Sequence record: PP301341.1 | Source: Escherichia phage UE-S5b | Reading direction: 5' to 3' (one strand) | DNA: 64,000 nucleotides | Part shown: positions 1 through 64,000 of the stretch, piece by piece | Layout of the letters: each line of letters opens with the position of its first letter | How positions within the stretch are numbered: the first letter of the stretch is position 1 | Position numbers and translations under genes: made by a program | The notes under the pieces: generated by a model | What the model saw: only the letters and a program-made list of their open reading frames with translations | Database searches by the model: none | What the model was told of the DNA's origin: nothing

Positions 1-2321
1 CCACTGGTATTCTTACCAACAAACAAGCCATTGCCCGTAAGTTTGGTGTTAAGCAGAATGAGGTTGTTTACTTTGCTGTAGGTGTAGACTTAGGGGAATA
101 CAAGGTCATTTATGATAAGACTACCCAGCGAGCTTACTCATTACCTGCAGACCTTGGTTCAGGGGTTACTGCTGTAAGCCTTAATACTGCCGGTGTGTTA
201 GTTCACTCTACTGGTAATGTTGACCTGGGTGCACTAGCTGTTTCACGAGGAGAGTTTATAACAGTCCCTGGGTCCTTCTCTTTGGGTTATGAGATTAAAG
301 TAAAGAATGAATGTCTTGAATACCAGGGTGGGTTGTATCGATGGGATGGCGCACTGCCAAAGGTTGTAGATGCTGGGTCTGTTCCTGATATTGGTACAGG
401 AAAGTGGCTGAGCGTCGGTGATGCAGCCCTGCGCAGCCAGATTTCAGACCCGGATGGTGCGTCCAGTTACCCTGAATTGCAGATGGCAAGATGGCGTGAT
501 GAGGGTGATGTTCGAGGCTGGGGTGCTAAAGGGGATGGTGTAACAGATAGTACGGAGAATATAGCTGCTTCACTAAATTCTCAAAAAGCTGTCGTAGCAT
601 CAGACGGTGTATTCTCTAGTTCTGGTATTAATAGTAATTACTGTAACTTAGACGGTAGAGGCAGTGGTGTACTAAGTCACCGTTCAAGTACAGGTAACTA
701 CTTAGTATTTAACAATCTACGCTCAGGTCGCTTAAGTAATATTACGGTAGAAAGTAATAAGGCGACCGATACCACTCAAGGGCAGCAGGTATCTCTTGCT
801 GGTGGCAGTGATGTTACTATAAGTGATGTTAATTTCTCAAACGTTAAGGGCGCTGGTTTCAGTTTAATCACATACCCTAATGATGCACCCTCTGATGGGC
901 TTATGATTAAAGGCATTCGAGGTAGCTACTCCGGCTATGCTACTAATAAGGCGGCTGGATGCATACTTGCTGATTCCTCGGTTAACTCCCTCATAAATAA
1001 CGTCATTGCTAAGAACTACCCTCAGTTCGGGGCTGTAGAACTGAAAGGTACAGCCAGTTATAACATAGTCAGCAATGTTATAGGGGCAGACTGCCAGCAT
1101 GTAACTTACAACGGTACAAAAGGGTCAATAGCTCCCTCTAACAACCTTATCAATGGGGTAGTGGCTAATAATCCTAAATATGCAGCGGTTGTTGCAGGCA
1201 AAGGTAGTACCAACTTAATCTCAGATGTGCTTGTAGATTTCTCAATCTCTGACGCTAGTCAGGCTCACGGTGTTACAGTAGAAGGCTCTGATAACGTAAT
1301 AAGCAATGTGCTTATGTCAGGATGTGATGGTACTAACTCTTTAGGGCAAGCTCAAACTGCTACAATTGCGCGCTTTATAGATACAGCTAATAACAACTAT
1401 GCGTCTGTATTTCCTAGCTACAGTGCTACAGGTGTTATTACTTTCGAATCAGGTTCTACCCGTAACTTCGTAGAGGTAAAGCATCCGGGAAGGAGAAACG
1501 ACCTTCTCAGTGCTACTGGTACTATTGAAGGTGCAGTTACTATTGACGGCACTAGTAATAGCAACGTAGTGCACGCACCTGCCTTAGGACAGTACATAGG
1601 TAGTATGTCAGGTCGGTTCGAATGGCGGATTAAGTCCATGTCACTTCCGTCAGGCGTTCTTACCTCGGCTGATAAATACAGAATGCTTGGGGATGGTGCT
1701 GTGTCATTAGCTGTAGGCGGGGGTACTTCTTCTCAAGTTCGCCTATTTACTTCTGATGGTACTTCTCGGACAGTATCACTCACCAACGGTAACGTGCGTC
1801 TTCCTACCAGTAGCACAGGTTATTTGCAGTTAGGTTCTGATGCAATGACCCCAGATAGTACTAATACATACGCATTAGGTTCCGCAAGTAGAGCATGGTC
1901 TGGCGGTTTTACTCAATCAGCATTCACTGTTGTCTCAGATGCTAGGGATAAAACAGAGCCTCTTAATATCTCAGATGCTTTACTGGATGCTTGGTCTGAA
2001 GTTGACTTTGTGCAGTTTCAGTACTTGGACAGGATTGAGGAGAAGGGTGCAGACTCAGCCAGATGGCACTTTGGTATCATCGCTCAGCGAGCTAAGGAGG
2101 CTTTCGAACGTCACGGCATAGATGCACATCGCTATGGCTTCCTGTGCTTCGACAGTTGGGATGATGTATACGAGGAAGATGCCAATGGCTCTCGTAAACT
2201 GATTACACCAGCAGGTTCCCGCTACGGTATTCGTTACGAGGAAGTACTGATATTAGAGGCTGCGTTGATGCGGCGTACTATTAAGCGTATGCAGGAAGCA
2301 TTAGCTGTTATGTCTAAGTGA
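1..2321 (+). CDS. tail fibre/tailspike protein, 5'-truncated at window edge, with C-terminal intramolecular chaperone (peptidase S74-like) domain
   Basis: Frame 3 is open from position 3 with no stop, so the ORF-track GTG start at 195 is not the real start. Ser/Thr/Gly/Asn-rich repetitive beta-rich body typical of fibre/spike proteins. C-terminal SDARDK motif (1935-1952) followed by about 125 aa resembles autoproteolytic chaperone domains of T5 pb1 and K1F endosialidase. Confidence 0.7.
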   Translation, partial: TGILTNKQAIARKFGVKQNEVVYFAVGVDLGEYKVIYDKTTQRAYSLPADLGSGVTAVSLNTAGVLVHSTGNVDLGALAVSRGEFITVPGSFSLGYEIKVKNECLEYQGGLYRWDGALPKVVDAGSVPDIGTGKWLSVGDAALRSQISDPDGASSYPELQMARWRDEGDVRGWGAKGDGVTDSTENIAASLNSQKAVVASDGVFSSSGINSNYCNLDGRGSGVLSHRSSTGNYLVFNNLRSGRLSNITVESNKATDTTQGQQVSLAGGSDVTISDVNFSNVKGAGFSLITYPNDAPSDGLMIKGIRGSYSGYATNKAAGCILADSSVNSLINNVIAKNYPQFGAVELKGTASYNIVSNVIGADCQHVTYNGTKGSIAPSNNLINGVVANNPKYAAVVAGKGSTNLISDVLVDFSISDASQAHGVTVEGSDNVISNVLMSGCDGTNSLGQAQTATIARFIDTANNNYASVFPSYSATGVITFESGSTRNFVEVKHPGRRNDLLSATGTIEGAVTIDGTSNSNVVHAPALGQYIGSMSGRFEWRIKSMSLPSGVLTSADKYRMLGDGAVSLAVGGGTSSQVRLFTSDGTSRTVSLTNGNVRLPTSSTGYLQLGSDAMTPDSTNTYALGSASRAWSGGFTQSAFTVVSDARDKTEPLNISDALLDAWSEVDFVQFQYLDRIEEKGADSARWHFGIIAQRAKEAFERHGIDAHRYGFLCFDSWDDVYEEDANGSRKLITPAGSRYGIRYEEVLILEAALMRRTIKRMQEALAVMSK

Positions 2322-2400
2322 GTAATACTGGTACGGTTAGATCAGTAGAGTTGGTTAACAGTAGCCTACGTACTACCAGGCTATTACTTATCTAGGTATA

Positions 2401-2430
2401 AAACCCCGCTCAGGCGGGGTTTGTTTTTAT
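2401..2430. terminator. bidirectional rho-independent terminator
   Basis: Hairpin ACCCCGC-TCAG-GCGGGGT preceded by an A-run and followed by TTTGTTTTTAT; sits between the end of the + tail fibre gene and the end of the - gene 2447-3073. Confidence 0.6.
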
Positions 2431-2446
2431 CTATTAATAATATTTC

Positions 2447-3073
2447 TTATATAGAGTTTACTGTTTGCATTGCCCTAATTGATACTGCTGTTAGGGTAAT
2501 TACTTGTCCTGAGATATTAAACATACCTAACTGAATACCGTCTACCATGAAAGGGTCAGTTGAACCAAGTGTGTAAGTAGCCAGTACGTTATCTCTGTTA
2601 GCAATGTCTGTACCCTGTACTTTAACACTAGCATCTGAACCTACTATCGTAATTCCATTGGTTCGTCTTGTTTGTGTTCTCCATTCCCTTGCTGTACCTG
2701 CACCACCTGCAATAATTCCTGATATACGAACACTGAACATTACCTGGGTATTCCTGGTTCTAATGGGGAACTTAAGATTTCCTTCTTCAATTGTTAGTGC
2801 TGCTGTACCTCCAGGTGATTTAGTTATCCCTGGTAATGAAAAGTAATTGAACCAGGATTGGTCATTTACTGCCTGGCTCCCGGTCCATGTATACAAGTCC
2901 AGAAGNAATGTGTCTTCTAACTCTGTTGGTGGGAAAGGTAGTAGTTCTGGGGGGATCTCTGAGATGTTATTAGCAGAAACTATTCGTTCCCCATAACTTC
3001 CCACGACCAACAATCCCCCCTTCATTTTGCACACAACATCCNTACCACTTTGGAAAATATCTTTAATAGACAT
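2447..3073 (-). CDS. hypothetical beta-rich protein (possible tail/adsorption accessory), antisense to the late operon
   Basis: ORF 2447-3100; ATG at 3073 preceded by GAGGT (5 nt spacer), whereas the track start at 3100 is GTG. Contains two N-derived X residues. Confidence 0.45.
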   Translation of the reverse strand: MSIKDIFQSGXDVVCKMKGGLLVVGSYGERIVSANNISEIPPELLPFPPTELEDTXLLDLYTWTGSQAVNDQSWFNYFSLPGITKSPGGTAALTIEEGNLKFPIRTRNTQVMFSVRISGIIAGGAGTAREWRTQTRRTNGITIVGSDASVKVQGTDIANRDNVLATYTLGSTDPFMVDGIQLGMFNISGQVITLTAVSIRAMQTVNSI

Positions 3074-3197
3074 AGTTACCTCGCAGTTGATACCAGACAC
3101 TATGTCTGGATGTATCCCATCATACTAAGTATTATCTAAGAGTCATCTTATGATACGACCCTATTGGGGTTCTTAACTTTACAACTACGGTAATATT

Positions 3198-3527
3198 ATG
3201 AATGAATCGGGCGAACTGCTTCTAGTCAGACTGGAGGAACGATTGAAGACTCTGTTTGAGAATCAGACGAGAGACAGACAGGACCGTGAGAAACTGGAGG
3301 AAACTCTGGGAGAATTACGGGATTCAATCAATGACATAGGCAATAGACTAAAAAATGTGGAGGATAGCTTAGCTAAGAATGAACCTACTATTGAAGAGTT
3401 CATCACCATTAAGCATAAAGTTGTTGGTGCTGGAATTTTTGGTAAGTGGGTATGGGCTGGAGCAGGTGCAATTATTGGTGTATTGGCTGCTGCAAGACGG
3501 GAGATATTCGCATGGTTCGCAGGCTAA
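3198..3527 (+). CDS. coiled-coil protein with C-terminal glycine-zipper transmembrane helix (possible lysis regulator/holin-like)
   Basis: N-terminal charged heptad-rich 75 aa, C-terminal VVGAGIFGKWVWAGAGAIIGVLAAA hydrophobic helix; immediately upstream of the lysis genes. Confidence 0.5.
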   Translation: MNESGELLLVRLEERLKTLFENQTRDRQDREKLEETLGELRDSINDIGNRLKNVEDSLAKNEPTIEEFITIKHKVVGAGIFGKWVWAGAGAIIGVLAAARREIFAWFAG

Positions 3528-3772
3528 AAAGAAAAGTAGAGTTAGTACCTAACTGGAAAAGNTGNTGGAANTGGGCATCCATTCANATTAGTACNNTTGG
3601 TTTANTTCTATTNTCNGCTNTAGATATNATCCAACCAATGGTGACAGGATTACCTCGTCACATCTTGGAAGATATTCCCCATGGTTCCAATATTGCAATC
3701 GCACTGTTTGCCTTAAACATCATAGGCAGATTAATACGATTCCGACCAAAGGAAGATTCACATGAAAGCTAA
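3512..3772 (+). CDS. putative small holin (two predicted TM segments); sequence contains multiple N
   Basis: ATG at 3512 preceded by GGGAGA; basic N-terminus MVRRLKRK then two hydrophobic stretches (second is SNIAIALFALNIIGRLI); overlaps the endolysin start by 11 nt. Ambiguous bases at 3540-3630 make the frame uncertain. Confidence 0.35.
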   Translation: MVRRLKRKVELVPNWKXXWXWASIXISXXGLXLXXAXDXIQPMVTGLPRHILEDIPHGSNIAIALFALNIIGRLIRFRPKEDSHES

Positions 3773-4397
3773 ACAGAAACTTGCTGCAAAAGGTGGTGCA
3801 GTGGGAGGGGTTATCGCTGCTATTCTGGGGGCAGTGTTCTATATGGAAGGAGGTTATGTAAACAATCCTCGTGACCCAGGTGGGGAAACTAATCATGGTA
3901 TTACCCAATCAGTAGCTAAGACTCATAAAGAAGTTCTGGCTACTGAGTANGGTTGGGATGGTTCTATGAAGGGTTTATCTAAAGAGATGGCTGCTGAGAT
4001 ATACATTGATGACTATGTACTTAAACCTAACTTCGTAGCCTTCGCTGATATATCTCCTGCTGTAACGCATAAGCTAGTAGATGCTGGTGTTAATACTGGT
4101 GTAACCCGTCCTGCTAAGTGGTTGCAGATGTCTCTTAATGAAATGTCACGTAATGGCAAAGACTACCCTAAAATACAGGTTGATGGTAAAGTCGGTACAA
4201 GTACTGTTAATGCATATAAAGCATTACAGAAAAAACGGGGCAAAGTTGCAGCATGTCAGGTAATGATTAAGCTGCTTGATGCTAAACAACTGAACCACTA
4301 TACCTCATTAAACATGCCAGACTTTACGTATGGTTGGGTAGCTAACCGAATAGGCAATGTGCCACTGGAGGCATGTAATGAAGATGCTAATCTCTAA
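3762..4397 (+). CDS. endolysin, N-acetylmuramidase of glycoside hydrolase family 108 with C-terminal peptidoglycan-binding domain and N-terminal signal-anchor (SAR-like)
   Basis: Canonical GH108 motif EGGYVNNPRDPGGETNHGIT; N-terminal hydrophobic stretch AKGGAVGGVIAAILGAVFYM; position matches N4 gp61. Confidence 0.85.
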   Translation: MKAKQKLAAKGGAVGGVIAAILGAVFYMEGGYVNNPRDPGGETNHGITQSVAKTHKEVLATEXGWDGSMKGLSKEMAAEIYIDDYVLKPNFVAFADISPAVTHKLVDAGVNTGVTRPAKWLQMSLNEMSRNGKDYPKIQVDGKVGTSTVNAYKALQKKRGKVAACQVMIKLLDAKQLNHYTSLNMPDFTYGWVANRIGNVPLEACNEDANL

Positions 4398-4884
4398 AGG
4401 TTGGCCTTATCTTCTGGTGGTGGTCCTTGGGGCCACCATTTACTTTTGGGGCAATTCCAATGGGCAGTCTACTGTTCAAAAGAAATGGGATGCCCAAAAG
4501 GTCGAAGACCAAAAGGCAACGCAAAAATTACAGGACAAATACAATGCTCTCCAAAGAAACCATAGTTATGAAGTCGGGTTACTCACTTCCCGGTTGCAGA
4601 CGGCTGAGAGTAATTACGCAAGCGAGCTTGCTCGCGTTAGCAGTGATTACGACAGCCGGATGCAACAGTCTGAAAGACGAGCATCGGTATATAAACGTCA
4701 AGCCGAAGCCGGAACCCTTGAGTGCAGAAGTCTTGCAAGCCATGCAGCCAGACTCGACAATAGTCTTGAAGAAGGCAGACGTTTGGTTGAAGAACTCCGG
4801 GCAACTGTTAGACTCCGTGACAGCCAACTAATTGAGTTGGGTAAACAGATTCAGGCTGACCGTAAACTTTTTGAACAGGAATAA
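4378..4884 (+). CDS. i-spanin (Rz-like): N-terminal TM anchor plus periplasmic coiled coil
   Basis: ATG 4378 preceded by GGAGG; [26 protein letters not shown] helix followed by a charged coiled-coil region; directly follows the endolysin. Confidence 0.65.
4568..4831 (+). CDS. o-spanin (Rz1-like lipoprotein) embedded in the +1 frame of the i-spanin gene
   Basis: +1 frame ORF inside 4378-4884; hydrophobic signal followed by lipobox-like ITTAGC; proline-rich short mature part; classic embedded Rz/Rz1 architecture. Confidence 0.55.
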   Translation: MKSGYSLPGCRRLRVITQASLLALAVITTAGCNSLKDEHRYINVKPKPEPLSAEVLQAMQPDSTIVLKKADVWLKNSGQLLDSVTAN

Positions 4885-4886
4885 CT

Positions 4887-7157
4887 ATGGAACACCAAGA
4901 CACTTTTAAGCCTTTACCAGACCCGGCTCAATCAGAGAAGTTAACGGACTGGAAGAAGGAACCAAGTATCCAATTACTGAAGGGTGATTTGGAATCTGCT
5001 AAACCTGCTCACGATGCAATCATGGCACAGATTCGTGAGTGGAATGATTTAATGGAAGTAAAGGGTAAGGCTAAACCCCCAAAGGTTAAGGGACGCTCGC
5101 AAGTCCAGCCTAGACTGGTTCGCCGTCAGGCAGAGTGGCGTTATGCTCCATTGTCTGAACCATTCCTCTCGTCTAACAAACTATTTAAGGTAACTCCGGT
5201 TACTTTTGAAGATGAGTTAGCTGCACGCCAGAATGAGCTAGTTCTTAACTACCAATTCCGTACTCAGCTTAATAAAGTAAAACTGGTAGATGATTACGTG
5301 CATAGTGTCGTAGATGACGGTACTGGTATTGCTCGTATCGGTTGGGAACGTAAGACTATTAAGATTAAAACAGAAACTCCAGTCTTCCAGTTGTATCCAA
5401 TTGAGAACCAGGAACAAGCAGATGTTCTCCAACAGGCTTTGCAGCTTCAGGCAGAGAATCCCCGTGAGTATGACGAAACAATGCCAGAAGATATCAAAGA
5501 AGCTGTTAACTACTTCAATGAAACTGGAGAAGCTACTTATGCAATTCAGACAGGGGTCACTGAAGTAGAAGTAGAAAAAGCACTGGTTAACAGACCTACC
5601 GTTGAAATGCTTAATCCTAATAACGTAGTTATTGACCCGAGCTGCAATGGTGATTTGGATAAGGCTCTGTATGCAGTCATTTCCTTTGAGACTTGCAAAG
5701 CAGACCTTATGAAAAACAAAGACCGTTATCACAACCTAGATAAAATTGACTGGGAGAGTTCCAGCCCCATTACTGACCCAGACCATGAAAGTAAAACCCC
5801 TAGCGATTTCCAGTTTAAGGATGCACTTCGTAAGAAGGTAGTTGCTTATGAGTACTGGGGATTCTACGACATCAATGATGATGGTTCACTGGAACCAATT
5901 GTTGCTACCTGGATTGGTTCTACTCTTATTCGTATGGAGAAGAACCCATTCCCAGATGGTAAGTTACCATTGGTAGTTGTTCCTTATATGCCTCGTAAAC
6001 GTGAACTCTATGGTGAAGCTGATGCTGAATTGCTAGGAGATAACCAAGCAATTCTTGGTGCAACCATGCGTGGGATGATTGACCTGTTGGGCCGAAGTGC
6101 AAATGGTCAACGTGGTTATCCTAAAGGGATGTTAGATACCCTGAACCGTCGTCGATACGATGATGGACAAGACTACGAATATAACCCAATGCAGGGCAAT
6201 CCTAGTCAGGCCATTATGGAACACAAGTTCCCTGAGTTACCCCAGTCGGCAATAGTAATGACTCAGATGCAAAACCAGGAAGCAGAAGCACTAACGGGTG
6301 TTAAAGCATTCTCGGGTGGTGTAACTGGTGAAGCTTACGGAGATGTAGCTGCTGGTATTCGTGGTGTACTAGATGCAGCATCCAAACGTGAGATGGCAAT
6401 CCTTCGTCGATTAGCTAAGGGTATGGCAGACATTGGTACTAAGATTTGTGCAATGAATGCTGTGTTCTTATCTGAGAAAGAAGTAGTACGTATTACTAAC
6501 GAGCAGTACGTAGAGATTAACCGTGAAGACCTTAAAGGTAACTTCGACATTGAGGTTGATATTAACACTGCTGAAATTGATAACCAGAAGTCCCAGGATT
6601 TGGGCTTCATGGTTCAAACACTAGGCAACACAGTTGACCAGTCTATTACGTTATCTCTTGTAGCTAAGATTGCAGAACTTAAACGTATGCCAGACCTTGC
6701 TCATGAGTTACGTACATGGCAACCACAACCAGACCCTATGGAAGAACAGCTTAAGCAATTGGCAATTCAGAAAGCACAGCTTGAGAACGAAGAGCTGCAA
6801 AGTAAGATTGCACTCAATATGGCTAAGGCTAAAGAGGCTGCTTCTAGTGGTGACCTTAAAGATCTGGATTATCTGGAACAGGAATCTGGTACTAAACATG
6901 CTCGTGACATGGAAAAACAAAAAGCACAATCTCAAGGAAACCAGAACCTTCAGATAACTAAGGCGTTGACAACACCTACTAAAGAAGGTGAAACTACCCC
7001 CAACATATCTGCTGCTGTTGGATATAACGCTTTGACTAATGGGAACTCTATACCAGAACGTGACTTAGCTGCACAACAAGACCCAGCTTATTCACTTAGT
7101 TCCCAATTCTATGACCCTAGCCAAGACCCAGCATCGGCTCTTGGCATGAACTTGTAA
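4887..7157 (+). CDS. portal protein (N4 gp59-like)
   Basis: 756 aa, position between lysis genes and capsid genes, size matches N4 portal; assigned by synteny and size rather than a specific motif. Confidence 0.75.
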
Positions 7158-7170
7158 GGCAGACCTTCAC

Positions 7171-7515
7171 ATGAGTAAAGAATCAACAATCGCAGGACTG
7201 GAACATCGACTGGAAGCTGCTAAAGGTGCAGTTGCACACGCAGAAGATGTACGTAAACTTTTGGAGTATCCACTGTTCCGTAAAGTAATTCTTCGTCAGT
7301 TCTGTGTGGAAGATTGTGCACGTTACGTGCAGGAGTCTGGTGACCCACTGCTTGAACCTAATAACCGTGCAGATGCATTGAACATGGCTCAAGCTGCTGG
7401 TCACTTACGTCGTTGGCTCGACCTCGCCATTCGTATGGGNGAAAANGAAGCTGACGTTATTCTNCAGGTAGAAGAAGAACTCGANGCAGTTCGTGCTGAA
7501 CCTGAAGANGAATAA
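7171..7515 (+). CDS. hypothetical head-assembly protein (N4 gp58-like position)
   Basis: 114 aa ORF between portal and scaffold-like gene; 3' end contains N. Confidence 0.45.
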   Translation: MSKESTIAGLEHRLEAAKGAVAHAEDVRKLLEYPLFRKVILRQFCVEDCARYVQESGDPLLEPNNRADALNMAQAAGHLRRWLDLAIRMXEXEADVIXQVEEELXAVRAEPEXE

Positions 7516-7534
7516 TTAACCGGAGATATTTCCT

Positions 7535-8755
7535 ATGACTACGGAAGCTGCAACCACAGCTTCCGACATTCTCGCAATGTCGGATGATGAGATTCTGAAT
7601 ATGGAAGCCCCAGCAGTTATCGCTGAGGAAGATACTTCCACTCAGAACAACCCAGAAACCAACGGCGTACAGACTCCTGATGAAGAAGTTGACACCTCTG
7701 CTGTTGAAGACCTACCAACCGAAGAAACCTCCCCTGAAACCGAACCAGTTGAAGAAGATGNAGCAAATTCTTTAACTTCTGATAAAGTTGATGATAAAGT
7801 TGTTGACACAGAAGTTGATAGTAACGGTAAGCCGATTACTAAAGCTGAACCTTCTACTNCTGAACCNGGCCAGGAACAGAAAGAAGAAGGCAAACAGTCT
7901 GAAGGTCTGCCTGCTGACTTCAACTATAAGGAAGGTTACGAGAAGTTGATGGCTCCTTTTAAAGCTAACGGCAAAATGATTACTCCCCGTTCACCGGAGG
8001 AGGCCATTAGCCTGATGCAGATGGGTGCTAACTATACTCGNAANATGCAAGAACTNCAGCCNTACCGTAAGGTAATGCTGATGTTACAGAACAACGGTTT
8101 AATGGATGAGGACAAACTCTCTTTCCTGATTGACCTGGATAAGAAGAATCCTGAGGCCATTAAGAAGTTGCTCAAAGACTCTGGTACAGACCCTCTGGAC
8201 TTTAACCCAGATGAGGAAATTAACTACCAGGGTGGCAATCACCGTGTTACCGACACCGAAGCAGATTTTGCAACCGAAATTGACGACTTAAAGTCTACTC
8301 AAGAAGGACAAGCTACATTAGGTGTTATTGGCTCGACATGGGATGCTGCCAGTAAAGATGCTCTTTATCAGAATCGTGGCTTACTCCATACGATTCACGA
8401 ACAGCGTGAGAATGGTATTTATGACACCATTGCTAACGAAGTGAATCGTCTTCAGATGTTAGGTCAGATTCCGGTAGGTACTCCGTTCATTCAGGCTTAT
8501 AACTACGTTGGCAACCTCCTTGCACAACAGGGAGCATTTAACCAAGTAGCTAAGCCTGAGCCGGTACAAGCAGTTAAACCAGCGGTTCAGCCGGTAGTGC
8601 GTGTAGCACAACCTAAGCAGACTCTGGCTAACAACGAGCAAGCTAAAGCAGCTTCCCTTAATCGGGCTGCTACACGCAAAGCAACACCTATTGTAAACCC
8701 ACTCGCCATGAGTGATGAAGATTTCGCTAAACTCCCAGTACCGGGTAGTCTTTAA
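7535..8755 (+). CDS. putative scaffolding protein
   Basis: 406 aa, highly acidic Glu/Asp/Thr-rich N-terminus, position immediately upstream of the major capsid gene; several N in the sequence. Confidence 0.4.
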   Translation: MTTEAATTASDILAMSDDEILNMEAPAVIAEEDTSTQNNPETNGVQTPDEEVDTSAVEDLPTEETSPETEPVEEDXANSLTSDKVDDKVVDTEVDSNGKPITKAEPSTXEXGQEQKEEGKQSEGLPADFNYKEGYEKLMAPFKANGKMITPRSPEEAISLMQMGANYTXXMQEXQXYRKVMLMLQNNGLMDEDKLSFLIDLDKKNPEAIKKLLKDSGTDPLDFNPDEEINYQGGNHRVTDTEADFATEIDDLKSTQEGQATLGVIGSTWDAASKDALYQNRGLLHTIHEQRENGIYDTIANEVNRLQMLGQIPVGTPFIQAYNYVGNLLAQQGAFNQVAKPEPVQAVKPAVQPVVRVAQPKQTLANNEQAKAASLNRAATRKATPIVNPLAMSDEDFAKLPVPGSL

Positions 8756-8771
8756 ACAGGAATAATACGAT

Positions 8772-9974
8772 ATGTTAAACTATAACGCTCCAATTGACGG
8801 TCAGAAATCTAGCATTGATGGTGCTGGTTCCGATCAGATGAATACCTTTTACTGGCTGAAGAAAGCTATTATTCAGTCTCGTAAAGACCAGTACTTCATG
8901 CCACTGGCTAACACCATTAACATGCCTAAGAACTATGGTAAGACTGTTAAGGTGTATGAGTACGTTCCACTGCTCGACGATAAGAACATTAACGACCAGG
9001 GCATTGATGCTAATGGTGCTACCATCGTTAATGGTAACCTGTATGGTTCTTCTAAAGACGTAGGTAACATCACTTCCAAACTGCCTCTGCTGACAGAGAA
9101 TGGTGGTCGTGTTAACCGTGTAGGCTTTACCCGTCTGTCTCGTGAAGGCTCCATCCATAAGTTCGGTTTCTTCTACGAATTTACCCAAGAGTCCCTGGAC
9201 TTTGATTCTGATGATCAACTGAAAGAACACCTGTCTCGCGAACTGATGAACGGTGCTGTACAGTTGACTGAAGCTGTTCTCCAGAAAGACCTGCTTGCTG
9301 CTGCTGGTACTGTATTGTATGCAGGTGCTGCTACTTCTGATGCTACCATCACCGGTGAAGGTTCTACTCCGTCTGTAGTTTCTTATAAGAACCTGATGCG
9401 TCTTGACCAGATTCTTACTGAGAACCGTACCCCGACTCAGACTACTATTATCACTGGTTCTAAACTGACTGATACCAAAGTACTTGGTGGTACTCGTGTA
9501 ATGTACGTTGGTTCTGAATTGGTTCCAGAACTGAAAGCGATGAAAGATCTGTTCGGTAACAAAGCATTCATCGAAATTCAGCACTATGCTGATGCCGGTA
9601 CTCTGATGAATGGTGAAGTTGGTTGTATCGACAAGTTCCGTATTATCCAGGTTCCTGAGATGCTGCATTGGGCAGGTGCTGGTGCTCAGGCTACTTCTAA
9701 CCCAGGCTATCGTTCTACTATGGTTGGTGGTCAGGAACACTACGACGTATTCCCGATGCTGGTAGTTGGTGATGACTCCTTCTCTACCATTGGCTTCCAG
9801 ACTGATGGTAAGTCTGTTAAGTTCTCCATCATGACTAAGATGCCTGGTAAAGAAACTGCTGACCGTAATGACCCGTATGGTGAAACTGGCTTCAGTTCTA
9901 TCAAGTGGTACTACGGTATCCTGGTTAAACGCCCAGAACGTCTGGCTATGATTAAGACTGTTGCTCCTCTGTAA
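8772..9974 (+). CDS. major capsid protein (N4 gp56-like)
   Basis: 400 aa, strongly biased high-expression codon usage, followed by a strong terminator, size and position match N4 major coat protein. Confidence 0.75.
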
Positions 9975-9990
9975 TAGTCCGAAATAAAAC

Positions 9991-10016
9991 AAGGGGGACT
10001 AATGTCCCCCTCTTAA
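9991..10016 (+). terminator. rho-independent terminator after capsid gene
   Basis: Hairpin AAGGGGGAC-TAAT-GTCCCCCTCTT directly after the stop codon. Confidence 0.6.
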
Positions 10017-10041
10017 TAAAACTGAATGAACCACAGGAAAT

Positions 10042-10683
10042 ATGAACATGAGCATTAACGATAAACCGACCACTGACGTAGAAGTGAACGTACAGGGCAA
10101 CGAAGATACCGTTAACGATATTGCAATGCCTAGCGAACTTGAAGTTCTTAAGCAACGTGCAACGTTGATGAATATCAAGTTCTCTAACAACATTTCCGTT
10201 GAAAAGCTTCGTGAGAAGATTGAAGCTGCACAAGTAAAAGATGAACCAGTATTAGAAGAAGCTGCCGTTAATCCGCTGGGTGAAAAACAGGAAGCTGGTG
10301 TTAAGAAGATGACTCTTGGTCAAAAGATTCGTGCAGAACAGACTCGACTGATTCGTGTACGTATCCAGAACCTTGACCCTAAGAAGAAAGACCTGCCAGG
10401 TGAGATTATCACCGTAGCTAACGAATATATGGGTACTGTGCGTAAGTTTGTTCCATTCGGTGAAGTAACCGACAATGGTTATCACATTCCGTATTGTATC
10501 TANGAGTTCCTTAAAGAGCGTAAGTTCATCAACATTACGACCCGTAAAGGTAAGAATGGCTTACCGGATATTCGTGCAACTGAAGCACGAGAGTTCTCCA
10601 TTGAGGTACTGCCTCCGTTGACTGAAGCTGAATTAGCTCAACTAGCTCAGGCACAGATTGCTGCTGGTAGCCTGAACGATTAA
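10042..10683 (+). CDS. virion structural protein (N4 gp55-like position)
   Basis: 213 aa ORF following capsid gene; AGGAAA upstream; one N-derived X. Confidence 0.5.
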   Translation: MNMSINDKPTTDVEVNVQGNEDTVNDIAMPSELEVLKQRATLMNIKFSNNISVEKLREKIEAAQVKDEPVLEEAAVNPLGEKQEAGVKKMTLGQKIRAEQTRLIRVRIQNLDPKKKDLPGEIITVANEYMGTVRKFVPFGEVTDNGYHIPYCIXEFLKERKFINITTRKGKNGLPDIRATEAREFSIEVLPPLTEAELAQLAQAQIAAGSLND

Positions 10684-10703
10684 CGTATAAGCTACAGTTC
10701 AAC

Positions 10704-10741
10704 ACGGCTCACTGGGGTAACTCCGTGGGCCGTTTCTTTTT
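10704..10741 (+). terminator. rho-independent terminator
   Basis: 9 bp stem ACGGCTCAC/GTGGGCCGT (one G-U) followed by TTTCTTTTT. Confidence 0.6.
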
Positions 10742-10759
10742 GAACCAAGAGGAATGATT

Positions 10760-11596
10760 ATGTCTTGTTCTGCTGAGGTAGAAGCTAACCGACTCCTAGA
10801 AGAGTTAACTAAGGGTGATGACTTTACCCTTCCTGATGTTGATATGACTGGCCCCGAATGGGATATCCCTGGTGGGGATGCTTCCCCAATCTTTGGTGCT
10901 ATTGATAAAATATCCAATGAATCACTCACTACCCGTGAAGTTGGTGGTAGTGGTACGTTTGATGCATTAATGGAATCTGCACACAATCATCTGAAAGCTG
11001 AGTTTAAAGCTAACCGTATTACCGGTGGTGAATATACCAAAGCATACATTGCTATGATGGAATCTTGCATGAGCAATGCTGTTCAGTTCTTACTTGGTCG
11101 TGACCAGGCATACTGGGCTGCTGCTATGGCACAGATTCAGGCAGTTACTGCTCGTGTTCAACTGGCAACGTCTAAAGCACAGTTTGTGCTGGCTAAGATT
11201 CAGGCACTGTCTGCTAAGAGTGAGTATGCTCTTACTAAGATGAAGATTGCTACTGAGTCTGAAACATACTGTGCTGCATTGTTTAATGTTAGTCAGATGT
11301 TACCTCAACAGCTTAAATTGCTTACTGAGCAGACTGAAGCACAACGTGCACAGACACTTGATACCCGTAGTGATGGAGCTACTGTTACTGGTTCTGTAGG
11401 TAAACAGAAAGAGTTGTACTCACAACAGATTACTTCTTATCAACGTGATGCAGAGGTTAAAGCATCTAAGCTGTTTACTGATGCATGGATTACTCAGAAG
11501 ACTATTGATGAAGGCTTGAATCCACCAAATGGTTTCACTAACGCAAGTATTGACACCATTCTGACCAAGCTGAAGTCTAACAACGGGCTGAACTAA
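10760..11596 (+). CDS. virion structural protein (N4 gp54-like position)
   Basis: ORF 10754-11596; second ATG at 10760 has better spacing to AAGAGGAA. Gln/Ala-rich predicted helical protein. Confidence 0.5.
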
Positions 11597-11597
11597 T

Positions 11598-14252
11598 ATG
11601 GGCTTATTCAGTGGGAAGACCAAAGTATACGTAGCATCCTCTGTCTATAACATGGCAGGGGATATACATAAACGCCCTAACTATATGAAGACTGTAGTTA
11701 TAGGTAATATTGTTTCCAATACAGGATTCACTATGGCAGATACTATCTCTGATAGTTATCTGAATGGGCCAGGTATTCGTATGCGACTGTTCTCCAGCTG
11801 GAGTAAGAACCACTATGATTCAGTAGTTGGTATGGCTGGTTCTTCATTGGGTGTATTGGCTAAGATTGACCCTACCGTTATAGAGGGTCAAATTACACCC
11901 CCTGCTGGTGAATCAGTCTATGTTCAGGCAGCAGAGATTGGCTTTGCTGACTTTGAGCAATGGTGTGACCAGTATCTTTATGAGAATGCTCCAAGTCGAA
12001 TCATGGAACGATTCGACATAGATATTGATGAAGATACTAATGAAATCACTATGACCTCCTTAGATGGGGGCTCTACTATTACATTCACACCTACTAACTT
12101 TGAACCAGGTGCTTTATATCTCTATGCTGATTACTCATTCTATAAGNCCCCTTCTACTAATCCTCCGGTAGTAGGACCGACTACTGTCTATGATGATGAG
12201 GATGACTTACCTTCCACTTTGTTATGGACTACCGTCTCAAGTGATACGACGGCTAACACAACCAATCTTACTAAGACTATACATACTCATTCTGTTTACT
12301 CTGATGGCAGACCGGATGAAGACAGTACTGTCACAGAACCAAGTGTGGATAACTGGAACTCTTACGTTAAAGTTTATCGTAGAGGATTCACTGAGAAACC
12401 TGATGATGTGACTGTAGTTGTATCTGACAGGGTAATGACTCATACAAAATTTGGTGAGATTCAATCCAGTACTTCTGTAACTACTAATGTGGTTGATATA
12501 GGTGGAGGTGTTACTCGTACAGATACAATCACTACAACCACAGAGACACTGGTTCGTAAGTACTCATCCCAGACTACCCGTACTGATACCGAGATGACTG
12601 CTGTTAGTACACCTAAAATGCTTATTTATAAGCAGAACTCCGGTAACGTTGCACTGGATTCTTTGTTCGAGACTGAAGCTACTGATAACCGATTCTACCC
12701 ATTCATTCCAATCAGAAATGATAAGCAATGGGTAGAGAATGACCCAATCTACCCACACTGTAAGAAAGCCCTTTATAAAGCTACTGGTGGAAAAATTGAT
12801 AAAGTAGTCACAGAGCTTAAGAAGAATGATGACATAGGTGATATTCAGTACATCTATGGTTCATTTGGTGTATCCCTTAATACCCCCGAGGATAGTGCTA
12901 AGGAATACATCTATCGTTTCTTTCAGATGGCTACTGAAGCATTCCCACCTGACCCAACCTACCCAACACTGGAAGCAGTGATTGCAGGCTATCAGGCAGC
13001 AAATGATGCAGTTGACGCATATGTGGAATGGTGGAACAGGACTGAAGGGCATATTATTGGAACACCTCCACCACTGCCAGAATACCCAGTTATACCTAAG
13101 CGAGAGTTTAGGGTGCATAGTAATAAGCAGTACAAGTACGACATGACTATTGGCTGGAACTATGTATCTGAAACTACCCATTCAGGTCAAGCATGGTCTG
13201 GTGCTAAGCAGGGGCAACTTCGAGCCAGGTATGCAGGAGATATAACCCTTACTCGTAAGAACATAAGGACAGCTTCCAACTCCGGTTCTGCTAAGAAACT
13301 TGAGGTAACATACACATTCTATTCAATGCAGGAATACGAGTTGCTTTGGCAGGATGGTAATAATACCTATCGTAAACTTAGAGTACTGGGTCTAAATCAC
13401 AACAACAGGGTATATAAAAATAAGTCAGTGCACATTGATGTTGCCGAAGCAATGGGTGATGCAGAGGAGAGTGGATTCATTATTCCACTGCACACCAATA
13501 TCTACCGTTCAATGCCACTGGTTCGTAGCACTCAGTTATCCACTGCCTGCTCCTACTTAGTGATGAACTCATATAAGAAGGTTAAGCAGAAGTGGTATCA
13601 GACTGGGGCATTTAAAATTGTTGTTGTAGTGGTAGCTGTAGTTGTCTCTGTATTTACAGCAGGTGCTGGTGGTGCAGGTATACTTGGGGCATACGGTGCA
13701 GTCGGTGCATCACTTGGTTTTGTTGGATTAGCTGCTGTAATAGTTGGTGCTGTAGCAAACGCCATAGCTGCAATGATTCTGGTATCCATTATTACTAAAG
13801 TATCTACTTCACTGTTCGGTGATAAGCTAGGTTTTATCATTGCTGCTATTGCCTCAATGGTAGCCATGAACGTTGGTACTGCTTTGTCTACTGGTACATC
13901 CTTATCCTCTTTAGCTGGTGAAATGATGAATGCTCAAAACATCATGCAACTTACCAGTTCAGTGGGTAATGGCATTAGTCAGTATATTAATGCATCCACG
14001 GCTGCTACTATTCAGAAAGCAGAGAGTGTAATGCAGCAGTACAATACTGATATGATGGCAATCAATAAGCAGTATGAAGAGATGTTCGGTACTGCTGGAC
14101 AGGGTGTGATTGACCCCATGCAATTCGTGTCAATGGAGTCGTTGGATTCATTCTTGTCACGTACTCTCATGACTGGTTCAGATATAGCTGACTTGTCTTT
14201 AGACATGGTTGGCAACTACTCTGATATGACTCTTAATACTGACCTTGTTTAA
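11598..14252 (+). CDS. large virion protein with about 100 aa Gly/Ala-rich hydrophobic (multi-TM-like) segment; candidate ejection/channel protein (N4 gp53-like position)
   Basis: 884 aa; segment VVVVVAVVVSVFTAGAGGAGILGAYGAVGASLGFVGLAAVIVGAVANAIAAMILVSII... near residues 660-760. Confidence 0.6.
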   Translation: MGLFSGKTKVYVASSVYNMAGDIHKRPNYMKTVVIGNIVSNTGFTMADTISDSYLNGPGIRMRLFSSWSKNHYDSVVGMAGSSLGVLAKIDPTVIEGQITPPAGESVYVQAAEIGFADFEQWCDQYLYENAPSRIMERFDIDIDEDTNEITMTSLDGGSTITFTPTNFEPGALYLYADYSFYKXPSTNPPVVGPTTVYDDEDDLPSTLLWTTVSSDTTANTTNLTKTIHTHSVYSDGRPDEDSTVTEPSVDNWNSYVKVYRRGFTEKPDDVTVVVSDRVMTHTKFGEIQSSTSVTTNVVDIGGGVTRTDTITTTTETLVRKYSSQTTRTDTEMTAVSTPKMLIYKQNSGNVALDSLFETEATDNRFYPFIPIRNDKQWVENDPIYPHCKKALYKATGGKIDKVVTELKKNDDIGDIQYIYGSFGVSLNTPEDSAKEYIYRFFQMATEAFPPDPTYPTLEAVIAGYQAANDAVDAYVEWWNRTEGHIIGTPPPLPEYPVIPKREFRVHSNKQYKYDMTIGWNYVSETTHSGQAWSGAKQGQLRARYAGDITLTRKNIRTASNSGSAKKLEVTYTFYSMQEYELLWQDGNNTYRKLRVLGLNHNNRVYKNKSVHIDVAEAMGDAEESGFIIPLHTNIYRSMPLVRSTQLSTACSYLVMNSYKKVKQKWYQTGAFKIVVVVVAVVVSVFTAGAGGAGILGAYGAVGASLGFVGLAAVIVGAVANAIAAMILVSIITKVSTSLFGDKLGFIIAAIASMVAMNVGTALSTGTSLSSLAGEMMNAQNIMQLTSSVGNGISQYINASTAATIQKAESVMQQYNTDMMAINKQYEEMFGTAGQGVIDPMQFVSMESLDSFLSRTLMTGSDIADLSLDMVGNYSDMTLNTDLV

Positions 14253-14709
14253 CAGGAGAATCCCCATGGATTTGTCATTCTTAACAGGCAACCCAACTCC
14301 ACAGCCAGCTGCTATGTCTTGGATGTCTAATAACAATCAGAACTTTAATACCCCGGCTATGAACTATAACCCAGGTGCAACTATTGGTATGGGGGCAAAT
14401 ACAGGAGTAGCCTCCCCTACTTCTTTCCTGTCTGGTTCAGCTGATCAGTTGGGATTGAATGTACCTACCTTCCAATTAGGACTGGGTGCACTTGGTTCAT
14501 TAGCTAATATCTACAGTGGTTTCCAGGCTAATAAGTTAGCCAAAGACCAGTTGAACTTTACTAAGAGTGTTACTAACACTAACCTGAATAACCAGATTAA
14601 GTCTTATAACACTGCACTGGAAGATCGTGCTCGTAGCCGTGCTACAGCAGAGAACCGTGACCAGTCTACTGCTGATGCTTATATTGCAGCTAATAAATTA
14701 ACCCGTTAA
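14245..14709 (+). CDS. virion protein, hypothetical (N4 gp52-like position)
   Basis: 154 aa ORF overlapping the previous stop by 8 nt; Asn/Gly/Ser-rich. Confidence 0.5.
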   Translation: MFNRRIPMDLSFLTGNPTPQPAAMSWMSNNNQNFNTPAMNYNPGATIGMGANTGVASPTSFLSGSADQLGLNVPTFQLGLGALGSLANIYSGFQANKLAKDQLNFTKSVTNTNLNNQIKSYNTALEDRARSRATAENRDQSTADAYIAANKLTR

Positions 14710-14721
14710 TAGGAAACCATC

Positions 14722-16686
14722 ATGGCTCAAATTACATGGCGTAATGTTGATGCACCTAACTTCTCTGGAGTAGGTGACAGCATTCGCACATTTGGTAGCA
14801 TGATAGGTAACGCCACCTCCGGCTTAAGTGATGCACTGGGTAATTTCCAGAACGCTGCCAAGCAGGAGGCTGGCAATGCCGTCATGATGAATGCTATGCA
14901 GTATCAAGATCCTACTGAGTACCGTAATGCTTTGGCATCAGGTGCACTGTTTCAGGGGGTTGACCCTTCATTGGTAAACCAGCGTACTCTCCAGAATCTG
15001 GATGAGCGAGCAGGTACACTGCTGACTCAACAAGGACAGCAGGGAACCAATGACTACATTGCATATCGCTTTGGTCGCTTAAAGGATATTAACTCAGCAC
15101 TAGATAATGCTTCTCCGGCTATTCGTTTATTGTCTGAGGCTTATCAGTCTGGTGACCAGAATCGTATTAATACTGCATTGGGTCAGACTCGTGAGGCATT
15201 ATCTACGCTCCCAGCTGACCAACAGTTAGAATTGTTAGGTAGTTTACAAGGACAGGGTAGTGCTGCTATTAATCAGGCGAGCAATCGTTTTGATTTGGGT
15301 GTTGCTCAACGTAATGATGCCGATAGTCAGGCAGCTATGGGTGTAATGGCACAGATTACCCGTGGTGCTGAGAACCCTAATGATGCCCGTCTGTTGGCAG
15401 AAGCATACAGTAAGAACCTGTCTCCAGTTGCACAGGCACGCTTGCAGGGATTACTGGCTAATGCTTACCCGGGTGTTTACGGTAATGGTGTAGGTGCTAC
15501 GTCTGCTCCTGGTACTGCTGGTACTCGTCAGGGTTCACCTTACGATGTTACTTATCAGTTTGCTGGTACATCTACTCCTATTACTCAAATGAGTATTGGT
15601 GATGTAATTAAACACCAGGATGGTATGAAATCGAACCAGGGTGCTTCCCCTGTTGGTGCATTCCAGATTAACCAAGCTACCTTGAAAGACTTTGCCCCCA
15701 AAGTTCTTGGTTCAGATTGGCAGAACCAACCTCTTTCCCCTGAGAACCAGGAGAAGATTGGTAAGGCTATTTTTGAGGCTCGTAAGAATGGTAACCTTAA
15801 AGATACCTGGGCTGCTCTTCCTAACTCTACCCCAGGTGCTTATAAGGATATGACTTGGGAACAGATTAAACCTGTTATTGCCCAAGCTGAAGTAGGGGCT
15901 GACCCATTCGCTCTGATTCAGAATAATCAAGGAAATCAGGCAGTATCCACTCTGGCTCAGGGTATGATTGGTACTCGTTCTATGCAGGATAATACCGGTA
16001 GTCTTAATACTGACTTCCTTGGTACTGTCACTGATAATACTCCAGTAGGTGAAATTGCTAACCGTCTATTAGATGGTGACTTTAAAGGTGCTGACCGTAA
16101 CTGGGTACTGAACCGACTAACTGATATTTCTCAACGTGGAAATATGTCACCAGCTATGGCTGCTGCTGTTATGCAGCGTGCACAGACTGGTGTACCGGAA
16201 GGTTACATTAGCCGTGCTATTGATGCAGTTAACCCATTCATTACCAACGAAGCCGGTAATGGTATGCGTCTTAATGACCGTTTGGTAGATCAGTTAATTG
16301 AGGGTGTACAACGTGGTGAACCACTGGAAGGCAGTGTGCGTAATCTTGGACGTGCTCAAGCTATGCAGAACATTCAGGCAGCACAGACTGCTTATGATGC
16401 TGCTGTAGCTGCACTGACAAATACTCAGAACAAGATTAACACCGGACAAACAGGACTTACTGCATTGTTACCTGCACGTCAGGAAGCTGTTACTAAAGCT
16501 GCTGCAATGCTTCAAGCTGCACAAGCCCAAGTGCAAGCAGACCCAGCTAACCTGGCTCCAAGAGGTTTTCGGTCACAGGNTAGTGTGGACAGAGCACGAG
16601 CCAAGGAAGATGAAGAACGTGCTGCACGTTANCTACGTCAGGCACANGGTTTGCCTGAGTATATGCAACCNAGACAAAATCGGTAA
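14722..16686 (+). CDS. internal virion protein with possible lytic transglycosylase-like motif (N4 gp51-like position)
   Basis: 654 aa; segment GMKSNQGASPVGAFQINQATLKDF is reminiscent of the SLT signature (S..AGA.GLMQ..T); 3' end contains several N. Confidence 0.55.
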   Translation: MAQITWRNVDAPNFSGVGDSIRTFGSMIGNATSGLSDALGNFQNAAKQEAGNAVMMNAMQYQDPTEYRNALASGALFQGVDPSLVNQRTLQNLDERAGTLLTQQGQQGTNDYIAYRFGRLKDINSALDNASPAIRLLSEAYQSGDQNRINTALGQTREALSTLPADQQLELLGSLQGQGSAAINQASNRFDLGVAQRNDADSQAAMGVMAQITRGAENPNDARLLAEAYSKNLSPVAQARLQGLLANAYPGVYGNGVGATSAPGTAGTRQGSPYDVTYQFAGTSTPITQMSIGDVIKHQDGMKSNQGASPVGAFQINQATLKDFAPKVLGSDWQNQPLSPENQEKIGKAIFEARKNGNLKDTWAALPNSTPGAYKDMTWEQIKPVIAQAEVGADPFALIQNNQGNQAVSTLAQGMIGTRSMQDNTGSLNTDFLGTVTDNTPVGEIANRLLDGDFKGADRNWVLNRLTDISQRGNMSPAMAAAVMQRAQTGVPEGYISRAIDAVNPFITNEAGNGMRLNDRLVDQLIEGVQRGEPLEGSVRNLGRAQAMQNIQAAQTAYDAAVAALTNTQNKINTGQTGLTALLPARQEAVTKAAAMLQAAQAQVQADPANLAPRGFRSQXSVDRARAKEDEERAARXLRQAXGLPEYMQXRQNR

Positions 16687-16693
16687 TACTAAN

Positions 16694-16717
16694 AAAAGCC
16701 CTTCGGGGCTTTTTTCT
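16694..16717 (+). terminator. rho-independent terminator upstream of vRNAP gene
   Basis: AAGCCC-TTCG-GGGCTT followed by TTTTTCTT. Confidence 0.7.
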
Positions 16718-16724
16718 TACACAG

Positions 16725-16741
16725 GCTTACTGTAGAGTAAG
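16725..16741 (+). promoter_or_regulatory. perfect 7 bp inverted repeat with 3 nt loop upstream of vRNAP gene
   Basis: GCTTACT-GTA-AGTAAGC, 21 nt upstream of the vRNAP start codon region and downstream of a terminator. Confidence 0.3.
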
Positions 16742-16762
16742 CTTCCTATATACGATATAAGT

Positions 16763-19700
16763 TTGAACAGGAAACATGCTATGTCAACATTTGACCGTCT
16801 GGCAGGTTTCGCAGACAGCATCACTAATGCTAAGCAAGTCGATGTCTCTACTGCAACCTCTCAGAAGCAAGCTGCACAAGGGCAAAGCCCTTCCCAATTA
16901 ACCCCAGAGAATGCTTACAATCTCCAAACTGGTCGTGTAGGTAATCTTGGAATCGGTGCATTCGAACCAGGTTCACTTCAGGCAGATTTCACGCAAGCCT
17001 CCCCATTAGAAATTCTTAATAAATACGGTAATGAGCAAGGTCTACAGATTCTTAATAGCCGGGCTAATGCTGCTGATGCTGTACGTCAGGACTTATCTAA
17101 ACAACGTACTAACGCAGAAGCATTTGGTGATACTCTTTCTGGTGTTGGTCTTGGTGTTGCTAATACCCTTGGGGGCATTGCTGCTCTTGGCACAGGTCTG
17201 GTCAATGATAATGCCGGGGCATCCATTGCTTCCGGTATGGATTGGCTGAATGAAGGGGTACACAATCTACAGTCTGATGCTCTGAATGCTACCCGTAAGG
17301 TTGTTCAGAATCAGAACCAGATTTCTGCACAAAAGAACCAGAAACTCTACGAAGAAGACATTAAAAATGGAGAGAGCAGTTTGGTTGCCTCTCTGTCTCG
17401 TATTGGTCGTGATGCTTTTGATTCTGTTGCTAATACGCTTGATAATGGTATGGCTGCTACTGATGGGCTGAGTGAAGGTGTTGGTTCTCTCTTTACCGGT
17501 GGTCCATTAATTCGTGGTGTATCTGCACTCGGTAAAGTAATGGTAGGTGGTGATAAAGCTGTTAAGGGTATTACCTTAGCTGCTGAGTTAGGTTCACGTC
17601 CTGCACAGGTTGCATTGTCTGCTGGTCGTGTTGCTGCACCTGCTATTGCAATTGGTGGTATGGAAGCTGGTGGTGCATACCAACAGACTGCTTCCGAAAT
17701 CATGAAGATGTCCCATCAAGAATTGGCAAGTAAGTCTCCTGTTTATCAACAGCATATCGCTGATGGTTTATCTCCTGATGAAGCACGTCGCCAAACTGCA
17801 TCTGAAACGGGTATCATTGCTGCTGGCTTAACTGCTCCGGTTGCTGCTGCTACTGGTCCTCTGGTATCCAAATTTGAACTTAACCCACTTAAGGTAGGTT
17901 CGCTGGCTGGTGCTGGTTCTAACATGCTACGTGAAACAGTAGAAGAAGGTATTCAGTCTGGTACAAGTCAGTTTGCACAGAACAAGGCAATTCAGGGTAA
18001 TGTAGATGCTAAGCGTGATTTGCTTAAAGGTGTCGGTGAGCAAGCAGGTCTTGGTGCACTCTACGGCTTCGGTAGTGCTGGTGTTGCTCAGGCTCCAGGT
18101 ACAACTGTTAAAGCTGTTGGTGCTTCTGCTGGGCCTGCTTTACGTACTACTCTGGCTGGTGCTTCTCTGGTTGGTAGTGCATTAGCAAAAGCTGCCTCTC
18201 CTATTACTAACATCCTGGTTCAGCGTGGCGAAGAAGTTGCTAAGCGTAATGAACAAGCTTCCCCTGTATCTGATGCTACGGTTAATGCTGCTGCACAAGA
18301 AGCTACTGCTCAAGCAGAACAAGCACAAGCAACTGTACAAGAAGCAGTAGATGCAATGGATATTTCTCCTGAAGAGAAAGCTGCTGCTACTCAGTATGCT
18401 GCTGACTTAACTCAGGCAATGAAATTTGACCCAGTAGAACTGGAACAAGCTAACCCAGCAATCCGTGAAGCTGTTTCTGGTTCCACTAACCGTGTTGAAG
18501 CTATTCAGAAGATGGCTGACCTGGTTAATACTGCCGAAGACCCTAACGTTCAAATGGAAGCTGCAATCCAGATGTATGACAACATCATGTCTATGGATAG
18601 CTTCATTAACCGTGATCCTGGTGCTTTAGCTAATCTGGAACAGGGTTCTCCTGCTGCTAATATTGTTGACCAGTTCTCCGGCCTGATGGCTAACGTTCAG
18701 AATACACCAAAGGTACTTCGTGCATTCCGTGCCATCCATTCTATGATTCAGGAACAGGCTGAAGCAGGTAAACTGAAAGCTACCGAAGAAGCTAACCAAG
18801 CCCAAGCAAACAACATTGCTATGGCTGCTGATATGTCTCCAGAAGTACTGGATGCAGACTCAGTGAACATGGTTCTGAAACATGCAAGTGAAGGTAAGAT
18901 TACACTGGGGAATCGTCAGCGTGCTGCCCTGCAATCTGCTGCTGCTCTATTGCAAGGAGCACGAGAATTTGACGCTAAAGCAGAAGAACTAGGCTTACGT
19001 CCTCAAGACATTGTTAGTAAACAGATTAAAACCGACGAGTCTCGTTCTAATGAAGGTCAGTACTCTGCGTTGCAACATGCTAAACGCATTCGTTCTGCGT
19101 ACAACTCTGGTAACTTCGATTTGGCTTCCGCTTACCTCGACGACTTTATGAAGTTCGCCCAGCACATGCAGAATAAGGTCGGAGCGTTGAATGAGCATCT
19201 GATTTCTGGGAATGCGGATAAGAATAAGTCTGTCCATTATCAGGCTCTTACTCCCTCCCGTGAATGGGTACGTAGTCGTACTGGTCTTGGTGTCAATCCG
19301 TATGATACCAAGTCGGTTAAGTTTGCCCAGCAAGTAGGACTGGAGGCCAAAACCGTAGCTGATATTGCTAACGCACTTGCTACGGCTTACCCGGAGCTTA
19401 ATGTTTCTCATGTGAAGGTTACTCCATTAGATTCACGTCTGGACAAGCCTGCTGCCCAGGTAGTTAAAGAGTTCCGTCAAGGTGGTCTTGATGCCACTCA
19501 GTCTCAACAGACCAATGAACCAGTGAATCAGGTTGATGAAACTCCTGCACCAGCGCAAGAGACTACTACTACTGTACAGCCTAAAGCTAAACCAGTGGTA
19601 GAAAATAAGACTGTTCCTGTTAAAGAGGCTAGTTCAAAAGCAGAAGAAGTCTCTACTACTAAGTCTGAAACAGTAGATGCTACCCTCACCAATGAGGATA

Positions 19701-22700
19701 CCACTCAAAAAGTAGCTGAAACTAAAACGGAAATGGAAACAGTTTTCCCTGTCTATAACAATGACAAGACACCGAACCAGTTCCTGAAATCATTTACCCT
19801 GCCGGAAGAACCTAAGTCTCGCACCATTGGTTCTGAATCCCCTTTGACTGATATTAAGCAAGCACTGTCTTCTACTGCACGCTTTGAAGCATTCACTCAA
19901 AAAGAAAATAACGCTCTCACAAGTGATGTGATTAAGCGTTATCAGGACTTAATGGGCTTTGGTGAAACTCTGAAGACTACTCTGTCTGATCGTCTGGCTA
20001 AGTTTCTTGCTAATAAGAACGTTGGTAAACGCTTTGCAGAAGGCACAGAGGCTAACCGTTGGGTAGGTGGTAAGTTACTTAATATCGTAGAGAAAGACGG
20101 AGACACCTTTAAGTTCAATGACCAGTTGTTAGAGACTGCTGTACTTGCTGGTCTGCAATGGCGACTGACTGCTACACAGAATGCTGCTGTTAAAGACATG
20201 AAAGATGTAGCTGCTATTACTGGAGTAGAAGCATCCTTGTTACCTGAAGGTATCCTGGCTGAATTTGAGAATGCTCAGACTCTGGTTGAAGCTACTAACT
20301 CACTGGCTCAAAAGATTGAATCTTACTGGGGATTGAATCGTAATCCTAATGCACCACTGGGTTATACCAAAGGTATTCCAATGGCAATGGCTACAGAGAT
20401 TCTGTCTTCTCTCATTGAGATGGGTGAAGTTAAAGAGTCTATGCTTGATGTGTCTGAGATTGACCCAGACTCTAATAAGACCGTCGGTCTGTATACCATT
20501 GAGAAGCTGGATGATAACGATGCCATTAACAAGTTCCCTACTGCTATCGAGGAAGCTGTTCTCGTAGAACCAGAAGAGAAAATGTACTTTGGTGATGATA
20601 TTCCTTCCGTGGCTCAAACTCAGTTACGTAACCCTGCTGTTAAGAATACCCCAGAGCAGAAAGCTGCTCTTAAAGCAGAACAGGCTACCGAGTTCCGTGT
20701 ACACATGCCGATGGTTAACTTCTATGAAGCATTAGGTCGTGACAACATTCTGGAACTGATGGGTGCTGGTACTCTTAATCCTGAACTGCTGAACGTGAAC
20801 ACTGCTAAGTCACTGGAGGGTAAAAACCTGTCAGTGTCTATGGCATATGATTCCCTGTTCGGTGTAATCAACCAGTTACAGGAACAGGAGAATGGTCTGG
20901 ATACGCCTATTCACTATGGTTACAACATGACCCGTGTAGGTCGTATGCAGATGTTAGGTAAGAACAACCCACAGTCCAGCAAGCTGGTTCGTGAAGCAAT
21001 TCTGCCAACCTTCTCTACTATCGACTTAAGTAATGAAAACAGTCAGACGTTCTCTGATTTCCAGTTAGGTCTGTCTCAGGCATTAGGTATCAAGGTTCAT
21101 AATATGTCCCGTGAAGCTATGTCTGAAAAACTGACCAAAGCTCTGGAAGGTAATTTGAAACCTGCTGTTGATATGATGGTTGAGTTTGATAAGTCCGGGC
21201 ACTTACCAGCCGATGCAGTAGATATTCTTAAGACATCTCTGGGTGGTGATAAATCATTCGTAGCTCTTATGGCTCTTATGGAGTATGCCCGTTACCTGAA
21301 CAGTGATGACCGTGCCAACTTTAATACCCCACTGTACGTTGAAGCCGATGGTGTAACCAACGGACCAATCAACGCAATGGTATTAATGACTGGTGGTAAG
21401 TTCACTTCAGACTGGATTAAGAATACTGCTAAAGGTGGTCTGTTCTTCGGTAAAGCTGGTAAGACTATGAATGAACATCGTTCACAGGATGACAGTGTTG
21501 ACCTGTATGAAGCATCTACCAATGGTCTGCAACAAGCACTTAATGAGTTACGTACTACTTACCGTAACAACGTTCCGGTTATGAACCAAATGAATCATCT
21601 TCAGAAGTTAATGGACCTGTTTATTAAAGACTTTAACCTGAATGAAGACGGTACTCTGGACCTGAAACGTGGTATCGCTAAAAACCCACTGACCATTACC
21701 ATCTATGGTTCAGGTGCTCGTGGTATTGCTGGCAAGATGGTTAGTGCAATTACTGACACCATCTATGAACGATTCAGTGATGTTCTGCAAGCTCGTGCTG
21801 CTGACCCTAGTATTTCCCCAGCTATGGCAATGTTTGGTAAGGAGGCTGCGTCTGAGGCTGATGCTCAGGCTATGCTGGATACTTTCCTTACTTCTATGGA
21901 AGCACTGACTGGTAATGTTCCAGTTATGCGTAAAGGTGAATTGTCTATTCAACAGGTAGAAGGTGCTCTGACTGGTAAGTTAGACCCTCAGAAGTTTACC
22001 GTATCGGGTAATGCCCTGAAGAACTTACAAGAGAACATGCTTCACCTGTTCGTTGAACCAATGCGTACTGGTATCCGGAATACTGTTGGGGAAGGTCTGA
22101 TGCATTCTACTGAGAACTTGCAGAAGGCTACCCAGATTCAGTCTTTGGTTCTACAAGACATGTTCCAACAAGCAGTACAGGCTAAGCTGGCAGAAAAAGA
22201 AAAAGACCCAACCTGGAAGAAGGGTGATTTCTTAACACAGAAAGAACTGAATGAAATTCAGGAATCATTGTCTCCACTGGCTCCAATGATTGAGACTGGT
22301 TCACAGACTTTCTATATTGCTGGTAGTGAGAATACTGATGTTGCTAACCAGGTACTGGCTACCAACTTAGATGACCGTATGCGTGTGCCAATGAGCATCT
22401 ATGCTCCTTCTCAGGCAGGCGTTGCAGGTATTCCATTTATGACCATTGGCACTGGTGATGGCATGATGATGCAGACCCTTTCTACTATGAAAGGTGCTCC
22501 GAAGAATACCCTGAAAATCTTTGATGGTATGAACATTGGTATCAACAACATCACTGATGCAAGTCGTAAAGCTAACGAGGCTGTATACACTTCCTGGCAG
22601 GGTAACCCTATCAAGAATGTTTATGAGTCTTTTACTAAGTTCATGAAGAACGTAGACTTCAGCAAACTATCTGATGAAACCAAACAGGCTATCGCTAAAT

Positions 22701-25700
22701 CTGCTCTGGAATATGACCAGCGTGAAGGTGCTACCGATGACCTGTTACGTGTTGGTGCTGAACAGATTGAACGTAACCTGCGTAATATTGCTCTGGGTGT
22801 AGATATTCGTCACAAAGTAATGAACCAGGTACAGACTACTGTTGACCAGATGGCTGCTGTTGGTGCTCCTTATGTGAACAACGGTAAAATCTCTCTGGAA
22901 GGTCTGACCGTAGACCAACAAGTAGCTAAGCTAAATGAACTGTTCGATGCTGAATTAAACAAACGTCGTGATGCAGTACGTGCTGCTAAAGTAGAACCAG
23001 TGAAAGAAGTGCCAGCAATGGAACAGGTTGGTCGTGTACTGAAGTCTGGTGTACGCCTACTGTCTAATACTGCTATCTCTAAGCTGGCTAAAGAGATGTC
23101 TCCGGAACAGCAAGCAGTACTGAAAGAAGTACAGAAATCCCTTGCTGCTAAAGACTATAAGGTTGTTTACGGTACACCTTCCCAACTGGATGCTTATGCT
23201 ATTGAGAAGAATATTACTCGCCCAGCACCAGAAGATATTGAAGCTGCTGAAGCTGGTAATGCGTATGGTTGGACTAACTTTGAAGATAAGACCATCTACT
23301 TAGTTACCCCTTCCTTAGAGACTCTGGTTCATGAATTGGTGCATGCTTCTACTTTTGAATCTGTACTGGCTCACTATGAGGGTACTCCTAATGAAGCGGT
23401 CCAGAACATTGAAGACCTGATGAACCAGTTCCGTGCTCTGGATGTTAAGGATGAATCCCCGGCAGTTCGGGAAGCATATGCAGATGCTCTTAATACTATT
23501 AACGGTCATTTATCTAATGGCTTTATTGAGCCAGCAATGGCTAAAGCTGCTGCACTGAATGAGTACATGGCATGGGGTTTAACCAACCGTGAACTGATTA
23601 GTAAGCAGAAGAAAACCACTGCACTTAAGACTATGGTTCAGGCTGTATATGAAGCAATTAAACGTCTGGTATTCGGGCGTAAGAAAGCACCAGCTAATGC
23701 AGATGATATGTTCTCTGGCTTACTGTTTAACTCGTCCGTAGTTATGCGTGGGCAAGCTCCTACTGCTGCTGTAGCCAAAGATACTACTCTGTTCCATAAC
23801 AAAACGTATGGTGACAATACTCGTCTGGAAGAGCTAGGGAAAACCTTCGATAAACTGATTACTGACTACATTGGTTCTGAACCAGTACAGCAAGTAATTC
23901 GTAAAGGTAAGTTCTCTGATGCAGTGGTTAATGCGACTAAAGTAACTCGTGATGTTCAGGCTCATGGCTTCACTATGAATATGCAGGAACAACGTCTCTT
24001 TACTAACATTGTTGCTGCTCTGGCTACTGAGGCTGCTATTAATCCTGCTGCTCTGGCTCGTGCGCAGGAATACTACACACATGTTACTAAGAACCTGACC
24101 GTTGAGTCATTCATGNCTGACCCAGATAGTACTAACCCTGCTGACCGTTACTATGCACAGCAGAAGTTCGATACCATCATGGGTGCTAACAACATTGAGT
24201 TTGATTCACAAGGTCGTTCCTCCTTACTGCCTACCTTTATTGGTCTGGCGATGGTAAGTGAAGAGGTACGTAAAGTGCTGGCTGATATTCCAGTTATGAA
24301 AGTAGACAAGAAATCTGGCAATACCGCTGATGCAATGCTGACTAACATCGGTACTGCTGCAATGGCTAGTCTGAATGCTCGTGTAGCAGGAGATACTAAA
24401 GCTACCAACGTACAGGAAGGTATGGATGCACTGGCTCAGACAATCATGCAGACCAGTCTTAATGCACAATCCTTCTATGATTCCGTTGCTACTCCTACGG
24501 GTAATGCTATTGATCGTGCTAACCAGTATCTGGTGGACTCTATTGATGTACTGTCTACCCGTGCTTTAGAAGGTGCTCGTGAAGTTGCAGCTAATACCAA
24601 GAACCCGTTGGTTAAAGGTGCTGCCCATGCTGCACAATTAATAGCTGCTATTGCTACAGAGAAGAATGGTGCAATCGTAGCCGAAGGTGTTATGGCTGCA
24701 ATGAACCAGGGTAAGGTATGGCAACCTTTCCATGACCTGGTTAATGACTTAACTGGTCGTACTAAGAGCAATGCTTCTGTATATGATTTGATTAAAGCAG
24801 TGCGTGCACAGGTACAGGCTGACCGTCAACAGTTCCGTGAACATCTGCCCACCACTATTGCATCTAAGTTCAGCCGTAAGCTTACTAATGATGAGTGGAA
24901 AGCAATGCATACCGGTATGGGTAAAACCGACTTAGCTGTTCTGCGTGACACTATGTCTCTGGGTGAAATTCGTGACTTGCTGACTGACCAAAAGATTGTT
25001 GACCGTGAAGTGAATAAGCTGGAAGCAGATTTGCAGAAACAAGCAGGACGTAACTGGCCTTTGATTAGCCGTAAATCTAAGCAACTGGCTCAGTACATGA
25101 TTAATGGCACAGTTGGTAATAACTTGCTGCGTAATGCTACTGCAATCTCTCGTATGCTGGGTGAACGACAGGCTGCACGTTCTACTGTAGACGTAGCTCA
25201 ACTGGATAAACTGATTACTCTGTATGCACTGGAAGCAATGAGTAAGACTGACCGTGAGATGTTATCTTCACTGGCTCAATCAGAGATTGAAGGCATGGAC
25301 TTCGCTACTTCTTATCTGGTTGGTCAGCGTAAAGATGAAATGGCTAAAGCCAAATCTGATACTCGTGCAACTCTGAACCAGTACAAAGGGTATATTCCTG
25401 GTGAGACTAAACAGGGTGTTAACTTGATTGTTGCTGAAGATAGTCAGTTTGCTGATTTGATTGAGAAGTCCTATGTACGTCTGGGTACTTATCAGGGTAG
25501 CTCTGCTAATCGTGGTCCAGCACGTAGCTACTACTTTGCACCGGTACAGGCACAGGCTCCATTCTCGCAAGGTATCTTACAGAACGTTCGCAATACTGCT
25601 GGTGGTGTAGACCTTGGTACAGGCTTTACGATGGGTACAATGGTAGCTGGTCGTATCACTGACAAGCCTTCTGTAGACCGTATCACTAAAGCACTGGCTC

Positions 25701-27133
25701 GCGGTGAACGTGGTAATGAACCACTGCTGCCTGTATATGATGATAAAGGCAATGTGGTTGCTTATGAGCAATCTATTGACCCTAACATGCTGAAGCACAT
25801 TGAGGGTGAGAACCATCTCGCTCGTGCAATCGGTGTATGGCGTGGTCGTCAGGTAGAGGAAGCTAAGGCTCAGCGTTTCAACGATATGCTGATTGAGAAC
25901 CTGCATAGCATGTATAAAAACGACATTAAAATGTCTGCCTCTAACAAGTCACAGTACGTTAACCTTCTTGGTTCTAAACTGGACCCAGTAACTGCTGATG
26001 CCCTTAAGCTGATGAACAGTGAAACTCGTCAGAAAGCAGAAAGTCTGTTTGGTCCTGGTGAGTTGTGGGTACGTCGTGACATGCTGAATGATGCACTGGG
26101 CTATCGTGCAGCTTCCGTAGGTGATGCCTGGTCTGGCAATTCTCGTTGGTCACCAGAAACACTGGATACCTTCAAGAAAGCTATGTTGGGTGTATTCGGC
26201 AACCGTGCTTATAAGTATGTAATGGGTGGTGAGAACCTGGTTCAAAACTTAGTTAAAGAAGCCAAAACTCTGATTGTAGTTAAGTCAGTAGTTGTTCCTG
26301 CTGTTAACTTCCTGGCTAACCTTTACCAGATGGTTGGTCGTGGTGTACCTGTTAAGAACATTGCTAAGAGCATTCCACAGAAGACTGCTGAGATTAACCA
26401 GTACCTGAAATCTCGTCTGCGTCAGGTAGATGCAGAAGCAGANTTACGTGCAGCTACTAACCCGAACCAGATTCGTAAGCTTAAGGCTGAAATTCAGTCC
26501 ATCACTGATAGTCATAAGCGTATGAGTATCTGGCCTCTGTTAGAAGCTGGTGAGTTTTCTTCAATTGCAGATGCTGGTATTGGACGAGATGACATCCTGA
26601 TTACTGAAGGTAAACTTCACGAATACATGGATAAACTGGCTGATAAGTTACCTAAGTCTGTACGTAATGCTGGACGTTATGCCCTTATCACCAAGGATAC
26701 TGCTTTATTCCAGGGTATCCAGAAGACGGTTGAGTACTCTGACTTTATTGCTAAAGCAATCATCTATGATGATTTGACTCAGCGTAAAGGTAAGACTCGT
26801 GAAGAAGCACTTGGACGTGTAACGGAAGAGTTCATTAACTATGACCGTCTGCCTGGTCGCTTCCGTGGGTATATGGAAAGTGTTGGTCTTATGTGGTTCT
26901 ATAACTTTAAGATTCGTTCTGCAAAAATTGCAGTATCCATGATTCGTAACAACCCGGTACACGCAGCTATGGCTATGTTGGCTCCAACTCCTACCATGTT
27001 TGGTAATGTTGGTTTACCTATTCAGGACAACATCTTCAGTATTGCTGCACAAGGCAATCTCGGTTACTCCTGGGGCTTCGGTCAGGGACTTCGTGCCCAT
27101 AACCTTAACCCTTGGCTCAATCTAGCTAACTAA
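16763..27133 (+). CDS. virion-encapsidated RNA polymerase (vRNAP, N4 gp50-like)
   Basis: Single 3456 aa ORF, the hallmark giant protein of N4-like phages; last gene of the late operon; contains T7-RNAP-like motif B-like segment (PLTITIYGSG). Three isolated N. Confidence 0.9.
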   Translation: MNRKHAMSTFDRLAGFADSITNAKQVDVSTATSQKQAAQGQSPSQLTPENAYNLQTGRVGNLGIGAFEPGSLQADFTQASPLEILNKYGNEQGLQILNSRANAADAVRQDLSKQRTNAEAFGDTLSGVGLGVANTLGGIAALGTGLVNDNAGASIASGMDWLNEGVHNLQSDALNATRKVVQNQNQISAQKNQKLYEEDIKNGESSLVASLSRIGRDAFDSVANTLDNGMAATDGLSEGVGSLFTGGPLIRGVSALGKVMVGGDKAVKGITLAAELGSRPAQVALSAGRVAAPAIAIGGMEAGGAYQQTASEIMKMSHQELASKSPVYQQHIADGLSPDEARRQTASETGIIAAGLTAPVAAATGPLVSKFELNPLKVGSLAGAGSNMLRETVEEGIQSGTSQFAQNKAIQGNVDAKRDLLKGVGEQAGLGALYGFGSAGVAQAPGTTVKAVGASAGPALRTTLAGASLVGSALAKAASPITNILVQRGEEVAKRNEQASPVSDATVNAAAQEATAQAEQAQATVQEAVDAMDISPEEKAAATQYAADLTQAMKFDPVELEQANPAIREAVSGSTNRVEAIQKMADLVNTAEDPNVQMEAAIQMYDNIMSMDSFINRDPGALANLEQGSPAANIVDQFSGLMANVQNTPKVLRAFRAIHSMIQEQAEAGKLKATEEANQAQANNIAMAADMSPEVLDADSVNMVLKHASEGKITLGNRQRAALQSAAALLQGAREFDAKAEELGLRPQDIVSKQIKTDESRSNEGQYSALQHAKRIRSAYNSGNFDLASAYLDDFMKFAQHMQNKVGALNEHLISGNADKNKSVHYQALTPSREWVRSRTGLGVNPYDTKSVKFAQQVGLEAKTVADIANALATAYPELNVSHVKVTPLDSRLDKPAAQVVKEFRQGGLDATQSQQTNEPVNQVDETPAPAQETTTTVQPKAKPVVENKTVPVKEASSKAEEVSTTKSETVDATLTNEDTTQKVAETKTEMETVFPVYNNDKTPNQFLKSFTLPEEPKSRTIGSESPLTDIKQALSSTARFEAFTQKENNALTSDVIKRYQDLMGFGETLKTTLSDRLAKFLANKNVGKRFAEGTEANRWVGGKLLNIVEKDGDTFKFNDQLLETAVLAGLQWRLTATQNAAVKDMKDVAAITGVEASLLPEGILAEFENAQTLVEATNSLAQKIESYWGLNRNPNAPLGYTKGIPMAMATEILSSLIEMGEVKESMLDVSEIDPDSNKTVGLYTIEKLDDNDAINKFPTAIEEAVLVEPEEKMYFGDDIPSVAQTQLRNPAVKNTPEQKAALKAEQATEFRVHMPMVNFYEALGRDNILELMGAGTLNPELLNVNTAKSLEGKNLSVSMAYDSLFGVINQLQEQENGLDTPIHYGYNMTRVGRMQMLGKNNPQSSKLVREAILPTFSTIDLSNENSQTFSDFQLGLSQALGIKVHNMSREAMSEKLTKALEGNLKPAVDMMVEFDKSGHLPADAVDILKTSLGGDKSFVALMALMEYARYLNSDDRANFNTPLYVEADGVTNGPINAMVLMTGGKFTSDWIKNTAKGGLFFGKAGKTMNEHRSQDDSVDLYEASTNGLQQALNELRTTYRNNVPVMNQMNHLQKLMDLFIKDFNLNEDGTLDLKRGIAKNPLTITIYGSGARGIAGKMVSAITDTIYERFSDVLQARAADPSISPAMAMFGKEAASEADAQAMLDTFLTSMEALTGNVPVMRKGELSIQQVEGALTGKLDPQKFTVSGNALKNLQENMLHLFVEPMRTGIRNTVGEGLMHSTENLQKATQIQSLVLQDMFQQAVQAKLAEKEKDPTWKKGDFLTQKELNEIQESLSPLAPMIETGSQTFYIAGSENTDVANQVLATNLDDRMRVPMSIYAPSQAGVAGIPFMTIGTGDGMMMQTLSTMKGAPKNTLKIFDGMNIGINNITDASRKANEAVYTSWQGNPIKNVYESFTKFMKNVDFSKLSDETKQAIAKSALEYDQREGATDDLLRVGAEQIERNLRNIALGVDIRHKVMNQVQTTVDQMAAVGAPYVNNGKISLEGLTVDQQVAKLNELFDAELNKRRDAVRAAKVEPVKEVPAMEQVGRVLKSGVRLLSNTAISKLAKEMSPEQQAVLKEVQKSLAAKDYKVVYGTPSQLDAYAIEKNITRPAPEDIEAAEAGNAYGWTNFEDKTIYLVTPSLETLVHELVHASTFESVLAHYEGTPNEAVQNIEDLMNQFRALDVKDESPAVREAYADALNTINGHLSNGFIEPAMAKAAALNEYMAWGLTNRELISKQKKTTALKTMVQAVYEAIKRLVFGRKKAPANADDMFSGLLFNSSVVMRGQAPTAAVAKDTTLFHNKTYGDNTRLEELGKTFDKLITDYIGSEPVQQVIRKGKFSDAVVNATKVTRDVQAHGFTMNMQEQRLFTNIVAALATEAAINPAALARAQEYYTHVTKNLTVESFMXDPDSTNPADRYYAQQKFDTIMGANNIEFDSQGRSSLLPTFIGLAMVSEEVRKVLADIPVMKVDKKSGNTADAMLTNIGTAAMASLNARVAGDTKATNVQEGMDALAQTIMQTSLNAQSFYDSVATPTGNAIDRANQYLVDSIDVLSTRALEGAREVAANTKNPLVKGAAHAAQLIAAIATEKNGAIVAEGVMAAMNQGKVWQPFHDLVNDLTGRTKSNASVYDLIKAVRAQVQADRQQFREHLPTTIASKFSRKLTNDEWKAMHTGMGKTDLAVLRDTMSLGEIRDLLTDQKIVDREVNKLEADLQKQAGRNWPLISRKSKQLAQYMINGTVGNNLLRNATAISRMLGERQAARSTVDVAQLDKLITLYALEAMSKTDREMLSSLAQSEIEGMDFATSYLVGQRKDEMAKAKSDTRATLNQYKGYIPGETKQGVNLIVAEDSQFADLIEKSYVRLGTYQGSSANRGPARSYYFAPVQAQAPFSQGILQNVRNTAGGVDLGTGFTMGTMVAGRITDKPSVDRITKALARGERGNEPLLPVYDDKGNVVAYEQSIDPNMLKHIEGENHLARAIGVWRGRQVEEAKAQRFNDMLIENLHSMYKNDIKMSASNKSQYVNLLGSKLDPVTADALKLMNSETRQKAESLFGPGELWVRRDMLNDALGYRAASVGDAWSGNSRWSPETLDTFKKAMLGVFGNRAYKYVMGGENLVQNLVKEAKTLIVVKSVVVPAVNFLANLYQMVGRGVPVKNIAKSIPQKTAEINQYLKSRLRQVDAEAXLRAATNPNQIRKLKAEIQSITDSHKRMSIWPLLEAGEFSSIADAGIGRDDILITEGKLHEYMDKLADKLPKSVRNAGRYALITKDTALFQGIQKTVEYSDFIAKAIIYDDLTQRKGKTREEALGRVTEEFINYDRLPGRFRGYMESVGLMWFYNFKIRSAKIAVSMIRNNPVHAAMAMLAPTPTMFGNVGLPIQDNIFSIAAQGNLGYSWGFGQGLRAHNLNPWLNLAN

Positions 27134-27135
27134 AT

Positions 27136-27170
27136 GAAAAAGCCCCTCATTAGAGGGGCTTTAATTTTTA
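27136..27170. terminator. bidirectional rho-independent terminator at the convergent junction
   Basis: AGCCCCTC-ATTA-GAGGGGCT flanked by an A-run upstream and T-rich downstream; serves the vRNAP gene (+) and the DUF2829 gene (-). Confidence 0.7.
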
Positions 27171-27671
27171 CTAAACTAACACCCAGTCTTCAGCTAATAT
27201 ATCTGATTGGGATGGGACCCAAGGCATAAACTGGTCATCAACAGTTTTGATTCCTAACCATGGACGAGGTTTCAATTCATCAGCAAGTCCTGGACGCTCT
27301 AAGCTACTGCTATTCCATTCTTGAGCAGCAACGTACTCAATGTACATTCCTTTACCATTCCAGCCTTTACGGGCTAGTTTGAAGCCGGATTTGAGAAGCT
27401 CTACTGCATGACCAAAGGTGCAACCTTTTTCTACGTCATGGTACGCAGTTTCAAATGCAGATTTAGGTGACCAGCTAATATAGCCACGGAACTGAGGATG
27501 GTTAGACTTAGAGTCTGGGTACTCTACTAAGTAACCTTCTTCTAATGGGTCTTCATTAGCAGGTACATCCCAGCCACGAAGTTTGCAGTATGTTTCTTTG
27601 TTCATTCGGAAACCATTTACACACTTGGTTCCGATATAATTGGTAAAATGGACTTTAATTTCTTCTGACAT
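27171..27671 (-). CDS. DUF2829-like (Tad2-like) domain protein, candidate anti-defence protein
   Basis: C-terminal half FGHAVELLKSGFKLARKGWNGKGMYI...PWLGIKTVDDQFMPWVPSQSDILAEDWVLV matches the DUF2829 pattern as I recall it; ATG at 27671 preceded by GAGGT, whereas the track start at 27698 is GTG inside a hairpin. Confidence 0.6.
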   Translation of the reverse strand: MSEEIKVHFTNYIGTKCVNGFRMNKETYCKLRGWDVPANEDPLEEGYLVEYPDSKSNHPQFRGYISWSPKSAFETAYHDVEKGCTFGHAVELLKSGFKLARKGWNGKGMYIEYVAAQEWNSSSLERPGLADELKPRPWLGIKTVDDQFMPWVPSQSDILAEDWVLV

Positions 27672-27686
27672 AACTACCTCAAATGA

Positions 27687-27720
27687 GAAAGCCCTCACTA
27701 GGAGGGCTTGTTTTGTTTTG
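27687..27720. terminator. GC hairpin plus U-tract (strong in + orientation, weaker in - orientation)
   Basis: AAGCCCTC-ACTA-GGAGGGCTT followed by GTTTTGTTTTGG on +; lies between the gp49-like gene and the DUF2829 gene. Confidence 0.5.
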
Positions 27721-27789
27721 GCTTCATGAGCCTTACCACATGTCGGGTAGTTCAGTACCTTTCGGTAAAAACTACCTTACACTTTTGAA

Positions 27790-28170
27790 TCAGATTGTAC
27801 AACCACCACCATCACAGGTGTTGTTTTCTGCAAAGGAAGCCAGAGCTTTAGCAGTCTCTTCTTTCTCATGCAGTGCCTGACGTAGCAGGTAACCTTCTAA
27901 TTCCCAAATCTTATTGAATGCATTTTCATATGCATACTGACGGCCTTTTTGCTCATCATAGATAGCTGGGTCAACACAGGCAGATACACCTTCAACTTTG
28001 AAGCCATTTTCCAAGATGATAATGCAATAGGTTATNAGACCCAGGTTAGCCAAATCATCTGCCGGGAGTGCAGATGGATCAACAAATGCAGACTTCACTG
28101 CATCAGCTCCATTAAAATAGTAGACGCTCTTAATCTTAGCTTCGATTGCTTCTTTACTTACTGTTGCCAT
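27790..28170 (-). CDS. N4 gp49-like protein (Phage_gp49_66 family candidate)
   Basis: About 126 aa, adjacent to vRNAP as gp49 is in N4; ATG at 28170 preceded by GAGG; contains one X. Confidence 0.5.
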   Translation of the reverse strand: MATVSKEAIEAKIKSVYYFNGADAVKSAFVDPSALPADDLANLGXITYCIIILENGFKVEGVSACVDPAIYDEQKGRQYAYENAFNKIWELEGYLLRQALHEKEETAKALASFAENNTCDGGGCTI

Positions 28171-28339
28171 TATTAGCCTCATAGAGTGGTTTGAGTTTGT
28201 ACTTAAACATGACTGCGTTGTTATAGGCTACGCTACCTGCAAACACCAAAGACTTGCGTCCTCGATTATCCGTTACCTCATAGGCATACGGGGTTGAGAT
28301 TAGGTCAATCATATTGATTATCCAATTATTAATACTCAA
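28154..28339 (-). CDS. small hypothetical ORF (doubtful)
   Basis: 61 aa ORF with TTG start and no Shine-Dalgarno; overlaps the gp49-like start. Confidence 0.25.
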   Translation of the reverse strand: MSINNWIINMIDLISTPYAYEVTDNRGRKSLVFAGSVAYNNAVMFKYKLKPLYEANNGNSK

Positions 28340-28340
28340 A

Positions 28341-28376
28341 TAAAAAAGTCCCCCAGAGTGACGGCTCCAGGGGACT
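28341..28376 (-). terminator. putative terminator downstream of tRNA array
   Basis: GTCCCC/GGGGAC stem with 16 nt loop; followed by a U-run on the - strand. Confidence 0.4.
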
Positions 28377-28620
28377 TAGTACTATTTACCCATAGCTGGG
28401 AGGCTTTTGGTTCTTACCACGAAGACAGTCCACGCTGACNAGNCTTGGGATTGATAGTCCCGTTCCTGTGGTAATTACTCAGGCTAGGATTTAAGGAGTT
28501 CCTATTCTCCAGCGAAATTCCCGTCGANGGGAATAACAATACAATAGCAGNCACTGGACTGTCTTACCAGTGTTGTCTTTAGAGTGCNATGCAATCAGGA
28601 CTATGTTACTGCTGAATGGG

Positions 28621-28694
28621 TGTCCACTACTGGATTTGAACCAGTGACTTTCCGATTATTAGTCGGTTGCTTTCCCCGTCTAAGCTAAGTGGAC
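28621..28694 (-). tRNA. tRNA gene, canonical cloverleaf, anticodon loop CUAAUAA (apparent anticodon AAU, identity uncertain)
   Basis: Hand fold of - strand: acceptor GTCCACT/AGTGGAC (7 bp perfect), D-arm GCTT/AAGC, T-arm ACTGG-TTCAAAT-CCAGT, anticodon stem CCGA/TCGG. Confidence 0.55.
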
Positions 28695-28700
28695 TTATTA

Positions 28701-28776
28701 TGGTTACCCAGGCAGGATTCGAACCTGCGTCCTAGTTGGTTTACTAGTGGGGCTTTACCACTAAGCCTACTGGGTA
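28701..28776 (-). tRNA. tRNA gene with encoded CCA; anticodon loop appears 6 nt (AAACCA), identity unresolved
   Basis: Hand fold: acceptor TACCCAG/CTGGGTA, D-arm GGCT-TAGTGGTAA-AGCC, T-arm GCAGG-TTCGAAT-CCTGC, 3' ACCA; anticodon stem CTAGT/ACTAG leaves a 6 nt loop. Confidence 0.55.
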
Positions 28777-28779
28777 TTA

Positions 28780-29640
28780 ATAGGGGAGTCATGCCAGGCT
28801 TTAACTGGCTCCTTCTTCGCAATCCTTACATACCCCTACATAATTATTGCGTTAAGCTTTTTTGTTTAAGTTTAAGTGAAGGCGTTCTTGCTGACTCATA
28901 ATAGAGTGGGCGTTTGACGAATGACTAGTTCGTTACTACCCGTTTGCCATAAGTACCTGGCGACTTTGGTTTGAGGTGGGAGTCCGAGTCCTGTACAGCC
29001 TTACCGTTCACACATTGGCAGCGTATCTAGAGTTGCACTTCCGGCAACTGGATTTAACTGTTACACCTCAAATAGGCAGTGGGGGATGGAATCGAACCAT
29101 CAGTATTAAGTCTTATTCGTGCACCAAGCACGCTAGTAGATTACTCTACCGGAGGGAATCGAACCCTATCTACTTCACCAGACCCACCATAATTCTTCCA
29201 ATTTAGAGTAGCATTGTCACGGTGGGTGCTTTAAATGCCGGGAAACATTTAAATATACAATGCTACTTTGAATTGGTTATCAGTGAAGGATTCGAACCTC
29301 CGGTTGGAGTCTATAGCTTACCGCAGCAGCCCTCCAATCTAGCGGTGTCACACTTAGTCCAAACTTGAACATGTCAAGCCATCTCGTGCAACTGATAATT
29401 GGTTCCGGCGTCTGGACTCGAACCAGAACACTCATGCCGTGCACGACACTAGTACCTACACCGGAATTAATTGCCAGGGATTCCACCTGGCTCCATCTGT
29501 TTTTATAGTCACTCAGATATCGTCTGGACTGTAGGCATGGGTGGGAATCGAACCCACAAACCATTCAGCACTGTAGCCTCACGCTCTACCTATTTGAGCT
29601 ATCACATACCATTGATTAACTCCCCGTTTCTAATACATGG
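28780..29640 (-). other. array of tRNA-like elements (at least five more T-arm signatures), several with non-canonical lengths
   Basis: T-arm signatures on - strand at 29085-29101, 29152-29168, 29285-29301, 29411-29427 and 29541-29557. Perfect acceptor-type 7 bp pairings at 29278-29284/29391-29397 (120 nt apart) and 29404-29410/29459-29465 (66 nt element ending in CCA). A D-arm-like GCTC-AAATAGGTA-GAGC lies near 29585-29601. Confidence 0.4.
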
Positions 29641-29649
29641 ACGGGGACA

Positions 29650-30290
29650 CTCCACGGTCGTTTGATAATCAGGACGACTCACTCCTGACTGACGCTTGGC
29701 TTATTAGGCTGCCATCAGAACAACATCATCGTTTGCATTTATGTTATTGGTTCGTTTCTAAAAAACCGCATAATCGCTTACGAAAACTATCAAAGAGTAC
29801 ACTAGCTCTGGGCCACGCTTGTGGANATCGGCCTACCTTCCACAGCTAATCAACTAATGCACTCACTGATAGCCCATAATAGGGGGGAGGGGACGAATCC
29901 TCCCTTTATACCCTATATTGCATGTAAGATCTAACAGTTCGATGTTGTAGGTAGCTAGGCTATCCGACATTTAACCCAGCCCATATAGGGGCTTATGTGA
30001 TTAGAATGCTCAACATTGAGCGGTTAGTTTGATAAGGGATCTGAAGCCTTATCCTAAAGATACTAACCTTTGGGATATAGCCTAAGATTCAGAAATGGCC
30101 CCTATAGGAAGAGGCCATTGATTAACCCGAATGTTGCTTTACATTTTCTGTGATAACCGATTCTTAAAATAGTCTGTCTGACGGATGGGGGGCCACCCCT
30201 AGCGTCAGTGCCATACGGCAAAGATTAAGTTAAGAAAGGTTATGATAGGAGTTCCTATCTCAAAGGATTCTAACAGAACCCTTCACGATA
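29650..30290. promoter_or_regulatory. non-coding region with repeated GCCCATA(A/T)AGGGG-type palindromic motifs and hairpins
   Basis: Motif at 29871-29892 and 29978-29993 and in inverted orientation at 30097-30108 within hairpin AATGGCC...GGCCATT; GGGG-CCA-CCCC at about 30187-30198; no convincing ORF. Confidence 0.3.
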
Positions 30291-30461
30291 TTAACTACTC
30301 TTTTTTAATGCCTTTACTTCACCATCTTTATACCAAGCATATGGTATTAAGATTTTGCAACCTTCTGAATCAATGTGGAATGCTTTGTTCCCTTCAACAG
30401 GTTCTCCACCCACGAAAGAACTAACCTTTCCATTGAGCCAGTGAATAGTAAATTTGTTCAT
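30291..30461 (-). CDS. small hypothetical protein (56 aa), not in ORF track
   Basis: Hand translation MNKFTIHWLNGKVSSFVGGEPVEGNKAFHIDSEGCKILIPYAWYKDGEVKALKKSS; no clear Shine-Dalgarno (NN upstream). Confidence 0.3.
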   Translation of the reverse strand: MNKFTIHWLNGKVSSFVGGEPVEGNKAFHIDSEGCKILIPYAWYKDGEVKALKKSS

Positions 30462-30692
30462 GTTAACCNNGTTTGAACCAATCCCCTTCNGAGAGTATTA
30501 AAGGGGACTGGTTCGGTTGTTGTTATTCTGGCGGCTTGTCACCACCGTGTTTACCACTGCATTTCCACAGGATAATGACAGTGATGATAAAAGCTATGTA
30601 TGGAGCCGACACGTCTATAATCCTGACCAGTAGTAGCATCAGGACTATAAACACTACCACACCTAGCAGCAGCTTCTGAGCCACCTACCAGA

Positions 30693-31136
30693 TTAACTAC
30701 GTTTAAGGCCAGCGAACAGTGAAGGTTTCGCAGCAGGTTTCTCTGCTGGTTCTTCAGCCTTAACCTCTTCCTGCACAACTTCTTCTTGTGCTTCTGGTTC
30801 AGTTACTGCTTCTTCTTCAGGTTCCGGCGTAGAACTCTCGTTCGGACCACCAGTAGAGGTCTGGATTTCTTCTCCCTTTACCNCTTCAACCACTTCTTCT
30901 GGTTCCGGTTCTACCGGACGGTGTTTAGCTTCCTGAGGGTTCTTACGAGAACGACGTGTCTTCTTCTCTACCAAGGGCGGAGTATCATCGTTATGACTTA
31001 CCTCTTCGTTAATACCAACGGAGGCTGTACCATCTGCATTGATGACAATACTAATGTCTCCAGCAAGATTGATTTGATCATCGACATAAGCCTGTACAGC
31101 AGCTTCTACTTCGGACTGGTTCAAAATGATTTGCAT
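30693..31136 (-). CDS. acidic low-complexity protein, hypothetical
   Basis: 147 aa, Glu/Pro-rich C-terminal half (PEPEEEAVTEPEAQEEVVQEEVKAEEPAEKPAAKP). Confidence 0.5.
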   Translation of the reverse strand: MQIILNQSEVEAAVQAYVDDQINLAGDISIVINADGTASVGINEEVSHNDDTPPLVEKKTRRSRKNPQEAKHRPVEPEPEEVVEXVKGEEIQTSTGGPNESSTPEPEEEAVTEPEAQEEVVQEEVKAEEPAEKPAAKPSLFAGLKRS

Positions 31137-31137
31137 A

Positions 31138-31692
31138 TTACGCCTTTATTAAATTAAGAAGGTTTTGGAAAGCTGGGAGATTTACACCAGCGTGGATTGC
31201 ACCGATTGCATCTGCTAAGTGCTCATTCTTATTCAGAAGTTTACCTTTTTTATCTGTGAGCCAGTTGGCTTCTGGATAGATAGCATGGGCAGCACGAATC
31301 ATCGTGTCTTTGGATGCAGTTTTATCACCGACCAGTGCAAGTTTATTTTCAATTGGGGATACTTCAAAGATTGGACAACCCAATGCACGAAATGCACCAA
31401 TTAATCCTACGCATACGCCATAGGATTTCATACCGTTAGCAGACTGAGAGCCTACTGGTACTTCTACGAATACTGCTTTAGCAGACCGTAACCATTCTTC
31501 ACAACCAAGAAACAAATCGTGAGCGGCTTGTATATCTTTGGAGTTGGTTCGAACTTGTTTGTTGTGGTCAACTTCAGTTTGAACCAGTTTAAGTTCGACC
31601 TGCTCGAAGACGCCGGACTCAATGTCCAGCATCCCACGAGCTAAACCCCAATTGCGGAGACTAATGTCTGCACCAACAATTGGGATTTTCAT
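31138..31692 (-). CDS. RuvC-like Holliday junction resolvase
   Basis: N-terminal MKIPIVGADISLRNWGLARG and C-terminal EHLADAIGAIHAGV resemble the RuvC/RNase H-fold resolvase pattern. Confidence 0.6.
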   Translation of the reverse strand: MKIPIVGADISLRNWGLARGMLDIESGVFEQVELKLVQTEVDHNKQVRTNSKDIQAAHDLFLGCEEWLRSAKAVFVEVPVGSQSANGMKSYGVCVGLIGAFRALGCPIFEVSPIENKLALVGDKTASKDTMIRAAHAIYPEANWLTDKKGKLLNKNEHLADAIGAIHAGVNLPAFQNLLNLIKA

Positions 31693-32489
31693 TAACGTTT
31701 ACCGAACAGTGATTTACCACCAGCAGGAGCAGTACCCGTGCCAGCACTTGGTTTAGGAGGCAAGCCACCTTTGCCATTACCACCAGCAGAACCCTTGGTC
31801 TTATCACGGGTTTTACCCTTGTTCTTTTCTAACCATGCTGCATAAAATACAGCCAGTTCTGGGGTCAGTTCTTTCTCAGCCTTCTCTGCTTCCTGAGCCT
31901 CGACGACTGTGACCAGCAGTTCCGGGTGAAACACTTTCTGAATCTCGTTTACTTCACGGGTTTCACCGGAATCAACGTAACCGTTGTCACCCTTAACCTG
32001 CTTAGATTCCAGAACCTTTTCCAGGGCGAAGGTAACAGTCTGACCAACCAGGTCTACTGGAACCATGACAGATTTATTAACTTCTGCTTTAGCATCGAAG
32101 TCATAGACTTTAACAATCTTCTCTTCGAAGTCAGCTTCAGGCAGTTCCGTACCGGTAGCCATCAGCATCATGTCGTTAATGACGGTGTATCCCGGCAGGA
32201 AGTATTCTTTACCGTTCTTCTCGTAAGTAGGCTTATTGCCTTTAGAATTACCAGAAGTGAAGTACACCTGTGAACGGAACTCGCCAGCATCATTACCATC
32301 AGAACCTTTCAGGTTTTCAATGATTAACTGCATCCAGTCTGCACCAGAGTCAGCTTTACCTACGTAAGCTACTTTTACAGTACCGGTGTAGATATCTGAC
32401 TCCTTTGCACCGAAGCCACCACCACCAAGGGAGTCTTTTACAGCTTCAACGTTTTTGGTTTTTTCTTTCAAGTTACTGAACAGTGACAT
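31692..32489 (-). CDS. single-stranded DNA-binding protein (N4 gp45-like)
   Basis: 265 aa; Gly-rich termini; position after the primase and ATPase genes matches N4 SSB; assignment mainly by synteny and size. Confidence 0.55.
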   Translation of the reverse strand: MSLFSNLKEKTKNVEAVKDSLGGGGFGAKESDIYTGTVKVAYVGKADSGADWMQLIIENLKGSDGNDAGEFRSQVYFTSGNSKGNKPTYEKNGKEYFLPGYTVINDMMLMATGTELPEADFEEKIVKVYDFDAKAEVNKSVMVPVDLVGQTVTFALEKVLESKQVKGDNGYVDSGETREVNEIQKVFHPELLVTVVEAQEAEKAEKELTPELAVFYAAWLEKNKGKTRDKTKGSAGGNGKGGLPPKPSAGTGTAPAGGKSLFGKR

Positions 32490-32529
32490 AATATTTTTCC
32501 TAATAAGTGATTAACAACCAGGCAAACGC

Positions 32530-33282
32530 TTAAGCGTAGTATTCAGCCAGATGGTCTAAGAGTTTCTGGGCATCATTATCAATGTAAGTCTCAGACTTAT
32601 CGAACATACCCATTGGGGAACGTAGACGTTTACCAACAGACTTCTTGGTTGGGCGAGTCTGGAATACGTGCTTATAACCTAAGTCACGTTCTTCTTCGGT
32701 AATTTCAAGCATCTTGTTGCCATACTTCTCCAGCTCTTTAATGTCTACACGCTCTGCGTAAACCACTGTAGAGAAGTAAGCCTCAAGACCATTGTTCTTC
32801 AGAGAACCTTTCACTGGGATGAATGTTTTAATCACACCAGCAGCTTCGTCGAGTTCATCTTTGGCATGGGCAGTAATAATTACTGGCTTACCAAATTTAA
32901 CAACTTTCTGTTGCAGCAGTATTTTAAAGAACTGTGCAAAATCTCCCCATGCCTTCTGAGTATTAGCAGATGGCAGTACATACTGAGATTCCAGCATATC
33001 CATCATGAAGGTAGCAGAGTCGATAATGATTCCATCAACATCGTCTGCCATTTCACCACCTGGGGATGCAACATCAAATGCTTCCCAAATCTGATATGGG
33101 TCTTCAATGTTGTAGGTATTGAATTTGTTACGGAAGGGTAGACGTTTGCCCGCTTCAGTATTCAGATATAGCCAGCGTTCCTGGTTCCTGATGTTACGCA
33201 GTGATGCTGATTTACCACTCGCTGAGAATCCTGCAATCAGGATTAGCTGAGTGTTCATATCATTGGAGATTTCTTCGGACAT
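32530..33282 (-). CDS. RecA-fold ATPase (Sak4-like/AAA_24-like)
   Basis: Walker A GFSASGKS, Walker B-like GIIIDS. Confidence 0.6.
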   Translation of the reverse strand: MSEEISNDMNTQLILIAGFSASGKSASLRNIRNQERWLYLNTEAGKRLPFRNKFNTYNIEDPYQIWEAFDVASPGGEMADDVDGIIIDSATFMMDMLESQYVLPSANTQKAWGDFAQFFKILLQQKVVKFGKPVIITAHAKDELDEAAGVIKTFIPVKGSLKNNGLEAYFSTVVYAERVDIKELEKYGNKMLEITEEERDLGYKHVFQTRPTKKSVGKRLRSPMGMFDKSETYIDNDAQKLLDHLAEYYA

Positions 33283-33338
33283 TATTTTTCCTCGTTTAAT
33301 TTAGGAGTCCTTCAAACCAAAGAAAGACTCCTGTTTAC

Positions 33339-35492
33339 TTATTTGCCAGCGTAGCGTTTAGCCACGGTGACCATTACGGTTGCATTCAATTCATCATCTG
33401 GTAATGGATTAGCCAGTTTCTTATTGAATGTGTGGACGGCTTGCTGTACTTGAGCAAAGTCCCAACCACTGTCAACCAATGCCAGTGCGTACTTAATCAT
33501 TTGATTATTACGATTACCGGAGGCAATACGACTAGCGAACCAACGCTCCAGATTATCCAACGACTGTACTTCCTTCATCTGGTTCTGGAACTGCTCGTTC
33601 TTACTAGTACGAGGAATAAAGTCACGCACATCTAACAGATTCGCATCAAGATTGTAATGATAGGAACCAGTCTCACAGGACATCCACTTCTTGGCTCGTT
33701 GGTTAGCAGACTCATCTGTTTCAAATGGTAGCCAAGCCATAACGTTATTCATGAACTCTTTGTATTCCTCAGTGTCGAGGTGTAACTCATAGTTCATTGG
33801 AATAATCAGACGGAAGCGGTTCTCTTCATCAGTATGACGCTTGGTGGTATAGGTCATGAACTTATATTCCTTCATTAGTTCATGGCACGTATGCAGGGGT
33901 ACTCCACCATCACAGTCAATAACAATCATGTTAAATCCTGGGATAACATTTTCTTCAGAACGATGCCCATTCTTCATGTGATGGTTTACCCAGTGCATAC
34001 CGGGAGCTTGGGTTAATACATGCAACTGGTCGAACGGTACACGTTCACCAATGTAGTCATAAGCAAAGCTATCACTATACGCCACAATCATCTCATTGAT
34101 GTCTGTCTCTTTAAGAGTTTCACCACGGAAGAACTCAATACCTTCATTGAAGGTCTTCTTAATGATGATGTGCTGCTTGTAACCCCATGCTGTAGCAAGA
34201 GTCATCATCTCATTACGAGCTGCATTACCACTCTTATAGAATGGTAAAGACTCCACCAAATCAGCATGGGTTACTTCTTTACCTACAGAAGCAATGTACT
34301 TAGCCAGCTTCACATAAGCCTTCTCACGATTGAGGATTGTCTGAAATGCTGCTCCAGATTCTTCTACAAGCAGAATTGCTTGTTTAAGGTGGGTCATCTC
34401 AATGAATGAACTTTGGTCAACAAACGCCAGTGCACCTGCCAGCTTAAGTGCTTTGAAATAACGGTGAGAAATTTCAGCTTTACGAATATCTTCATGGTCA
34501 GCCATAGCTTCTGCTTGCTTCTCACAATCAATTTTGTAAGCAATCAGAGCAATACCCACGGCATCTTCTACAACCATCTTAAAACCAAACAGGTTTGGGT
34601 CAGCCAGACTATGGAAATGGTTAGCCCACTTATCAAGAGTCTGTACGTTATCTTGTTTAATCAGGTTACGGTAGATTTCTTCCGGGGTTAGTGTTGCATG
34701 TGCTCTCTTGTCTAAGTGACCAGTAGCAAACAGACAGCGACGTGCATACCCTATATCGAGAAAGCCATAGAACTGGTCTTCAGTCTGACCACCATCCAGC
34801 AGCTTACTCGGAGTACCGAACAGCAGCAGGTTAGTTGGAGTTTTTCCATCCAATTCTTCACCACGAACGCTTTCAGCAGTATTCTTGGTTAGCTTCTGTT
34901 TTACTTTTCCCTGGTCATATAACTCCAGGAATAGGGTTAGTACATCCATGTTAGCCAACAGGTTCGAACCAATTTCATCAATCTGAAGATTGATTGAACC
35001 ACACCCAGCCATTAACAGCTTATGCCGTAGCTGTTTAACTGCTGGTGGAGTACCAGAGTCAAACGTAAACGGATATGCCCCGGCACGTTTATACTCTGCT
35101 TCAACTTTATCAAACTCTTCCTGCTGGTCAGTACCCTGACGAGCAGAACGTTCGTTAGCAATCTTCCATAGACGATCATTTGCAATGACGGGCATGGTGT
35201 CTTCCATAAAGCGTTTACGGAAGCCAGACATGAACCCGTCTTCAATGATATTTACTGAGTGACCTTTACCGAAACCAGATGTAGCCAACGCTATAGCGTA
35301 GATGTTTACCGGCAGGTCACCACGGTCTTTAGTTACAATGGTTGCACCCATGCAGGATGCCATTTTAGCCAAGAAGTAGGCTACTTCGACACGGAAGAAT
35401 CCCCGGTCATTATTCTGGGTTTTATTGCAGAGCACATCTACGATTTCTTCAATCGCCTGATGATGCACTACTCCGGTAAGGTCAATACTCAT
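33339..35492 (-). CDS. DNA primase with C-terminal PriCT-1-like domain (N4 gp43-like)
   Basis: About 717 aa from ATG 35492; VIDCDGG motif; C-terminal segment NQMIKYALALVDSGWDFAQVQQAVHTFNKKLANPLPDDELNATV resembles primase C-terminal domain. Confidence 0.6.
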   Translation of the reverse strand: MSIDLTGVVHHQAIEEIVDVLCNKTQNNDRGFFRVEVAYFLAKMASCMGATIVTKDRGDLPVNIYAIALATSGFGKGHSVNIIEDGFMSGFRKRFMEDTMPVIANDRLWKIANERSARQGTDQQEEFDKVEAEYKRAGAYPFTFDSGTPPAVKQLRHKLLMAGCGSINLQIDEIGSNLLANMDVLTLFLELYDQGKVKQKLTKNTAESVRGEELDGKTPTNLLLFGTPSKLLDGGQTEDQFYGFLDIGYARRCLFATGHLDKRAHATLTPEEIYRNLIKQDNVQTLDKWANHFHSLADPNLFGFKMVVEDAVGIALIAYKIDCEKQAEAMADHEDIRKAEISHRYFKALKLAGALAFVDQSSFIEMTHLKQAILLVEESGAAFQTILNREKAYVKLAKYIASVGKEVTHADLVESLPFYKSGNAARNEMMTLATAWGYKQHIIIKKTFNEGIEFFRGETLKETDINEMIVAYSDSFAYDYIGERVPFDQLHVLTQAPGMHWVNHHMKNGHRSEENVIPGFNMIVIDCDGGVPLHTCHELMKEYKFMTYTTKRHTDEENRFRLIIPMNYELHLDTEEYKEFMNNVMAWLPFETDESANQRAKKWMSCETGSYHYNLDANLLDVRDFIPRTSKNEQFQNQMKEVQSLDNLERWFASRIASGNRNNQMIKYALALVDSGWDFAQVQQAVHTFNKKLANPLPDDELNATVMVTVAKRYAGK

Positions 35493-36618
35493 GATGGAAA
35501 ATATCTCTCTCTTTGTTTGCAAATGGATGCGACAGGGCAGTATAAACAACGCTTAACCTGCCCCTCCACGACCTTGATAGCACCCTTGCCACCTTTTTCA
35601 GCCATGAAGATACGAGCAGATGCCATATCGTCAAAGTTTTTGGTACTTCTGGCTCCAGGCATATCTACCTTAGAAGCATCAGAGAAGTATTTGAACTGTG
35701 GCTCTGTTCGCCACAACTCCTCGTCAGTACATTCAGGAATTTCCTCTTCAGGAGCATCCCAGTACTTTTCGATGAGATGTATCTTCTCTTCTACCCAACG
35801 TTCAGTCTTATCGACAGATAACAACGGAATATCCTTATGCATAATACGATTAGCAGGATAGTTCGGATTGCTATTAGCCATGTGTTTCATGAAGTCAGTG
35901 AAGATGTAGTTAATACGGATTACATCCTCGGTAATGATGTCGTTGTGAATCCAACGGTACAAGCTACCTTGCATCTTGTGTTCATCATCACGGGAACCAG
36001 CAACCCAGGAATAGGTTGAGGTAGACTTAAAGTCTTGCAATAGACCTTCTGTTACGATGTCGAACTTACCCCCGATAGTCCAACCCTTAACTACCCTGGT
36101 TCCACGTTGTTCAATGTAGATTGGGATAAGGTCAGGGTTAGCATCAAAGTCTGCTTTGGTTGGGTTAATGACTACTGCATCAATTACTCGCTGAGGGTAA
36201 CCCAACTTCTTCAATGCAGTCTTATGTCCTAGCTTCCAGGCTTTCTCGATAGAATCATGCAAGCCAGTACCCATTGATGTGGAGACNTAGCATCAAAGTC
36301 TGCTTTGGTTGGGTTAATGACTACTGCATCAATTACTCGCTGAGGGTAACCCAACTTCTTCAATGCAGTCTTATGTCCTAGCTTCCAGGCTTTCTCGATA
36401 GAATCATGCAAGCCAGTACCCATTGATGTGGAGACGAAATCCATAACATCAATAGACTGGTCACTAAGGTCTACACGATGTTTCATGACGATTTGCTTAA
36501 GTGGCTTAAGCAATGTAGTTACAGACAGATACTTGGGATTGTCTACATAATCATACTCGTCATGTAATAGCCATACAGCCAGGGCCAGCGAGACATCATG
36601 GTTGTTGGTTATCTTCAT
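35489..36618 (-). CDS. PD-(D/E)XK nuclease (Cas4/RecB-like), reading frame split by a tandem duplication
   Basis: Track ORFs 35489-36274 and 36229-36618 share identical peptide MGTGLHDSIEKAWKLGHKTALKKLGYPQRVIDAVVINPTKADFDA; contains QGSLY (QhxxY-like) motif and C-terminal CLYCPVASIC cysteine cluster. Confidence 0.55.
36139..36435. repeat. perfect tandem duplication (2 x 148 bp) with N at the junction (36287)
   Basis: Unit TAGCATCAAAGTCTGCTTTGG...GATGTGGAGAC at 36139-36286 and again at 36288-36435. Confidence 0.85.
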
Positions 36619-37348
36619 CAGTAAGTAATCCTGTATCTATGCACCTGGTTCCAACGAATACTCTCTACCTCATCGAAGCTATAGCTGACTATGTTATCTA
36701 GTTCACCTTTGTACGCTACCTCAATGAACTGAAAGTTCACTGTTAGATAAGGCTTTCCATTCCCCGGGTAATGCCAGCATCTCCCAGTAGCAGTGATATC
36801 TGTGGCAGGTAATTCATCTACTAACTTCTCTTTAGTAAGAATACGATTAGCGTAATGAACCAATTTCTCACAGTCATAAACTGAAGTGTTTCCAGGTTTA
36901 CCATTACCCATACGGGCAGCAGCATTTCGCCATAGAGCTTTAAAGGCACAACCTTCATCGAAGGTCATGCCCAGTGCTTGGATAATATCCTCACACTCTG
37001 CTNTGTTAGATAAGGCTTTCCATTCCCCGGGTAATGCCAGCATCTCCCAGTAGCAGTGATATCTGTGGCAGGTAATTCATCTACTAACTTCTCTTTAGTA
37101 AGAATACGATTAGCGTAATGAACCAATTTCTCACAGTCATAAACTGAAGTGTTTCCAGGTTTACCATTACCCATACGGGCAGCAGCATTTCGCCATAGAG
37201 CTTTAAAGGCACAACCTTCATCGAAGGTCATGCCNAGTGCTTGGATAATATCCTCACACTCTGCTTGGTATGGCTCTTGCTCTTTCCGTTGGGGATTCTT
37301 AATTGTAACTACATAGTAGTTATTAAGACCACCGGAGAGCTTAGTCAT
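36618..37348 (-). CDS. DUF3310-like protein, reading frame split by a tandem duplication
   Basis: Track ORFs 36618-37043 and 36965-37348 share peptide AECEDIIQA.GMTFDEGCAFKALWRNAAARMGNGKPGNTSVYDCEKLVHYANRILTKE, resembling the DUF3310 pattern as I recall it. Confidence 0.5.
36741..37266. repeat. tandem duplication (2 x 263 bp) with N at the junction (37003) and one N in copy 2 (37235)
   Basis: Unit TGTTAGATAAGGCTTTCCATTCCCCGGG...CACACTCTGCT at 36741-37003 and repeated at 37004-37266. Confidence 0.85.
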
Positions 37349-37653
37349 TATTCCCCCTTGGGAATCATGTTTGCCTGGAACTCTGGTTCAGACATCAGGC
37401 CCAGGTTGTTAATAGATAGATAAACAATATCTTTCAAATCAACTGAGGTATCGAAACGCTGATCCAGACTAATCTTCAGTGAGTGATTGGCACGAGCCAA
37501 ATCTTTATAGGTCACATGAGGTTCGTCAGTGAGCAGCATTGTGTTCATGGTAAGCAGGGAGCCATCATCAGCTTTAGGAAGCTGGAAGATTACCTGTGCT
37601 GCCACCATCCAATGATACTTTTTGACTACAGTTTCTTTAGTACTTTTGGTCAT
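37348..37653 (-). CDS. hypothetical protein
   Basis: 101 aa ORF, start overlaps the DNA polymerase stop. Confidence 0.45.
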   Translation of the reverse strand: MTKSTKETVVKKYHWMVAAQVIFQLPKADDGSLLTMNTMLLTDEPHVTYKDLARANHSLKISLDQRFDTSVDLKDIVYLSINNLGLMSEPEFQANMIPKGE

Positions 37654-40229
37654 GCGAATGCCTTTTGAATTATTTGATGAACTTCTTCTGGGGTAGCGTG
37701 ATTTGGAATTTCAATCTCGTTAGCCCACGTTGGGTAAAACAAGGATAGTTCCCCACCCAAACCAACTTCTGGATGAGCAATATCAGGATGATCCTGCCAG
37801 TTAACGGCTTCAACCAAGTGCTTGTTCGTATACTGCAAGGTGTCCATGTTATCGCGAATCATGAAGTATTGGGCATCATGAATGTGAATACAAGGGCGTA
37901 TATCTAACCTGAACTCACTGGTTCTGACTTTACGCATAAACTCTGAGCCAGCACGGTTATTCAGTAGACACCAGCTTTGACCTAATGCGTTACCAGCAGT
38001 TCTGCCTTCTGCTTCTGCTTCATATGGAGTCTTACATGTCCCACGTAATACCTGAGCCAGTAAAGGAGTACGCACTCTCAAACCAAATGCAGCAGTTACA
38101 TAACCAGTCTTAGCAGCTTCATCTAGCTTAGCCTGAACCCACATATCACTAACTACATAGAGATCGTGATAACGTTTCTCTGTAGTCTTAGCCTTCTCTT
38201 CGGAGAAGCCACAGTTTTTCATTAAGCCCATATAAGTACCACCATAGGTAAGTAAGAAGGTTGGAGCCTTCGAGTCACTACGCAATGATTTGTACTTATG
38301 CTGAATGGAGTTAATGGATTCTACTGTGTCTTCAATGTCTGGCATCTGCTCACCAAAATAAGCATATGCGCGAAGACTATGACCGTCATAACCATCGGTA
38401 TATACCTTAAGCTTCTGTGGGTCTTTAGTCGTCAGTGCAGAGATTCTGTCTTCCAGCGAGGCGAAATCCAAGCCGCAAAATATCCAGCCTGGAGGAGCTT
38501 CGAAGCATTTCTTAATCTTCTTGGCATATTTAGAGCCGGATGGANTTGTTTGTAGATTTGGCTCTGAAGCCGATAACCTACCGGAGACTGTGCCTCCCAG
38601 ATTGAGGTTACCGAACAGGTAGTGCCAGCCATCTGGTCCCGGTTGGGCATTCCTGAAAGCTGGTATAAAGCTAGTGATAATCTTATCCACGAGCTTATAG
38701 TCGATAAGTGCATTGAGCAGTTCCTTAACATCTTCACTCTGCGTATGTGTACGCAGTGCTTTAATAGTGTCACCGTCAGTAGCAGGTTGCTTGCTCTTAG
38801 TAAGACCAAGAACCGGTAAGCCGATATAATCAAATAACAACTTCTGTAGTTGTGGACCAGAGTTAGGATTAAACTCGATGTCACAATCAGCCAGTGTTAC
38901 CTGTTTCTTTTTCAACTTAGCATTCTTATCGTCTACCCATTCCTGACGAAGCATCAGGGTAAAGTTCTTCATGAGGTTAGACTCACGAATAGTTTTCAGA
39001 GCCTGGTTCCTGTCAGTTTCCATTTCTTCAGCTACTTGGTTAACGGTTTCCATATTCATGGGCATACCGGTTAACTGCATCTGAATAATGTCTTCACAGG
39101 CTGGTTTAAAGATGTTGTTGTAAACATCTAGTTGGTCATCGGCAATGAGAGTATCCCAGTGCTTCTCATAAGTGTACCAAGTACACAATCCATCAATGAG
39201 GTTGTAGCGTAGCAATTGCTCATTGGGTATAAGACGTATGTCTTTAATATCATCCTGAGCATAGTTACCAGCATATTCCTGAGCCTGGTCTTTCAGACTA
39301 AGGTGATTACCAGCACAACTGTTAGTAGCCAAGTAGGTAATTAACTTAGTACAGTCCCAATTGCGTAGCATGATCTCCATGCCGTGCAGTAAGCCTTCCG
39401 TATCAATCAGGTTATCCATGAACAGCTGATAGATAAGTATGTACACGTCATAGCTAATGTTGTGATACATCTGCCGTTGGGTGTACTTAATGAAGAACTC
39501 ACGCAGAAGGTTTCGAACAATATCATTACGGTTGATACGCCCGTATGGTGCTTCTGTAGCCCCAGGAATTGGCTCGTAGTCCACATTAAAGGCTATGCCT
39601 TGTGTCTTACTCCAACAGAATGTAATTGTTCCTATACCAGCGTTATAATGCTTTAAACCGAATGCTTCGATGTCTATAGCCAAAGGCTTATTCATCTCAA
39701 GCAACTGGTCTAACCAGGCTTTAATCTTCTCAGGAGTATCTGGATAGGCTTCAAACTCAATGATTCCCTGACCTGGTTCAGCATACTGCCCACGTATATG
39801 GTTGAGTAATGCATCCATACCCTGAGCAATCTTGGATTTCACTACAGGTGGGTCATAAAATACCTGCCTGTAGCTAGGCGTATAGATAACCTTCTGCTTA
39901 CCCCATACTGAGTCACAAACATAGCCGAGGTTAGCCTCTGCTTTAGCTTCCTTAGTCAGTATTTTAAAGTAGTCAGAATCGGTACAGATAATGTATTGAG
40001 TTTCCGCATCATCCAGTACTTGTTGCAGTTCCTGCTGTATGAACTCCTTAATCTCCCTTGCAGGAGTCTTCTTCTTGCCTGGAGCAGAATGAAGTTCAAT
40101 GAAGATGAAGTCTTCCATGCTTAGGTCATAAGGCAGCAGGTAGGTTTTAATCATCTCCTCCCTTCGGATTTGATGACCGAGGATAGCAATAGGATACTTA
40201 CCAGTATCCTGAGAGGTGATGTAACGCAT
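37650..40229 (-). CDS. DNA polymerase, family A, with 3'-5' exonuclease domain (N4 gp39-like)
   Basis: 859 aa; Exo I-like AIDIEAFG, motif A-like DFASLEDRI, motif B-like K..FLLTYGGTY, motif C-like IHIHDA. Confidence 0.85.
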   Translation of the reverse strand: MRYITSQDTGKYPIAILGHQIRREEMIKTYLLPYDLSMEDFIFIELHSAPGKKKTPAREIKEFIQQELQQVLDDAETQYIICTDSDYFKILTKEAKAEANLGYVCDSVWGKQKVIYTPSYRQVFYDPPVVKSKIAQGMDALLNHIRGQYAEPGQGIIEFEAYPDTPEKIKAWLDQLLEMNKPLAIDIEAFGLKHYNAGIGTITFCWSKTQGIAFNVDYEPIPGATEAPYGRINRNDIVRNLLREFFIKYTQRQMYHNISYDVYILIYQLFMDNLIDTEGLLHGMEIMLRNWDCTKLITYLATNSCAGNHLSLKDQAQEYAGNYAQDDIKDIRLIPNEQLLRYNLIDGLCTWYTYEKHWDTLIADDQLDVYNNIFKPACEDIIQMQLTGMPMNMETVNQVAEEMETDRNQALKTIRESNLMKNFTLMLRQEWVDDKNAKLKKKQVTLADCDIEFNPNSGPQLQKLLFDYIGLPVLGLTKSKQPATDGDTIKALRTHTQSEDVKELLNALIDYKLVDKIITSFIPAFRNAQPGPDGWHYLFGNLNLGGTVSGRLSASEPNLQTXPSGSKYAKKIKKCFEAPPGWIFCGLDFASLEDRISALTTKDPQKLKVYTDGYDGHSLRAYAYFGEQMPDIEDTVESINSIQHKYKSLRSDSKAPTFLLTYGGTYMGLMKNCGFSEEKAKTTEKRYHDLYVVSDMWVQAKLDEAAKTGYVTAAFGLRVRTPLLAQVLRGTCKTPYEAEAEGRTAGNALGQSWCLLNNRAGSEFMRKVRTSEFRLDIRPCIHIHDAQYFMIRDNMDTLQYTNKHLVEAVNWQDHPDIAHPEVGLGGELSLFYPTWANEIEIPNHATPEEVHQIIQKAFA

Positions 40230-40238
40230 AGCTTTACC

Positions 40239-40769
40239 TTAGAAAATCAGATGGGAAGCTGCATAGTACTCAATAGAAGGCAGAATCTTCTCATACTGCT
40301 TAATTGCCATAGCATCACCAGCAAGTGTCCAGGCTGCTTCACGAATACGTGGCAGTTCCTTGTACTTACCAGTCTGGTCTTGGGCTACCAGACACTCAGG
40401 TAAAGCATCACGTACATCCTGATAGGACATACAACCACGAACCAGACGATATACAGTCTGGTTCACAAGGTGTACTTCCATAATCAAACGACTGGAGGCT
40501 TTCAGATACTTGTCCATTGCAGGCCATAGTTCTGGATTAAGAGTTAGCCGCTCACCGTAGGTGGGAGGTCTGGTAGCATTAGAACGCTGATAGAACTCTC
40601 CCTGGTGAAGGAATCCAGCCGATACATCTACACCGTTAATACGGTCATTCTTATCAATAATACTGTTTAACACACCATCAAGACGAACCAGTTCTGCTAA
40701 GAACAGGTGTTTGACTATCTCGCTGCTATTGGCAACCTGACCAATAGTCGCTGAACCAATCTGAGGCAT
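40239..40769 (-). CDS. hypothetical protein
   Basis: 176 aa ORF between helicase and polymerase. Confidence 0.5.
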   Translation of the reverse strand: MPQIGSATIGQVANSSEIVKHLFLAELVRLDGVLNSIIDKNDRINGVDVSAGFLHQGEFYQRSNATRPPTYGERLTLNPELWPAMDKYLKASSRLIMEVHLVNQTVYRLVRGCMSYQDVRDALPECLVAQDQTGKYKELPRIREAAWTLAGDAMAIKQYEKILPSIEYYAASHLIF

Positions 40770-40779
40770 ATATCCTCCC

Positions 40780-42090
40780 TTAGAAAGTTAGACCACCATA
40801 CTTACTGGCAAGATTGCCATAGAACACTACACGCTTACGAGCGCGAGACACAGCGACGTAAAGCAGACGGGCAACCATATCTGGTTGGCGACAGCTTGAG
40901 AGGTCATTTGCATCAATGAAGATTGTGTCGTAAGTAGAGCCTTGTGATTTATGGACAGTACATGCATGAGTAGCACGCAGGTCTGGAATGGTTTCTTTAA
41001 GACGGAAGTAAGGTTCCCAGTTCTTCTCCTTACCTAACCACTTAACCAAACGGTTGAAGTAGTCTGGGTCAGTAGGTACTGGAACTTCACTTACAATGCC
41101 ACCATAGCCTAGGTCAAGAGTACTATCACGAACTTCCAGTTCCAGGTCACCTGTAACCTTAATCATGCGAGTACTACTATCCTGGTCAATGAGTTTTACG
41201 TCCTGTTCAATAGATAAACGATTATCCACACCCAAGCGAACAGCAGAGTTAGAAACTAACTGTTCACCGATGGAGTATTCACCCACATAACCGTTAGCTT
41301 CACGAATGTAGTTATTGTAATTAATAACCTGGTCATTTGTGTAAGCAACAATACGGCTGTTGGTAGGTTGAGTGAAGTGACTGAGAACCAATTTCTCCAT
41401 CTCTTCCTCCTGTACCCAGTCAATGATACCTGGGATACATTTAATTGGCAGGAAGCCTGTCTTACCTTCCACCGTATCACGCAATTGCTGGTGCAATACT
41501 TTAAGTTCCGGTGCATCAGTACGCATCTGTTCAGTCAGATAGTGTGTTGGGATATTACCTGCGTATACCGGAGACTTATTCTCTTTAACAGGCAAAAGCT
41601 GAGAAGCATCACCTACAAATACCAGTTTGCACTGGTGAGTACCTTCACGAGCATACTTAAGTAACTGACGGTCAATCATGGATGCTTCGTCTACGAAGAT
41701 GATTTTGTTCTTCTTAATATTGAATGATTTAGACGGCACTACGTTAGCCTCACCAGTCTTAAAATCATTCTTAACAATCAGACCCTGGAAGGAGTGATAG
41801 GTAGATGTTGGACGTCCTGTAGCTTGAGCCAGTACTTCAGCAGCTTTGTTCGTGGTCGCAGTCATGACAACTTCGTTATACAGAGGCTTGGTTCCCATAA
41901 GGGAGCAAGTTTCCATATATGCAGGCATAGTGTCATCAATGAGGTGCGACATCAGGAATGTCTTACCAGTACCACCTGGGCCTGAAATTCCAAATTCGGT
42001 AGCATTAGGGTCGAGCAGGAAGTCGAAGAACTCCTTCGCAACCGCTTCTTGCCCCTTGTTCAGTGGGGCTTTGGTAGGTTTGGAAAACAT
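40780..42090 (-). CDS. SF1 DNA helicase (Dda/RecD-like)
   Basis: Walker A GPGGTGKT, Walker B IFVDEASMID; 436 aa. Confidence 0.8.
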   Translation of the reverse strand: MFSKPTKAPLNKGQEAVAKEFFDFLLDPNATEFGISGPGGTGKTFLMSHLIDDTMPAYMETCSLMGTKPLYNEVVMTATTNKAAEVLAQATGRPTSTYHSFQGLIVKNDFKTGEANVVPSKSFNIKKNKIIFVDEASMIDRQLLKYAREGTHQCKLVFVGDASQLLPVKENKSPVYAGNIPTHYLTEQMRTDAPELKVLHQQLRDTVEGKTGFLPIKCIPGIIDWVQEEEMEKLVLSHFTQPTNSRIVAYTNDQVINYNNYIREANGYVGEYSIGEQLVSNSAVRLGVDNRLSIEQDVKLIDQDSSTRMIKVTGDLELEVRDSTLDLGYGGIVSEVPVPTDPDYFNRLVKWLGKEKNWEPYFRLKETIPDLRATHACTVHKSQGSTYDTIFIDANDLSSCRQPDMVARLLYVAVSRARKRVVFYGNLASKYGGLTF

Positions 42091-42100
42091 TAAAATCTCC

Positions 42101-42124
42101 AGTAAAAAACCCTCCGTAGAGGGT
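42101..42124 (-). terminator. rho-independent terminator
   Basis: ACCCTC-CGTA-GAGGGT with A-run on + (U-run on -), overlapping the stop of gene 42124-42591. Confidence 0.5.
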
Positions 42125-42591
42125 TAGATGTAAGGGGTTAAATCCGGGGGAGTGTAGTCTTTCCCCTTCATGACTTTCTTATTCTCATTGAAGACAGGTT
42201 CCCCATCTTCAAACTTAGAATAGTTAGAGCGATTGACTTCATTCAATGCTCCAGGGACATTCATCCCAAGGAAAGTACCGACGCCGGTTGCTGTAACAAT
42301 CTGGTCAGCAAGACTATCAAGGATAGCTAAACGATGGCTGTTCGGTGCATATACCTCTTTGTCATCTTTTTTCATTAAATCAGACAATTCGGTTAATGCT
42401 GCAATGGCATTGTGAAGAATATCGTAAGCATCTTCTGAGTTAGCGTATAACTCGTCTAGCATCTCTACTACTTCTTCCAGATGACAACCAATCTGGGTAC
42501 TAATATTCTTACTCGTCGGATTTGGTACTGCTTTCCGGAACCAGGCTTCCGTATTTGCCAGCGTACAAACGGATGAACTTGTCATGCTCAC
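42124..42591 (-). CDS. putative MazG-like nucleotide pyrophosphohydrolase (tentative)
   Basis: All-alpha pattern GCHLEEVVEMLDE...LADQIV..TG...ALNEVNRSNYSKF reminiscent of MazG/HisE-type NTP pyrophosphatases. Confidence 0.35.
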   Translation of the reverse strand: MSMTSSSVCTLANTEAWFRKAVPNPTSKNISTQIGCHLEEVVEMLDELYANSEDAYDILHNAIAALTELSDLMKKDDKEVYAPNSHRLAILDSLADQIVTATGVGTFLGMNVPGALNEVNRSNYSKFEDGEPVFNENKKVMKGKDYTPPDLTPYI

Positions 42592-42904
42592 TCTCTTGGT
42601 TAAGGTGGCGATTATTATATGCCTCCAGAATTAAGTCTCTTACGTATGAGCGAATCTCATAAGCAGGACCAACTTGTTCTGATAGCCAATCAGCCACATG
42701 GGTTGGTAAAGGACGTAATACGTTTTCCATGAATGTCCGACGTGTGTCGGCTGGTTCAATGTTTAAAGAACGCAATCGCAAAGTAACCGTAGTGGGGTGA
42801 ACCCCCAACGTCTTAGCGATAGTTGCGAGGGATAGCCCAACAGCATTCATACGAATGATGTCTTCATCAGTTGCTTTGCGATTACTTCTGAATACTTTAC
42901 TCAT
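42509..42904 (-). CDS. helix-turn-helix DNA-binding protein
   Basis: ATG 42904 preceded by AGAGGAA; HTH-like segment IIRMNAVGLSLATIAKTLGVHPTTVTLRLRSL. Confidence 0.5.
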   Translation of the reverse strand: MSKVFRSNRKATDEDIIRMNAVGLSLATIAKTLGVHPTTVTLRLRSLNIEPADTRRTFMENVLRPLPTHVADWLSEQVGPAYEIRSYVRDLILEAYNNRHLNQESEHDKFIRLYAGKYGSLVPESSTKSDE

Positions 42905-42966
42905 AGTACAATTCCTCTTCAAATTTACCCTCACTTTATTACAAGTGAGGGCATTTGAACAGGCTA

Positions 42967-45027
42967 TTACTTAACTGCTTTAACCAGCTTGGTAGCTAAT
43001 TTAGCTTCTTCTTCAGTCAGACCCATTGCAGTGAATGACTTCTTAGCATGACGTTTATAGTCTTGCAGAGCATGGCCTTTCTGATAGTCAGAATATGACG
43101 TATCGTTCAGGATGCTACGCAGATTATCAACGTGTTTACCAGAAGGAGCTACTTTAGAAGCAGCAGCAGAACGTGTAGGTTTAACTGTCTTATCCTGCTT
43201 AACAGCTTTAGGTTTACCAATAGGCTTAATTGTATAGGTAGCACGTACATCAGCAATCTTAGCTACCACGTCACTACCTACATCAAATGCAGCCCAAGGC
43301 TTACGAGCTTTGGAACGCAGTTCTACCAGAAGGTCAGCAGCAGCTAACTTATCTTCTGGTGTTGTTGCATTAAGGAACTCTTTAACCAGTTCCTGGATTT
43401 GTTCTTTCACAGTAGGAGCCTTCTTAATAACGGGTTTAAGGTCAGTAGCCTTCACTGGTTCAGCAGCTACAGCTTCATTCAGTGACTCTTCCATGTCCAG
43501 TGCTTCTTTGCTAGCAACTGTACGGAATTGTTCTACAGAACCAGATGTGAGATTGGTGTATTTGAGGTTAGTACCACGATGTCCACCAACCATAATAAGT
43601 GTGGTAGGTGAACTATGGTTCCCAACGATGGCATCATTAAGTAGTTTCTTACCTACTTCAGTTTTAGACAAATAGATACCACTGTTAACGTTATTACGTT
43701 CCTCTTCCGGCAGTTCAGCAATAATGTGATACGCAGATACACGCATCTTATTAGTGCTGTACTGAGGAACAGCAAATACATCTTCTGGTGCTACTTTACC
43801 AAGGATAGTTACGTTACCACCGAAGCTACGAATATAGCTCATGGATGCTACATGCAGACCGTTAGAACAGTCCTGACGACGGTCAGGATCTACCAGGTCT
43901 TCCCGTACCTGCACTTTACAGCCTACCCACTGTTTGATGTTACCTGAGTGACAGTCAACGAATACACGTTTACCATCTTCTTTCCCTTTATACTGAAGGC
44001 GTTTAAGGAACAGGATTGAACCATCATCAGCGATAGGCAATTCAGCAGTTTCCATGAACTTCATCAGGTCTTCTACTGAGTGCAGACGGTCTTTAATAAC
44101 CGGAGCCAGACGCTCAAGGAACTTAGTGAAGCCCTTGTAGTCTTTCAACTTGGCAGACTGACGTAAGTGACGTTGCAGGTTCTCAACTCCAGGGATAACC
44201 CCATCGTTGGTAACAGCAACAACCACTTCATCTTCCTTCACATCAGTGTGAAAGTTAGCGTTATCAGTACTAATAGCACCTAATGCAGCTAATTTCTCGG
44301 ATGCAGCAGCCAGCTTATCCTGGTTCGTAGTTTTAGCTACTTCAATGTAAGGTGGTGGGGTATGTTTACGGCTGGTAAATACAATATGTACACCTTTGAT
44401 ATGCTTGGCTTGTTTAGCAAACTCACCCATTTCATCATCGGATACTGCACGAACTGCAACAGGCCATTCCTGTCTGAGCATGGTGTTGGTTTGTTCATAC
44501 CCCCAACCCATTACGTCGTTAATAAAACGAACCAGTGCAGGATAGTTATGGTCCTTATCCCAGCCAGTAATCCACATCAGATTGTCACGTCTGTCGTAGC
44601 AACCATCTGATACTGTTACTTCTGGTTCATTAGCTTGTACAGCCAGGAATGTATCCATAGCTTTAGATACTAATGTCTTGGTGGGATTGCCTAGCTTAAT
44701 ATCAGAAACGGCTTGGGTAGGTTGAACATCTGTACCATCCTGGAAGAACTCTTTGAGTTTAGCTTTAGCTACCTTGAAGAAACGGACGAATCCATTAGTG
44801 TTCTTCTCTGCTTCCAGATACTCATTACGCAGTGATACTTCTGGTGCAATGTTTACTTCTATCAGGTCTTTGGTAATTCCCAAGCCTTTGGTTTGTGCTT
44901 CAGATACGATACGAGCAACCCGTGGGTCGCTCTGTGGATATACAATTGTGGAGCCATCAGGCTTCCACAATGTTAAGTTTCGACTGTCAACTGCCAGTGC
45001 GATGATAGAAATCAGTTCGATTTTCAT
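42967..45027 (-). CDS. rIIB: rIIB-like protein
   Basis: 686 aa ORF immediately downstream of the rIIA-like gene; assigned by pairing and size. Confidence 0.5.
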   Translation of the reverse strand: MKIELISIIALAVDSRNLTLWKPDGSTIVYPQSDPRVARIVSEAQTKGLGITKDLIEVNIAPEVSLRNEYLEAEKNTNGFVRFFKVAKAKLKEFFQDGTDVQPTQAVSDIKLGNPTKTLVSKAMDTFLAVQANEPEVTVSDGCYDRRDNLMWITGWDKDHNYPALVRFINDVMGWGYEQTNTMLRQEWPVAVRAVSDDEMGEFAKQAKHIKGVHIVFTSRKHTPPPYIEVAKTTNQDKLAAASEKLAALGAISTDNANFHTDVKEDEVVVAVTNDGVIPGVENLQRHLRQSAKLKDYKGFTKFLERLAPVIKDRLHSVEDLMKFMETAELPIADDGSILFLKRLQYKGKEDGKRVFVDCHSGNIKQWVGCKVQVREDLVDPDRRQDCSNGLHVASMSYIRSFGGNVTILGKVAPEDVFAVPQYSTNKMRVSAYHIIAELPEEERNNVNSGIYLSKTEVGKKLLNDAIVGNHSSPTTLIMVGGHRGTNLKYTNLTSGSVEQFRTVASKEALDMEESLNEAVAAEPVKATDLKPVIKKAPTVKEQIQELVKEFLNATTPEDKLAAADLLVELRSKARKPWAAFDVGSDVVAKIADVRATYTIKPIGKPKAVKQDKTVKPTRSAAASKVAPSGKHVDNLRSILNDTSYSDYQKGHALQDYKRHAKKSFTAMGLTEEEAKLATKLVKAVK

Positions 45028-45031
45028 CAGA

Positions 45032-47599
45032 TTAGTTACCTTTCAGTTTATTTAGACGATTACGGTAGAGGGACTTAAACCCAGGAATATCCTCTGGATT
45101 TTTCTTGAGGTGTTTAACTAAACTCCCCAAGTCCAGACTCTGTAGTATGTCACCAGCACTCCAGCTATAGCTGAATAACCCCTTGTACTGATTAAGTATT
45201 TCAAAGTACTTATGATTACGCGGATTAACCATCATTGTATATGGCTCTAAGTCATCAACTGACTTAATACAACCCATTTCAACAAGTTTTTCTTTGTTGT
45301 TATGTGGTCGATTCCGTAGAAAGTCATATGCCCATTCATACTCTGGTTTAAAAATCAGATTCTGTAATGGTTTGAATGTTAGACCAAGAATATCGAGGAT
45401 TTCCCAGTATTCCCTGTCATCTAATCCTACATATTCCAGAATACCAATACGGTGTTCAGTAACATATTTCTTGAAGCCTTTGCTGGTAATAACTGGCATC
45501 AGCTCCATAAAACGAACGTCATCAATGTGAATAGCACCACGTCGTTTAGCTTTGTTAGCTTCAATTTGATTGCGACAGACAACAGTCTCTGCTTTCATCT
45601 CGTCAGATAACTCATACCATTTCCACATGGTTCCAATCCGAGCAGTTACAGGACTACCAGAACTAACCTGATTGGCTAGTACGTAGTACTTAGGCTGTTC
45701 CACTTCAACGAAACCGTACTTCTCATGGAAGCTTGGGTCAGTAAAATCCTTGTCAATGTACGGCTTAGAATCCCAATCCCCACTTTTATTTCGTACAGGA
45801 GTAGTACCGAGAACTGCATTCAACGAAATCAGAGCATTAGTTTTACCCCCTGCTTTGGTTTTATTGGCAGCTATCGTCTTAGCTCGTTTCTCAGCAGCTA
45901 TCTTAGCTTGTTCTCTGCGGTAGTTAGTTGGTTTGTCCCACTCATTATATTGAGTGAGGTCAATTACCCGATAACCCATAGCAGTGAACTTAGCTACAGC
46001 TTCTTCTGCTGCACCCTTTTTAGGACTAACGACGTGAACAAAAGCTGTACGCTCCAGGTCACCTCGGTTGTACTCAGGGAAGTATGAGAAAGAGTCTGCA
46101 CAGTCAGATAAACGTCGAGTAACTACAACGTTCTTGGTAGTGAATATACCAATACTCTGGTGGGAGTTATGGTACATCTTAAAGTAGTCAGTAAGTTTGC
46201 CTTTTATCAGGTCTACAAAGTTACCCTGGTTCATTATGTAACCAGACCATTTAATGCCAGTAGCTTTTAAATCAGCAAGCTGAGGTAAGTGCAGATGACG
46301 ATATACTAATTCCTGGAATGAGGAATATGTATTTGCTTCACGAGTATCCTTAAGGGCACGCATAGCCTTACCATACAACTTCTTAAGACCTGCATATTCG
46401 GGACGAGCTAGTAATGCTTTGTTAGATAAGTTACGCCAGTGCTTGATGTGATGCTTACGTTGCTTAGCCCATAAACTAGAGGACATATAACTTTGAACAA
46501 TTGGGTCTGTAACAGCAAGTAGGAAAGATGGATACTCCCAAAAGCGAGTAGAGGATTTAGAGGCGTATTCTTCAACCTGCTTAATAGCTTCAGGAATTTT
46601 AGCCCTAATCTCTTTCTCCATACGGTCTACTAAATCTACACACAGAGTAGTAATACCATCGTCAGTTAACTTCTGGTTAGACAGTGTTTCTCGACTAGGA
46701 GCAATAGCTAGAGTATCAGGTGCAGCCTGAACCACCAGATTAGAAGCACCAATGATATTCATAAAGTTGAGGATAAGACCTACAGCCTCTTCACTAGCTG
46801 GGCTGGATACAATTGGGTACATTACGTTACCGTAACGAACGAATATGTTACTGTTACCCATATAGCCTTGATACCATCTATCAGACATATCGTATGAACC
46901 AGGTTCAAATGACATTCCTAGTGTATTCAGTAGAGTGTAGTCACCTTGCTGAATACTATTACCTTCTTCTGTTTTAACGAGTTTAGGGATACTAAGTTCA
47001 GCTTTAATCTCACCGTTAAATACTATTGATGTGATGTAATGTACAAAGGTATTTAAATCATGCTTGCCTAACTGGAATTTAACTTCCAGCCCAGATTCCT
47101 CAGTAGGAATATTAGTAACAATAGGAACAATGCCTGGTTTACCGTCATTCTCAATCGCAGCTTTAGCTACGTTATATACCGACATCTTTCCCTGGTTCCA
47201 TGAAGTAACCTGGAAGCTATCTGTATAAGCGAACGGGGATTTACATCCCAGACCAAAACCACCAGTAACACTACTGTTGGCTTTCTTAGTAGATGCACCA
47301 TAGACACCATAAATGGAACCAATGAGTTCATCGGGGATGCCATTACCAAAGTCACGGAAGGTAATAAAGTTGTCTGTATCAATAGTGATACGAATAGGGG
47401 TATCAGTCTTACCTGCTTCAATATGAGCATCCCAACTGTTACAGATAGTCTCACGGACTACTGCCAGAGTAGGATTGTTATATAAGGAAGTACTTAATAC
47501 ATGGAAGAATGCCGGGTCATCAGAGATGCCAAAGGCAATTGTTTCTTTGCCACCCAGTGTCGCTGAGGTAGCTACTTCATTGGTATCTGCAACTAACAT
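45032..47599 (-). CDS. rIIA: rIIA-like protein with N-terminal GHKL-type ATPase fold
   Basis: 855 aa; N-box-like ETICNSWDAH and G-rich GGFGLGCKSPF near the N-terminus. Confidence 0.65.
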   Translation of the reverse strand: MLVADTNEVATSATLGGKETIAFGISDDPAFFHVLSTSLYNNPTLAVVRETICNSWDAHIEAGKTDTPIRITIDTDNFITFRDFGNGIPDELIGSIYGVYGASTKKANSSVTGGFGLGCKSPFAYTDSFQVTSWNQGKMSVYNVAKAAIENDGKPGIVPIVTNIPTEESGLEVKFQLGKHDLNTFVHYITSIVFNGEIKAELSIPKLVKTEEGNSIQQGDYTLLNTLGMSFEPGSYDMSDRWYQGYMGNSNIFVRYGNVMYPIVSSPASEEAVGLILNFMNIIGASNLVVQAAPDTLAIAPSRETLSNQKLTDDGITTLCVDLVDRMEKEIRAKIPEAIKQVEEYASKSSTRFWEYPSFLLAVTDPIVQSYMSSSLWAKQRKHHIKHWRNLSNKALLARPEYAGLKKLYGKAMRALKDTREANTYSSFQELVYRHLHLPQLADLKATGIKWSGYIMNQGNFVDLIKGKLTDYFKMYHNSHQSIGIFTTKNVVVTRRLSDCADSFSYFPEYNRGDLERTAFVHVVSPKKGAAEEAVAKFTAMGYRVIDLTQYNEWDKPTNYRREQAKIAAEKRAKTIAANKTKAGGKTNALISLNAVLGTTPVRNKSGDWDSKPYIDKDFTDPSFHEKYGFVEVEQPKYYVLANQVSSGSPVTARIGTMWKWYELSDEMKAETVVCRNQIEANKAKRRGAIHIDDVRFMELMPVITSKGFKKYVTEHRIGILEYVGLDDREYWEILDILGLTFKPLQNLIFKPEYEWAYDFLRNRPHNNKEKLVEMGCIKSVDDLEPYTMMVNPRNHKYFEILNQYKGLFSYSWSAGDILQSLDLGSLVKHLKKNPEDIPGFKSLYRNRLNKLKGN

Positions 47600-47642
47600 T
47601 TATTTACTCTCCAGATTAAATGTTGCTTCTTGGTTATGACTA

Positions 47643-47867
47643 TTAAGAATCTAATGCTGATTTACAGGCTTCAAAGATTACTTTACGTAATTCCCGTTCT
47701 TTTTCCGGTTCCTCGTGGGGACTGTAACCAAAGGGACTGTTTTGCATAAAACTAGCCAGAATTAGTAAATCTTCTTCAGATAGACCATCAATAGCGATGG
47801 AGTATTGGTTTTTGCTTTTTACTGTAGCGTTAGCCATTTCGTTTCTCCGCCATTGCTTGTAGTACAA
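47643..47867 (-). CDS. hypothetical small protein
   Basis: 74 aa ORF. Confidence 0.4.
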   Translation of the reverse strand: MYYKQWRRNEMANATVKSKNQYSIAIDGLSEEDLLILASFMQNSPFGYSPHEEPEKERELRKVIFEACKSALDS

Positions 47868-48192
47868 ATACTACAGCATCTGAAATTTGGTCATCGGTTG
47901 GTTCAACTAATTGACCATTCTCATCATACATTTCTTTCAGAAGTGCATTCAGTTCAGCCATACCAGCCAATACCATTTCCTTACTTGGTTCCAGCCATAA
48001 CTTACGTTCCTCTGCCAATGCAGCAATGCACATACACAGGGACGCAATATTTGCTGGGCAAGCAGCAATATCACCAGTTACCACAATTTCACTAAGTGGA
48101 ACAGCTTTACCGGTTTTACTATGAATAACTTCAGGATTAATCATGGATTTGCTCCAGGTTATGAGCAGGAATAGGGAAGCATGGATAGTCAC
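47830..48192 (-). CDS. hypothetical protein
   Basis: 120 aa ORF. Confidence 0.4.
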   Translation of the reverse strand: MTIHASLFLLITWSKSMINPEVIHSKTGKAVPLSEIVVTGDIAACPANIASLCMCIAALAEERKLWLEPSKEMVLAGMAELNALLKEMYDENGQLVEPTDDQISDAVVFVLQAMAEKRNG

Positions 48193-48379
48193 CGGTAGGG
48201 TCCAGTGTTACTGATACATGCAGTGTATTTGTCATTTGGGTTAACATCAGAGCAGCATTGAAATCGTCCTGGATACAGGCATATACAATGTCACCCTTCT
48301 CTCCCTCACACATTACAGGTGTGTCTTTGATACGGTATTTAGCAGGCATATGCCCTCCTAAAAGAGTTAATAGAATCAA
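48137..48379 (-). CDS. hypothetical small protein
   Basis: 80 aa ORF. Confidence 0.4.
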   Translation of the reverse strand: MILLTLLGGHMPAKYRIKDTPVMCEGEKGDIVYACIQDDFNAALMLTQMTNTLHVSVTLDPTGDYPCFPIPAHNLEQIHD

Positions 48380-48383
48380 AAAA

Positions 48384-48403
48384 AGACCTCCCGGAGGAGG
48401 TCT
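48384..48403 (-). terminator. rho-independent terminator
   Basis: AGACCTCC-CGGA-GGAGGTCT with A-run on +. Confidence 0.5.
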
Positions 48404-48408
48404 TAGGT

Positions 48409-48648
48409 TTACTTACGACTTCCTTCTACGAAAAGTCGTATTTGTTTTTTCACTTCTTCTTTCTCACGTATTGCTTCGTAGTCACGAGCAAAGTAGTAAA
48501 CACACCATAATCCAATTTCACTTACAAAGAACAGAATACTAGCTCGAATGAACTGCATATCTGTTTCTACTACAAAGGCAACTTTGTATGCGTAGGTAAG
48601 TGTTAATAGGGTACTAATTAGCATTGCGTACAGAGCTAGTTTTTTCAT
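48409..48648 (-). CDS. small membrane protein
   Basis: 79 aa with two hydrophobic helices. Confidence 0.4.
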   Translation of the reverse strand: MKKLALYAMLISTLLTLTYAYKVAFVVETDMQFIRASILFFVSEIGLWCVYYFARDYEAIREKEEVKKQIRLFVEGSRK

Positions 48649-49589
48649 TCAGTAATAGTCTCACCAGGAATTAACTTACGGAATTGGATAAAGTGAAGCA
48701 GGTTACCTGAGTACAGATTCCCTTCTTTATCCATGGATGTAACACCTTGTTCCCATGTAACTGGGTTCATGTTATTTACATACTTCTCACCAAGGTTCAT
48801 AGGTGTAGCCTGATGTTCCGTTGGGGAAGCATGAATAGGTTGGTTTTCCACTAACTTAGCGAATAAGCCAAGGTCTTCCTCGATAGTAGATGGTCGTCCT
48901 TCGAAGTTGTTATAGGAAGCACGAGCACAGCGTGCAGCACTTACTTTGAGAAGTAGTCCATGCACTTCTGCATCACTTGGTTCATCGCGTGTAACTCGAT
49001 TGCGTTTGCAGAAATTGTAAGCCCCAACACGGTCAATATGAGCAATNTANGGCANATGCCATTGCCCATATGGTAATGCTCTNGGTGTNCTTTCTTCCTG
49101 TGCCTTACGCATTGCTTGAGCCAGTTCACGAATCTCTGGTTGTGCATCTTTGTGGTCACGCAGTCCATAGAAATTAGCCCAGCTGGTTGAAGTTACCACT
49201 ACACGAATATGCGTGAATGGTTCCAGAATACGGTTAACAATCTGCTTATGTACTTGCCCACGTCGTAGCTGTTCTGCATACACAGCAGCAGCAGATGCAG
49301 CGTTATCCCAGATAAACTTAGCATCCTCAATCTCCATAGGAGTGAGTTCTTCTTCTGCTTGCATACCTTTCTGGTTCTTGCCCCAGTGACTAGGCATCAC
49401 TGGTTCATTACGAACTTGTTCGATGAACTTAGCCGTGGGAATAGCACGACTGCTTGANGCATTACGGTTGAATACACGGTGNGTCATAAACTCACTGTGA
49501 ATGAATCGGGGATAAACCAATTCAAAGGTAGTAATACGAGTTCCTGTTTCTGGGTGAACGGAATCTGCAATGACAGTTGCCTTAATCAT
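48645..49589 (-). CDS. thyX: flavin-dependent thymidylate synthase (ThyX-like)
   Basis: ThyX-type motif HRVFNRN.SSSR (RHR-x7-S like); 314 aa; several N. Confidence 0.6.
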   Translation of the reverse strand: MIKATVIADSVHPETGTRITTFELVYPRFIHSEFMXHRVFNRNXSSSRAIPTAKFIEQVRNEPVMPSHWGKNQKGMQAEEELTPMEIEDAKFIWDNAASAAAVYAEQLRRGQVHKQIVNRILEPFTHIRVVVTSTSWANFYGLRDHKDAQPEIRELAQAMRKAQEEXTXRALPYGQWHXXXIAHIDRVGAYNFCKRNRVTRDEPSDAEVHGLLLKVSAARCARASYNNFEGRPSTIEEDLGLFAKLVENQPIHASPTEHQATPMNLGEKYVNNMNPVTWEQGVTSMDKEGNLYSGNLLHFIQFRKLIPGETITE

Positions 49590-49921
49590 TAGAATGACCT
49601 TAGATAGTTGGTGATACCACTACGGTTTTCTGTAATTTTCTTAACCTGAACATATACCAGCTTAAACTCACTACGGGGTAGTTCTTGTAATACTGCTACA
49701 CCTTCAGTAAGGGCCACAGAACACGCTACAGCGGTTTCTTTTTTAAAGGAGTATAAGTCTTCATACATGAGGGCTTCATACTCCCTGCGGAGCATACAGA
49801 GAGCATCTCTTGCCTTATCACTTACTTCTTGTGAACCAGCAGACATAGCTAAGCTGTATATGATAAAGATTTGTTCAAAAACAAAGTCCAGTAATCGCTT
49901 TACGGTTGAGTTCATACTCAT
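49589..49921 (-). CDS. hypothetical protein
   Basis: 110 aa ORF. Confidence 0.45.
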   Translation of the reverse strand: MSMNSTVKRLLDFVFEQIFIIYSLAMSAGSQEVSDKARDALCMLRREYEALMYEDLYSFKKETAVACSVALTEGVAVLQELPRSEFKLVYVQVKKITENRSGITNYLRSF

Positions 49922-49984
49922 CCTCTATGCCTTTATTATAAAGAACAGGATTTCGCTCCCTTTTCCGTAGGAATGGGATACGCA

Positions 49985-50365
49985 TTAGTATTTACTACCT
50001 CTTCTATACCAAGGGTAATGATGGGTAGTGCTCTTGCCTTTGAATACATCCTTAGTACGAGGATTCTTTTGTATTTGAGCCAGGTAAAGATACGTATCAT
50101 CCCTACATGGGCTAAGCCAGAACTTATCTATGATTCGGTCTACCTTAGATTTCAGATGAGGTTCCGGAGGAATGTATGAAGGAAAAGGTCTGCTAATAGT
50201 CCATCCTTTTTGAACAAGAGCCTGCATTGTCGTGTAAAGATCTAACTCAATTTCATTCTCTACTTGATCATGGATAGTTTTACCTAGAGTAAGCATTGCA
50301 GTTTGTTCTAGCTTACTTAAGTCCAGCCCTTGCAGGATAGACTTACCATTTTGTCTGCTTGACAT
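49985..50365 (-). CDS. hypothetical protein
   Basis: 126 aa ORF. Confidence 0.45.
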   Translation of the reverse strand: MSSRQNGKSILQGLDLSKLEQTAMLTLGKTIHDQVENEIELDLYTTMQALVQKGWTISRPFPSYIPPEPHLKSKVDRIIDKFWLSPCRDDTYLYLAQIQKNPRTKDVFKGKSTTHHYPWYRRGSKY

Positions 50366-50381
50366 AAGAGTACCTGTAAAT

Positions 50382-50407
50382 AAAAAAGCCCACGGGTTAG
50401 GTGGGCT
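50382..50407 (-). terminator. rho-independent terminator
   Basis: AGCCCAC-loop-GTGGGCT with A-run on +. Confidence 0.5.
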
Positions 50408-50459
50408 TGGGTTAGGAGATGGATAAGCAATGAGCTGGAAGTAACTTCCACAAGCATCA

Positions 50460-50762
50460 CTATGTAATGATGCTTAGGTTAGTTACTCTGANTTTACTGC
50501 CACCATTGGTTTGAACAACAGTTACGTTTGTAACTTGGTTCTGACCTTTGTTGGACAGTGACCAAATCAGTGCTACTACCCAGAAGACTAAAGACCAGCC
50601 TAATACAATATTAAGCACACCAATGCCCCACTTGGAGGCATGGCCTCGTGCAAAAGCAATGATAGTAGGGATGAGGTATACAGCTAATACAAACAACATA
50701 ACAAGGATTGCTGCTAAAGATTCCATGATGGTTCCTATGTGAGGTTGAGTTAGTTTCTTCAC
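50460..50762 (-). CDS. membrane protein (two TM helices)
   Basis: 100 aa; hydrophobic stretches LAAILVMLFVLAVYLIPTIIAF and IGVLNIVLGWSLVFWVVALIW. Confidence 0.45.
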   Translation of the reverse strand: MKKLTQPHIGTIMESLAAILVMLFVLAVYLIPTIIAFARGHASKWGIGVLNIVLGWSLVFWVVALIWSLSNKGQNQVTNVTVVQTNGGSKXRVTNLSIIT

Positions 50763-50799
50763 AAATAGCCCAACTATGCTGGGCTATTTAGGCAGCTAC

Positions 50800-51009
50800 T
50801 TACTCAGCATCTTTGCTTGCAGGAGCAAGAGCTTTCTTCAGGTAATTGCGTACTGAACGATAGGTTTCTTTAGTATCCATAGCACTATCATTTACGAAAG
50901 TGATACGTGCACAATCAGACAGCGGAATCTGCTCCACTGCAATTACATTTGCAGCATTAATGGTTACACGTACATCTGAGGTTGCATGAGTTACTTGAAA
51001 TACTGACAT
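50800..51009 (-). CDS. hypothetical small protein
   Basis: 69 aa ORF. Confidence 0.4.
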   Translation of the reverse strand: MSVFQVTHATSDVRVTINAANVIAVEQIPLSDCARITFVNDSAMDTKETYRSVRNYLKKALAPASKDAE

Positions 51010-51039
51010 GTTGTTTCCTTAATTAAGCCGGATAGCCTT

Positions 51040-51546
51040 TTATTTTGAAGGTCTAGCAGCTACTGGTTTGTTTTCCTGATTCTGATACTTACCATTGTAA
51101 TTAGCAGGTTCTTGAACCAGATGAAATAATACTTGAGCTATCCCAGCACCAGCCGGGATATGCAATTTCTTACGACCGTGATAGACCAGTTCGAGGGTAA
51201 GATACCCTTTCCATCCTGGTTCTATTACGGTATTGAACACTGATAATGCACGTCTTGCCCATGTAGACTTATCGTGAACGATTGCTACACAGGACGGGGA
51301 CATGTTGAACTTCTCAATTGCTGAGGCCAAGGCGAACTTACCGAGATGGCGTGATACTTGATTTCCATCAACGACTTTCACCATTGGAATCAGCCCAAAT
51401 AAGCGATAGAAGGTAATATCTTGTTTGATACGAATATCATAACCAGCTTCACCTAATCCATAGCTTACACCATGCTCTGATACCTTATGGTCTGGGACAT
51501 CCAGCAACTGAGATGAACGGTATAGAGAATTACCATTAACAACCAT
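51040..51546 (-). CDS. dCTP deaminase-like (dUTPase fold)
   Basis: Pattern GYDIRI...IEPGWKGYLTLEL...AGIAQVLF typical of dCTP deaminase family. Confidence 0.6.
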   Translation of the reverse strand: MVVNGNSLYRSSQLLDVPDHKVSEHGVSYGLGEAGYDIRIKQDITFYRLFGLIPMVKVVDGNQVSRHLGKFALASAIEKFNMSPSCVAIVHDKSTWARRALSVFNTVIEPGWKGYLTLELVYHGRKKLHIPAGAGIAQVLFHLVQEPANYNGKYQNQENKPVAARPSK

Positions 51547-52721
51547 TATTTCATTCCTTTAGGGATATGAACTACCTCCCCAAAAGGTACGGTAGCATTG
51601 GGATTATTCAGAACACACCAGATGATAGGAATATCAAATGGTAATTCTTCCATTGGACGAACATACATATCGGAGAATATGATTGCAGCGGTTGGTTTAT
51701 TCTTAATAATCCACTCGCGTACTGGTTCCAGGTTTGTACCACCACGACCGGTAATCTTAATCTCTTCAAAAGTATCTTCTTCAGTGATGTCTATCTCTTC
51801 TTGGATAATATCGTCGAAGGTAATTAAGGACATCTTCTTAGGATTGAACTGGCTCTTAACGTAGGCAACCTCTGAGTTAAAACGCAGAGAGTCAGCACTA
51901 CTAATAGAACCAGATACATCCTCAAAGTAGGCTAAGTGTCGTAAGCGTCCTTCATCATCTTCCATGGAAGGTAGATAGATGTCAGTAAAACGACGGTTAG
52001 GTCTGGCCCACGTATAATGAGTATCGTCAATGTCGGTAAAGAAGTTCATGAGGACTTCCTGCCATGGAACCACTGGTTTAAGGAATTGGGTAATAACCTC
52101 TTCCATACGACCAGCACCCTTACCGGGCATCTGTCCACCAGCCATTTTCTGGCTCTGCATTGCTCGTACTACGTTGTTGACGACAGCACCCTGGGACTGC
52201 CCCGAAGTGGGGGATTTCATGTCGCCAGCAAGACCTGCTCCAGCACCCCCTGACGGCTTCTGCCTTTTCTGAGGGTTCTTCATCAGGTCATCGTAGATGT
52301 CTTCTTCGACCCATCCTTTATATTGAGGGTCTTTGCAAATACCTTTATCAATGCCAGTGAACTTATAACCATCTTCTTCTAACTGAAGGTTAATGAAGTG
52401 GTCACACGCCTGGTTCCAGATTTCTGGGTCACGGCTTCCACGACGGATGCCATGCAGATATGCCACATGCCAAAGTTCATGCATTAACACTGTTTCTCTG
52501 GCATCTGGACACATCCAGATAAAGAAATCTGGATTGAAGTGAAGTTCTATCCCATCAGTACATGCAGTGGGACAATTCTCACGTTTCCATGAGAACTTAA
52601 GACTACATAGTAATGAACCAAAGAACGCAGCACTGCGTCCGAGAAATGCGTTGGCCTGTATTCTATCGTATTCCCTCATTAACTGTTCATCAGTGAGGTT
52701 ATGTGGTGGTATGTTATTCAT
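51546..52721 (-). CDS. VWA-type protein with N-terminal HExxH-like metallopeptidase-like region (partner of AAA+ ATPase)
   Basis: HELWH motif (MHELWHVAYLHG); 391 aa; pairs with the MoxR-like ATPase. Confidence 0.5.
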   Translation of the reverse strand: MNNIPPHNLTDEQLMREYDRIQANAFLGRSAAFFGSLLCSLKFSWKRENCPTACTDGIELHFNPDFFIWMCPDARETVLMHELWHVAYLHGIRRGSRDPEIWNQACDHFINLQLEEDGYKFTGIDKGICKDPQYKGWVEEDIYDDLMKNPQKRQKPSGGAGAGLAGDMKSPTSGQSQGAVVNNVVRAMQSQKMAGGQMPGKGAGRMEEVITQFLKPVVPWQEVLMNFFTDIDDTHYTWARPNRRFTDIYLPSMEDDEGRLRHLAYFEDVSGSISSADSLRFNSEVAYVKSQFNPKKMSLITFDDIIQEEIDITEEDTFEEIKITGRGGTNLEPVREWIIKNKPTAAIIFSDMYVRPMEELPFDIPIIWCVLNNPNATVPFGEVVHIPKGMK

Positions 52722-53197
52722 TAAGATGCTCCATGATTTATATGGTAACCCAATAATTTTTCTGCTTCCTTTCTGGCTGTAATGGCCTCTTGTTTACTGT
52801 TAAACTTTCCTAAGTAAATTTGTTTACCATTATCATTTATATGGGCAGCCCAGATTTTATCTCGGGTGTGCCAGTAAACTCCTGTCACACCTGATGTATT
52901 TGTAATTCTCTTGGTTTGATTTTTGCAATTAATCGAGTTTGTTACTAAACGGAAATTGCTTGGGTAATTATTTAATCTATTATGGTCAATATGGTCTACC
53001 TGCATACCGTCAGGAATTGGTCCAATCTCCATTTCATAAATTATGCGGTGAACTAAATGCATTTTCTTGTTACATTTAACACGCAAATACCCACTGTTAT
53101 CCAAACAACCGGCAATGGCACCTGCTTTTACGCAGCCCCTGCTTACTTTCCAGTAGAGGGAACCATTGCTATAAACAAATAGTTCATGCCAATTCAT
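52721..53197 (-). CDS. HNH-AP2 homing endonuclease
   Basis: HNH core (HRIIYEM...VDHIDHNRLNN) plus AP2-like region (VTGVYWHTRDKIWAAHINDNGKQIYLGKF...EAITARKEAE). Confidence 0.7.
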   Translation of the reverse strand: MNWHELFVYSNGSLYWKVSRGCVKAGAIAGCLDNSGYLRVKCNKKMHLVHRIIYEMEIGPIPDGMQVDHIDHNRLNNYPSNFRLVTNSINCKNQTKRITNTSGVTGVYWHTRDKIWAAHINDNGKQIYLGKFNSKQEAITARKEAEKLLGYHINHGAS

Positions 53198-53201
53198 TAT
53201 T

Positions 53202-54254
53202 TTATCCGTGAATGTAACGAGAGATATTAGCAGCAGCCTTACGCCATTCAGGTGTAGCCTGAAGTTCTGGCAATGCTCTGCCTACTGTACGGAAGTACAG
53301 AATCTTATGGGTGAACGTTTTAAAGCGTTCAATGTACTGAAGAACATCAGAGAAGTTTTCTTCAGTAGTTTTGTTAGCCAGGTGGTTAACAGTAGCCCAA
53401 CACAGGTTGTTATCTTCCGGTAGTGCACAGCCCAGAGGGTCTTTGACTACTTTCTCAATCGTAATCATACGATTGTATACCTGAGTGAATTGAACAAACT
53501 CTGTAGCCTTACCAGCAGTAACATGTCCTGCGTAGTAGATAGAATCTTCATCTGGCAGAGCACCTTCAGGACGGTTCTTGAGGTCTTTGTTAACAAAGTC
53601 CCAGGTGCGTGGGCAACAGAACGTTTTGTTCTTATGGGCTGGGTCGAAGTCATGCAGATAACCTGGGTTAGCATGTAAGAATGCAACCAGACGTTCATCC
53701 CATTCTTGTGGAATCATTACATCTTCAACAAAGATGTCGAAGTTAAGTTCCATTTCGAAGTGAACCACGCGAGACTGCATTGCAGTGCCCAGTGGGTTAA
53801 CAATGGCACGGTCAGTAGCTTTGTTACCAGCACATATAATCATCACATTAGGATGGAGTTTTTTCTGACCAGTCATACGGTCCAGAATCAGTTTGTATGC
53901 AGCAGCTACTACTTCTTTTCTGGCTGAGTTGAACTCATCAAGGAACAGGAGCCAACCATTATATCCTTCCGGTATCTCATCCCCCTCAATAGGGAATAAG
54001 TCAGCGAATGGGATAAACTCTGCACGGTCACCATTACGGAATGGTAGACCAGACAAATCCTCTGGGGCAGAAGTAGACAGACGATGGTCTATCAGTTTCA
54101 TACCAAATTCTTCTGCAACAGAGCGAATAATTGCAGATTTACCCATTCCCGGTGATGAAGTCAGGAACGGTACGTTACCTGCTTGCAGGGCACGGATAAT
54201 AAAGTTACGGGCCTGACGTGTATTACATACGGTCAGTGAGTCAATGCTCGCCAT
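53202..54254 (-). CDS. AAA+ ATPase, MoxR-like
   Basis: Walker A SPGMGKS, Walker B LFLDEFN; 350 aa. Confidence 0.7.
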   Translation of the reverse strand: MASIDSLTVCNTRQARNFIIRALQAGNVPFLTSSPGMGKSAIIRSVAEEFGMKLIDHRLSTSAPEDLSGLPFRNGDRAEFIPFADLFPIEGDEIPEGYNGWLLFLDEFNSARKEVVAAAYKLILDRMTGQKKLHPNVMIICAGNKATDRAIVNPLGTAMQSRVVHFEMELNFDIFVEDVMIPQEWDERLVAFLHANPGYLHDFDPAHKNKTFCCPRTWDFVNKDLKNRPEGALPDEDSIYYAGHVTAGKATEFVQFTQVYNRMITIEKVVKDPLGCALPEDNNLCWATVNHLANKTTEENFSDVLQYIERFKTFTHKILYFRTVGRALPELQATPEWRKAAANISRYIHG

Positions 54255-54288
54255 TTACTTACTCTCCTAAAGTTAATGGAATTACTAA

Positions 54289-54615
54289 TTAAGATTTAAT
54301 ACATGGGTAGGCTGTATCAATTGCCATCAGAACCATGTCTGATGGTACTTTTACTGCATTAACCTTTCTGTCATACAGAATAATAGTGGCTACTTTGTCA
54401 AAGACATTTCCTAACTTCAAACTATCTGGTACGCAGTTCTTACCTGCTTCTACACCCATAGTAACCATGCCCATAAAGTAACCCTGGTTCACAAAGTTTG
54501 CATTATTGGCTTTGTAGTCAGCAGCAGCGTCTAACAGAGTTTCACGGCTGGATGCTTGAGCATTGAATGACAGAACTGATAAAGCTACTACAGCAACAGC
54601 AATTAAAGTTTTCAT
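54289..54615 (-). CDS. small secreted/periplasmic protein
   Basis: Signal peptide MKTLIAVAVVALSVLSFNAQASS; two Cys in mature part. Confidence 0.5.
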   Translation of the reverse strand: MKTLIAVAVVALSVLSFNAQASSRETLLDAAADYKANNANFVNQGYFMGMVTMGVEAGKNCVPDSLKLGNVFDKVATIILYDRKVNAVKVPSDMVLMAIDTAYPCIKS

Positions 54616-54801
54616 TTAGTTACCTTTTAACTCGTTGAGTTGAAGTACTCCAGTAGGGGTTAATGACCACCCAAGACCAGCATTGAACTGCACTAAGCCC
54701 AGTTTCTTAAGAGACTGTGCGGTTTTATTATTGCGGTTGCTGGTGGCAGAACCACCTTGAACCATACGAAGGAAGATTGCTTGGGACTGGGTTAATTTCA
54801 C
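54616..54801 (-). CDS. hypothetical small protein
   Basis: 61 aa ORF. Confidence 0.4.
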   Translation of the reverse strand: MKLTQSQAIFLRMVQGGSATSNRNNKTAQSLKKLGLVQFNAGLGWSLTPTGVLQLNELKGN

Positions 54802-55058
54802 TCATCTTCTCCTTCATCTGGGAGTGGTGATAAATCTACACATAAATGCTCAAAGCGTTTTTCTAAGACAGCAATTCTCTTTTGATAAAATGACAGCAGT
54901 TCAGGAAGTATTCTTGTACGAGCTTGCGGTCCTAAATCCGTACCATTGAATGATACTTTCACCATATGTGGTGACTTCTTCAAACTAGCTAATTGCTGTC
55001 GGTTGTCGTTGTATTCTTCGTACAGTTTCTCAACCAAACGTAGATTGTGGATATTCAT
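54798..55058 (-). CDS. hypothetical small protein
   Basis: 86 aa ORF. Confidence 0.4.
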   Translation of the reverse strand: MNIHNLRLVEKLYEEYNDNRQQLASLKKSPHMVKVSFNGTDLGPQARTRILPELLSFYQKRIAVLEKRFEHLCVDLSPLPDEGEDE

Positions 55059-55243
55059 TTTTTCTCCGGTACGAACTGCATTACACAGTTTTGATTACGA
55101 GGGATATTCAATTCACATTCATGCTTGAGGGTTTGTGTTACAGAATTTGGAGTAGAACCAAAGTAGGTATTAGAAATAGCTACAAATCCTGCACCTAATA
55201 AACCGCCTAGTAAGAATGAGAAAAATGCAATCTCTTTATACAT
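55055..55243 (-). CDS. small membrane protein
   Basis: 62 aa, one hydrophobic helix FFSFLLGGLLGAGFVAI. Confidence 0.4.
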   Translation of the reverse strand: MYKEIAFFSFLLGGLLGAGFVAISNTYFGSTPNSVTQTLKHECELNIPRNQNCVMQFVPEKK

Positions 55244-55268
55244 TTCCTGGCTCCAGAATGTTTAAGTC

Positions 55269-55298
55269 AAAAAAAGACCTCCCTTCATCTGGGAGGTC
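55269..55298 (-). terminator. rho-independent terminator
   Basis: GACCTCCC-TTCATCT-GGGAGGTC with A-run on +. Confidence 0.55.
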
Positions 55299-55348
55299 AA
55301 GCTTGGGAGTTTTATATCAGGGTTTACAACCCCAAATAAAGGCTACCT

Positions 55349-56182
55349 TTATTCTACAACAGTAATAGCGATGGTTACATCGACCTTACCGTTGGTAACT
55401 ACTACAGAAGTAGCTTCACCAGCAGCCACTGGTTTAACCGTCAATACGTTACCGGCAATGGTAGCCGTAGCACGGGCAGAATCTGGGGTAGTCTTAATAG
55501 ACAAAGTACCAGCAGATGAACCAACAGGCATAGCAGCAATGGTTACAGTCTTACCGGCAGCAGTATCATCAGCAACAGACAGAGCCAGTGAATCAGGAGT
55601 AGCTACCAGTGAGCTTGCTTCATAGTAGCCTACTGCCAGCAACGACGTATCTTCTACAGTGGTTCCATTGGCATCAGTAACAATCACTTTATAAGTACCA
55701 GCAGAAGCAGCGGTTACGTTATTAAGAGTCAACGTTGCAGTAGCAGCAGATGCGTTATCACCAGAATCAATATCAGTGAATACTGCACCAGCGGTATCGG
55801 CTTTAAATTGCCATTTATAAGTAAACGGTGCTTTACCACCTGCTACATCAACATGCCAGTTAATATCTTCGCCTTCGATAGCAGAGATTACACGAGGCAG
55901 TTTAGTAGCAACAGTCAGTCGTGGAGTAGCTTTCATGTCAATAGAGATGGCTTGCATATCCACGATGTTGTTAGGCCAGAAGCCTGCTTCAGCAGGGTTT
56001 TTAGCAGAACGTTTATACAGCAGATTACGTACACCGTGAAAGATAACTAAACTATCCGGGTAAGTGGCATCTGGATGCACAAAAGTACCTACCTCTACGG
56101 AACCACCTGGGATAGAACCCCCTGCATCCAGTACAGTTGCAACATTGGTGGTTTTGTTAAAACCTACTTTTAAAGTTGGCAT
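55349..56182 (-). CDS. capsid decoration protein with Ig-like domains (N4 gp17-like)
   Basis: ATG at 56182 preceded by GAGGAAA; Thr/Ala/Val-rich beta-sandwich-like repeats; located after RNAP II genes as gp17 is in N4. The first 43 aa of the track ORF are rejected. Confidence 0.55.
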   Translation of the reverse strand: MPTLKVGFNKTTNVATVLDAGGSIPGGSVEVGTFVHPDATYPDSLVIFHGVRNLLYKRSAKNPAEAGFWPNNIVDMQAISIDMKATPRLTVATKLPRVISAIEGEDINWHVDVAGGKAPFTYKWQFKADTAGAVFTDIDSGDNASAATATLTLNNVTAASAGTYKVIVTDANGTTVEDTSLLAVGYYEASSLVATPDSLALSVADDTAAGKTVTIAAMPVGSSAGTLSIKTTPDSARATATIAGNVLTVKPVAAGEATSVVVTNGKVDVTIAITVVE

Positions 56183-56229
56183 ATGAATTTCCTCATAAGT
56201 AAATAGCAGGATTAGTATACATGACATGT

Positions 56230-56258
56230 AAAAAAATAAACCCTCCGTTAAGAGGGTT
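56230..56258 (-). terminator. rho-independent terminator
   Basis: AACCCTC-CGTTAA-GAGGGTT with flanking A/T runs. Confidence 0.5.
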
Positions 56259-56454
56259 AGTTGTTTACACAGTAGATAGCAAAAGCTATCCATCCTGCCA
56301 TTACAAAGCATCCTAGTGAGTATGCTCCATAGTAGCAGTAAGCAAACTTAGACTTGTGGGCACGAACTATCGTAGCCAGAATCAGTACAGATAAAACTAT
56401 CAGTATTAGCTGAGAGATTACTTCAAAATTGATAAGCATAGTTGCTACCTCCAA
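56257..56454 (-). CDS. small membrane protein
   Basis: 65 aa, two hydrophobic helices. Confidence 0.4.
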   Translation of the reverse strand: MEVATMLINFEVISQLILIVLSVLILATIVRAHKSKFAYCYYGAYSLGCFVMAGWIAFAIYCVNN

Positions 56455-56497
56455 GCAAAAAATAAAGCCCCACTCCCGAAGGAATGAGGCTAGTTTA

Positions 56498-57715
56498 TTA
56501 ACTTAATGCATAATCTGTTTCTAGAATGTCTTGCCAGAGGCTGTCATCCAGCTTACCAGCAGAGAACTCTTGTCCCAGTACTTGAGACAGAATGAAGCCC
56601 AGTAAGTCACTCTTAGCAATGTCAGACAGAATCTGATTGTACTGACGACGCAGGTCATTACCATAGTTAGGGTGGCAACGGAAGCAATCATGTACAGTCA
56701 TTACAGGGAATGGTTTCTTAGGCATAGTGTCGATCATATCTGCTACTACTTGACGGTCTACCAATGCAATAGTATTCGGGTCAAGGAAGTCTAGGATAGA
56801 TAGCGACAGGAATCCTGACCTTTCATAATGATTCCAGATTTCCATAGTCTTCTCTTGGTTCCCCTCAATAACGGGGTATTCACTTGGCCCGATATCGCAC
56901 AGTTCCCGTACATAGGCAACCAGTTTAGGGTCGAAGTTACAACGACGCAGCATCTCACGTACTACCATCCCATCAATAGAGTGAGTGATGTTAGCAGAGA
57001 GCATACGGGTCTTCTCTTCAGTACCCTGAACCATACGAGTGATGTCAAATGGTTTACCCAAGAAGTTAACAGTCTGTACTTCAAGAACCATGACTTTAAT
57101 GACAGCATGGAAGTTGTCAGGGAGTACCCATATGTAACGGTTAGCATCCGGGTTACCACATTGCAGTAAGAACTTGTTAAGTGCCCAAGGACCACTTGCA
57201 ACTGTTTCCATTACATTTTCAAAAGTCTTGAGACGGATACCTTCCCCGAATACTTCTTTAGGTTTGGCTTCTGAACCGTAGAATGCAGTCATAACTGCCT
57301 GCTTGGTATCACTACGTTTAATACGGGATGCTTCACCAAGGATGTCCAGCATCTTGTGATATATAACTGTATAAGCATCACGTCGTAATGGCTTACCATT
57401 CTCTCCCATGTAATTAACTACGTTACACAGTTCAGCAGCAGAGCGGTCACCAGTCAGGCAGGCCAGTAACTGCAAGCCTGATGATGTAGCATCCAGGGCT
57501 ACGGCATATCCGATAGGCTTACCTGCTTTCATATCTTTCCATGCGTTTATGCCAGCATAGAATAGTGCAGATTCCTCAGCTTCATCTACCAGATTAAGCA
57601 AGTTAGCTTCATTCTCATCGAACCAAGCAATACGCTCATTCCAGGTCTTTTTATCCAGACCATAGTTATTGGCGATATCTACTTTCAGGTATTCACGAGC
57701 GGTTAACAGTTGCAT
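56498..57715 (-). CDS. RNA polymerase II large (catalytic) subunit, T7-like single-subunit RNAP C-terminal half (N4 gp16-like)
   Basis: 405 aa; T7 RNAP motif A-like ALDATSSGLQ, motif B-like K..VMTAFYGS, motif C-like VHDCF. Confidence 0.8.
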   Translation of the reverse strand: MQLLTAREYLKVDIANNYGLDKKTWNERIAWFDENEANLLNLVDEAEESALFYAGINAWKDMKAGKPIGYAVALDATSSGLQLLACLTGDRSAAELCNVVNYMGENGKPLRRDAYTVIYHKMLDILGEASRIKRSDTKQAVMTAFYGSEAKPKEVFGEGIRLKTFENVMETVASGPWALNKFLLQCGNPDANRYIWVLPDNFHAVIKVMVLEVQTVNFLGKPFDITRMVQGTEEKTRMLSANITHSIDGMVVREMLRRCNFDPKLVAYVRELCDIGPSEYPVIEGNQEKTMEIWNHYERSGFLSLSILDFLDPNTIALVDRQVVADMIDTMPKKPFPVMTVHDCFRCHPNYGNDLRRQYNQILSDIAKSDLLGFILSQVLGQEFSAGKLDDSLWQDILETDYALS

Positions 57716-57772
57716 TTTATGTTCCTTTTGCTTCTTGGCTCCTCACTATGAAGAGCCTGCTTATTGGATGGA

Positions 57773-58012
57773 TTAGCCAGCATTAAATGATGACAATACT
57801 ATTCCTGGTTCCACACCTTCTGTGGCAATACCCAGGTACTCGACGTGCACTTTATCAGGGGAAGAACACCAAGCGGAAGATAGATTCCATTCTCCGTCTG
57901 GATTAATAAGGCGAGCTTCTTCCTTAGTTGTAGTAGCTACCACTGCGGAATCGTATGTATCCCATCCTGTATTCTCTTCCTGGCTAATGAGCCATAGTTT
58001 TAACCTACTCAT
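57773..58012 (-). CDS. hypothetical small protein
   Basis: 79 aa ORF between the two RNAP II genes. Confidence 0.35.
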   Translation of the reverse strand: MSRLKLWLISQEENTGWDTYDSAVVATTTKEEARLINPDGEWNLSSAWCSSPDKVHVEYLGIATEGVEPGIVLSSFNAG

Positions 58013-58823
58013 CGTTTACTAACTCCTTATCAGCGAACTCCAGTACAGCTTTGTTGTAGCTGGTTCCCTGATAGTTGATGTGATAGCCCTGAGCGTAAGT
58101 ACGCCCACGTTTGTCATATTTGTGACCCAGTGAGAAGTTATTACCTTCTTTGGTCACTAACTCCATTACTTCCTTAGCAGTACGGCTGTACTTCTCAAAG
58201 GCTTTAACACGTTTCTCATATTCCTGACGGGTTTCACCCTCTTTGGGNTTATCCATATTAGGACGAGAGTCTTTTACATAGTTAGCAACGTCCCAGTTNA
58301 TNCTTAGACGNTGATTATTCATACGGTTGATGTGATCAAGACAGACATCCATCTCATGATGGTTCTTCTTGAGGATGATACTTCCCCTGCTCTCGTAGTA
58401 ACCTGTATCACGGTTACACAGAACAGGCTTAGGAGCACTTACGATAGGTAATGGATACTGGAATGCTTCCAGTTCCATCTGAACATCTTCACTAATCTCG
58501 TAGATAACACCGAACTTGTCGATGGTAGGGTCATAGTTGAAGCAGTCATTCTCTGCCATCTTATACAGACAGTCAGCGATGTACTGAGCATCATCTGAAT
58601 GGCTCATAAGAGAGCCAATCATAGTCTGAAGGTCAGCACGTTTATGTAGGGCAATCTGCACCATTGCATCAATGAGCAGCTTATAATCAATTTCCAAATA
58701 GGCAGCGAATGCCTTAAAGTCAATTTCTTCGGAGTCCTCAAATTCCTTCCTCATGCGAGGGAGTAATTGATTTTTGTTGAAAAGAATTTCGAGTTGCTTC
58801 TGATGTTCAATGGATGAGTACAT
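58005..58823 (-). CDS. RNA polymerase II small subunit, T7-like RNAP N-terminal half (N4 gp15-like)
   Basis: 272 aa, immediately upstream of the catalytic subunit; AGGAGA Shine-Dalgarno; size matches N4 gp15; contains several N. Confidence 0.6.
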   Translation of the reverse strand: MYSSIEHQKQLEILFNKNQLLPRMRKEFEDSEEIDFKAFAAYLEIDYKLLIDAMVQIALHKRADLQTMIGSLMSHSDDAQYIADCLYKMAENDCFNYDPTIDKFGVIYEISEDVQMELEAFQYPLPIVSAPKPVLCNRDTGYYESRGSIILKKNHHEMDVCLDHINRMNNXRLXXNWDVANYVKDSRPNMDXPKEGETRQEYEKRVKAFEKYSRTAKEVMELVTKEGNNFSLGHKYDKRGRTYAQGYHINYQGTSYNKAVLEFADKELVNDE

Positions 58824-58854
58824 CGCTTATTCTCCTAAATGTGATTAATAACCA

Positions 58855-58869
58855 AAAGCTGCGGAGCAG
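58855..58869 (-). promoter_or_regulatory. vRNAP-type early promoter hairpin (N4 P-like)
   Basis: Template (+) strand CCAAAAG-AGCTGC-GGA-GCAGCT: 6 bp stem, 3 nt GGA loop, 32 nt upstream of the RNAP II small-subunit start. Confidence 0.6.
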
Positions 58870-58876
58870 CTATTAC

Positions 58877-59137
58877 CTAACGTTTAGTCCAAAAGGTAAT
58901 ACGAATACTGTTCTCTTGACCAAGGTAGTCAATACGTACATATAAACCATTACCACTAAACTCGTTATTTTTCTTCTGGTAAGGCCATACCAGACTACGC
59001 ATAGGTATTTTAATTAAACCAGATATGTGACCTAGTTTAGTACGATCCTTTAGTTCGTTTTGTAATGCACAATAGATATCATGCCGTGTAAGTGCTCTGG
59101 CTCTGACTTGAGCAGTCCACAGTTCTTCATAAGTCAT
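58877..59137 (-). CDS. hypothetical small early protein
   Basis: 86 aa ORF. Confidence 0.4.
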   Translation of the reverse strand: MTYEELWTAQVRARALTRHDIYCALQNELKDRTKLGHISGLIKIPMRSLVWPYQKKNNEFSGNGLYVRIDYLGQENSIRITFWTKR

Positions 59138-59139
59138 TA

Positions 59140-59490
59140 TTAACTCCAGTAGTTGTAAGCATCGCCTAAGTGTTTACGCCATGCTTCGGGTAACAGTACA
59201 TTTCCGGTTACATTAATGAACTGGTATGGGTCCAGGTAGTCATTACTCATGACTTTGAAATCCCATTGTGGATTGGCAGATGCATAAGCAATAAAGCCCT
59301 CAATGAAGCCATAGATAGCACCCTCTTTGATACGGTTACCATTGCCATCTCTTACTGGAATAGCAAAGCTATTACCATAATGACCATAGGCCATACCCCA
59401 ACGAGCACCATGCTTCTTATAAGCTAACTTGGCAGAAGCATTGGTATGTTGTCCTAGTGTATTGGTAGTGAATACGAATATTTCTTTCAT
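59140..59490 (-). CDS. hypothetical early protein (possible Rossmann-like nucleotide-binding fold)
   Basis: 116 aa ORF; domain guess is weak. Confidence 0.4.
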   Translation of the reverse strand: MKEIFVFTTNTLGQHTNASAKLAYKKHGARWGMAYGHYGNSFAIPVRDGNGNRIKEGAIYGFIEGFIAYASANPQWDFKVMSNDYLDPYQFINVTGNVLLPEAWRKHLGDAYNYWS

Positions 59491-59493
59491 TAG

Positions 59494-59874
59494 TTACCCC
59501 TTTGGATTCTCCACAAAGTAGTTATACATAGCTTTTACTAGCTTCTCTTTAATAACCTCACCATGACATGGTTTCGGATAACAGAAGCACTGTAAGGCCA
59601 ACCCTTTCTCATCAATGGCTTTATTACCAAGACGATTAAGTTCATCCAATACAGCTTGATTCTTCCTCATGATTTGTTCATTAAGCCATACTCGATATTT
59701 GGTTATAACCTGTTCTCTTGAACCGTCTTTACCAATAACGAATGGATTTCCTAATGGTGAACCACGTCCGATATACTCACCGGATTTACCGTGATGTTTA
59801 TTAACAATGATAATTGGACGTGCAGCTACACCCAGCAAAGCATTGGTGTCGTCCCCTAATGTAATAGTCTTCAT
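59494..59874 (-). CDS. DUF4326-like protein
   Basis: RGSPLGNPF and C-terminal CFCYPKPCHGEV motif resembling the DUF4326 pattern. Confidence 0.5.
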   Translation of the reverse strand: MKTITLGDDTNALLGVAARPIIIVNKHHGKSGEYIGRGSPLGNPFVIGKDGSREQVITKYRVWLNEQIMRKNQAVLDELNRLGNKAIDEKGLALQCFCYPKPCHGEVIKEKLVKAMYNYFVENPKG

Positions 59875-60113
59875 GGTTTTAATGCCTCAATAGATGTACT
59901 TACTTTACATACAGTAGTTCCTTCTAATGCGTCTATTTTGTAAGCTAACCCTCTTGTTAACATTACCCCGTTCATTACTTTATTAACCTCTTCTAGGTTA
60001 GGTACAGAAAATGCTTCATTTAATACGGGAGTTGTATGCCAATCTATATAATCATCCGGCATAGCTATAAAATCATCCCCCTTTTTGAATACATAATATT
60101 CTTCATAAATCAT
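59871..60113 (-). CDS. hypothetical small early protein
   Basis: 80 aa ORF. Confidence 0.4.
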   Translation of the reverse strand: MIYEEYYVFKKGDDFIAMPDDYIDWHTTPVLNEAFSVPNLEEVNKVMNGVMLTRGLAYKIDALEGTTVCKVSTSIEALKP

Positions 60114-60424
60114 GGCTTAAGTACCTGGAATGCGAACACAGGACGTTTACTACGCCACTGGTTCATAGCTAGTTCACTAGTTTCAGAACCATCATGTAAG
60201 TTATAAATGAATGAGATTACATAGTCTGGTTCTTCCGGGAAGTTCTCTGTAGAGAATGGTAGACCTGATTCTTTAAGGATAGGAACCAGTGGAGATTCAG
60301 CATTGCAGTAGAGGGTAAATTCTTCATTGAATGCCTGGCTTGTTTGAGATACATAATCAATATTACGCATCATTTTATCTACATCTGTAAATGTAGAATC
60401 ATGAACTACTAGAATAGTTTTCAT
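60110..60424 (-). CDS. hypothetical early protein
   Basis: 104 aa ORF. Confidence 0.4.
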   Translation of the reverse strand: MKTILVVHDSTFTDVDKMMRNIDYVSQTSQAFNEEFTLYCNAESPLVPILKESGLPFSTENFPEEPDYVISFIYNLHDGSETSELAMNQWRSKRPVFAFQVLKP

Positions 60425-60675
60425 ACCTTTCTCAATGTCCCATAGATGTTATTATCGACAATACTCAAATCACAAAAACCAATTTCTTCTTGTCTCCCAG
60501 AGGATACCCAGATATTGTTTTCTGTTAGCTTAGGCTTCTTAGAGAATCCTATTAATGAGGTATTAGCACTTTTATATTGACGTGGTAATAAAGCTATATA
60601 CTTAACCCAGTGAGGTACTTGAATGGTGTGCTTCATATATTCCACAGTCTTGCCTGTAGGATATGTAATAATCAT
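60421..60675 (-). CDS. hypothetical small early protein
   Basis: 84 aa ORF. Confidence 0.4.
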   Translation of the reverse strand: MIITYPTGKTVEYMKHTIQVPHWVKYIALLPRQYKSANTSLIGFSKKPKLTENNIWVSSGRQEEIGFCDLSIVDNNIYGTLRKV

Positions 60676-61032
60676 TTAGTACCTCACAACGTATACGGGT
60701 TTATTAAGCCTATACATGATATCAATCATGTGCTTGGTTCCTTTGGAATTACCATCCCAGAAACATACAGCAGCATCTGCAAATTCACCCATTTCCAGGT
60801 TACGTTTATAACCAGCACATTTACCATGTTTATCCCAGTTTGCTGGGAAATTATGAATAGGCATTTTGTTATTAGCCCATAGACTATATGCAAGCATATC
60901 TGCTCCACGAGCCATACCACATACTAATTCCGGACATTCAGGTATATTCCCTGAATTTACTAACTTCTGTAATTCCTCAATCATAAGATTGGTATTTACG
61001 AAGTCTCTTCCACCAGCTACGATTAGTCTCAT
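60676..61032 (-). CDS. SLOG/DUF2493-like Rossmann-fold protein (predicted nucleotide-binding)
   Basis: IVAGGRDF and VCGMARGAD glycine-rich motifs; 118 aa. Confidence 0.45.
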   Translation of the reverse strand: MRLIVAGGRDFVNTNLMIEELQKLVNSGNIPECPELVCGMARGADMLAYSLWANNKMPIHNFPANWDKHGKCAGYKRNLEMGEFADAAVCFWDGNSKGTKHMIDIMYRLNKPVYVVRY

Positions 61033-61250
61033 TTCTGATACCCCTGTATATAGTTAATACGGCGAATACGTTGAGTAGATGCCTTAACAGCCATCTGTTG
61101 ATTTTCTTCTTTACGCTGGTTTTCCAACAGCTTATCCCATTCTTTCTGGTTCCGTTGTTTCTGTAATATACGACTACAACGCTTATGATTAGCAACTCCT
61201 TTACGTTTGTTACATACAGGGCAAACACCATAATCAGTTGAGTACATCAT
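61029..61250 (-). CDS. small basic protein with CxxC zinc-ribbon-like motif
   Basis: 73 aa; GVCPVCNKRKG. Confidence 0.4.
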   Translation of the reverse strand: MMYSTDYGVCPVCNKRKGVANHKRCSRILQKQRNQKEWDKLLENQRKEENQQMAVKASTQRIRRINYIQGYQK

Positions 61251-61251
61251 T

Positions 61252-61497
61252 TTAGTTGAATCCGTAATAGTTAAAGTAAGGAGCCTTTCTGTCTTCAGTT
61301 GATTTGATAATCACTGATTCATCTAGAAAATACATCTCATTATTAATACGTACTTCTCTGTAAGATAACTTACCAAAGTTACGTATATATACCTTTCTAA
61401 CATATACCTTACGGGTATGCTTTAGCATGAACCAGGCATACCCTTTGGGATTTACTAATATTGTTTTATCTACGATGACATCACTAAGATTGTTCAC
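61252..61497 (-). CDS. hypothetical small early protein
   Basis: 81 aa ORF. Confidence 0.4.
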   Translation of the reverse strand: MNNLSDVIVDKTILVNPKGYAWFMLKHTRKVYVRKVYIRNFGKLSYREVRINNEMYFLDESVIIKSTEDRKAPYFNYYGFN

Positions 61498-61798
61498 CGA
61501 GTGCCTCCATCAGTATTTTACGAATAACGTTAACATCAGATTCAGTACCAATTAAACCAACAGGTTTACCTGTACTATCAGTTACAAAGCCAGCAATCCT
61601 TTCCATCTCTGCTGTAATTAACTTGTCACCATTAATAAGACGATTACGAAGGTAAGCTTCATAAGCTACCTCTATATCTTCTACTGTGGTTCTTTCATTA
61701 CGAGCAAATGGATTACTTAATGGGAATGGTAAATGTACCCGTATATTCCTGTCAGCTACTTTAGCTTGGTGAGGAAGTATACATACTATTTCATTCAA
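61484..61798 (-). CDS. hypothetical early protein
   Basis: 104 aa ORF. Confidence 0.4.
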   Translation of the reverse strand: MNEIVCILPHQAKVADRNIRVHLPFPLSNPFARNERTTVEDIEVAYEAYLRNRLINGDKLITAEMERIAGFVTDSTGKPVGLIGTESDVNVIRKILMEALGEQS

Positions 61799-62169
61799 GA
61801 TTATTTCTCCTATTTAAATACATATCTAACTATTCAAAAATAAAAAATAGGAGCCTCCTATTGGAGGACTCCTTACTATTTGATACATGGATGATTGTAA
61901 GTAACAATCTTACGTACTGGTTCAGATGTCTGTTGCTTAGCAGCCAGACGTTCCTTCATCTTCTGTACGTCAGCTTTGGTTCCCATGATTAATGACTTAC
62001 GCATGTTTGGTACTCCACATAAAGTTAAAAGGCTTGTTGTTGTTACGTACAATTCTTACAACCATTTGATAGCCATTGAGTTGTACAACACCATAGTGTC
62101 GTTTCTGTACACCAGTGTGATATCTACGAAAGATACATTCTTCAATGGCATCCTCAATGTTAGTGAATA

Positions 62170-62388
62170 TCACTGGTTCCTCTTTGCAAACTCTTCTGCT
62201 TCTTTAGCCCAGAGTTGCTTACGTACCTCTTTAGCTATGATGGAAGCAAACAGACACTTAACGAATACAACTGGTAACTTACAAATAAGTACCAGCTTAG
62301 TTCTTACCCACTTGGCTCCATTGAGAATGTAACCACGTAGGCGATACAGCACATAACAGAGTATTACAAACGCAATGAAGTCCAACAT
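62170..62388 (-). CDS. small membrane protein
   Basis: 72 aa; N-terminal hydrophobic helix FIAFVILCYVLYRL. Confidence 0.4.
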   Translation of the reverse strand: MLDFIAFVILCYVLYRLRGYILNGAKWVRTKLVLICKLPVVFVKCLFASIIAKEVRKQLWAKEAEEFAKRNQ

Positions 62389-62392
62389 AGTC

Positions 62393-62578
62393 TTACACCT
62401 TATGAAGTTTACGGATTTGTTTACGAGTAGGTTTAGCTACAAAGAAGTGGTCATAATGCTGACCATTCTTATCTTCTACAGATACCTGCCAACGAGCATT
62501 AAGAGACATCTTACTACCCCAAGGTTGTAACATAACAATCAACTTTTGTGAGTTATAACGGTTACATACTGTACGCAT
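62393..62578 (-). CDS. hypothetical small early protein
   Basis: 61 aa ORF. Confidence 0.35.
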   Translation of the reverse strand: MRTVCNRYNSQKLIVMLQPWGSKMSLNARWQVSVEDKNGQHYDHFFVAKPTRKQIRKLHKV

Positions 62579-62682
62579 AATGGTTACTCCTTCATCTAAT
62601 ATAAATCTATATCTATCTGGTTACTGTTTCAGTACCCTTCGTCTAAAGATACTCAAAAAGTAGAAATAGATTATCGTCTAGT

Positions 62683-62711
62683 TAAAAATAAAAGACTCCC
62701 CGAAGGGAGTC
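62683..62711 (-). terminator. rho-independent terminator
   Basis: GACTCCC-CGAA-GGGAGTC preceded on + by an A-run (U-run on -). Confidence 0.55.
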
Positions 62712-62721
62712 TAGTGGTTGA

Positions 62722-63106
62722 TTAGAAAGTCAGTTTACGAGCATATTTATTCTCGTCTGCTGGGATGTCAGCAGCCTCTGCTTTCACACGACGAAGTTGA
62801 ACTTGCAGGTTAATGATACCTTCTTCACCTGGTTCCAGGTTCTGAGCATATTCAATTAACTGTTCCAACAGGTCGTTCTGTGCACAACGCATAGCACGGA
62901 AGTCAGCATTGCTGCTATTAGTAGGCAGCGGCTCCTGAGTATCCAAAGGAATACCAGTAGGCAATGAGATGAATTTCTCATCATCAGAGCCTTCATTAGC
63001 TACATAACCAATGTTCAGCCAGAACTGAGCTTTAGGCTTATCAGTTTTAGCAGTAGAAGTAGCAGCAGCGTTAGATTGACCGAAAGTGAATTTTTGAATA
63101 GACATT
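62722..63106 (-). CDS. hypothetical early protein
   Basis: ATG at 63106 preceded by GGAGAG; track start at 63204 would give a weak 33 aa extension. Confidence 0.45.
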
Positions 63107-63217
63107 TTGTACTCTCCAGATAAATGATTGTTTGATTTATGGGTTTGTCCGTCGGTGACTAAACCCAAGAAAAGACTTAAGATTTCAATGATTAGTGGAT
63201 GCATTTAAATCATCCAT

Positions 63218-63234
63218 AAGACGCGGAGCGTCTT
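63218..63234 (-). promoter_or_regulatory. vRNAP-type early promoter hairpin (N4 P-like)
   Basis: Template (+) strand CCATAAG-ACGC-GGA-GCGTCTT: 7 bp stem, 3 nt GGA loop, upstream of gene 62722-63106. Confidence 0.6.
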
Positions 63235-63238
63235 GGTT

Positions 63239-63442
63239 TTAACTGTTATTAGGTCGGTGCTGTTTGATAGCTTTAAGCAAGGCTATCATGTCATCAATTT
63301 CTTTCTCGTTAAGTTTCCATAATATGGAATCCCCATCAGGGTAACCTTTAGCGGAACCATGATTCACGAGAACTACCCCGTCTACAATTGCTCCAAATAG
63401 TTTTCCTCTTTGGATAGCAATCTTCTCTATGTTAAATGCCAT
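63239..63442 (-). CDS. hypothetical small early protein
   Basis: 67 aa ORF. Confidence 0.4.
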   Translation of the reverse strand: MAFNIEKIAIQRGKLFGAIVDGVVLVNHGSAKGYPDGDSILWKLNEKEIDDMIALLKAIKQHRPNNS

Positions 63443-63534
63443 AAATAGGATTCTCTTAAAGTAGAATAACTATCTACTTTTGACTATCTATCTAATGTTC
63501 AAAACAGGAGACTCCGAAGAGCCTCCTAGGTGAC

Positions 63535-63858
63535 TTAGTTTTTAGTCAGGATGTCAATTACTTTTGAATATTCTGCGTTATAGATACGAGCGTTTTCTTT
63601 ATCCTTACAGAATTCTTCAATACTTTTCTTACGCAGAGTCTCAGTCATAGCTGTCTCCTCTGCCAGTTTATTAACAAAGGTATGCATTTCTAATTTAGTA
63701 CGGATGGCTTGTTTCTCTGCCATAGTACTTACATATGAATTAAGCATACCTACTGCTTTAGTTGCTGTACCGAATGTATCTGCAACAGTAGTAGCAGCTG
63801 AGTTAACAGTACCAAGTAAAGTTCCTGCGGTCATACGTACAGTAGCTTGAGTAGTCAT
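63535..63858 (-). CDS. hypothetical early protein
   Basis: 107 aa ORF; no clear Shine-Dalgarno. Confidence 0.4.
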   Translation of the reverse strand: MTTQATVRMTAGTLLGTVNSAATTVADTFGTATKAVGMLNSYVSTMAEKQAIRTKLEMHTFVNKLAEETAMTETLRKKSIEEFCKDKENARIYNAEYSKVIDILTKN

Positions 63859-63900
63859 GATGATAGCTCCAATAGTTGATGATAGGACGACATGTCCATA

Positions 63901-63915
63901 ACATGCGGAGCATGT
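63901..63915 (-). promoter_or_regulatory. vRNAP-type early promoter hairpin (N4 P-like)
   Basis: Template (+) strand CCATAAC-ATGC-GGA-GCATGT: 6 bp stem, 3 nt GGA loop, 43 nt upstream of gene 63535-63858. Confidence 0.55.
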
Positions 63916-64000
63916 GTAACGTGTAAGGTGGGGTAGGGTAGTGGCTACACCGTCAACATACCGGGGGGGNTNGTTGAGTGTAAGGGTGTAGCCCCAGCCA

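Follow-up and report, generated by a model that had tools for sequence, protein, structure and literature searches.

The occurrence of a single reading frame of 10.4 kb in a coliphage raises the question of what so large a gene encodes and how it is transcribed. The window analyzed here is the whole 64,000-nucleotide stretch from Escherichia phage UE-S5b (PP301341.1), a Gamaleyavirus (Schitoviridae), and the initial annotation had assigned the frame to a giant virion RNA polymerase (vRNAP) of 3456 residues. The frame is indeed uninterrupted: in the program-made list of open reading frames it begins with a TTG codon at 16763 and extends on the + strand to 27133, 3456 aa without a stop, a run expected by chance at ~10^-88 from the base composition of the window. 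Two N bases within it (24116 and 26443) give two X residues in the protein, and a pseudogene or assembly artefact was ruled out by the intact frame and by near-identical copies in dozens of independent genomes. The length required correction. As judged from the sequence, the true start is almost certainly the in-frame ATG at 16781 instead of the TTG at 16763, because this ATG has AGGAAA ahead of it and gives an N-terminus (MSTFDRLAGF...) that matches that of N4 gp50 (MSVFDRLAGF) and the CDS starts in the UE-S5a and PhAPEC7 records. The protein would thus have 3450 aa rather than 3456, a length inside the range of the nine family members compared (3331-3595 aa).

16781..27133, + strand: vRNAP gene (N4 gp50 orthologue), 3450 codons, stop at 27131-27133; the mechanical ORF runs from TTG 16763

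The match to the N4 enzyme covers the entire protein. The comparison with N4 gp50 that the initial annotation had proposed gave an end-to-end match, in which residues 1-3449 align collinearly with residues 1-3499 of the full-length N4 PDB chains (phmmer, E = 0). All four vRNAP-specific Pfam domains (PF21624, PF21894, PF21867 and PF21769, comprising the plug insertion, a helical domain and vRNAP domains) were matched at E values of 1e-28 to 5e-101, with scores that far exceed the gathering thresholds, and PHROG 2206, 'virion RNA polymerase', spans residues 25-3449 (E = 0). In the full-length alignment the two proteins are 66.9% identical overall, and that of UE-S5b is 50 residues shorter, nearly all of the difference coming from two linkers and loop regions. 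The Pfam, PHROG and PDB matches together with the full-length alignment support the assignment to the gp50 family, and we put at roughly 97% the probability that 16781..27133 encodes the N4 gp50 orthologue of a Gamaleyavirus coliphage, with the N4 mechanism carried over by orthology; none of the results spoke against this reading. N4 gp50 is a virion-encapsidated, T7-like single-subunit RNA polymerase whose mechanism has been described (PMC4496689, PMC13434306, PMC13492108). The identity of the gene as a giant vRNAP is already known, this being the long-studied hallmark protein of N4-like phages.

The likeness to N4 gp50 (PDB 2PO4, 3C2P, 3Q0A, 9PNQ/9PNR, 11GP) comprises the three-domain architecture, the catalytic motifs, the plug, the -11 recognition element, the specificity-loop residues, an HExxH motif in the C-terminal subdomain C1 and the D2012-R2279 clasp residues, and it extends outside the gene to its location after gp53-gp52-gp51, its flanking terminators and three hairpin promoters at equivalent sites. 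Within the protein, the domains and motifs are placed as follows.

16781..19483, + strand: N-terminal domain (NTD), aa 1-901 (N4 1-906), 60% identical to N4
19484..19732, + strand: low-complexity linker 1, aa 902-984; shortened by 18 residues relative to N4, 49% identity
19733..22993, + strand: polymerase domain (mini-vRNAP), aa 985-2071, 71% identical to N4
20015-20062, + strand: -11 recognition element, K1079/R1084/W1094
20927-20944, + strand: T/DxxGR motif, MTRVGR
21050-21295, + strand: plug
21335-21364, + strand: motif A, YVEADGVTNG (D1523)
21668-21709, + strand: motif B, RGIAKNPLTITIYG
22373-22384, + strand: specificity loop, DRMR
22514-22531, + strand: motif C, KIFDGM (D1915)
22994..23023, + strand: linker 2, aa 2072-2081; N4 has 8 residues more
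23024..27130, + strand: C-terminal domain (CTD), aa 2082-3450, 69% identical to N4

In the alignment with N4, divergence and indels are both greatest in linker 1. The hydrophobic segments of the NTD sit at the same places as in N4, in which this domain is implicated in membrane association and in injecting the first part of the genome (PMC13434306, PMC13492108); the N4 CTD is needed for encapsidation and autoinhibits the polymerase (PMC13434306, PMC13492108, PMC4496689). A tblastn search with the CTD matched 466 phage records, and among those listed (58-80 kb genomes) all were N4-like and none lay outside Schitoviridae. The vRNAP also matches PHROG 19273, a 4846-position profile whose function is annotated as unknown.

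Alignment with the mini-vRNAP motifs, also proposed in the initial annotation, showed the catalytic motifs to be intact. In mini-vRNAP numbering, the catalytic residues R424, D559, R666, K670, Y678 and D951 are identical to those of N4, and five of them are invariant in nine vRNAPs from seven subfamilies, the sixth, Y678, being F in Pa2. The promoter-contact residues K114, R119, W129, K849, K850, D901 and R904 are likewise identical to N4; across the same nine proteins their conservation is confined to Enquatrovirinae, with partial retention in phiAxp-3, a pattern expected of lineage-specific promoters. The sole exception among the residues checked is K267 of N4 mini-vRNAP, which is N in UE-S5b, with the neighboring Lys retained. 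The right-hand fold and the T/DxxGR, A, B and C motifs have been established for N4 vRNAP (PMC4496689) and are shared with the T7 and mitochondrial single-subunit RNA polymerases. Relative to the T7 enzyme, the vRNAP is about four times larger and carries an NTD and a CTD; it would, moreover, be packaged and ejected, and the promoter that it recognizes would be a hairpin of single-stranded DNA instead of a duplex.

The initial annotation had invoked hairpin promoters of the N4 type, and three sites with N4-type sequence were found in the early region. The split RNAPII genes it had named are also present, so that the phage encodes two distinct RNA polymerases.

63902..63914, - strand: predicted early promoter P1; template = + strand, CATGC-GGA-GCATG
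63220..63232, - strand: predicted early promoter P2; template GACGC-GGA-GCGTC, whose stem can reach 7 bp
58858..58870, - strand: predicted early promoter P3; template GCTGC-GGA-GCAGC
58005..58823, - strand: RNAPII small subunit, N4 gp15 homologue, 272 aa
56498..57715, - strand: RNAPII large subunit, N4 gp16 homologue, 405 aa, Pfam RNA_pol

Within the early region all three hairpins, which have the form CCAWAR-NNN-GCGGAGC-NNN, fall on the template strand, against a chance expectation of 0.27, and they are stable as ssDNA (z = -2.5 to -4.2). They are upstream of the gp1, gp2 and gp15 homologues, at positions equivalent to N4 P1-P3, with inferred +1 positions at 63897 for P1 (leftward into the gp1 homologue, 63535..63858), at 63215 for P2 (upstream of the gp2 homologue, 62722..63204) and at 58853 for P3 (immediately 5′ of the RNAPII small-subunit gene). 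Relative to N4, the stems of P1 and P2 are changed on both arms yet stay complementary, a compensatory pattern, and the P1 loop is GGA where that of N4 is GAA. P2 has exactly the sequence published for P2 of KP8, and the P3 hairpin is the same as that 5′ of N4 gp15. A further GCGGAGC, at 49787, was rejected as a fourth hairpin promoter since it lacks both the stem and the CCAWAR context.

In UE-S5b, as in N4 and representatives of six further subfamilies, the genes stand in the order gp53-gp52-gp51-vRNAP and a convergent replication block comes next. Encoded elsewhere in the window is a homologue of N4SSB, the protein that in N4 directs host RNA polymerase to late genes.

14266..14709, + strand: gp52 homologue, 147 aa, 60% identical to N4 gp52
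14722..16686, + strand: gp51 homologue, 654 aa, 50% identical to N4 gp51
31692..32489, - strand: N4SSB (gp45) homologue, 265 aa, 58% identical, C-terminal KSLFGK tail included

In N4, gp51 and gp52 are ejection proteins that make an outer-membrane complex and a periplasmic tunnel, respectively, and vRNAP has a second role, absent from the initial annotation, as the largest ejection protein (PMC13434306). That the UE-S5b protein has been kept mainly in this structural capacity, as an analogue of T7 gp16 whose polymerase is no longer functional in the lineage, would be in keeping with the ejection role documented for N4 and DEV (PMC13434306, PMC11445570) and with the position of the gene directly after two other ejection-protein genes. 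However, the catalytic and promoter-contact residues checked are intact except for K267, the polymerase domain at 71% identity is the best-conserved third of the protein, and three cognate hairpin promoters are maintained through compensatory stem changes. The ejection and polymerase roles are also complementary rather than exclusive, and we consider loss of the polymerase function very improbable. Still less credible is that the gene encodes something other than a vRNAP. The only support comes from product names in GenBank/RefSeq records (UE-M6, PBM-2/3, U1G, ST4, phi G17, IME11), which read 'DNA polymerase', 'translation initiation factor 2' or 'hypothetical protein', whereas Pfam, PHROGs and PDB all give vRNAP across the full length and the genome has, at another place, its own annotated DNA polymerase I gene. 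The first two names are refuted by the Pfam, PDB and PHROG matches, and several public records thus misname the gene.

With the protein taken as a working vRNAP, we infer by orthology that packaging, injection, rifampicin-resistant early transcription and expression of late genes by the host RNA polymerase also occur in UE-S5b. The gene would be expressed late, and a few copies of its product would be packed in the capsid through the CTD, which may also keep the polymerase autoinhibited. At infection, vRNAP would leave through the tail behind channel-forming gp51 and gp52, its NTD would associate with the inner membrane, and the leading genome end, with P1 about 100 bp from the terminus, would enter the cell. 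Host gyrase and SSB would then extrude the template-strand hairpin, to which the polymerase domain would bind by stacking W1094 on the central loop G and by base contacts from K1079, R1084, D1865 and R1868. Transcription from P1, P2 and P3 would supply the early genes, among which are those for the RNAPII subunits and for cofactors of these, and may draw further genome into the cell; RNAPII would go on to transcribe the middle genes, and the N4SSB homologue would then recruit host sigma70 RNA polymerase to the + strand late cluster that holds the vRNAP gene. In N4, early transcription is rifampicin resistant and gyrase dependent (PMC4496689), and packaging and ejection of vRNAP have been demonstrated (PMC13434306). 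In KP8, too, the virions have been found to contain vRNAP (PMC6950046). An 'RNA polymerase' appears in the LC-MS/MS data from UE-phage particles (PMC11927229), but this is weak evidence of specific packaging, because many non-structural proteins, some of them clearly so (DNA polymerase and RNAP1/2), were detected too.

How the vRNAP gene itself is transcribed bears on its earlier description as the terminal gene of the late operon, flanked by terminators. Both terminators are real, and a conserved block lies between the upstream one and the start codon.

16694..16719, + strand: upstream intrinsic terminator, conserved in N4 and PhAPEC7, in the gap that separates the gp51 homologue from the vRNAP gene
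16747..16774, + strand: conserved block TATATACGATATAAGTTTGAACAGGAAA, with a candidate -10-like TATAAG (16756-16761) and RBS AGGAAA (16769-16774)
27139..27162, both strands: downstream intrinsic terminator, bidirectional, 10-bp stem, where the vRNAP gene and a gp49-like gene converge

The downstream stem folds equally on each strand (-18.1 and -18.2 kcal/mol), so that the terminator serves both of the gene blocks that converge on it. The vRNAP gene is the final + strand gene, the annotated-gene ORFs of at least 90 aa from 27171 on all being on the - strand, as is every gene annotated after vRNAP in the corresponding region of UE-S5a. The terminal position therefore stands, but a single operon is doubtful, given the conserved terminator that intervenes upstream. 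This terminator consists of AAAAGCCC-TTCG-GGGCTTTT followed by TTCTT and, in N4, PhAPEC7 and UE-S5b, is followed by a conserved GATATAAGTTTG block, the remaining intergenic spacer having diverged. Because the terminator is conserved, the vRNAP gene would be reached by read-through or from a late promoter of its own.

We give slightly less than even odds to the stronger proposal that the gene is a separate unit, in which most late transcripts would end at 16694-16719 and vRNAP would be expressed either by low-level read-through (attenuation) or from a weak, N4SSB-dependent promoter within the GATATAAGTTTG block. Such a unit is favored by the stability of the upstream hairpin as RNA (-10.7 kcal/mol, z = -3.8) with a T-run after it, and by the retention of the terminator and of a 12-nt block 3′ of it in UE-S5b, PhAPEC7 and N4 despite the diverged spacer. 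The TATAAG lies 19 nt 5′ of the start codon, and its poor -35 match fits an activator-dependent promoter. More terminator-like hairpins after the major capsid gene and the next gene suggest graded expression along the cluster, and the copy number of N4 vRNAP is low, at 4 ± 1 per virion (PMC13434306). However, a sigma70 consensus scan gave no promoter at the conserved block, promoter-like sites in the region being fewer than in shuffles, and the block overlaps the ribosome-binding region, which could account for its conservation. A shared late-promoter motif was also considered and rejected: the conserved 10-mer upstream of vRNAP, CGATATAAGT, is unique in the window, and its matches at up to two mismatches are rarer there than in shuffles (34 versus 55). 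No repeated late-promoter motif was found in the window, and no late-promoter model resulted. Whichever route is taken, the conserved terminator probably limits transcription into the vRNAP gene, which would fit about four copies per virion as against hundreds of capsid protein.

The first subdomain of the CTD is the sole item with discovery potential.

23024..23758, + strand: CTD subdomain C1, aa 2082-2326; HExxH motif HELVH at 23330-23344

The HELVH motif, E2180, E2211 and E2261 are invariant in nine vRNAPs from seven subfamilies, and the C1 module shows moderate similarity, by structural model and by profile, to the HExxH module of the tetrameric ejection protein of ΦM1 (gp48, PDB 8VB2). 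The likeness is limited to this one module, and the tetrameric ejection proteins of Autographiviridae (T7 gp16 class) lack a polymerase domain. The C1 model was built on a three-sequence alignment, since a search of a 5.8-billion-protein set gave just two fragments; a Pfam scan of C1 at E values up to 10 returned only noise, and phmmer against PDB returned only vRNAP chains. T7 gp16 itself was rejected as a C1 homologue, its HERLH at residue 559 standing in a non-matching context in which the C1 HMM gives no alignment. The link between C1 and ejection proteins was not found in two N4 vRNAP structure papers or the ΦM1 paper, which note only the existence of the motif. We tentatively suggest, while considering it somewhat doubtful, that C1 and the HExxH module found in tetrameric ejection proteins (T7 gp16 class) of ΦM1-like Autographiviridae are homologous. 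In that case vRNAP and the largest ejection protein of T7-like podophages would share ancestry and not be mere analogues, vRNAP having gained a polymerase by insertion or fusion, and the invariant HExxH...E...E signature would mark a conserved, possibly zincin-type, activity in ejection or packaging. The resemblance, if confirmed, would thus bear on how a polymerase joined the DNA-ejection machine.

The gene itself offers little that is new, as relatives with the same interpretation were published in 2025: those of the Gamaleyavirus phages UE-S5a, UE-M3 and UE-M6 are 99.5% identical at the nucleotide level over the whole length (PMC11927229). Re-examination adds the corrected start codon and the location of the three hairpin promoters and of the conserved upstream terminator. 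The UE-S5b and UE-S5a proteins differ at 12 amino acids, besides the two X residues from N bases, and share the start codon and the neighboring genes. Outside the vRNAP gene the UE-S5b window is mosaic relative to UE-S5a; between the RNAPII subunit genes, the place of the 168-aa HNH endonuclease of UE-S5a is taken in UE-S5b by a 79-aa ORF, as it is in PBM-2 and PBM-3.

The giant frame at 16763..27133 (+) is unbroken, as the initial annotation stated. At the base composition of the window, stops are expected about every 17.5 codons, and a run of 3456 stop-free codons would arise by chance with a probability of ~10^-88. The profile evidence bears out the proposed N4-type virion RNA polymerase (vRNAP, the orthologue of N4 gp50): all four vRNAP-specific Pfam domains (N4_RNAP_helical, vRNAP_dom_2, vRNAP_dom, and vRNAP_plug) were recovered with E values of 1e-28 to 5e-101, PHROGs assigned residues 25-3449 to "virion RNA polymerase," and phmmer against PDB sequences returned the full-length N4 vRNAP chains 11GP and 9PNQ/9PNR (E = 0, residues 1-3449). 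Overall identity to N4 gp50 in a MAFFT alignment is 66.9%, with 60% in the NTD, 49% in linker 1, 71% in the polymerase domain, and 69% in the CTD, and the two linkers and a few loops account for nearly all of the 50 residues by which the lengths differ. The observation is thus confirmed and the vRNAP reading supported for a feature that is already known; what we add is only corrections and a side lead in C1, the first CTD subdomain.

The nearest relatives of the gene, at 99.5% nucleotide identity, are in Escherichia phages UE-S5a, UE-M3, and UE-M6, and some 50 further records are 92-99% identical; the closest record is assigned to Schitoviridae, Enquatrovirinae, Gamaleyavirus. Several public records misname the gene, as "DNA polymerase" (UE-M6, PBM-2, PBM-3, U1G, and ST4), "translation initiation factor 2" (phi G17), or "hypothetical protein" (IME11, JX880034). 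The protein differs from that of UE-S5a by 12 substitutions and two X residues, the latter from N bases at 24116 and 26443. The whole window holds 64 N bases in small scattered clusters (e.g., 3562-3628, 7440-7509, and 49047-49089); five lie at 16580-16693, just 5′ of the gene, one of them adjoining the upstream terminator stem. A secondary PHROG match in CTD-C2 (aa 2653-3397, ~24737-26971) to phrog_19273, a profile of length 4846 (E 2e-22), may point to still larger relatives whose C-terminal part is similar.

The length of 3456 aa given initially holds for the mechanical reading frame, in which TTG 16763 is merely the first allowed start past the preceding stop. The protein itself is 3450 aa, because the in-frame ATG 16781 is preceded at proper spacing by AGGAAA, the N-terminus read from it (MSTFDRLAGFADS...) matches that of N4 gp50 (MSVFDRLAGFADS...), and the UE-S5a and PhAPEC7 records annotate the vRNAP start at the equivalent position.

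Alignment of the central domain with the mini-vRNAP motifs, which had been proposed as a check, showed the catalytic residues to be the same as in N4 (mini-vRNAP numbering; offset 997, checked against the N4 sequence): R424 (T/DxxGR), D559 (motif A), R666/K670/Y678 (motif B), and D951 (motif C). Also the same are K114, R119, W129, K849, K850, D901, and R904, listed as N4 promoter contacts (PMC4496689), and the D2012-R2279 clasp residues and HExxH motif described for N4 (PMC13434306). In a nine-way alignment spanning seven subfamilies (N4, KP8, phiAxp-3, Rexella, RHEph16, vBDshPR2C, FSL SP-058, Pa2, and UE-S5b; identity 20-70%), R424, D559, R666, K670, and D951 are invariant in 9/9 and Y678 is replaced by F in Pa2, while the promoter contacts are kept only among close relatives. 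Such a combination would be expected of proteins that are all active polymerases with lineage-specific promoters.

At its right end (63860-64000) the window lines up with N4 genome nucleotide 1 (TGGCTGGGGCTACACCC... versus TGGTGGGGCTACACCCC...); the early region is therefore present, and this end is the physical leading end of the genome. A scan for hairpins with a perfect 5-bp stem, a 3-nt loop, and GC closing pairs found three GGA-loop hairpins on the + strand, the template for leftward transcription.

Predicted early hairpin promoters (+ strand, template sequence)
63902-63914, P1, CATGC-GGA-GCATG
63220-63232, P2, GACGC-GGA-GCGTC
58858-58870, P3, GCTGC-GGA-GCAGC

P1-P3 account for every one of the three occurrences of the extended pattern CCAWAR-NNN-GCGRAGC, for which 0.27 would be expected. 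P1 lies ~100 bp from the genome terminus, and the promoters stand upstream of the gp1, gp2, and gp15 homologues, placed as in N4. Compared with the N4 stems GTTGC/GCAAC (P1) and GAAGC/GCTTC (P2), P1 and P2 differ in both arms yet still pair, whereas the P3 hairpin is identical to that of N4; P2 equals the published KP8 P2. Folding energies of the three as single-stranded DNA are -4.7 to -6.9 kcal/mol (z = -2.5 to -4.2). The register with N4 predicts transcription starts at 63897, 63215, and 58853, in each case the first G of TGGA.

Genes for the companion system are also present, including both subunits of the split second polymerase, RNAPII, that the initial annotation reported.

Companion genes
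58005..58823 (-), RNAPII small subunit
56498..57715 (-), RNAPII large subunit
31692..32489 (-), N4SSB homologue, 58% identical, C-terminal tail included

On the same strand 5′ of the vRNAP gene lie homologues of gp53, gp52 (60% identical to N4), and gp51 (50%); the last two of these are in N4 the smaller pair of ejection proteins (PMC13434306). N4 shares this gene order, ending in vRNAP and facing a convergent replication block, as do phages representing six other subfamilies. The gp51 homologue, 14722..16686 (+), shares with N4 gp51 a strongly conserved central GASPVGA(F/Y)QINQ(A/D)TLKDFAPKV, a stretch without an assigned Pfam family.

The most likely working scheme is that of N4, transferred by orthology (PMC4496689, PMC13434306, PMC13492108). 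The vRNAP gene would be expressed late, and a few copies of the protein would be packed through the CTD, which would also lock the polymerase in an autoinhibited state. Upon infection, vRNAP would be ejected behind gp51 and gp52 and its NTD would associate with the membrane; as the P1-bearing leading end of the genome enters, gyrase and host SSB would extrude the hairpin, to which the polymerase domain would bind, transcribing the early genes while drawing the DNA in. RNAPII would then transcribe the middle genes, and N4SSB would recruit host RNAP to the late cluster. Every sequence element needed by these N4-type steps is present and intact in the window.

Terminators on both sides of the gene, as initially claimed, are real and are annotated at the same places in PhAPEC7. 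The upstream one (16694-16719) has an 8-bp GC-cored stem, a TTCG loop, and a T-run (-10.7 kcal/mol, z = -3.8). The downstream one (27139-27162, 10-bp stem) is bidirectional, since it lies between convergent blocks and folds as well on one strand as on the other (-18.1 and -18.2 kcal/mol). The description of vRNAP as the terminal gene of the late operon stands in that it is the last gene before the convergent block, but is too simple in that a conserved terminator separates it from the gp51 homologue. This terminator is conserved in N4, PhAPEC7, and UE-S5b, as is a 12-nt block (GATATAAGTTTG) downstream of it, while the spacer between has diverged. The gene may accordingly be a separately controlled unit, reached by read-through or from a promoter of its own, a reading to which we give just short of an even chance. 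TATAAG at 16756-16761 could be a candidate -10 element with a poor -35; a consensus promoter scan did not call it, and the motif of the conserved block has no repeat elsewhere. Most likely, expression is graded along the late cluster and the vRNAP gene is transcribed least, which the 4 +/- 1 vRNAP copies per N4 virion (PMC13434306) would fit. Terminator-like GC-rich hairpins with T-runs at ~9990-10020 and ~10700-10750 (+), downstream of the major capsid gene and of the gene that follows it, suggest stepwise attenuation along the cluster.

The side lead concerns C1 (23024..23758), of which PMC13434306 says only that it "possesses a conserved HExxH motif" and in which PMC13492108 does not mention the motif. 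The HExxH (H2184, E2185, H2188; HELVH at 23330-23344) is invariant in 9/9 vRNAPs, as are E2180, E2211, M2214, and E2261. Sequence searches with C1 alone returned vRNAPs and nothing else, and a large protein search gave two fragments only. Residues 2082-2330 were modelled with AlphaFold2 from the resulting shallow alignment (mean pLDDT 74.8, pTM 0.70); in this model, which is of middling confidence, the HExxH helix follows three short strands. In structure, the predicted fold best matches the ΦM1 tetrameric ejection protein (gp48, PDB 8VB2; T7 gp16 class), which has an HExxH at the aligned position; this 1263-aa protein has only one HExxH (HEAAH 385-389), and the C1 HMM aligns exactly there with a score reached by 1/2000 shuffles. 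A profile-to-profile comparison by hhalign of eight vRNAP C1 regions with the corresponding region of six Corkvirinae/Slopekvirinae phages gave a probability of 81.5% (E 1.1e-5) over 43 columns that take in the HExxH helix and the one after it, and a third block was lined up by eye (NEFMAW versus HEFVAQ). T7 gp16 itself did not match C1, and BFVD yielded only weak matches beyond vRNAPs. Three moderate, partly independent signals, none decisive, point to a shared HExxH module; homology of C1 to the module of ΦM1-type ejection proteins is a tentative proposal at somewhat less than even odds.

Between the RNAPII subunit genes lies a 79-aa ORF (phrog_5444; 57773..58012 (-)), as in PBM-2 and PBM-3 (99.5%), whereas UE-S5a, otherwise the nearest relative, carries a 168-aa HNH homing endonuclease there and N4 has only 47 bp. 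The split polymerase thus contains a hot spot for insertions, and the insert shows that the window combines UE-type and PBM-type genomes in a mosaic. Directly downstream of the vRNAP gene, 27171..27698 (-) encodes the N4 gp49 homologue (DUF2829), which matches Pfam Tad2-like (Thoeris anti-defence 2; PF11195) at E 3e-24 and is possibly an anti-Thoeris sponge conserved in N4-like phages. A tRNA-Ile (anticodon AAT) and an adjoining tRNA-like gene occupy 28619-28694 and 28701-28776 (-); the latter has an irregular anticodon loop (ARAGORN) and is tRNA-OTHER in UE-S5a. In the tailspike region (1-2321 (+)), a K5 lyase is annotated in the nearest relative, with an endosialidase before it in UE-S5a. 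Matches of this region to many unrelated phage genera (Vectrevirus, Kayfunavirus, and Erwinia phages) indicate horizontally exchanged capsule depolymerases.

Follow-up and report, generated by a model that had tools for sequence, protein, structure and literature searches.

A two-domain Tad2-like gene next to the virion RNA polymerase gene of the N4-like coliphage UE-S5b encodes a candidate signal sponge

Introduction

The Tad2 proteins characterised so far, SPO1 Tad2, ModTad2/MoTad2, HgmTad2 (AcrIIA7) and SptTad2, are single-domain proteins of about 90-104 aa that share a fold and the pocket motif W-N ... W-x-P-S-x-S/T-D. In SPO1 Tad2, gcADPR is contacted by W25, N26, I63, T65, D67, W73, S76, T78 and D79, and the equivalent residues W21/N22 and S90/T92/D93 of HgmTad2 are needed for binding. 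ModTad2 has the same pocket residues, yet its ligand is His-ADPR and it does not counteract type I Thoeris, and conservation of the pocket is therefore no predictor of the ligand.

Larger architectures have also been described. RyR Tad, gp68 of Pectobacterium phage CB1, combines an N-terminal domain with a C-terminal sponge for ADPR signals, which is an all-helical RyR repeat (PF02026), and its gene lies next to the primase gene in an N4-like hotspot (Fedorova et al., 2026, preprint). The crystal structure of its N-domain is a domain-swapped dimer with a five-stranded sheet. Multi-sponge fusions (Tad2-Acb4, Tad2-Sequestin and Acb4-Sequestin; Tal et al., 2025, preprint) string small sponge domains together in the same modular way. 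Tad2, Acb4, Sequestin and Bes1 were reported from an 'anti-signalling hotspot' that lies between the primase and virion RNA polymerase (vRNAP) genes of N4-like phages, and most of these hotspots were reported to have Bes1/RuvC orthologues. The Acb4 family corresponds to PF13876 and includes N4 gp48, a published cyclic-nucleotide sponge that was named Acb4 and triggers Panoptes.

Here we compare these systems with a gene of Escherichia phage UE-S5b, a G7C-like (Gamaleyavirus) N4-like coliphage. The window, i.e., the whole stretch of 64,000 nucleotides that was analysed (PP301341.1), had received an initial annotation made from the sequence alone, in which this gene was described as a terminator-insulated DUF2829 (Tad2-like) insertion next to the vRNAP gene.

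Results and Discussion

Identity and Neighbourhood of the Gene

The features of the locus are listed in Table 1. The open reading frame runs from an ATG at 27671-27669 to a stop codon at 27173-27171, contains zero ambiguous bases, is preceded by a Shine-Dalgarno sequence (GAGG) at 27677-27680 and encodes 166 aa, in which all motif strings quoted in the initial annotation are present. An identical protein is public as a UE-S5b 'hypothetical protein', and other members of its cluster are listed as 'Thoeris anti-defense 2-like domain-containing protein'. PHROG 872 matches over the full length (1.3e-65). In the initial annotation this position seemed to have no gene in N4, but N4 gp49 (YP_950527.1; 34003-34485; 'DUF2829 domain-containing protein' in RefSeq), which shares the two-domain architecture and 77% of its residues with the UE-S5b protein, is encoded at the same place between gp48 (Acb4) and gp50 (vRNAP), 37 bp from the latter. 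The argument from positional novelty fails because the gene is the orthologue of gp49, which adjoins vRNAP in N4 too, and an insertion without N4 counterpart is ruled out. Orthologues are present in N4-, G7C- and KP8-like phages. Both domains have a dN/dS of 0.02-0.18, and the gene is under strong purifying selection in both.

Table 1. Coordinates of the features at the Tad2-like locus of phage UE-S5b (positions in the window).
Feature	Position	Strand	Basis or remark
Virion RNA polymerase, N4 gp50 orthologue	16763..27133	+	3456-aa ORF; annotated vRNAP in relatives
Bidirectional intrinsic terminator, vRNAP (+)/Tad2-like gene (-)	27139..27162		Scan and folding
Two-domain gene, N4 gp49 orthologue	27171..27671	-	N-terminal module and C-terminal Tad2-like sponge domain
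Tad2-like (DUF2829) domain, aa 84-166	27174..27422	-	Pfam, solved-structure matches, Foldseek, pocket residues
Insertion loop of the Tad2 domain, aa 112-137	27261..27338	-	Two unrelated alleles among close relatives
N-terminal module, aa 9-80	27432..27647	-	beta-beta-alpha-beta-beta-alpha fold; ~25 near-invariant residues
Structured intergenic leader (acb4 3'UTR and tad2-like 5'UTR)	27672..27789	-	Alignment and folding
Upstream terminator-like hairpin HP3	27689..27709		Bounds the variable cassette slot on the left
Acb4-family cyclic-nucleotide sponge, N4 gp48 orthologue	27790..28182	-	Pfam PF13876, 1.3e-25; adjoins upstream
RuvC-like gene, N4 gp46 position, counterpart of hotspot 'Bes1'	31138..31692	-	phrog_159 RuvC-like resolvase, 3.3e-42

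The junction was correctly described as convergent, with vRNAP ending opposite the Tad2-like gene. The upstream neighbour, labelled 'gp49-like' before, is instead the orthologue of N4 gp48 and thus Acb4 (47% identity); the Pfam name of PF13876, which mentions N4 Gp49, misleads here, and the neighbour being N4 gp49 itself is ruled out. The gene is located inside the published N4-like anti-signalling hotspot, of which vRNAP forms one boundary.

The Tad2-Like Domain

The Pfam profile PF11195, named DUF2829 before and 'Tad2-like' now, covers aa 85-166 with positions 2-73 of its 73 and scores 85.9 bits (E=2.8e-24; cut-off 25 bits), which bears out the family membership proposed initially. A phmmer search against solved Tad2 chains gave matches from 1.7e-20 to 2.7e-9, including ModTad2 (9eib/8v3e, 1.7e-20) and SPO1 Tad2 (8sme, 5e-13), and identity to the characterised members is 36-48% over the C-terminal 83 aa. 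MoTad2 is the closest solved relative. The AF2 model of the 166-aa protein has a pLDDT of 89 and shows the order H-E-E-H-E-E-H-E from aa 86 on. Foldseek matched it to 24 Tad2 chains in the PDB with probability 1.0 and target-normalised TM of up to 0.89; for the crystal structures 8sme, 8smf, 8v3e and 8wje this TM was 0.81-0.89.

The contacts of SPO1 Tad2 correspond to W104, N105, I141, T143, D145, W151, S154, S156 and D157, and nine of the ten mapped gcADPR-pocket residues are identical or conservative. SPO1 Tad2 H71 corresponds to M149, at a site that is M or V. W104, N105, T143, W151, S154 and D157 are invariant in 61/61 two-domain homologues. By profile, sequence match to solved structures, predicted fold and pocket residues, the C-terminal half is a bona fide Tad2/DUF2829 domain.

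These matches also extend to AcrIIA7 chains (9kzr, 1.8e-11; 8kbi, 5e-11), and the orthologues of Mimir124 and Huey are annotated as 'anti-CRISPR protein', so that an anti-CRISPR of the AcrIIA7 type has to be considered, as some automated annotations have it. E. coli is not known to carry a type II-A CRISPR-Cas system, which counts against such a function. Moreover, Cas9 inhibition by AcrIIA7/HgmTad2 could not be repeated by Li et al., who demonstrated that the protein is a gcADPR/CDN sponge, a view shared by Yirmiya et al. An anti-CRISPR function therefore seems extremely improbable, and we judge the label on the orthologues to be an inherited AcrIIA7 annotation of an activity that was irreproducible according to Li et al.

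The Variable Insertion Loop

Among close orthologues, the loop at aa 112-137 is only 37% identical, versus 72-85% in the core. One allele is found in UE-S5b and Bas96 and the other in N4, PhAPEC7, 24-32N and Moonfish; dN is ~1.3 between the alleles, and dN/dS is 0.08 within the UE-S5b allele. The insertion has about the length of that of ModTad2. In HgmTad2 and MoTad2 the corresponding region forms a second (CDN/cUMP) pocket: in HgmTad2 and SptTad2 the insertion mediates binding of cGG and 3'3'-cGAMP, and MoTad2, which binds cUMP/cCMP at the A-C interface, inhibits one E. coli and one Bacillus Pycsar system.

These precedents, and two swapped alleles of an insertion of ModTad2 length as expected of a specificity determinant, could imply that in E. 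coli the sponge is directed through its loop pocket at Pycsar cCMP/cUMP or at CBASS/c-di-GMP cyclic dinucleotides rather than at Thoeris. However, the canonical ADPR pocket is invariant in all homologues, which implies that it is in use, and cyclic dinucleotides are already covered by the adjoining Acb4. The loop is also the part of the AF2 model with the lowest confidence (pLDDT ~57), and none of the cUMP or CDN pocket residues could be mapped onto the protein. It thus seems unlikely that cyclic nucleotides are the targets instead of Thoeris signals.

The N-Terminal Module

The initial annotation recognised an extra N-terminal domain of about 80 aa, which corresponds to the conserved module at aa 9-80, but described it as free of recognisable motifs. 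In fact, it has a highly conserved motif set (NYIGTK, RGW.P..E, EGYLVEY and GYISWSPK..FE..Y) with ~25 near-invariant residues, polar and aromatic, across phages of Proteobacteria and Firmicutes. The AF2 model of the monomer has four strands and two helices. Sequence searches of Pfam, NCBIfam and the PDB with the module gave no match, and it lacks a Pfam entry. It is the sole unexplained part of the Tad2-like gene.

An HMM of the module matched CB1 gp68 (RyR Tad) at aa 18-80 with E=6.8e-10 among 1140 ORFs, and in the reverse search CB1 gp68 matched phrog_872 and phrog_9467 at ~3.6e-7. In BFVD, Foldseek found an RyR-domain protein of Yersinia phage TG1 (probability 1.0, query-normalised TM 0.68). 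The module is thus homologous to the N-domain of RyR Tad. The two proteins share the layout of N-module and C-terminal sponge for ADPR signals and are both encoded in N4-like hotspots, but the sponge domain is an RyR repeat in one and Tad2 in the other, and the UE-S5b gene adjoins vRNAP and not primase.

Across phages, the module is fused, in any order, to Sequestin, Tad2, Acb4, the Acb2/Tad1 hairpin or RyR, e.g., as N-Acb4-Sequestin in inbricus and as Acb4-N-Sequestin in a metagenomic protein, and it also occurs as a stand-alone protein of 73 aa. It thus occurs inside some multi-sponge fusions; in the UE-S5b protein it is itself the partner of Tad2 and has no demonstrated ligand, and Acb4, fused in such proteins, is a separate neighbouring gene. 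The module is found in ~2,600 clusters at 50% identity. The profile used in the search of 1.84 billion proteins kept 130 positions, including some C-terminal columns, and the top matches therefore favour fusions to Sequestin and Tad2, a bias that does not account for the Acb4, Acb2/Tad1 and RyR partners. Hadary et al. screened 84 sponges, and the N-domain motifs are absent from all of them (0/84).

Considering its homology to a dimerising domain, the module most likely adds oligomerisation or a second activity. A bolder and more doubtful possibility is that these 72 residues are an anti-signalling domain themselves, i.e., a new sponge for a signal outside those assayed so far or a domain that binds some component of host immunity, and not a mere dimeriser. 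The pattern of guilt by fusion is the same signature that led to Sequestin; such a function would have been overlooked because the module lacks a Pfam entry. The N-fragment of CB1 gp68 was negative against type I Thoeris, which is the sole negative test; this fragment is a divergent copy that lacks several residues invariant in the main family (R32, W34, E50, N57 and K70).

An Exchangeable Cassette Slot

Among 54 Gamaleyavirus records, the slot contains the Tad2-like gene in ~31 and a gene for a 77-aa protein, with or without Sequestin, in ~20, and it is empty in 3. Combined contents were found in Moonfish and 24-32N, other genes in G7C, PW8, nithesis, pSb-1 and PD205, and an empty slot in U1G and HK2. 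Sequestin, one of the alternative contents, is a sponge for 3'cADPR. The slot is bounded by two similar terminator-like hairpins and, as its content varies among the 54 records, it represents an exchangeable cassette at the genus level. The comparison of the junction across relatives thus gave a mixed picture: presence of the gene varies within Gamaleyavirus, but an orthologue is conserved in N4-, G7C- and KP8-like phages.

The unit resembles phage morons and hotspot cassettes in its polymorphic presence or absence, single gene with its own Shine-Dalgarno sequence, bounds of terminator-like hairpins and position at a convergent junction. It differs from morons in that no sigma-70-like promoter was found in the unit, the upstream bound is itself a terminator-like hairpin, and the gene is ancestral enough to be common to N4.

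The conserved position next to vRNAP in N4-, G7C- and KP8-like phages, in a block of genes for replication and recombination that includes SSB and the RuvC-like gene, might point to a housekeeping role in N4-type development, e.g., in replication, recombination or NAD/ADPR metabolism, and the likeness to Tad2 would then go no further than a common small-molecule-binding fold. Bes1 and Bes2, two published proteins of the hotspot, may have a role without being inhibitors per se. Yet the gene is dispensable, being absent from the slot in ~23/54 Gamaleyavirus genomes, three of which have an empty site. The same two-domain protein also occurs at other positions in unrelated P22-like, Vibrio and Pseudomonas phages, and the fusion partners of its two domains are almost exclusively known sponge domains. 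A housekeeping role is therefore quite improbable.

Hairpins, Leader and Expression

The initial annotation described the gene as bracketed by two strong GC hairpin terminators. Both hairpins exist, but the downstream one is the stronger. It has a 10-bp stem with 6 GC, a dG of -18.1/-18.5 kcal/mol and a z of -4.8/-4.9, with tails AAUUUUUAC (+) and UUUUUCAUUU (-); the T-run on both strands makes it a bidirectional terminator that serves vRNAP as well as the Tad2-like gene. It is conserved in PhAPEC7 and G7C and annotated there as a terminator. The upstream hairpin, HP3, has an 8-bp stem and would be a weak terminator on the strand of the gene (dG -12.7, z -2.5), where the U-tract of its tail UCUCAUUU is interrupted; the better U-run, GUUUUGUUUU, belongs to the + strand, on which there is no gene end at this place. 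With this tail and an end only 17 nt before the ATG, the term 'insulated' was too strong. HP3 and the downstream terminator are ~75-80% similar, tail included, and HP3 could also be aligned with the lone hairpin that marks the 'empty site' in phage U1G. The region contains 12 terminator-like sites versus 4.3 expected.

HP3 is part of a structured leader, in which HP1 (27746-27776, with a GAAA loop), HP2 (27720-27732) and HP3 are followed by the Shine-Dalgarno sequence. The leader has an MFE of -43.9 (z -4.1) and is nearly invariant in an alignment of five phages, while the flanking coding sequences vary; over 54 records its identity is 84-100%, mostly 93-98%. A search of the leader against Rfam gave no family, only tRNAs and sub-threshold matches. 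N4 gp48 and gp49 have overlapping ORFs, and of the two phages only UE-S5b has the structured 118-nt leader and the upstream hairpin.

N4 middle genes are transcribed by the phage's T7-like RNAPII. A scan for sigma-70-like promoters on the - strand of 27672-27789, which does not cover N4 RNAPII promoters, found none, and the 17 nt between HP3 and the ATG leave no room for a promoter. If HP3 terminated the acb4 transcript, with no promoter after it, the gene would be poorly expressed or silent cargo. Against this stand the strong purifying selection on both domains, the good Shine-Dalgarno sequence and the interrupted U-tract on the strand of the gene; N4-type RNAPII promoters and termination lie outside the scan model, and in N4 the two overlapping ORFs have no hairpin between them. 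Silent cargo is thus very improbable. HP3 might nevertheless limit expression of the gene.

Proposed Function

The Tad2 domain, the adjoining Acb4 sponge and the location in an anti-signalling hotspot make the anti-defence role suggested in the initial annotation the best reading. The purifying selection and Sequestin as an alternative content of the slot also speak for a sponge. Judging from sequence comparisons and models, we propose, with a probability of about 0.72, that the gene encodes a Thoeris-type signal sponge with Tad2 pockets, a loop pocket and the N-module, which would act beside Acb4. It lies directly downstream of acb4 in the same direction and would be expressed with the rightward (early/middle) transcription unit to give a cytoplasmic product. 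Like SPO1 Tad2 and ModTad2, the Tad2 domain should assemble into a tetramer of two V-shaped dimers with two inter-protomer pockets, lined by W104/N105, I141/T143/D145 and W151/S154/S156/D157. In SPO1 Tad2 the tetramer interface is formed by helix alpha1, and because the N-module is joined to this helix by a short linker, the assembly could differ from that of SPO1 Tad2.

The pockets are predicted to bind ADP-ribose-derived signals made by TIR proteins, namely 3'cADPR (= 1''-3' gcADPR) and/or His-ADPR or N7-cADPR, and sequestration would keep these under the level that activates Thoeris effectors. The loop probably forms a second pocket, of the kind that takes cyclic di- or mononucleotides in other Tad2 proteins, and its two alleles may set a second specificity. 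The N-module, as a homologue of the dimerising N-domain of RyR Tad, would add oligomerisation or a second activity. Together, Acb4 and the Tad2-like sponge would cover CBASS-type and Thoeris-type signalling.

Implications

If the proposed function is correct, adjacent Acb4 and gp49/Tad2 sponges that would blunt CBASS-type and Thoeris-type immunity are present in N4, a model phage for 60 years, and in the G7C-like phages related to it, which serve as candidates for therapy against UPEC and APEC. Presence of the gp49 cassette, or its loop allele, could then explain differences in host range between near-identical phages, and the cassette could affect sensitivity to systems that sense sponges, e.g., Panoptes. 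Finally, since the partners of the widespread, Pfam-less N-module (~2,600 clusters) are almost exclusively nucleotide sponges, this module is a specific candidate, inexpensive to follow up, for a further anti-signalling activity.

Identity and Genomic Position of the Gene

All motifs quoted in the initial annotation are present in the translation of the open reading frame. The recognition of DUF2829 in its C-terminal part is borne out by a Pfam search, which assigns aa 85-166 to PF11195 ‘Tad2-like’ (E=2.8e-24), and comparison with PDB chains (phmmer) retrieved ModTad2 (9eib/8v3e; 1.7e-20), SPO1 Tad2 (5e-13) and AcrIIA7/HgmTad2 and SptTad2 (1e-11 to 1e-9). Structure prediction agrees, as the AlphaFold2 model based on a 94-sequence alignment (mean pLDDT 89) matched 24 Tad2 chains at a Foldseek probability of 1.0, with target-normalised TM scores of 0.81-0.89. 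None of the 64 ambiguous bases scattered over the window lies in the gene; examples elsewhere are 28036 in acb4 and 24116 and 26443 in the gene for the virion RNA polymerase (vRNAP).

The earlier view that N4 has no gene at this position is incorrect. N4 gp49 (NC_008720, 34003-34485), annotated as ‘DUF2829 domain-containing protein’, directly adjoins the convergent gp50 vRNAP gene and is 77% identical to the window protein over the full length. The neighbour that had been called gp49-like aligns instead to N4 gp48 (47% identity); here the Pfam name of PF13876, which mentions ‘N4 Gp49’, misleads and disagrees with N4's own gene numbering. Chang et al. identify the members of PF13876 as Acb4 sponges for cyclic nucleotides, and N4 gp48, Acb4(N4), is both required for triggering Panoptes and sufficient for it (PMC12657230). 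Since the neighbour is acb4 and the studied gene is of the N4 gp49 type, the order of the locus is acb4, gp49-type gene, convergent vRNAP. Judged by family membership, two putative sponge genes lie side by side.

The region 26600-28400 is 99.4-99.9% identical to Escherichia phages PBM-2/3, UE-S5a, UE-M3/M6 and PGN829.1, and 86-92% identical to PhAPEC5/7, ECBP1, Bp4, IME11 and other members of Gamaleyavirus (Schitoviridae, Enquatrovirinae) in megablast searches. The primase-to-vRNAP interval of N4-like phages was described as an ‘anti-signalling hotspot’ containing Tad2, Tad3, Acb4, Sequestin and the RuvC-like Bes1 (Fedorova et al., 2026 preprint). Two genes of the window are positional counterparts of the published ‘Bes1’ and ‘Bes2’, the first by position and RuvC similarity and the next one by position alone. 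Between them and acb4, about 1.8 kb (28400-30250) holds no convincing ORF; its counterpart in N4-like phages is the tRNA region that separates gp47 from gp48.

Features of the locus (window coordinates unless a locus handle of a relative, L, is given)
Feature	Position	Strand	Basis or remark
vRNAP, 3456-aa ORF	ending 27133	+	ORF call, relatives' annotation
Bidirectional terminator, 10-bp GC hairpin	27139-27162	both	dG about -18, z about -4.8
Studied gene, 166 aa	27171-27671	-	ORF; GAGG Shine-Dalgarno precedes
Variable loop, aa 112-137	27261-27338	-	
Intergenic leader, 118 nt	27672-27789	-	more conserved than flanking genes
Upstream hairpin HP3, 8 bp	27689-27709		tail UCUCAUUU on gene's strand; ends 17 nt before ATG
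Acb4-family cyclic-nucleotide sponge gene	27790-28182	-	PF13876 match; N4 gp48 orthologue
tRNA-Ile	28619-28694	-	
Odd tRNA-like gene	28701-28776	-	2-nt ‘anticodon’ call
tmRNA-like matches	29541-29806		sub-threshold
Candidate ‘Bes2’ counterpart	30693-31136	-	position
RuvC-like gene	31138-31692	-	phrog_159 similarity
77-aa gene of relatives (MTQVSITSVVREAILNNTVRTYSFDEI...)	L010 (PW8):828-1061; L012 about 795-1050; L013:822-1055; L014:827-1060		conserved

An Exchangeable Slot Behind a Conserved Leader

Both hairpins said to bracket the gene were found, but ‘insulated’ is too strong a term for the upstream element. The downstream hairpin has T-runs on both strands and is therefore a bidirectional terminator, common to vRNAP and the studied gene. 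The leader is 84-100% (mostly 93-98%) identical in 54 Gamaleyavirus records, and its fold (dG -43.9, z -4.1) consists of three hairpins, one of which has a GAAA loop. It matched no Rfam family. Its upstream AACUACC could pair within hairpin HP1 (27746-27776) or with the Shine-Dalgarno region GAGGUAGUU.

In the same 54 records, the content of the slot between leader and vRNAP varies. About 31 records contain the studied gene, the criterion being a match that extends across its RBS. G7C, PW8, nithesis, pSb-1 and PD205 have a 77-aa gene, either by itself or together with a 68-aa Sequestin-like gene; Moonfish and 24-32N have both kinds of content, and in U1G and HK2 the slot is empty. The 77-aa gene, which fills the slot in G7C-type genomes without the Tad2-like gene, is unannotated in G7C itself and gave no Pfam match in the two copies scanned (24-32N Gp55 and Moonfish gp17). 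The 67-aa Moonfish gp16 (L002:3070-3273), from this slot too, has a match to Sequestin (PF21825), but its annotation reads ‘putative ATPase subunit of terminase’; PW8 (L010:1054-1260) and nithesis (L011:1053-1259) have 68-aa genes, annotated as hypothetical, that resemble it by eye alone.

U1G has one hairpin, in which the flank upstream is that of HP3 and the stem and tail are those of the vRNAP terminator, and the two hairpins of the window are about 75-80% alike, tails included. This agrees with cassettes being gained and lost between terminator-like repeats. The likeness might also have arisen by convergence, as similar terminators occur elsewhere in the genome.

Pocket, Variable Loop and Predicted Function

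In SPO1 Tad2, gcADPR is contacted by W25, N26, I63, T65, D67, H71, W73, S76, T78 and D79 (Yirmiya et al.). HMMER alignment gave as equivalents, in the same order, W104, N105, I141, T143, D145, M149, W151, S154, S156 and D157, six of which are invariant in 61/61 two-domain homologues examined; homologous residues of HgmTad2 are required for binding (Li et al.). Purifying selection is strong on both domains (dN/dS 0.02-0.18 in comparisons with five relatives). The identity of the ligand is not readable from this conservation, because ModTad2 has retained this pocket although its ligand is His-ADPR and it does not counter type I Thoeris, and other individual Tad2 proteins bind N7-cADPR, cUMP/cCMP or cyclic dinucleotides.

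Between the conserved halves of the domain, the loop is only 37% identical among close orthologues, compared to 72-85% in the core. It occurs as two unrelated alleles, one common to the window and Bas96 and the other to N4, PhAPEC7, 24-32N and Moonfish. The two alleles have diverged to saturation (dN about 1.3), and selection within an allele is purifying (dN/dS 0.08). The alleles cut across genus boundaries, with N4 pairing with PhAPEC7 and UE-S5b with Bas96, which suggests recombinational swapping of a putative specificity loop. The corresponding region of HgmTad2 and MoTad2 forms a second pocket, and by analogy it is reasonable to infer that a change of allele would swap a second specificity.

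Public databases contain the identical protein as a UE-S5b hypothetical protein; its cluster mates, and likewise Moonfish gp18, bear the label ‘Thoeris anti-defense 2-like domain-containing protein’. Some pipelines label orthologues ‘anti-CRISPR’, which we reject as inherited from AcrIIA7, whose activity was not reproducible (Li et al.). Our literature search yielded no experimental work on N4 gp49 or any protein joining the N-terminal module to Tad2. We conclude that the gene is real and under selection, that it encodes a Tad2-family protein orthologous to N4 gp49, that its neighbour within an already described anti-signalling hotspot is an Acb4 gene and that it is exchangeable within the genus. 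Its most likely predicted function is that of a sponge for TIR-derived ADPR signals (probability about 0.7).

The N-Terminal Module

The N-terminal domain had no match in Pfam, NCBIfam or PDB sequences, and about 25/72 of its positions are ≥90% invariant in 94 sequences. Its HMM matches the N-terminus of Pectobacterium phage CB1 gp68 (E=6.8e-10), the published ‘RyR Tad’; in the reverse search CB1 gp68 matched PHROG 872, to which the studied gene belongs, and PHROG 9467. In BFVD, the domain model (pLDDT 89) matched an RyR-domain protein of a Yersinia phage with probability 1.0. The N-domain of RyR Tad forms a domain-swapped dimer in the crystal and alone has no activity against type I Thoeris. 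However, the CB1 copy lacks several residues that are invariant in the main family, and this negative test is therefore not decisive.

Searching 1.84 billion cluster representatives with the profile gave 2,620 matches at E ≤1e-3. Among the best 146 of these, 70 also carry PF21825, the family of the 3'cADPR sponge Sequestin (Tal et al.), 41 Tad2, 18 Acb4 and 2 the Acb2/Tad1 hairpin. The module occurs on either side of Tad2 (N-Tad2, Tad2-N), in N-Sequestin, N-Acb4-Sequestin (phage inbricus), Acb4-N-Sequestin and N-Acb2/Tad1-Sequestin, and also alone (73 aa). From this co-occurrence and these architectures, the module is dedicated to partnering nucleotide sponges. It may serve in oligomerisation only or may bind a ligand itself.

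The Bas96 orthologue (L006:2371-2868) has ACG where the ATG start is expected, and its CDS is annotated from the internal Met23, a start that would cut the module short; the cause is either a knockout of the N-domain that arose naturally or an error in sequencing. PhAPEC7 gp82 (L004:2073-2561) carries Y12N, M23I, E50V and S68L at otherwise invariant positions, which may reflect decay of the module in that lineage. In a 354-aa metagenomic protein (P0286), an HNH + AP2 homing-endonuclease-like segment appears to split the module from Tad2. It is this sponge-associated N-terminal module that is the part still worth pursuing.

Follow-up and report, generated by a model that had tools for sequence, protein, structure and literature searches.

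A tRNA locus of Escherichia phage UE-S5b carries conserved tRNA-like elements and a tmRNA-like tag module complementary to host tmRNA

Organization of the locus

The window analyzed here, a stretch of 64,000 nucleotides from Escherichia phage UE-S5b (sequence record PP301341.1), belongs to a Gamaleyavirus (N4-like) genome and shares 99.6% identity with Escherichia phage UE-M6. The interval under study, 28621-29640, represents a phage tRNA locus which is ORF-poor and non-coding, is about 1.5 kb long and ends with an intrinsic terminator (Table 1). At the same place, in the gap between gp47 and gp48, ordinary tRNAs are found in phages N4, Moo19 and KP8. A strict T-arm motif, defined as a 5-bp stem with a TTCRANY loop, has 10 matches in the window, seven of which are located within 913 nt at 28645-29557 and all lie on the minus strand, with shuffled whole windows giving a mean of 1.1 motifs and a maximum of five. 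Besides the T-arms of the two tRNAs described below, there are five more starting at 29557, 29427, 29301, 29168 and 29101, which agrees with the first-pass annotation of this DNA where at least five further T-arm signatures had been noticed.

A promoter scan of the minus strand of the window locus revealed nothing convincing; the locus is presumably one minus-strand unit running from about position 29870 to the terminator. The terminator stem shows compensatory changes among relatives, and the terminator is annotated as such in the PhAPEC5 and G7C records. The adjacent 3' structured domain is almost invariant over its first 110 nt or so in Gamaleyavirus, KP8 and Moo19.

Table 1 Features of the tRNA locus in the 64,000-nt window of phage UE-S5b, listed in the direction of the minus strand.
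Feature	Position	Strand	Basis
Hairpin A, long helix CUAUCAGUGAGUGCA / UGUACUCUUUGAUAG	29787..29872	-	compensatory changes
Tag module, 5' arm GUUUUCGUAAGCGAUUAUGCGGUUUUUUAGAAACGAACCA	29748..29787	-	reverse complement of E. coli ssrA nt 56-105
Tag module, 11-nt linker AUAACAUAAAU before the resume codon	29737..29747	-	read from sequence
Tag frame GCA AAC GAU GAU GUU GUU CUG AUG GCA GCC UAA UAA	29701..29736	-	
Helix 5 analogue (CUGA..UCAG, UGGC..GCCA), stops in the loop	29689..29718	-	A1 covariation
PK2-like H-type pseudoknot (UCAGGA..GUCG..UCCUGA..CGAC)	29657..29688	-	A1 covariation
PK3-like pseudoknot (CCCCGU..CCAU..ACGGGG..AUGG)	29610..29646	-	stem 1 covariation
Pseudo-tRNA	29533..29610	-	UE-M6 and ECBP1 annotations
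Conserved spacer AGUCCAGACGAUAUCUGAGUGACUAUAAAAACAGAUGGAGCCAGGUGGAAUCCCUGGCAAUUAA	29467..29529	-	identity in N4, with the 66-nt element
66-nt tRNA-like RNA	29400..29465	-	alignment A3, T-arm scan
124-nt tRNA-like RNA	29274..29397	-	alignment A4, T-arm scan
Long hairpin AGUAGCAUUGU..ACAAUGCUACU with an inner hairpin	29199..29270	-	folding
111-nt multi-arm tRNA-like element, closing GGUGGG/CCCCAC	29078..29188	-	T-arm scan, fold
Hairpin module with motif UAUGUAGGGGUAUGUAAGG (28842-28824)	28777..28869	-	directly upstream of tRNA2
tRNA2, cloverleaf whose anticodon loop is replaced by the 6-nt loop AAACCA	28701..28776	-	ARAGORN 'tRNA-???'; Rfam
tRNA-Ile, anticodon AAU, loop CUAAUAA	28619..28694	-	ARAGORN tRNA-Ile(aat); Rfam RF00005
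3' structured domain	28378..28618	-	alignment and consensus fold A2
Intrinsic terminator, end of the unit	28346..28377	-	13-bp stem, then UUUUUUAU; terminator scan

tRNA-Ile(AAU) and tRNA2

The two cloverleaves reported in the first-pass annotation are both recognized by ARAGORN and by the Rfam model RF00005, which gives 65.6 bits to tRNA-Ile and 42.8 bits to tRNA2 against a gathering score of 29, and the odd anticodon loops ascribed to them are indeed present. The complete CCA end is not encoded in tRNA-Ile and is encoded in tRNA2. The loop of tRNA-Ile is canonical in form, although bacteria do not normally use AAU, with A34, as an Ile anticodon. The loop is identical in seven distinct Gamaleyavirus variants, with compensatory changes in the stems. 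The nearest relatives of this tRNA are ileX-like tRNAs with a CAU anticodon from other phage arrays. Judging by these sequences, A34 is a change derived from C34 in an ileX-type tRNA, so that AAU would form Watson-Crick pairs with AUU, the commonest Ile codon of the phage, which accounts for 61.5% of Ile codons among the ORFs of the window.

In tRNA2 the 7-nt anticodon loop is replaced by a loop of only 6 nt. The counterpart in KKP3715 has a 6-nt loop as well (AAACUA) and an acceptor stem altered in a compensatory manner from CAG/CUG to CGG/CCG, and KP8 harbors tRNA2 analogues with 6-nt and 4-nt loops. The motif UAUGUAGGGGUAUGUAAGG of the neighboring hairpin module also occurs in Buchananvirus-type arrays, where it closely precedes the tRNA with the CAU anticodon.

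The 66-nt and 124-nt CCA-ended RNAs

The 66-nt element proposed earlier at 29400-29465 does possess the acceptor pairing, T-arm and encoded CCA claimed for it, and its parts are arranged in the following order: a 7-bp acceptor stem, UAGG, a long hairpin with a GUGCAC loop, a T-arm, A73 and an encoded CCA. There is no anticodon arm. Twelve distinct variants were found, including those from N4-like phages, KP8 and cp20; in alignment A3, 97.7% of the cells are paired compared to no more than 47% with slid partners, and five pairs change on both sides. Together with the adjoining spacer, the element is 97% identical in phage N4, whereas the neighboring sequence is far more diverged. The first 60 nt or so of the spacer are shared with Klebsiella and Salmonella phages that are unrelated.

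The next element had been delimited as 120 nt long (29278-29397). Its acceptor stem and T-arm were confirmed, but its length should be corrected to 124 nt, as it extends through CCA from 29397 to 29274. Between the 7-bp acceptor stem and the T-arm, followed by A73 and CCA, it carries two extended arms which replace the D-arm and the anticodon arm. In alignment A4, 99.7% of the cells are paired (no more than 48% when slid) and five pairs change on both sides; the 5' strand of the acceptor stem reads UAUCAGU, UACCAGU or UACUGGU, with the 3' strand matching each of them. Sixty internal nucleotides are invariant across genera, even in Klebsiella phage KP8. The z-score of single-sequence folding is -0.2. 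ARAGORN calls neither the 66-nt nor the 124-nt element a tRNA, and neither reaches the Rfam gathering score; they are tRNA-like only in the acceptor stem, T-arm, A73 and CCA, with the G3-U70 pair in neither.

Other structured elements

The pseudo-tRNA has an intact acceptor stem, D-arm and T-arm, a degenerate anticodon arm and no CCA. It is annotated as tRNA-Cys or Pseudo-ACA in other records, and ARAGORN calls its counterpart tRNA-Cys(aca) in ECBP1 only. Its acceptor stem is preserved in ECBP1 and JZBo1 via G-U or G-C changes. The long hairpin following the 124-nt RNA has a minimum free energy of -20.6 kcal/mol (z = -5.1, with none of 200 shuffles as good). The 111-nt element contains two of the T-arm motifs (starts 29168 and 29101), with a single-sequence fold of z = -1.4.

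Hairpin A adjoins the 5' side of the tag module described below and bears an ornate insert inside its helix with an inner hairpin GUGGA..UCCAC. The helix is retained through compensatory changes, being CCAUCGGGGAGUACA/UGUACUCCCCGAUGG in PhAPEC5 and CUAUCAAUGAGUACA/UGUACUCAUUGAUAG in KKP3715, and the inner hairpin in KP8 is GAGGA/UCCUC. In other phages the tag module is flanked by analogous hairpins with different stem sequences.

A tmRNA-like tag module

A tmRNA-like tag module occupies positions 29787-29610 on the minus strand and overlaps the interval by only about 30 nt. Starting inside the interval and running just upstream of it, the module was missed in the first-pass annotation. Its linker has U at position -5 and A at position -4 relative to the resume codon and shows no indels among 60 aligned modules. 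In E. coli tmRNA, the linker is also 11 nt long, with U85 and A86 at the matching positions, and the U(-5)A(-4) rule is known for the reading frame of tmRNA (PMC2481249).

The frame encodes the 10-codon peptide ANDDVVLMAA followed by two stop codons. It is 10 codons long in 130 of 130 instances, which conform to AN[DE]x....[AV]A and comprise 17 peptide variants. The entropy at the three codon positions is 0.61, 0.38 and 0.89, respectively, and the tag frame never contains a stop codon, compared to 30 and 24 of 31 sequences for the other two frames.

The structures downstream of the linker are supported by covariation. In the helix 5 analogue, the pair at A1 columns 83:106 is split evenly between AU (30 sequences) and GC (30 sequences). 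Both stems of PK2 covary over 60 modules (e.g., UA/CG 27:26, GC/AU/CG 28:20:11 and CG/GC 44:11), and in stem 1 of PK3 four of four pairs change on both sides. The second stem of PK3 was read from the sequence and shares G1 and G2 with the element that follows, the pseudo-tRNA. For helix 5, PK2 and PK3 together, 83% of the cells are paired versus 41-51% when slid, with a covariation score of 0.236 versus 0.06-0.11. There is no PK4, and a PK1 in cis received no covariation across the aligned tag modules. As single-sequence z-scores are weak (-0.7 for the tag module), the case for structure rests on covariation among fairly few, related sequences.

The tRNA-like domain, with its acceptor stem bearing G3-U70, T-arm and CCA, is missing from the module, as is the helix P2 that would join it to the template. 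No tmRNA was called in it by ARAGORN in the tmRNA mode, and the best score with the Rfam tmRNA models was 32.7 bits for tmRNA_permuted (RF04321), with a gathering score of 47. Scanning the whole HK620 genome for a tRNA-like domain yielded no match, and in many loci there is no T-arm within 2.5 kb of the tag module. The conserved UUUGCGG lacks a P2b partner in 161 of 195 instances, and in the remainder the partners look like chance matches. In KpCHEMY26 the tag module is the last element ahead of a terminator.

Several other arrangements were considered and rejected. A permuted tmRNA with its acceptor piece upstream, inside hairpin A, is at odds with the inserts, in which most lineages have neither a T-arm nor CCA, and with a consensus promoter located 7 nt before the arm in some loci. 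A P2-like pairing between the 3' strand of hairpin A and the 5' strand of hairpin B, closing the template ring, was rejected in N4-like phages because the strands of hairpin A covary together and do not match hairpin B. An acceptor end formed by hairpin B and 'ACCA' is contradicted by the presence of ACCA in PhAPEC5 and PGN829.1 only and by the helix length of 13-17 bp instead of 7. A recent capture of host ssrA does not fit sense similarity confined to the tag. Finally, species-representative bacterial genomes contained no bona fide tmRNA donor and gave only four prophage-like matches, three of them in Enterobacterales.

The antisense arm

No part of alignment A1 varies less than the 40-nt arm at the 5' end of the tag module. 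The target of this arm on ssrA stretches from the 3' half of PK1 over the resume codon to codon 5. With E. coli ssrA, RNAduplex predicts 34 bp and -39.2 kcal/mol for the window arm; its dinucleotide shuffles have a mean of -22.9 kcal/mol (z = -6.0, 0 of 300 as good). All 55 distinct arms, among which there are a few gapped duplicate rows, target nucleotides 56-105 when compared with E. coli ssrA alone, with energies from -33 to -48 kcal/mol and a complementarity of 34-40 bp. The RNAduplex background is high, with shuffles at about -23 to -28 kcal/mol. The z-scores of the arms against dinucleotide shuffles range from -4.4 to -6.0, and none of 300 shuffles equalled the real pairing. The median alignment score of the arms to ssrA is 33 for the antisense strand versus 15 for the sense strand. 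None of the other locus elements exceeded shuffled controls against ssrA in sense or antisense orientation.

With the downstream part of its own module, the arm gives -15 to -30 kcal/mol, and in the fold of the free module it appears to pair with the module's own resume region. Full pairing of the arm requires unwinding of the host PK1. No natural antisense RNA to tmRNA was found in the searchable literature.

Distribution of the elements

At least 533 phage records contain the tag module without any annotation of it, and so do 147 of 5426 complete E. coli genomes (about 3%). It occurs in enterobacterial phages and prophages from at least five unrelated lineages, namely N4-like, P1-like and P22/lambdoid phages, Buchananvirus and Ackermannviridae. 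The elements are combined differently in different phages: N4 has the 66-nt RNA without the tag module, the IME11-type locus (L142) has the tag module without the 124-nt RNA, and HK620, Sa179lw and KpCHEMY26 have the tag module with neither the 66-nt nor the 124-nt RNA. Literature searches on the tag peptides, tmRNA of N4-like phages, permuted phage tmRNA and tmRNA-like RNAs returned nothing relevant.

Discussion

We consider it slightly better than an even chance, roughly 55%, that the locus encodes, instead of an ordinary decoding set of tRNAs, a string of structured tRNA-derived RNAs maintained under selection, together with a tmRNA-like module which docks on host tmRNA. In such a string, the retained helix of the acceptor stem and T-arm would offer a handle to RNase P, to 3'-end trimming and to the CCA enzyme. 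tRNA2 and the 66-nt and 124-nt RNAs have lost their anticodon domain or carry something else in its place and therefore cannot decode; it is our conjecture that they may act via the replaced domains as a kind of 'payload' or as mimics of the acceptor end.

The module RNA is proposed to dock on host tmRNA by its antisense arm, which would mask the host template and cover the host resume codon. The docked module would then offer the phage resume codon 11 nt past the end of the duplex, at a host-like distance, and stalled ribosomes would receive the phage tag instead of the host one, or host tagging would at least be blocked. A more far-reaching version is put forward only tentatively and is rather less probable than its opposite: a mobile phage RNA representing a tmRNA template without a tRNA-like domain would dock through approximately 35-40 bp and re-tag rescued proteins, with the neighboring CCA-ended RNAs serving as a tRNA-scaffolded toolkit of effectors. 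In this version docking would work as a switch, as the arm seems to pair with the resume region in the free RNA.

Three causes of the unusual elements had been offered in the first-pass annotation, namely sequencing errors, degenerate pseudo-tRNAs and non-canonical tRNA-like RNAs, and it is the last of these that the data support. The idea that sequencing or assembly errors distorted ordinary tRNA genes draws on the Ns in this region (64 in the window, six of them between 28440 and 29826, at 28440, 28443, 28528, 28551, 28588 and 29826), but all six lie outside the tRNA and tRNA-like elements. UE-M6, in which the Ns are resolved, has the same sequence, as do UE-S5a, UE-M3 and PBM-3, and more distant isolates share the odd loops along with compensatory stem changes. 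Because independent isolates are identical and there is no N within the elements, this explanation is refuted for practical purposes. It is improbable, too, that the elements are functionless pseudo-tRNAs decaying from an array like those of N4, Moo19 and KP8. Such relics would fit the homology of the locus to a normal tRNA array, the gain and loss of modules among close relatives, the duplicated GUCCAGACG and the antisense T-arm in another phage, both of which resemble recombination debris, and the weak support for the 29533-29610 pseudo-tRNA and the 111-nt element. What makes decay unlikely is the compensatory substitution with near-perfect pairing in the 66-nt and 124-nt RNAs, tRNA2 and tRNA-Ile, together with the extreme conservation seen in the 66-nt element between N4 and Gamaleyavirus amid diverged neighbors and in the 60 nt of the 124-nt RNA that are invariant across genera. 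The aberrant tRNAs might also be decoys or escape variants directed against host anticodon nucleases, given that phage tRNAs with altered loops evading tRNA-targeting defenses have been described (PMC10264068) and that A34 is derived in an ileX-type tRNA-Ile. We find this explanation unlikely for the locus as a whole: tRNA2 and the 66-nt and 124-nt RNAs lack an anticodon loop that a nuclease could recognize and therefore cannot replace a cleaved tRNA in decoding, and AAU is simply cognate to the commonest Ile codon of the phage. The escape tRNAs have 7-nt loops and still decode, a description that only tRNA-Ile(AAU) fits here; this sole element may have a role in nuclease counter-defense.

Two other explanations concern the tag module itself. 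It could be the coding piece of a two-piece tmRNA, a kind of molecule which does occur in nature (PMC11915505), with the 66-nt or the 124-nt RNA as the acceptor piece. The 66-nt RNA has the shape of the tRNA-like domain of tmRNA, with an acceptor stem, a short GG loop, one helix, a T-arm and CCA, and in KP8 the 124-nt RNA directly follows PK3. However, there is no complementarity to join the pieces and no P2b partner, G3-U70 is lacking from both RNAs, and the modules assort independently, as seen in N4, L142, HK620, Sa179lw and KpCHEMY26, which renders this arrangement very doubtful. Less remote, though still not the explanation we favor, is that the module merely masks the tmRNA template in an antisense manner and that its own tag is never translated. 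The arm needed for this is present, synthetic anti-tmRNA oligonucleotides suppress trans-translation (PMC3384345), and a mini-tmRNA that comprises nothing but a tRNA-like domain was reported to inhibit tmRNA (PMC4131195). A pure inhibitor, however, would need neither a tag coding signature with a conserved degron-like end nor helix 5, the covarying PK2 and PK3 and a linker of 11 nt with U(-5)A(-4).

A docking module that also serves as a template, as preferred here, is best compared with bacterial tmRNA (RF00023, RF01849-51, RF04321), both standard and permuted two-piece. The tag module has in common with it the GCA resume codon, the 11-nt linker, stops in the loop of helix 5 and H-type pseudoknots downstream, and the E. 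coli tag ANDENYALAA and the phage ANDDVVLMAA are both 10-residue peptides of the AND..-..AA type. Unlike bacterial tmRNA, the tag module has no acceptor stem, G3-U70, T-arm, CCA, P2 or PK4, and its 5' part is antisense to host tmRNA, whereas that of bacterial tmRNA is half of the tRNA-like domain. Phage-borne tmRNAs are known from the mycobacteriophage Bxz1 group, Bacillus phage G and, as a mini-tmRNA, DS6A, and the survey in question lists no tmRNA in enterobacterial phages (PMC4131195). The DS6A molecule is likewise a partial tmRNA kept by a phage and can interfere with host tmRNA. What these phages carry is either a complete tmRNA or just its tRNA-like domain. The tag module is the converse, consisting of the template, pseudoknots and an antisense arm. 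Complementarity to tmRNA is also the means by which synthetic anti-ssrA oligonucleotides stop trans-translation in cell-free systems and ribosome display (PMC3384345). Those are, unlike the tag module, man-made DNA molecules without a template of their own.

As for the CCA-ended RNAs, the species 1 and species 2 RNAs of phage T4 (rnaC and rnaD) are stable non-tRNA RNAs in a phage tRNA cluster, with tRNA-like acceptor ends. They are tRNA-sized or larger and are likened to the present elements by description; in contrast to them, the elements of this locus are Enquatrovirinae-specific and have structures supported by covariation. An acceptor/T-arm handle for processing and stability is also found in mascRNA/MALAT1, in gammaherpesvirus tRNA-miRNA units and in engineered tRNA scaffolds. 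These are eukaryotic or artificial, and a scaffold role for the phage RNAs is suggested by their anatomy only.

Nearly all bacteria have tmRNA, and several phages are known to depend on it (P22-like phages, lambda-P22 hybrids and Mu). If the proposed docking is true, trans-translation would have its first natural trans-acting regulator or re-templater, host and virus would each supply one piece of a two-piece tmRNA, and the tag module could provide a design for programmable tagging. Docking aside, the module is a widespread conserved RNA missing from the annotation of hundreds of phages, including those of the P1 and HK620 types. What is annotated as 'pseudo-tRNA' or 'tRNA-OTHER' in therapeutic phages of the N4-like type corresponds to structured RNAs under selection, and phage tRNA loci can become operons of non-decoding tRNA-shaped RNAs.

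Setting of the array

The 1.7 kb around the array shares 99.6% identity with Escherichia phage UE-M6 and 84-99% with other Gamaleyavirus (G7C-like, N4-like) phages. The array lies on the minus strand in an ORF-poor gap flanked by gp48-like and gp47-like genes, and a 3456-aa ORF (16763-27133) codes for the virion RNA polymerase. Since ordinary tRNA genes occupy the same gap in N4 (Asn, Ser, Thr and Pro), Moo19 (Tyr, Asn, Pro and Gln, plus Ile by record annotation) and KP8, the array represents the subfamily's tRNA locus. A promoter scan of it gave no convincing candidate on the minus strand.

The N4 reference record EF056009 (locus L135, 1311-1990, corresponding to 32451-33130 of the record) has no annotated tRNAs in this region; ARAGORN and Rfam find tRNA-Asn, tRNA-Ser, tRNA-Thr and tRNA-Pro there with 50.5-77.5 bits, and the conserved 66-nt tRNA-like RNA sits between the last two. 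The ~240-nt domain preceding the terminator is near-invariant over its first ~110 nt in Gamaleyavirus, Klebsiella phage KP8 and Shigella phage Moo19 and variable in its second half, with ~70 nt shared by N4, and may be a further non-coding RNA. Upstream of hairpin A, another ~800 nt are poor in ORFs; they open with a GGGAGGAUUCGUCCCCUCCC hairpin and carry a 40-aa ORF as the sole annotation in UE-M6. This position holds an HNH endonuclease gene in G7C and a tRNA-like element, tRNA-Ala(cgc) by ARAGORN, in ECBP1.

Coordinates and settings of the features discussed
Feature	Position	Strand	Remark
Intrinsic terminator, strong	28346-28377		Closes locus; annotated as terminator in relatives
~240-nt domain	28378-28618	-	Between tRNA-Ile and terminator
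tRNA-Ile(aat)	28619-28694	-	Loop CUAAUAA
tRNA2	28701-28776	-	6-nt anticodon loop
UAUGUAGGGGUAUGUAAGG motif	28824-28842	-	Directly upstream of tRNA2
111-nt element	29078-29188	-	Two T-arms
124-nt RNA	29397-29274	-	Invariant 22-nt loop at 29314-29335
66-nt RNA	29465-29400	-	GUGCAC loop at 29437-29442
Spacer, 63 nt	29467-29529	-	5' of 66-nt RNA
Pseudo-tRNA	29533-29610	-	
Tag module	29787-29610	-	tmRNA-like RNA
Permuted tmRNA match	29704-29806		Rfam, sub-threshold
Hairpin A	29787-29872	-	Directly 5' of tag module
ORF-poor stretch	29900-30690		Upstream of hairpin A
Tag module, P1-like phages			Between dmt and tRNA genes
Tag module, HK620 (L011/L147)	15800-16270 of L011/L147		Late leader, between pR'/qut and late-leader terminator tQ
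Tag module, further groups			Buchananvirus; Ackermannviridae; Klebsiella N4-like phages

Elements of the array

The two cloverleaves with odd loops described in the first-pass annotation were both recognized by ARAGORN, as tRNA-Ile(aat) and a tRNA with a 6-nt loop (tRNA2), and score 65.6 and 42.8 bits with Rfam (gathering score 29). The further T-arms reported there were also recovered: the strict motif occurs 10 times in the window, with 1.1 expected from shuffles, and seven of these lie in 28645-29557, all on the minus strand. The 66-nt element has a 7-bp acceptor stem, T-arm, A73 and encoded CCA, as does the supposed 120-nt element, which proved to be 124 nt long. The suggestion of sequencing errors is excluded, as no element contains an N and UE-M6, in which the Ns are resolved, gives the identical sequence. 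The window contains 64 Ns in small scattered clusters (e.g. 3562-3628, 7440-7509, 16580-16693 and 49047-49089), which suggests masked low-quality consensus positions and not gaps.

The z-scores of single-sequence folds are unimpressive for the array elements, and the evidence for their structure is comparative. Among 12 variants of the 66-nt RNA, 97.7% of cells are paired versus at most 47% with slid partners, with both-sided changes in five pairs; together with the preceding spacer it is 97% identical in N4. For the 124-nt RNA the value is 99.7%, with five covarying pairs, of which the acceptor stem holds three, and 60 invariant internal nucleotides, Klebsiella phage KP8 included. The pseudo-tRNA and the 111-nt element are less well supported than these two RNAs, tRNA-Ile and tRNA2.

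The tRNA-shaped RNAs retain the acceptor/T-arm helix and often CCA, while the anticodon domain is lost or replaced. The simplest reading, which is a conjecture, is that the tRNA part would be a handle for processing and stability (RNase P, 3' trimming, CCA enzyme), with activity residing either in whatever has replaced the anticodon domain or in the acceptor end; in the 124-nt RNA the obvious candidate site is the stretch of 60 invariant nt, in the 66-nt RNA the palindromic GUGCAC loop. This loop, self-complementary and kept in 11 of 12 variants, caps a long hairpin and could mediate kissing-loop dimerisation. The 22-nt loop of the 124-nt RNA reads GGCUGCUGCGGUAAGCUAUAGA, reminiscent of the 16S rRNA 530-loop sequence GCAGCCGCGGUAA, maybe by coincidence. 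The first bases of the spacer, GUCCAGACG, duplicate the 3' end of the 66-nt RNA. Its initial ~60 nt recur in the unrelated Klebsiella/Salmonella phages SopranoGao, Kp4882-3, KpF5 and Segz_1; the spacer is possibly a promoter or else a mobile motif.

The loop of tRNA-Ile is kept in seven distinct Gamaleyavirus variants, with compensatory changes in the acceptor and anticodon stems. The tRNAs closest to it in other phage arrays are of the ileX type and have CAU, so A34, by which we mean the base as encoded, is a derived change. Of the Ile codons in the long ORFs of the window, 61.5% are AUU, and AAU is thus the Watson-Crick partner of the commonest one. In KKP3715, tRNA2 retains the 6-nt loop with a compensatory acceptor change, and its analogues in KP8 have loops of 6 nt and 4 nt; none of these can decode. 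The UAUGUAGGGGUAUGUAAGG motif is also found just 5' of a CAU-anticodon tRNA in Buchananvirus-type arrays (e.g. L010, L113, L114, L121), and its UAGGGG could pair with CCCCUA at 28793-28788.

The tag module

The permuted tmRNA match reaches 32.7 bits, the gathering score being 47. It contains a frame, GCA AAC GAU GAU GUU GUU CUG AUG GCA GCC UAA UAA, coding for ANDDVVLMAA and two stops, as compared with ANDENYALAA of E. coli tmRNA. The module segment is shared by 533 phage records, including unrelated phages, with 73-97% identity over part of its length, and is unannotated in every one of them. Among 5426 complete E. coli genomes, 147 carry the HK620-type copy, likewise unannotated; scanning IMG/VR for the pattern gave at least 120 contigs, and species-representative genomes just four matches, three of them in Enterobacterales. 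Given its late-leader position in HK620, the module would belong to the short constitutive pR' transcript of lysogens. Host tmRNA is needed by P22-like and lambda-P22 hybrid phages.

Phage and prophage arrays at loci L009-L131 (e.g. L011 1090-1660, L016) are composed of repeated long hairpins CACAACAGGUAAGAGCA[variable insert]UGCUCUUUCCGUUGUG, often with tRNA fragments as inserts and with stems long enough for RNase III sites, as well as tRNA-like modules UGUGGUG..GCCGGAGAUCAGCNCCGGC-CACCACA, and have the appearance of mobile RNA cassettes that form a modular family.

Several lines of sequence evidence mark the tag as a genuine template. It has exactly 10 codons in 130/130 module instances, which include many synonymous variants and 17 peptides, all matching AN[DE]x....[AV]A; codon-position entropy is 0.61/0.38/0.89, and stops never occur in frame 0 versus 30/31 and 24/31 distinct sequences in the other frames. 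The 11 nt preceding the tag GCA include U(-5)A(-4); the linker of E. coli tmRNA is also 11 nt long, and its A86 and U85 at these positions set the reading frame (PMC2481249). The tag is followed by a helix-5 analogue with stop codons in the loop and two H-type pseudoknots. In 60 modules this pairing holds in 83% of cells versus 41-51% when slid, both-sided changes affect 156 cells where shuffles give 57, and the score for covariation is 0.236 compared with 0.06-0.11, the covariation being drawn from related sequences and some counts being lowered by alignment shifts.

No tRNA-like domain accompanies the module. ARAGORN in tmRNA mode was negative at every locus run, at many loci the nearest 2.5 kb are free of T-arms, and the complete HK620 genome gave no tRNA-like match of any kind. 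At several loci a consensus TTGACA-17-TAGATT promoter precedes the module by 7 nt, and in KpCHEMY26 the module is the last element ahead of a terminator. A partner sequence for a P2 helix was sought for the module and not found, and the long flanking hairpins are independent, each covarying within itself. The 66-nt and 124-nt RNAs lack G3-U70, are not complementary to the module and are distributed independently of it. As the tRNA-like domain is a defining feature of tmRNA, the module is not classed as one.

Antisense arm and possible function

Conservation within the module is highest in its 5' arm, GUUUUCGU[loop]GCGAyUwUGCGGnUUUUUAGAAAC.GACCA. With E. coli taken as host, this sequence is the reverse complement of nt 56-105 of ssrA, the host tmRNA gene, which span the PK1 3' half, the A-rich linker, the resume codon G90 and the first five codons. 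Local alignment scores are 20-45 (median 33) for the antisense strand versus 13-18 for sense, and longer-loop variants are almost perfectly antisense. RNAduplex predicts 34-40 bp at -39 to -46 kcal/mol (z = -4.4 to -6.0 versus dinucleotide shuffles, 0/300 of which equal it), and 55/55 distinct arms choose the same site; pairing of the arm with its own downstream RNA is much weaker (-15 to -30 kcal/mol). No ssrA likeness, sense or antisense, was found in the other elements of the locus. In the minimum-energy fold of the free module RNA the arm pairs with its own resume region, and in the predicted duplex the phage strand exits beside host nt ~56, on the P2-proximal side of PK1, with its own GCA exactly 11 nt on.

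On these grounds we estimate a probability of roughly 0.6 that the module base-pairs with tmRNA in vivo, where the single-stranded host template would act as a toehold. Pairing would mask the host resume codon and free that of the phage, and the host alanyl tRNA-like domain with SmpB would then deliver the phage template, a tag swap that we consider less likely than not. The minimal alternative is plain inhibition of tmRNA, for which synthetic anti-tmRNA oligonucleotides used in cell-free systems are a precedent (PMC3384345); its coding signature, linker and pseudoknots, however, favour a role of the module beyond inhibition.

Listings of phage tmRNAs have so far comprised complete genes from mycobacteriophages and Bacillus phage G, besides the DS6A form consisting of the tRNA-like domain alone (PMC4131195). 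A 2025 database holds 79 phage sequences obtained with ARAGORN, BLAST-based and Rfam-type tools (PMC11915505), which miss the tag module. Neither the tag peptides nor a natural antisense RNA to tmRNA was found in the one literature collection searched. The known kinds to which the locus relates are phage tRNA clusters and tmRNA; swapping of the host tag by a phage RNA would, if true, be categorically new.

Follow-up and report, generated by a model that had tools for sequence, protein, structure and literature searches.

Genes and repeats of the replication locus

The window, i.e., the whole 64 kb stretch of DNA that was analysed, belongs to a Gamaleyavirus (N4-like podovirus, Schitoviridae). 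The locus considered here lies in the replication module, where the genes follow each other, all on the minus strand, in the order primase, exonuclease, 155-aa protein, 101-aa protein and DNA polymerase I. According to the St11Ph5 RefSeq record these five genes are the equivalents of N4 gp43 to gp39. In the record as it stands, the exonuclease gene and the gene of the 155-aa protein, called gp41-like below, are each represented by two fragment ORFs.

33339-35549, minus strand: primase or "DNS protein" gene (N4 gp43-like), the downstream neighbour; coordinates are those of the ORF as listed, and the start annotated in relatives gives 717 aa
35489-36274, minus strand: C-terminal fragment ORF of the exonuclease gene, 261 aa, all authentic, starting at the internal Met66
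36229-36618, minus strand: N-terminal fragment ORF of the exonuclease gene, 129 aa, of which about 110 residues are authentic and are followed by X and a frameshifted tail
36618-37043, minus strand: C-terminal fragment ORF of the gp41-like gene (N4; PHROG 9919), 141 aa, 128 authentic
36965-37348, minus strand: N-terminal fragment ORF of the gp41-like gene, 127 aa, 116 authentic
37348-37653, minus strand: gp40-like gene (PHROG 5974), the upstream neighbour, 101 aa, intact
37650-40229, minus strand: DNA polymerase I gene (N4 gp39-like), intact except for one N

Both split genes coincide with tandem repeats. The repeats were found by reading of the sequence, by repeat search, by Tandem Repeats Finder and by base-by-base extension, and all four agreed on their borders. 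In the list below, left, middle and right piece denote the three parts into which the window falls when aligned to the related phage UE-S5a, as described in the next section.

36139-36286: repeat 1, copy 1, 148 nt, the 3' end of the left piece, ending at UE-S5a 46201
36287: N of junction 1, either a single-base spacer or the next true base left uncalled
36288-36435: repeat 1, copy 2, 148 nt, the 5' end of the middle piece
36741-37002: repeat 2, copy 1, 262 nt, the 3' end of the middle piece
37003: N of junction 2
37004-37265: repeat 2, copy 2, 262 nt, the 5' end of the right piece, beginning at UE-S5a 46507

With x standing for the N, the letters read ...GTGGAGAC-x-TAGCATC... at junction 1 and ...CTCTGCT-x-TGTTAGAT... 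at junction 2. The copies of repeat 1 are 100% identical and are separated by a single N, which gives a period of 149; the 148 bp unit with an N at its junction, as described in the initial annotation, was found exactly at these positions. A single N likewise separates the copies of repeat 2, with a period of 263. Here the tandem arrangement and the junction N of the initial annotation stood, while its 263 bp unit consists of 262 exact bases plus the N, a length of 263 requiring the N to be taken as T. The second repeat is also not exact to the letter as had been stated, since copy 2 carries an additional N at 37235 where the equivalent position of copy 1, 36972, is C; all other bases agree. 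A scan of the whole 64 kb window gave no further direct repeat of 40 nt or more, and Tandem Repeats Finder reported two arrays in total, both of them these repeats. As the sole direct repeats of at least 40 nt in the window, they cannot be ascribed to chance.

Both periods leave a remainder of 2 when divided by 3; each repeat therefore causes a frameshift, and the paired fragment ORFs have the duplicated peptides in common. The description of two genes appearing as overlapping ORFs with shared peptides is thus accurate, with four fragment ORFs on the minus strand. When the locus was collapsed, i.e., when one copy and the N were removed from each repeat, uninterrupted ORFs of 326 aa and 155 aa were restored: the exonuclease gene minus 149 nt is 981 nt long, and the gp41-like gene minus 263 nt is 468 nt long. 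These are the gene lengths annotated in UE-S5a, UE-M6 and St11Ph5. The collapsed proteins are identical to those of UE-S5a over their entire lengths (326/326 and 155/155 residues). At the nucleotide level the exonuclease gene differs from that of UE-S5a at 15 positions, and with an unchanged protein all 15 changes are synonymous, a pattern that points to an intact gene, one under selection.

These results bear directly on the possibility that the duplications are genuine, either in the phage or in a subpopulation, having arisen by replication slippage or illegitimate recombination and leaving the exonuclease and the gp41-like protein truncated or split, perhaps complemented by co-infecting strains. 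Tandem duplications do occur in phage genomes, which counts in favour of such an origin and against an artefact; the copies are exact and tandem, and the fragment ORFs together hold every residue of each protein. Nevertheless, two independent frameshifting events within 1.1 kb of conserved replication genes would be needed, in an exonuclease gene whose changes against UE-S5a are all synonymous. A genuine duplication that is compatible with its genes would not be expected to shift the frame in two conserved genes, nor to be absent from all listed relatives, as is the case here. A defined junction would also be expected, whereas an ambiguous base stands exactly at each joint. Microhomology at the repeat borders was sought as a sign of true slippage; there was none at repeat 1 and 2 nt at repeat 2, which is not a meaningful length at either and is uninformative. 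We regard a genuine origin of the duplications as very improbable.

The 326-aa collapsed protein matches PHROG 2139, annotated as "exonuclease", with E=1e-151, and more weakly (1e-10) PHROG 1706, "CRISPR/Cas system associated" (Cas4-type). Its match to Pfam PDDEXK_1 has E=0.004 and 17.5 bits, under the 22-bit cut-off. Reading of the protein sequence revealed D137 in GKFDIV, D146-F-K148 in QDFK, and Cys247, Cys308, Cys311 and Cys317, that is, a D...(D/E)xK motif together with a four-Cys cluster (C...CxxCx5C). By analogy we take D137, D146-x-K148 and the four cysteines to be those of a Cas4/AddB-type PD-(D/E)XK nuclease with an Fe-S cluster. The label PD-(D/E)XK nuclease, given to this gene in the initial annotation, is therefore strongly supported by PHROG 2139 as far as "exonuclease" is concerned and weakly by Pfam PDDEXK_1. 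The label "DUF3310-like" for the other gene is unsupported, as the 155-aa protein had no match to Pfam DUF3310 even at E<=10, and none in NCBIfam. The family that fits it best, PHROG 9919, has no known function, and the N-terminal part of the protein, about 87 aa, also matches PHROGs annotated as 3'-phosphatase/5'-polynucleotide kinase.

Related phages and the three-piece arrangement

Over 25 kb around the locus, Escherichia phages UE-M6, UE-S5a and UE-M3 have an identity of 99.6-99.7% to the window, and 99.7% is the highest identity among the matching phage records. The three are phages of uropathogenic E. coli, originating from Pakistani sewage (PMC11927229). The genome of UE-S5a has a 401-bp direct terminal repeat (PMC11927229), and the last 401 nt of the window (63600-64000) match both ends of that genome; the window hence ends at the physical genome end used in the records of that laboratory.

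Comparison with homologous genes in related phages had been proposed as a check in the initial annotation, and it was carried out here. Sixty phage records matched the locus, five of which matched a short part of the query and were set aside; in none of the remaining 55 did the span of the locus fit the duplications. UE-S5a, UE-M3, St11Ph5, PhAPEC7 and others have a span of 1889 nt and the window one of 2301 nt, and the former equals the latter less the two periods (1889 = 2301-149-263). Spans of at least 2401 nt occurred only together with an HNH homing-endonuclease gene between the primase and exonuclease genes. This insertion, present in UE-M6, PBM-2 and PBM-3, was considered as a source of the extra length and rejected, because it enters at about 35490, elsewhere than the repeats, and the window is without it. 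Patterns spanning the two junctions, with any base allowed at the N, had no match in IMG/VR viral, JGI metagenome or GTDB genome contigs. The 261-aa fragment ORF, looked up as an exact protein sequence, had no match either. As a control, the normal sequence over the right border of repeat 1 was found in four IMG/VR Gamaleyavirus contigs. Single-copy spans in the relatives, together with collapsed lengths and proteins equal to those of UE-S5a, were thus the outcome of the comparison. That no listed relative has a fitting span and that the junctions are absent from the three contig collections scanned is what a false duplication predicts; for a genuine duplication both are a difficulty. The true locus is a standard N4-like replication module with a 326-aa exonuclease, putatively of the Cas4-like PD-(D/E)XK type, and with all of its genes intact.

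When the window was compared with the complete UE-S5a genome by local BLAST, it fell around the locus into three colinear pieces, whose ranges in UE-S5a overlap and which break exactly at the two Ns.

Window 1-36286: left piece, UE-S5a 9915-46201
Window 36288-37002: middle piece, 715 nt, UE-S5a 46054-46768
Window 37004-49896: right piece, UE-S5a 46507-59399

The middle piece overlaps the left one by 148 nt and the right one by 262 nt. Overlapping colinear pieces are the signature of contig ends that were not merged, one of the marks of false duplication, and this geometry is what butting together pieces with truly overlapping ends, without merging, produces. For a genuine duplication it is an awkward coincidence that the arrangement follows the pattern of unmerged contigs. 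Overlaps of 148 and 262 nt fit no single k-mer size, and the exact software step can therefore not be named.

Two further irregularities were seen elsewhere in the window. At 49896/49897 the window has a 47-nt deletion relative to UE-S5a (59400-59446), UE-M6 and U1G, by which the homologue of UES5a053, a 147-aa hypothetical protein, is frameshifted. Neither flanking direct repeats nor an N at the joint were found at this site. It is probably another assembly error and, less probably, a real loss of DNA. Inside the homologue of UES5a054, positions 50182-50259 form an indel-rich stretch that diverges from UE-S5a.

Ambiguous bases and strain heterogeneity

The window contains 64 Ns, mostly single and clustered; clusters include 3562-3628, 7440-8062, 16580-16693, 28440-28588, 49047-49089 and 58248-58311. 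Fifty-three N positions are covered by all of UE-S5a, UE-M6 and U1G and could be examined for polymorphism among these three phages. Polymorphic columns held 39 of the 53, compared with 6.6% of ordinary positions, an enrichment with a binomial P of about 7e-35. When the 3562-3628 cluster was aligned with five relatives, its Ns coincided with variable columns, and at every N in this cluster UE-S5a and UE-M6 differ. That the Ns are low-quality read tails or mark differences from UE-S5a in particular was rejected, as they do not lie near the SNPs between the window and UE-S5a. From their concentration at strain-polymorphic sites it follows that an N marks a position where reads disagree, and that reads from at least two co-occurring strains were combined in the consensus. 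The sequenced material was a mixture of near-identical Gamaleyavirus strains, and the record may be chimeric over its whole length. The Ns are in this sense the footprint of a strain mixture and not of random low quality.

A further difference was observed at 57728-58005, between the two early RNA polymerase subunit genes, where a 79-aa ORF lies on the minus strand (57773-58012). This ORF is 99.7% identical to PBM-2 and PBM-3; UE-S5a and UE-M6 carry a gene for an HNH homing endonuclease instead. The N cluster 58248-58311 adjoins the ORF, and the site together with its adjoining Ns fits heterogeneity around a homing site.

The two haplotypes can be followed into the repeats. In the collapsed region the window equals UE-S5a up to 36071 and UE-M6 over 36436-37238, so that repeat 1, which occupies positions 740-887 of the collapsed locus, falls within the zone where the haplotype switches. 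A mosaic of the window's own lies in the same zone, at collapsed positions 798-861, corresponding to window 36197-36260 in copy 1 and 36346-36409 in copy 2. It was also observed that the 15 synonymous substitutions relative to UE-S5a are gathered in about 340 nt of the exonuclease gene (36197-36535), part of the patch being equal to UE-M6 and part unique, and that this patch lies about 650 nt from the site of the HNH gene of UE-M6, PBM-2 and PBM-3. Gene conversion may have produced the patch, or the consensus may be chimeric here.

The base that truly follows the left piece, found at window 36436, differs between UE-S5a (A) and UE-M6 (G), and the N at 36287 can be read as that A/G base left uncalled. 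As to junction 2, more distant relatives vary at one of the candidate bases (collapsed position 1192) but not at the other (1455). In the relatives examined, each junction thus has only one polymorphic candidate for the "true" base. That both junctions should have at least one variable candidate by chance has a probability of about 0.09 (about 9%), and the observation is accordingly suggestive only: it fits an artefact and does not decide for it. The additional N at 37235 lies where UE-S5a and UE-M6 differ (C/T), and copy 1 has C there; this suggests that each copy of repeat 2 was called on its own, from a subset of the same reads. A heterogeneous source, as is characteristic of false duplications, is evident from the 39 of 53 Ns on polymorphic columns, from the haplotype switch and mosaic at repeat 1 and from the N at 37235.

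A mixed population is at the same time the circumstance in which a duplicated and hence defective genome could be complemented. The duplications would then be real in a subpopulation of a mixed stock, with the defective genome rescued by intact co-infecting strains, or with the fragments reassembling into functional proteins; we find this scarcely credible, even less so than a genuine duplication in general.

Origin of the tandem repeats

Taking all artefact routes together, and judging from the sequence record and its relatives, we consider the tandem duplications very probably to be stitching errors of a draft consensus. The initial annotation had favoured an assembly or consensus artefact, and this reading gained support from the relatives, the collapse of the locus, the frame shifts, the three-piece geometry, the Ns and the absence of the junctions elsewhere. 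The two "split" replication genes are almost certainly ordinary intact genes, and the duplications very probably belong to the record, not to the phage.

The course of events may have been as follows. Strains in the sample would differ in a small mosaic patch of the exonuclease/gp41 region, at which the assembly would break into three pieces, one ending at 36286, one comprising 36288-37002 and one starting at 37004, with ends that truly overlap by 148 and 262 nt. Strain heterogeneity is a condition in which assemblers leave redundant overlapping contigs. If the pieces were put end to end by a scaffolder or by hand with the overlaps unmerged, each overlap would be present twice, and a subsequent consensus call would give N at the joint bases, where there was no consensus. 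The SSPACE scaffolder, within the A5-miseq pipeline, writes a single "n" between contigs whose expected overlap is left unmerged; our literature search for a scaffolder behaving in this way found no documentation, and the present argument does not rely on it.

A particular route to the same artefact is that the 715-nt middle piece (36288-37002) was a gap-closing amplicon, a Sanger read or a tiling amplicon that was pasted by hand between two contigs, untrimmed and with an N at each end. In length it resembles a single Sanger read or a small amplicon; it shares sequence with both neighbours, and its two ends coincide exactly with the Ns. No other pasted pieces occur elsewhere in the record, however, and the other Ns reflect strain heterogeneity and not read-end quality, so that we hold this route for possible but rather unlikely. 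Stitching errors in general remain the reading that we prefer, whichever the route.

The consequences are mainly a matter of curation. Gene callers applied to this record will return four fragment ORFs in place of two intact conserved replication genes, and comparative analyses would then count a spurious gene disruption or duplication. Since the consensus may be a chimera of strains, neither mosaic patterns resembling recombination nor the 47-nt deletion should be given a biological reading without the reads.

After collapse, the replication module of the window is identical to that of UE-S5a in the order of its genes, in their lengths (981 and 468 nt) and in the proteins they encode. Compared with UE-S5a, UE-M3, UE-M6 and other Gamaleyaviruses (G7C/N4-like), the window is set apart by the 149-nt and 263-nt repeats, the 64 Ns, the 47-nt deletion and the 79-aa gene of PBM-2/PBM-3 type, which stands where UE-S5a has an HNH gene. 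A hallmark of false duplications, according to Ko et al. (2022, Genome Biol 23:205, PMC9516828), is that in heterogeneous material the members of a duplicated pair lie on the same scaffold with a gap between them, and in the window an N stands exactly between the copies at both 36287 and 37003, which corresponds to the gap or ambiguous base described there. The closest likeness is to the heterotype and homotype false duplications of the Vertebrate Genomes Project (PMC9516828), which are likewise adjacent pairs on one scaffold with N between them. Both arise from a heterogeneous sample, the heterogeneity consisting of haplotypes in the vertebrates and of co-occurring phage strains here, and both give spurious extra or fragmented gene models. 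The window differs from the vertebrate cases in being of phage scale (148 and 262 nt) and in having one N where those have a sized gap. Unlike divergent vertebrate haplotypes, its copies are identical but for one N against C, and in this they resemble unmerged contig ends.
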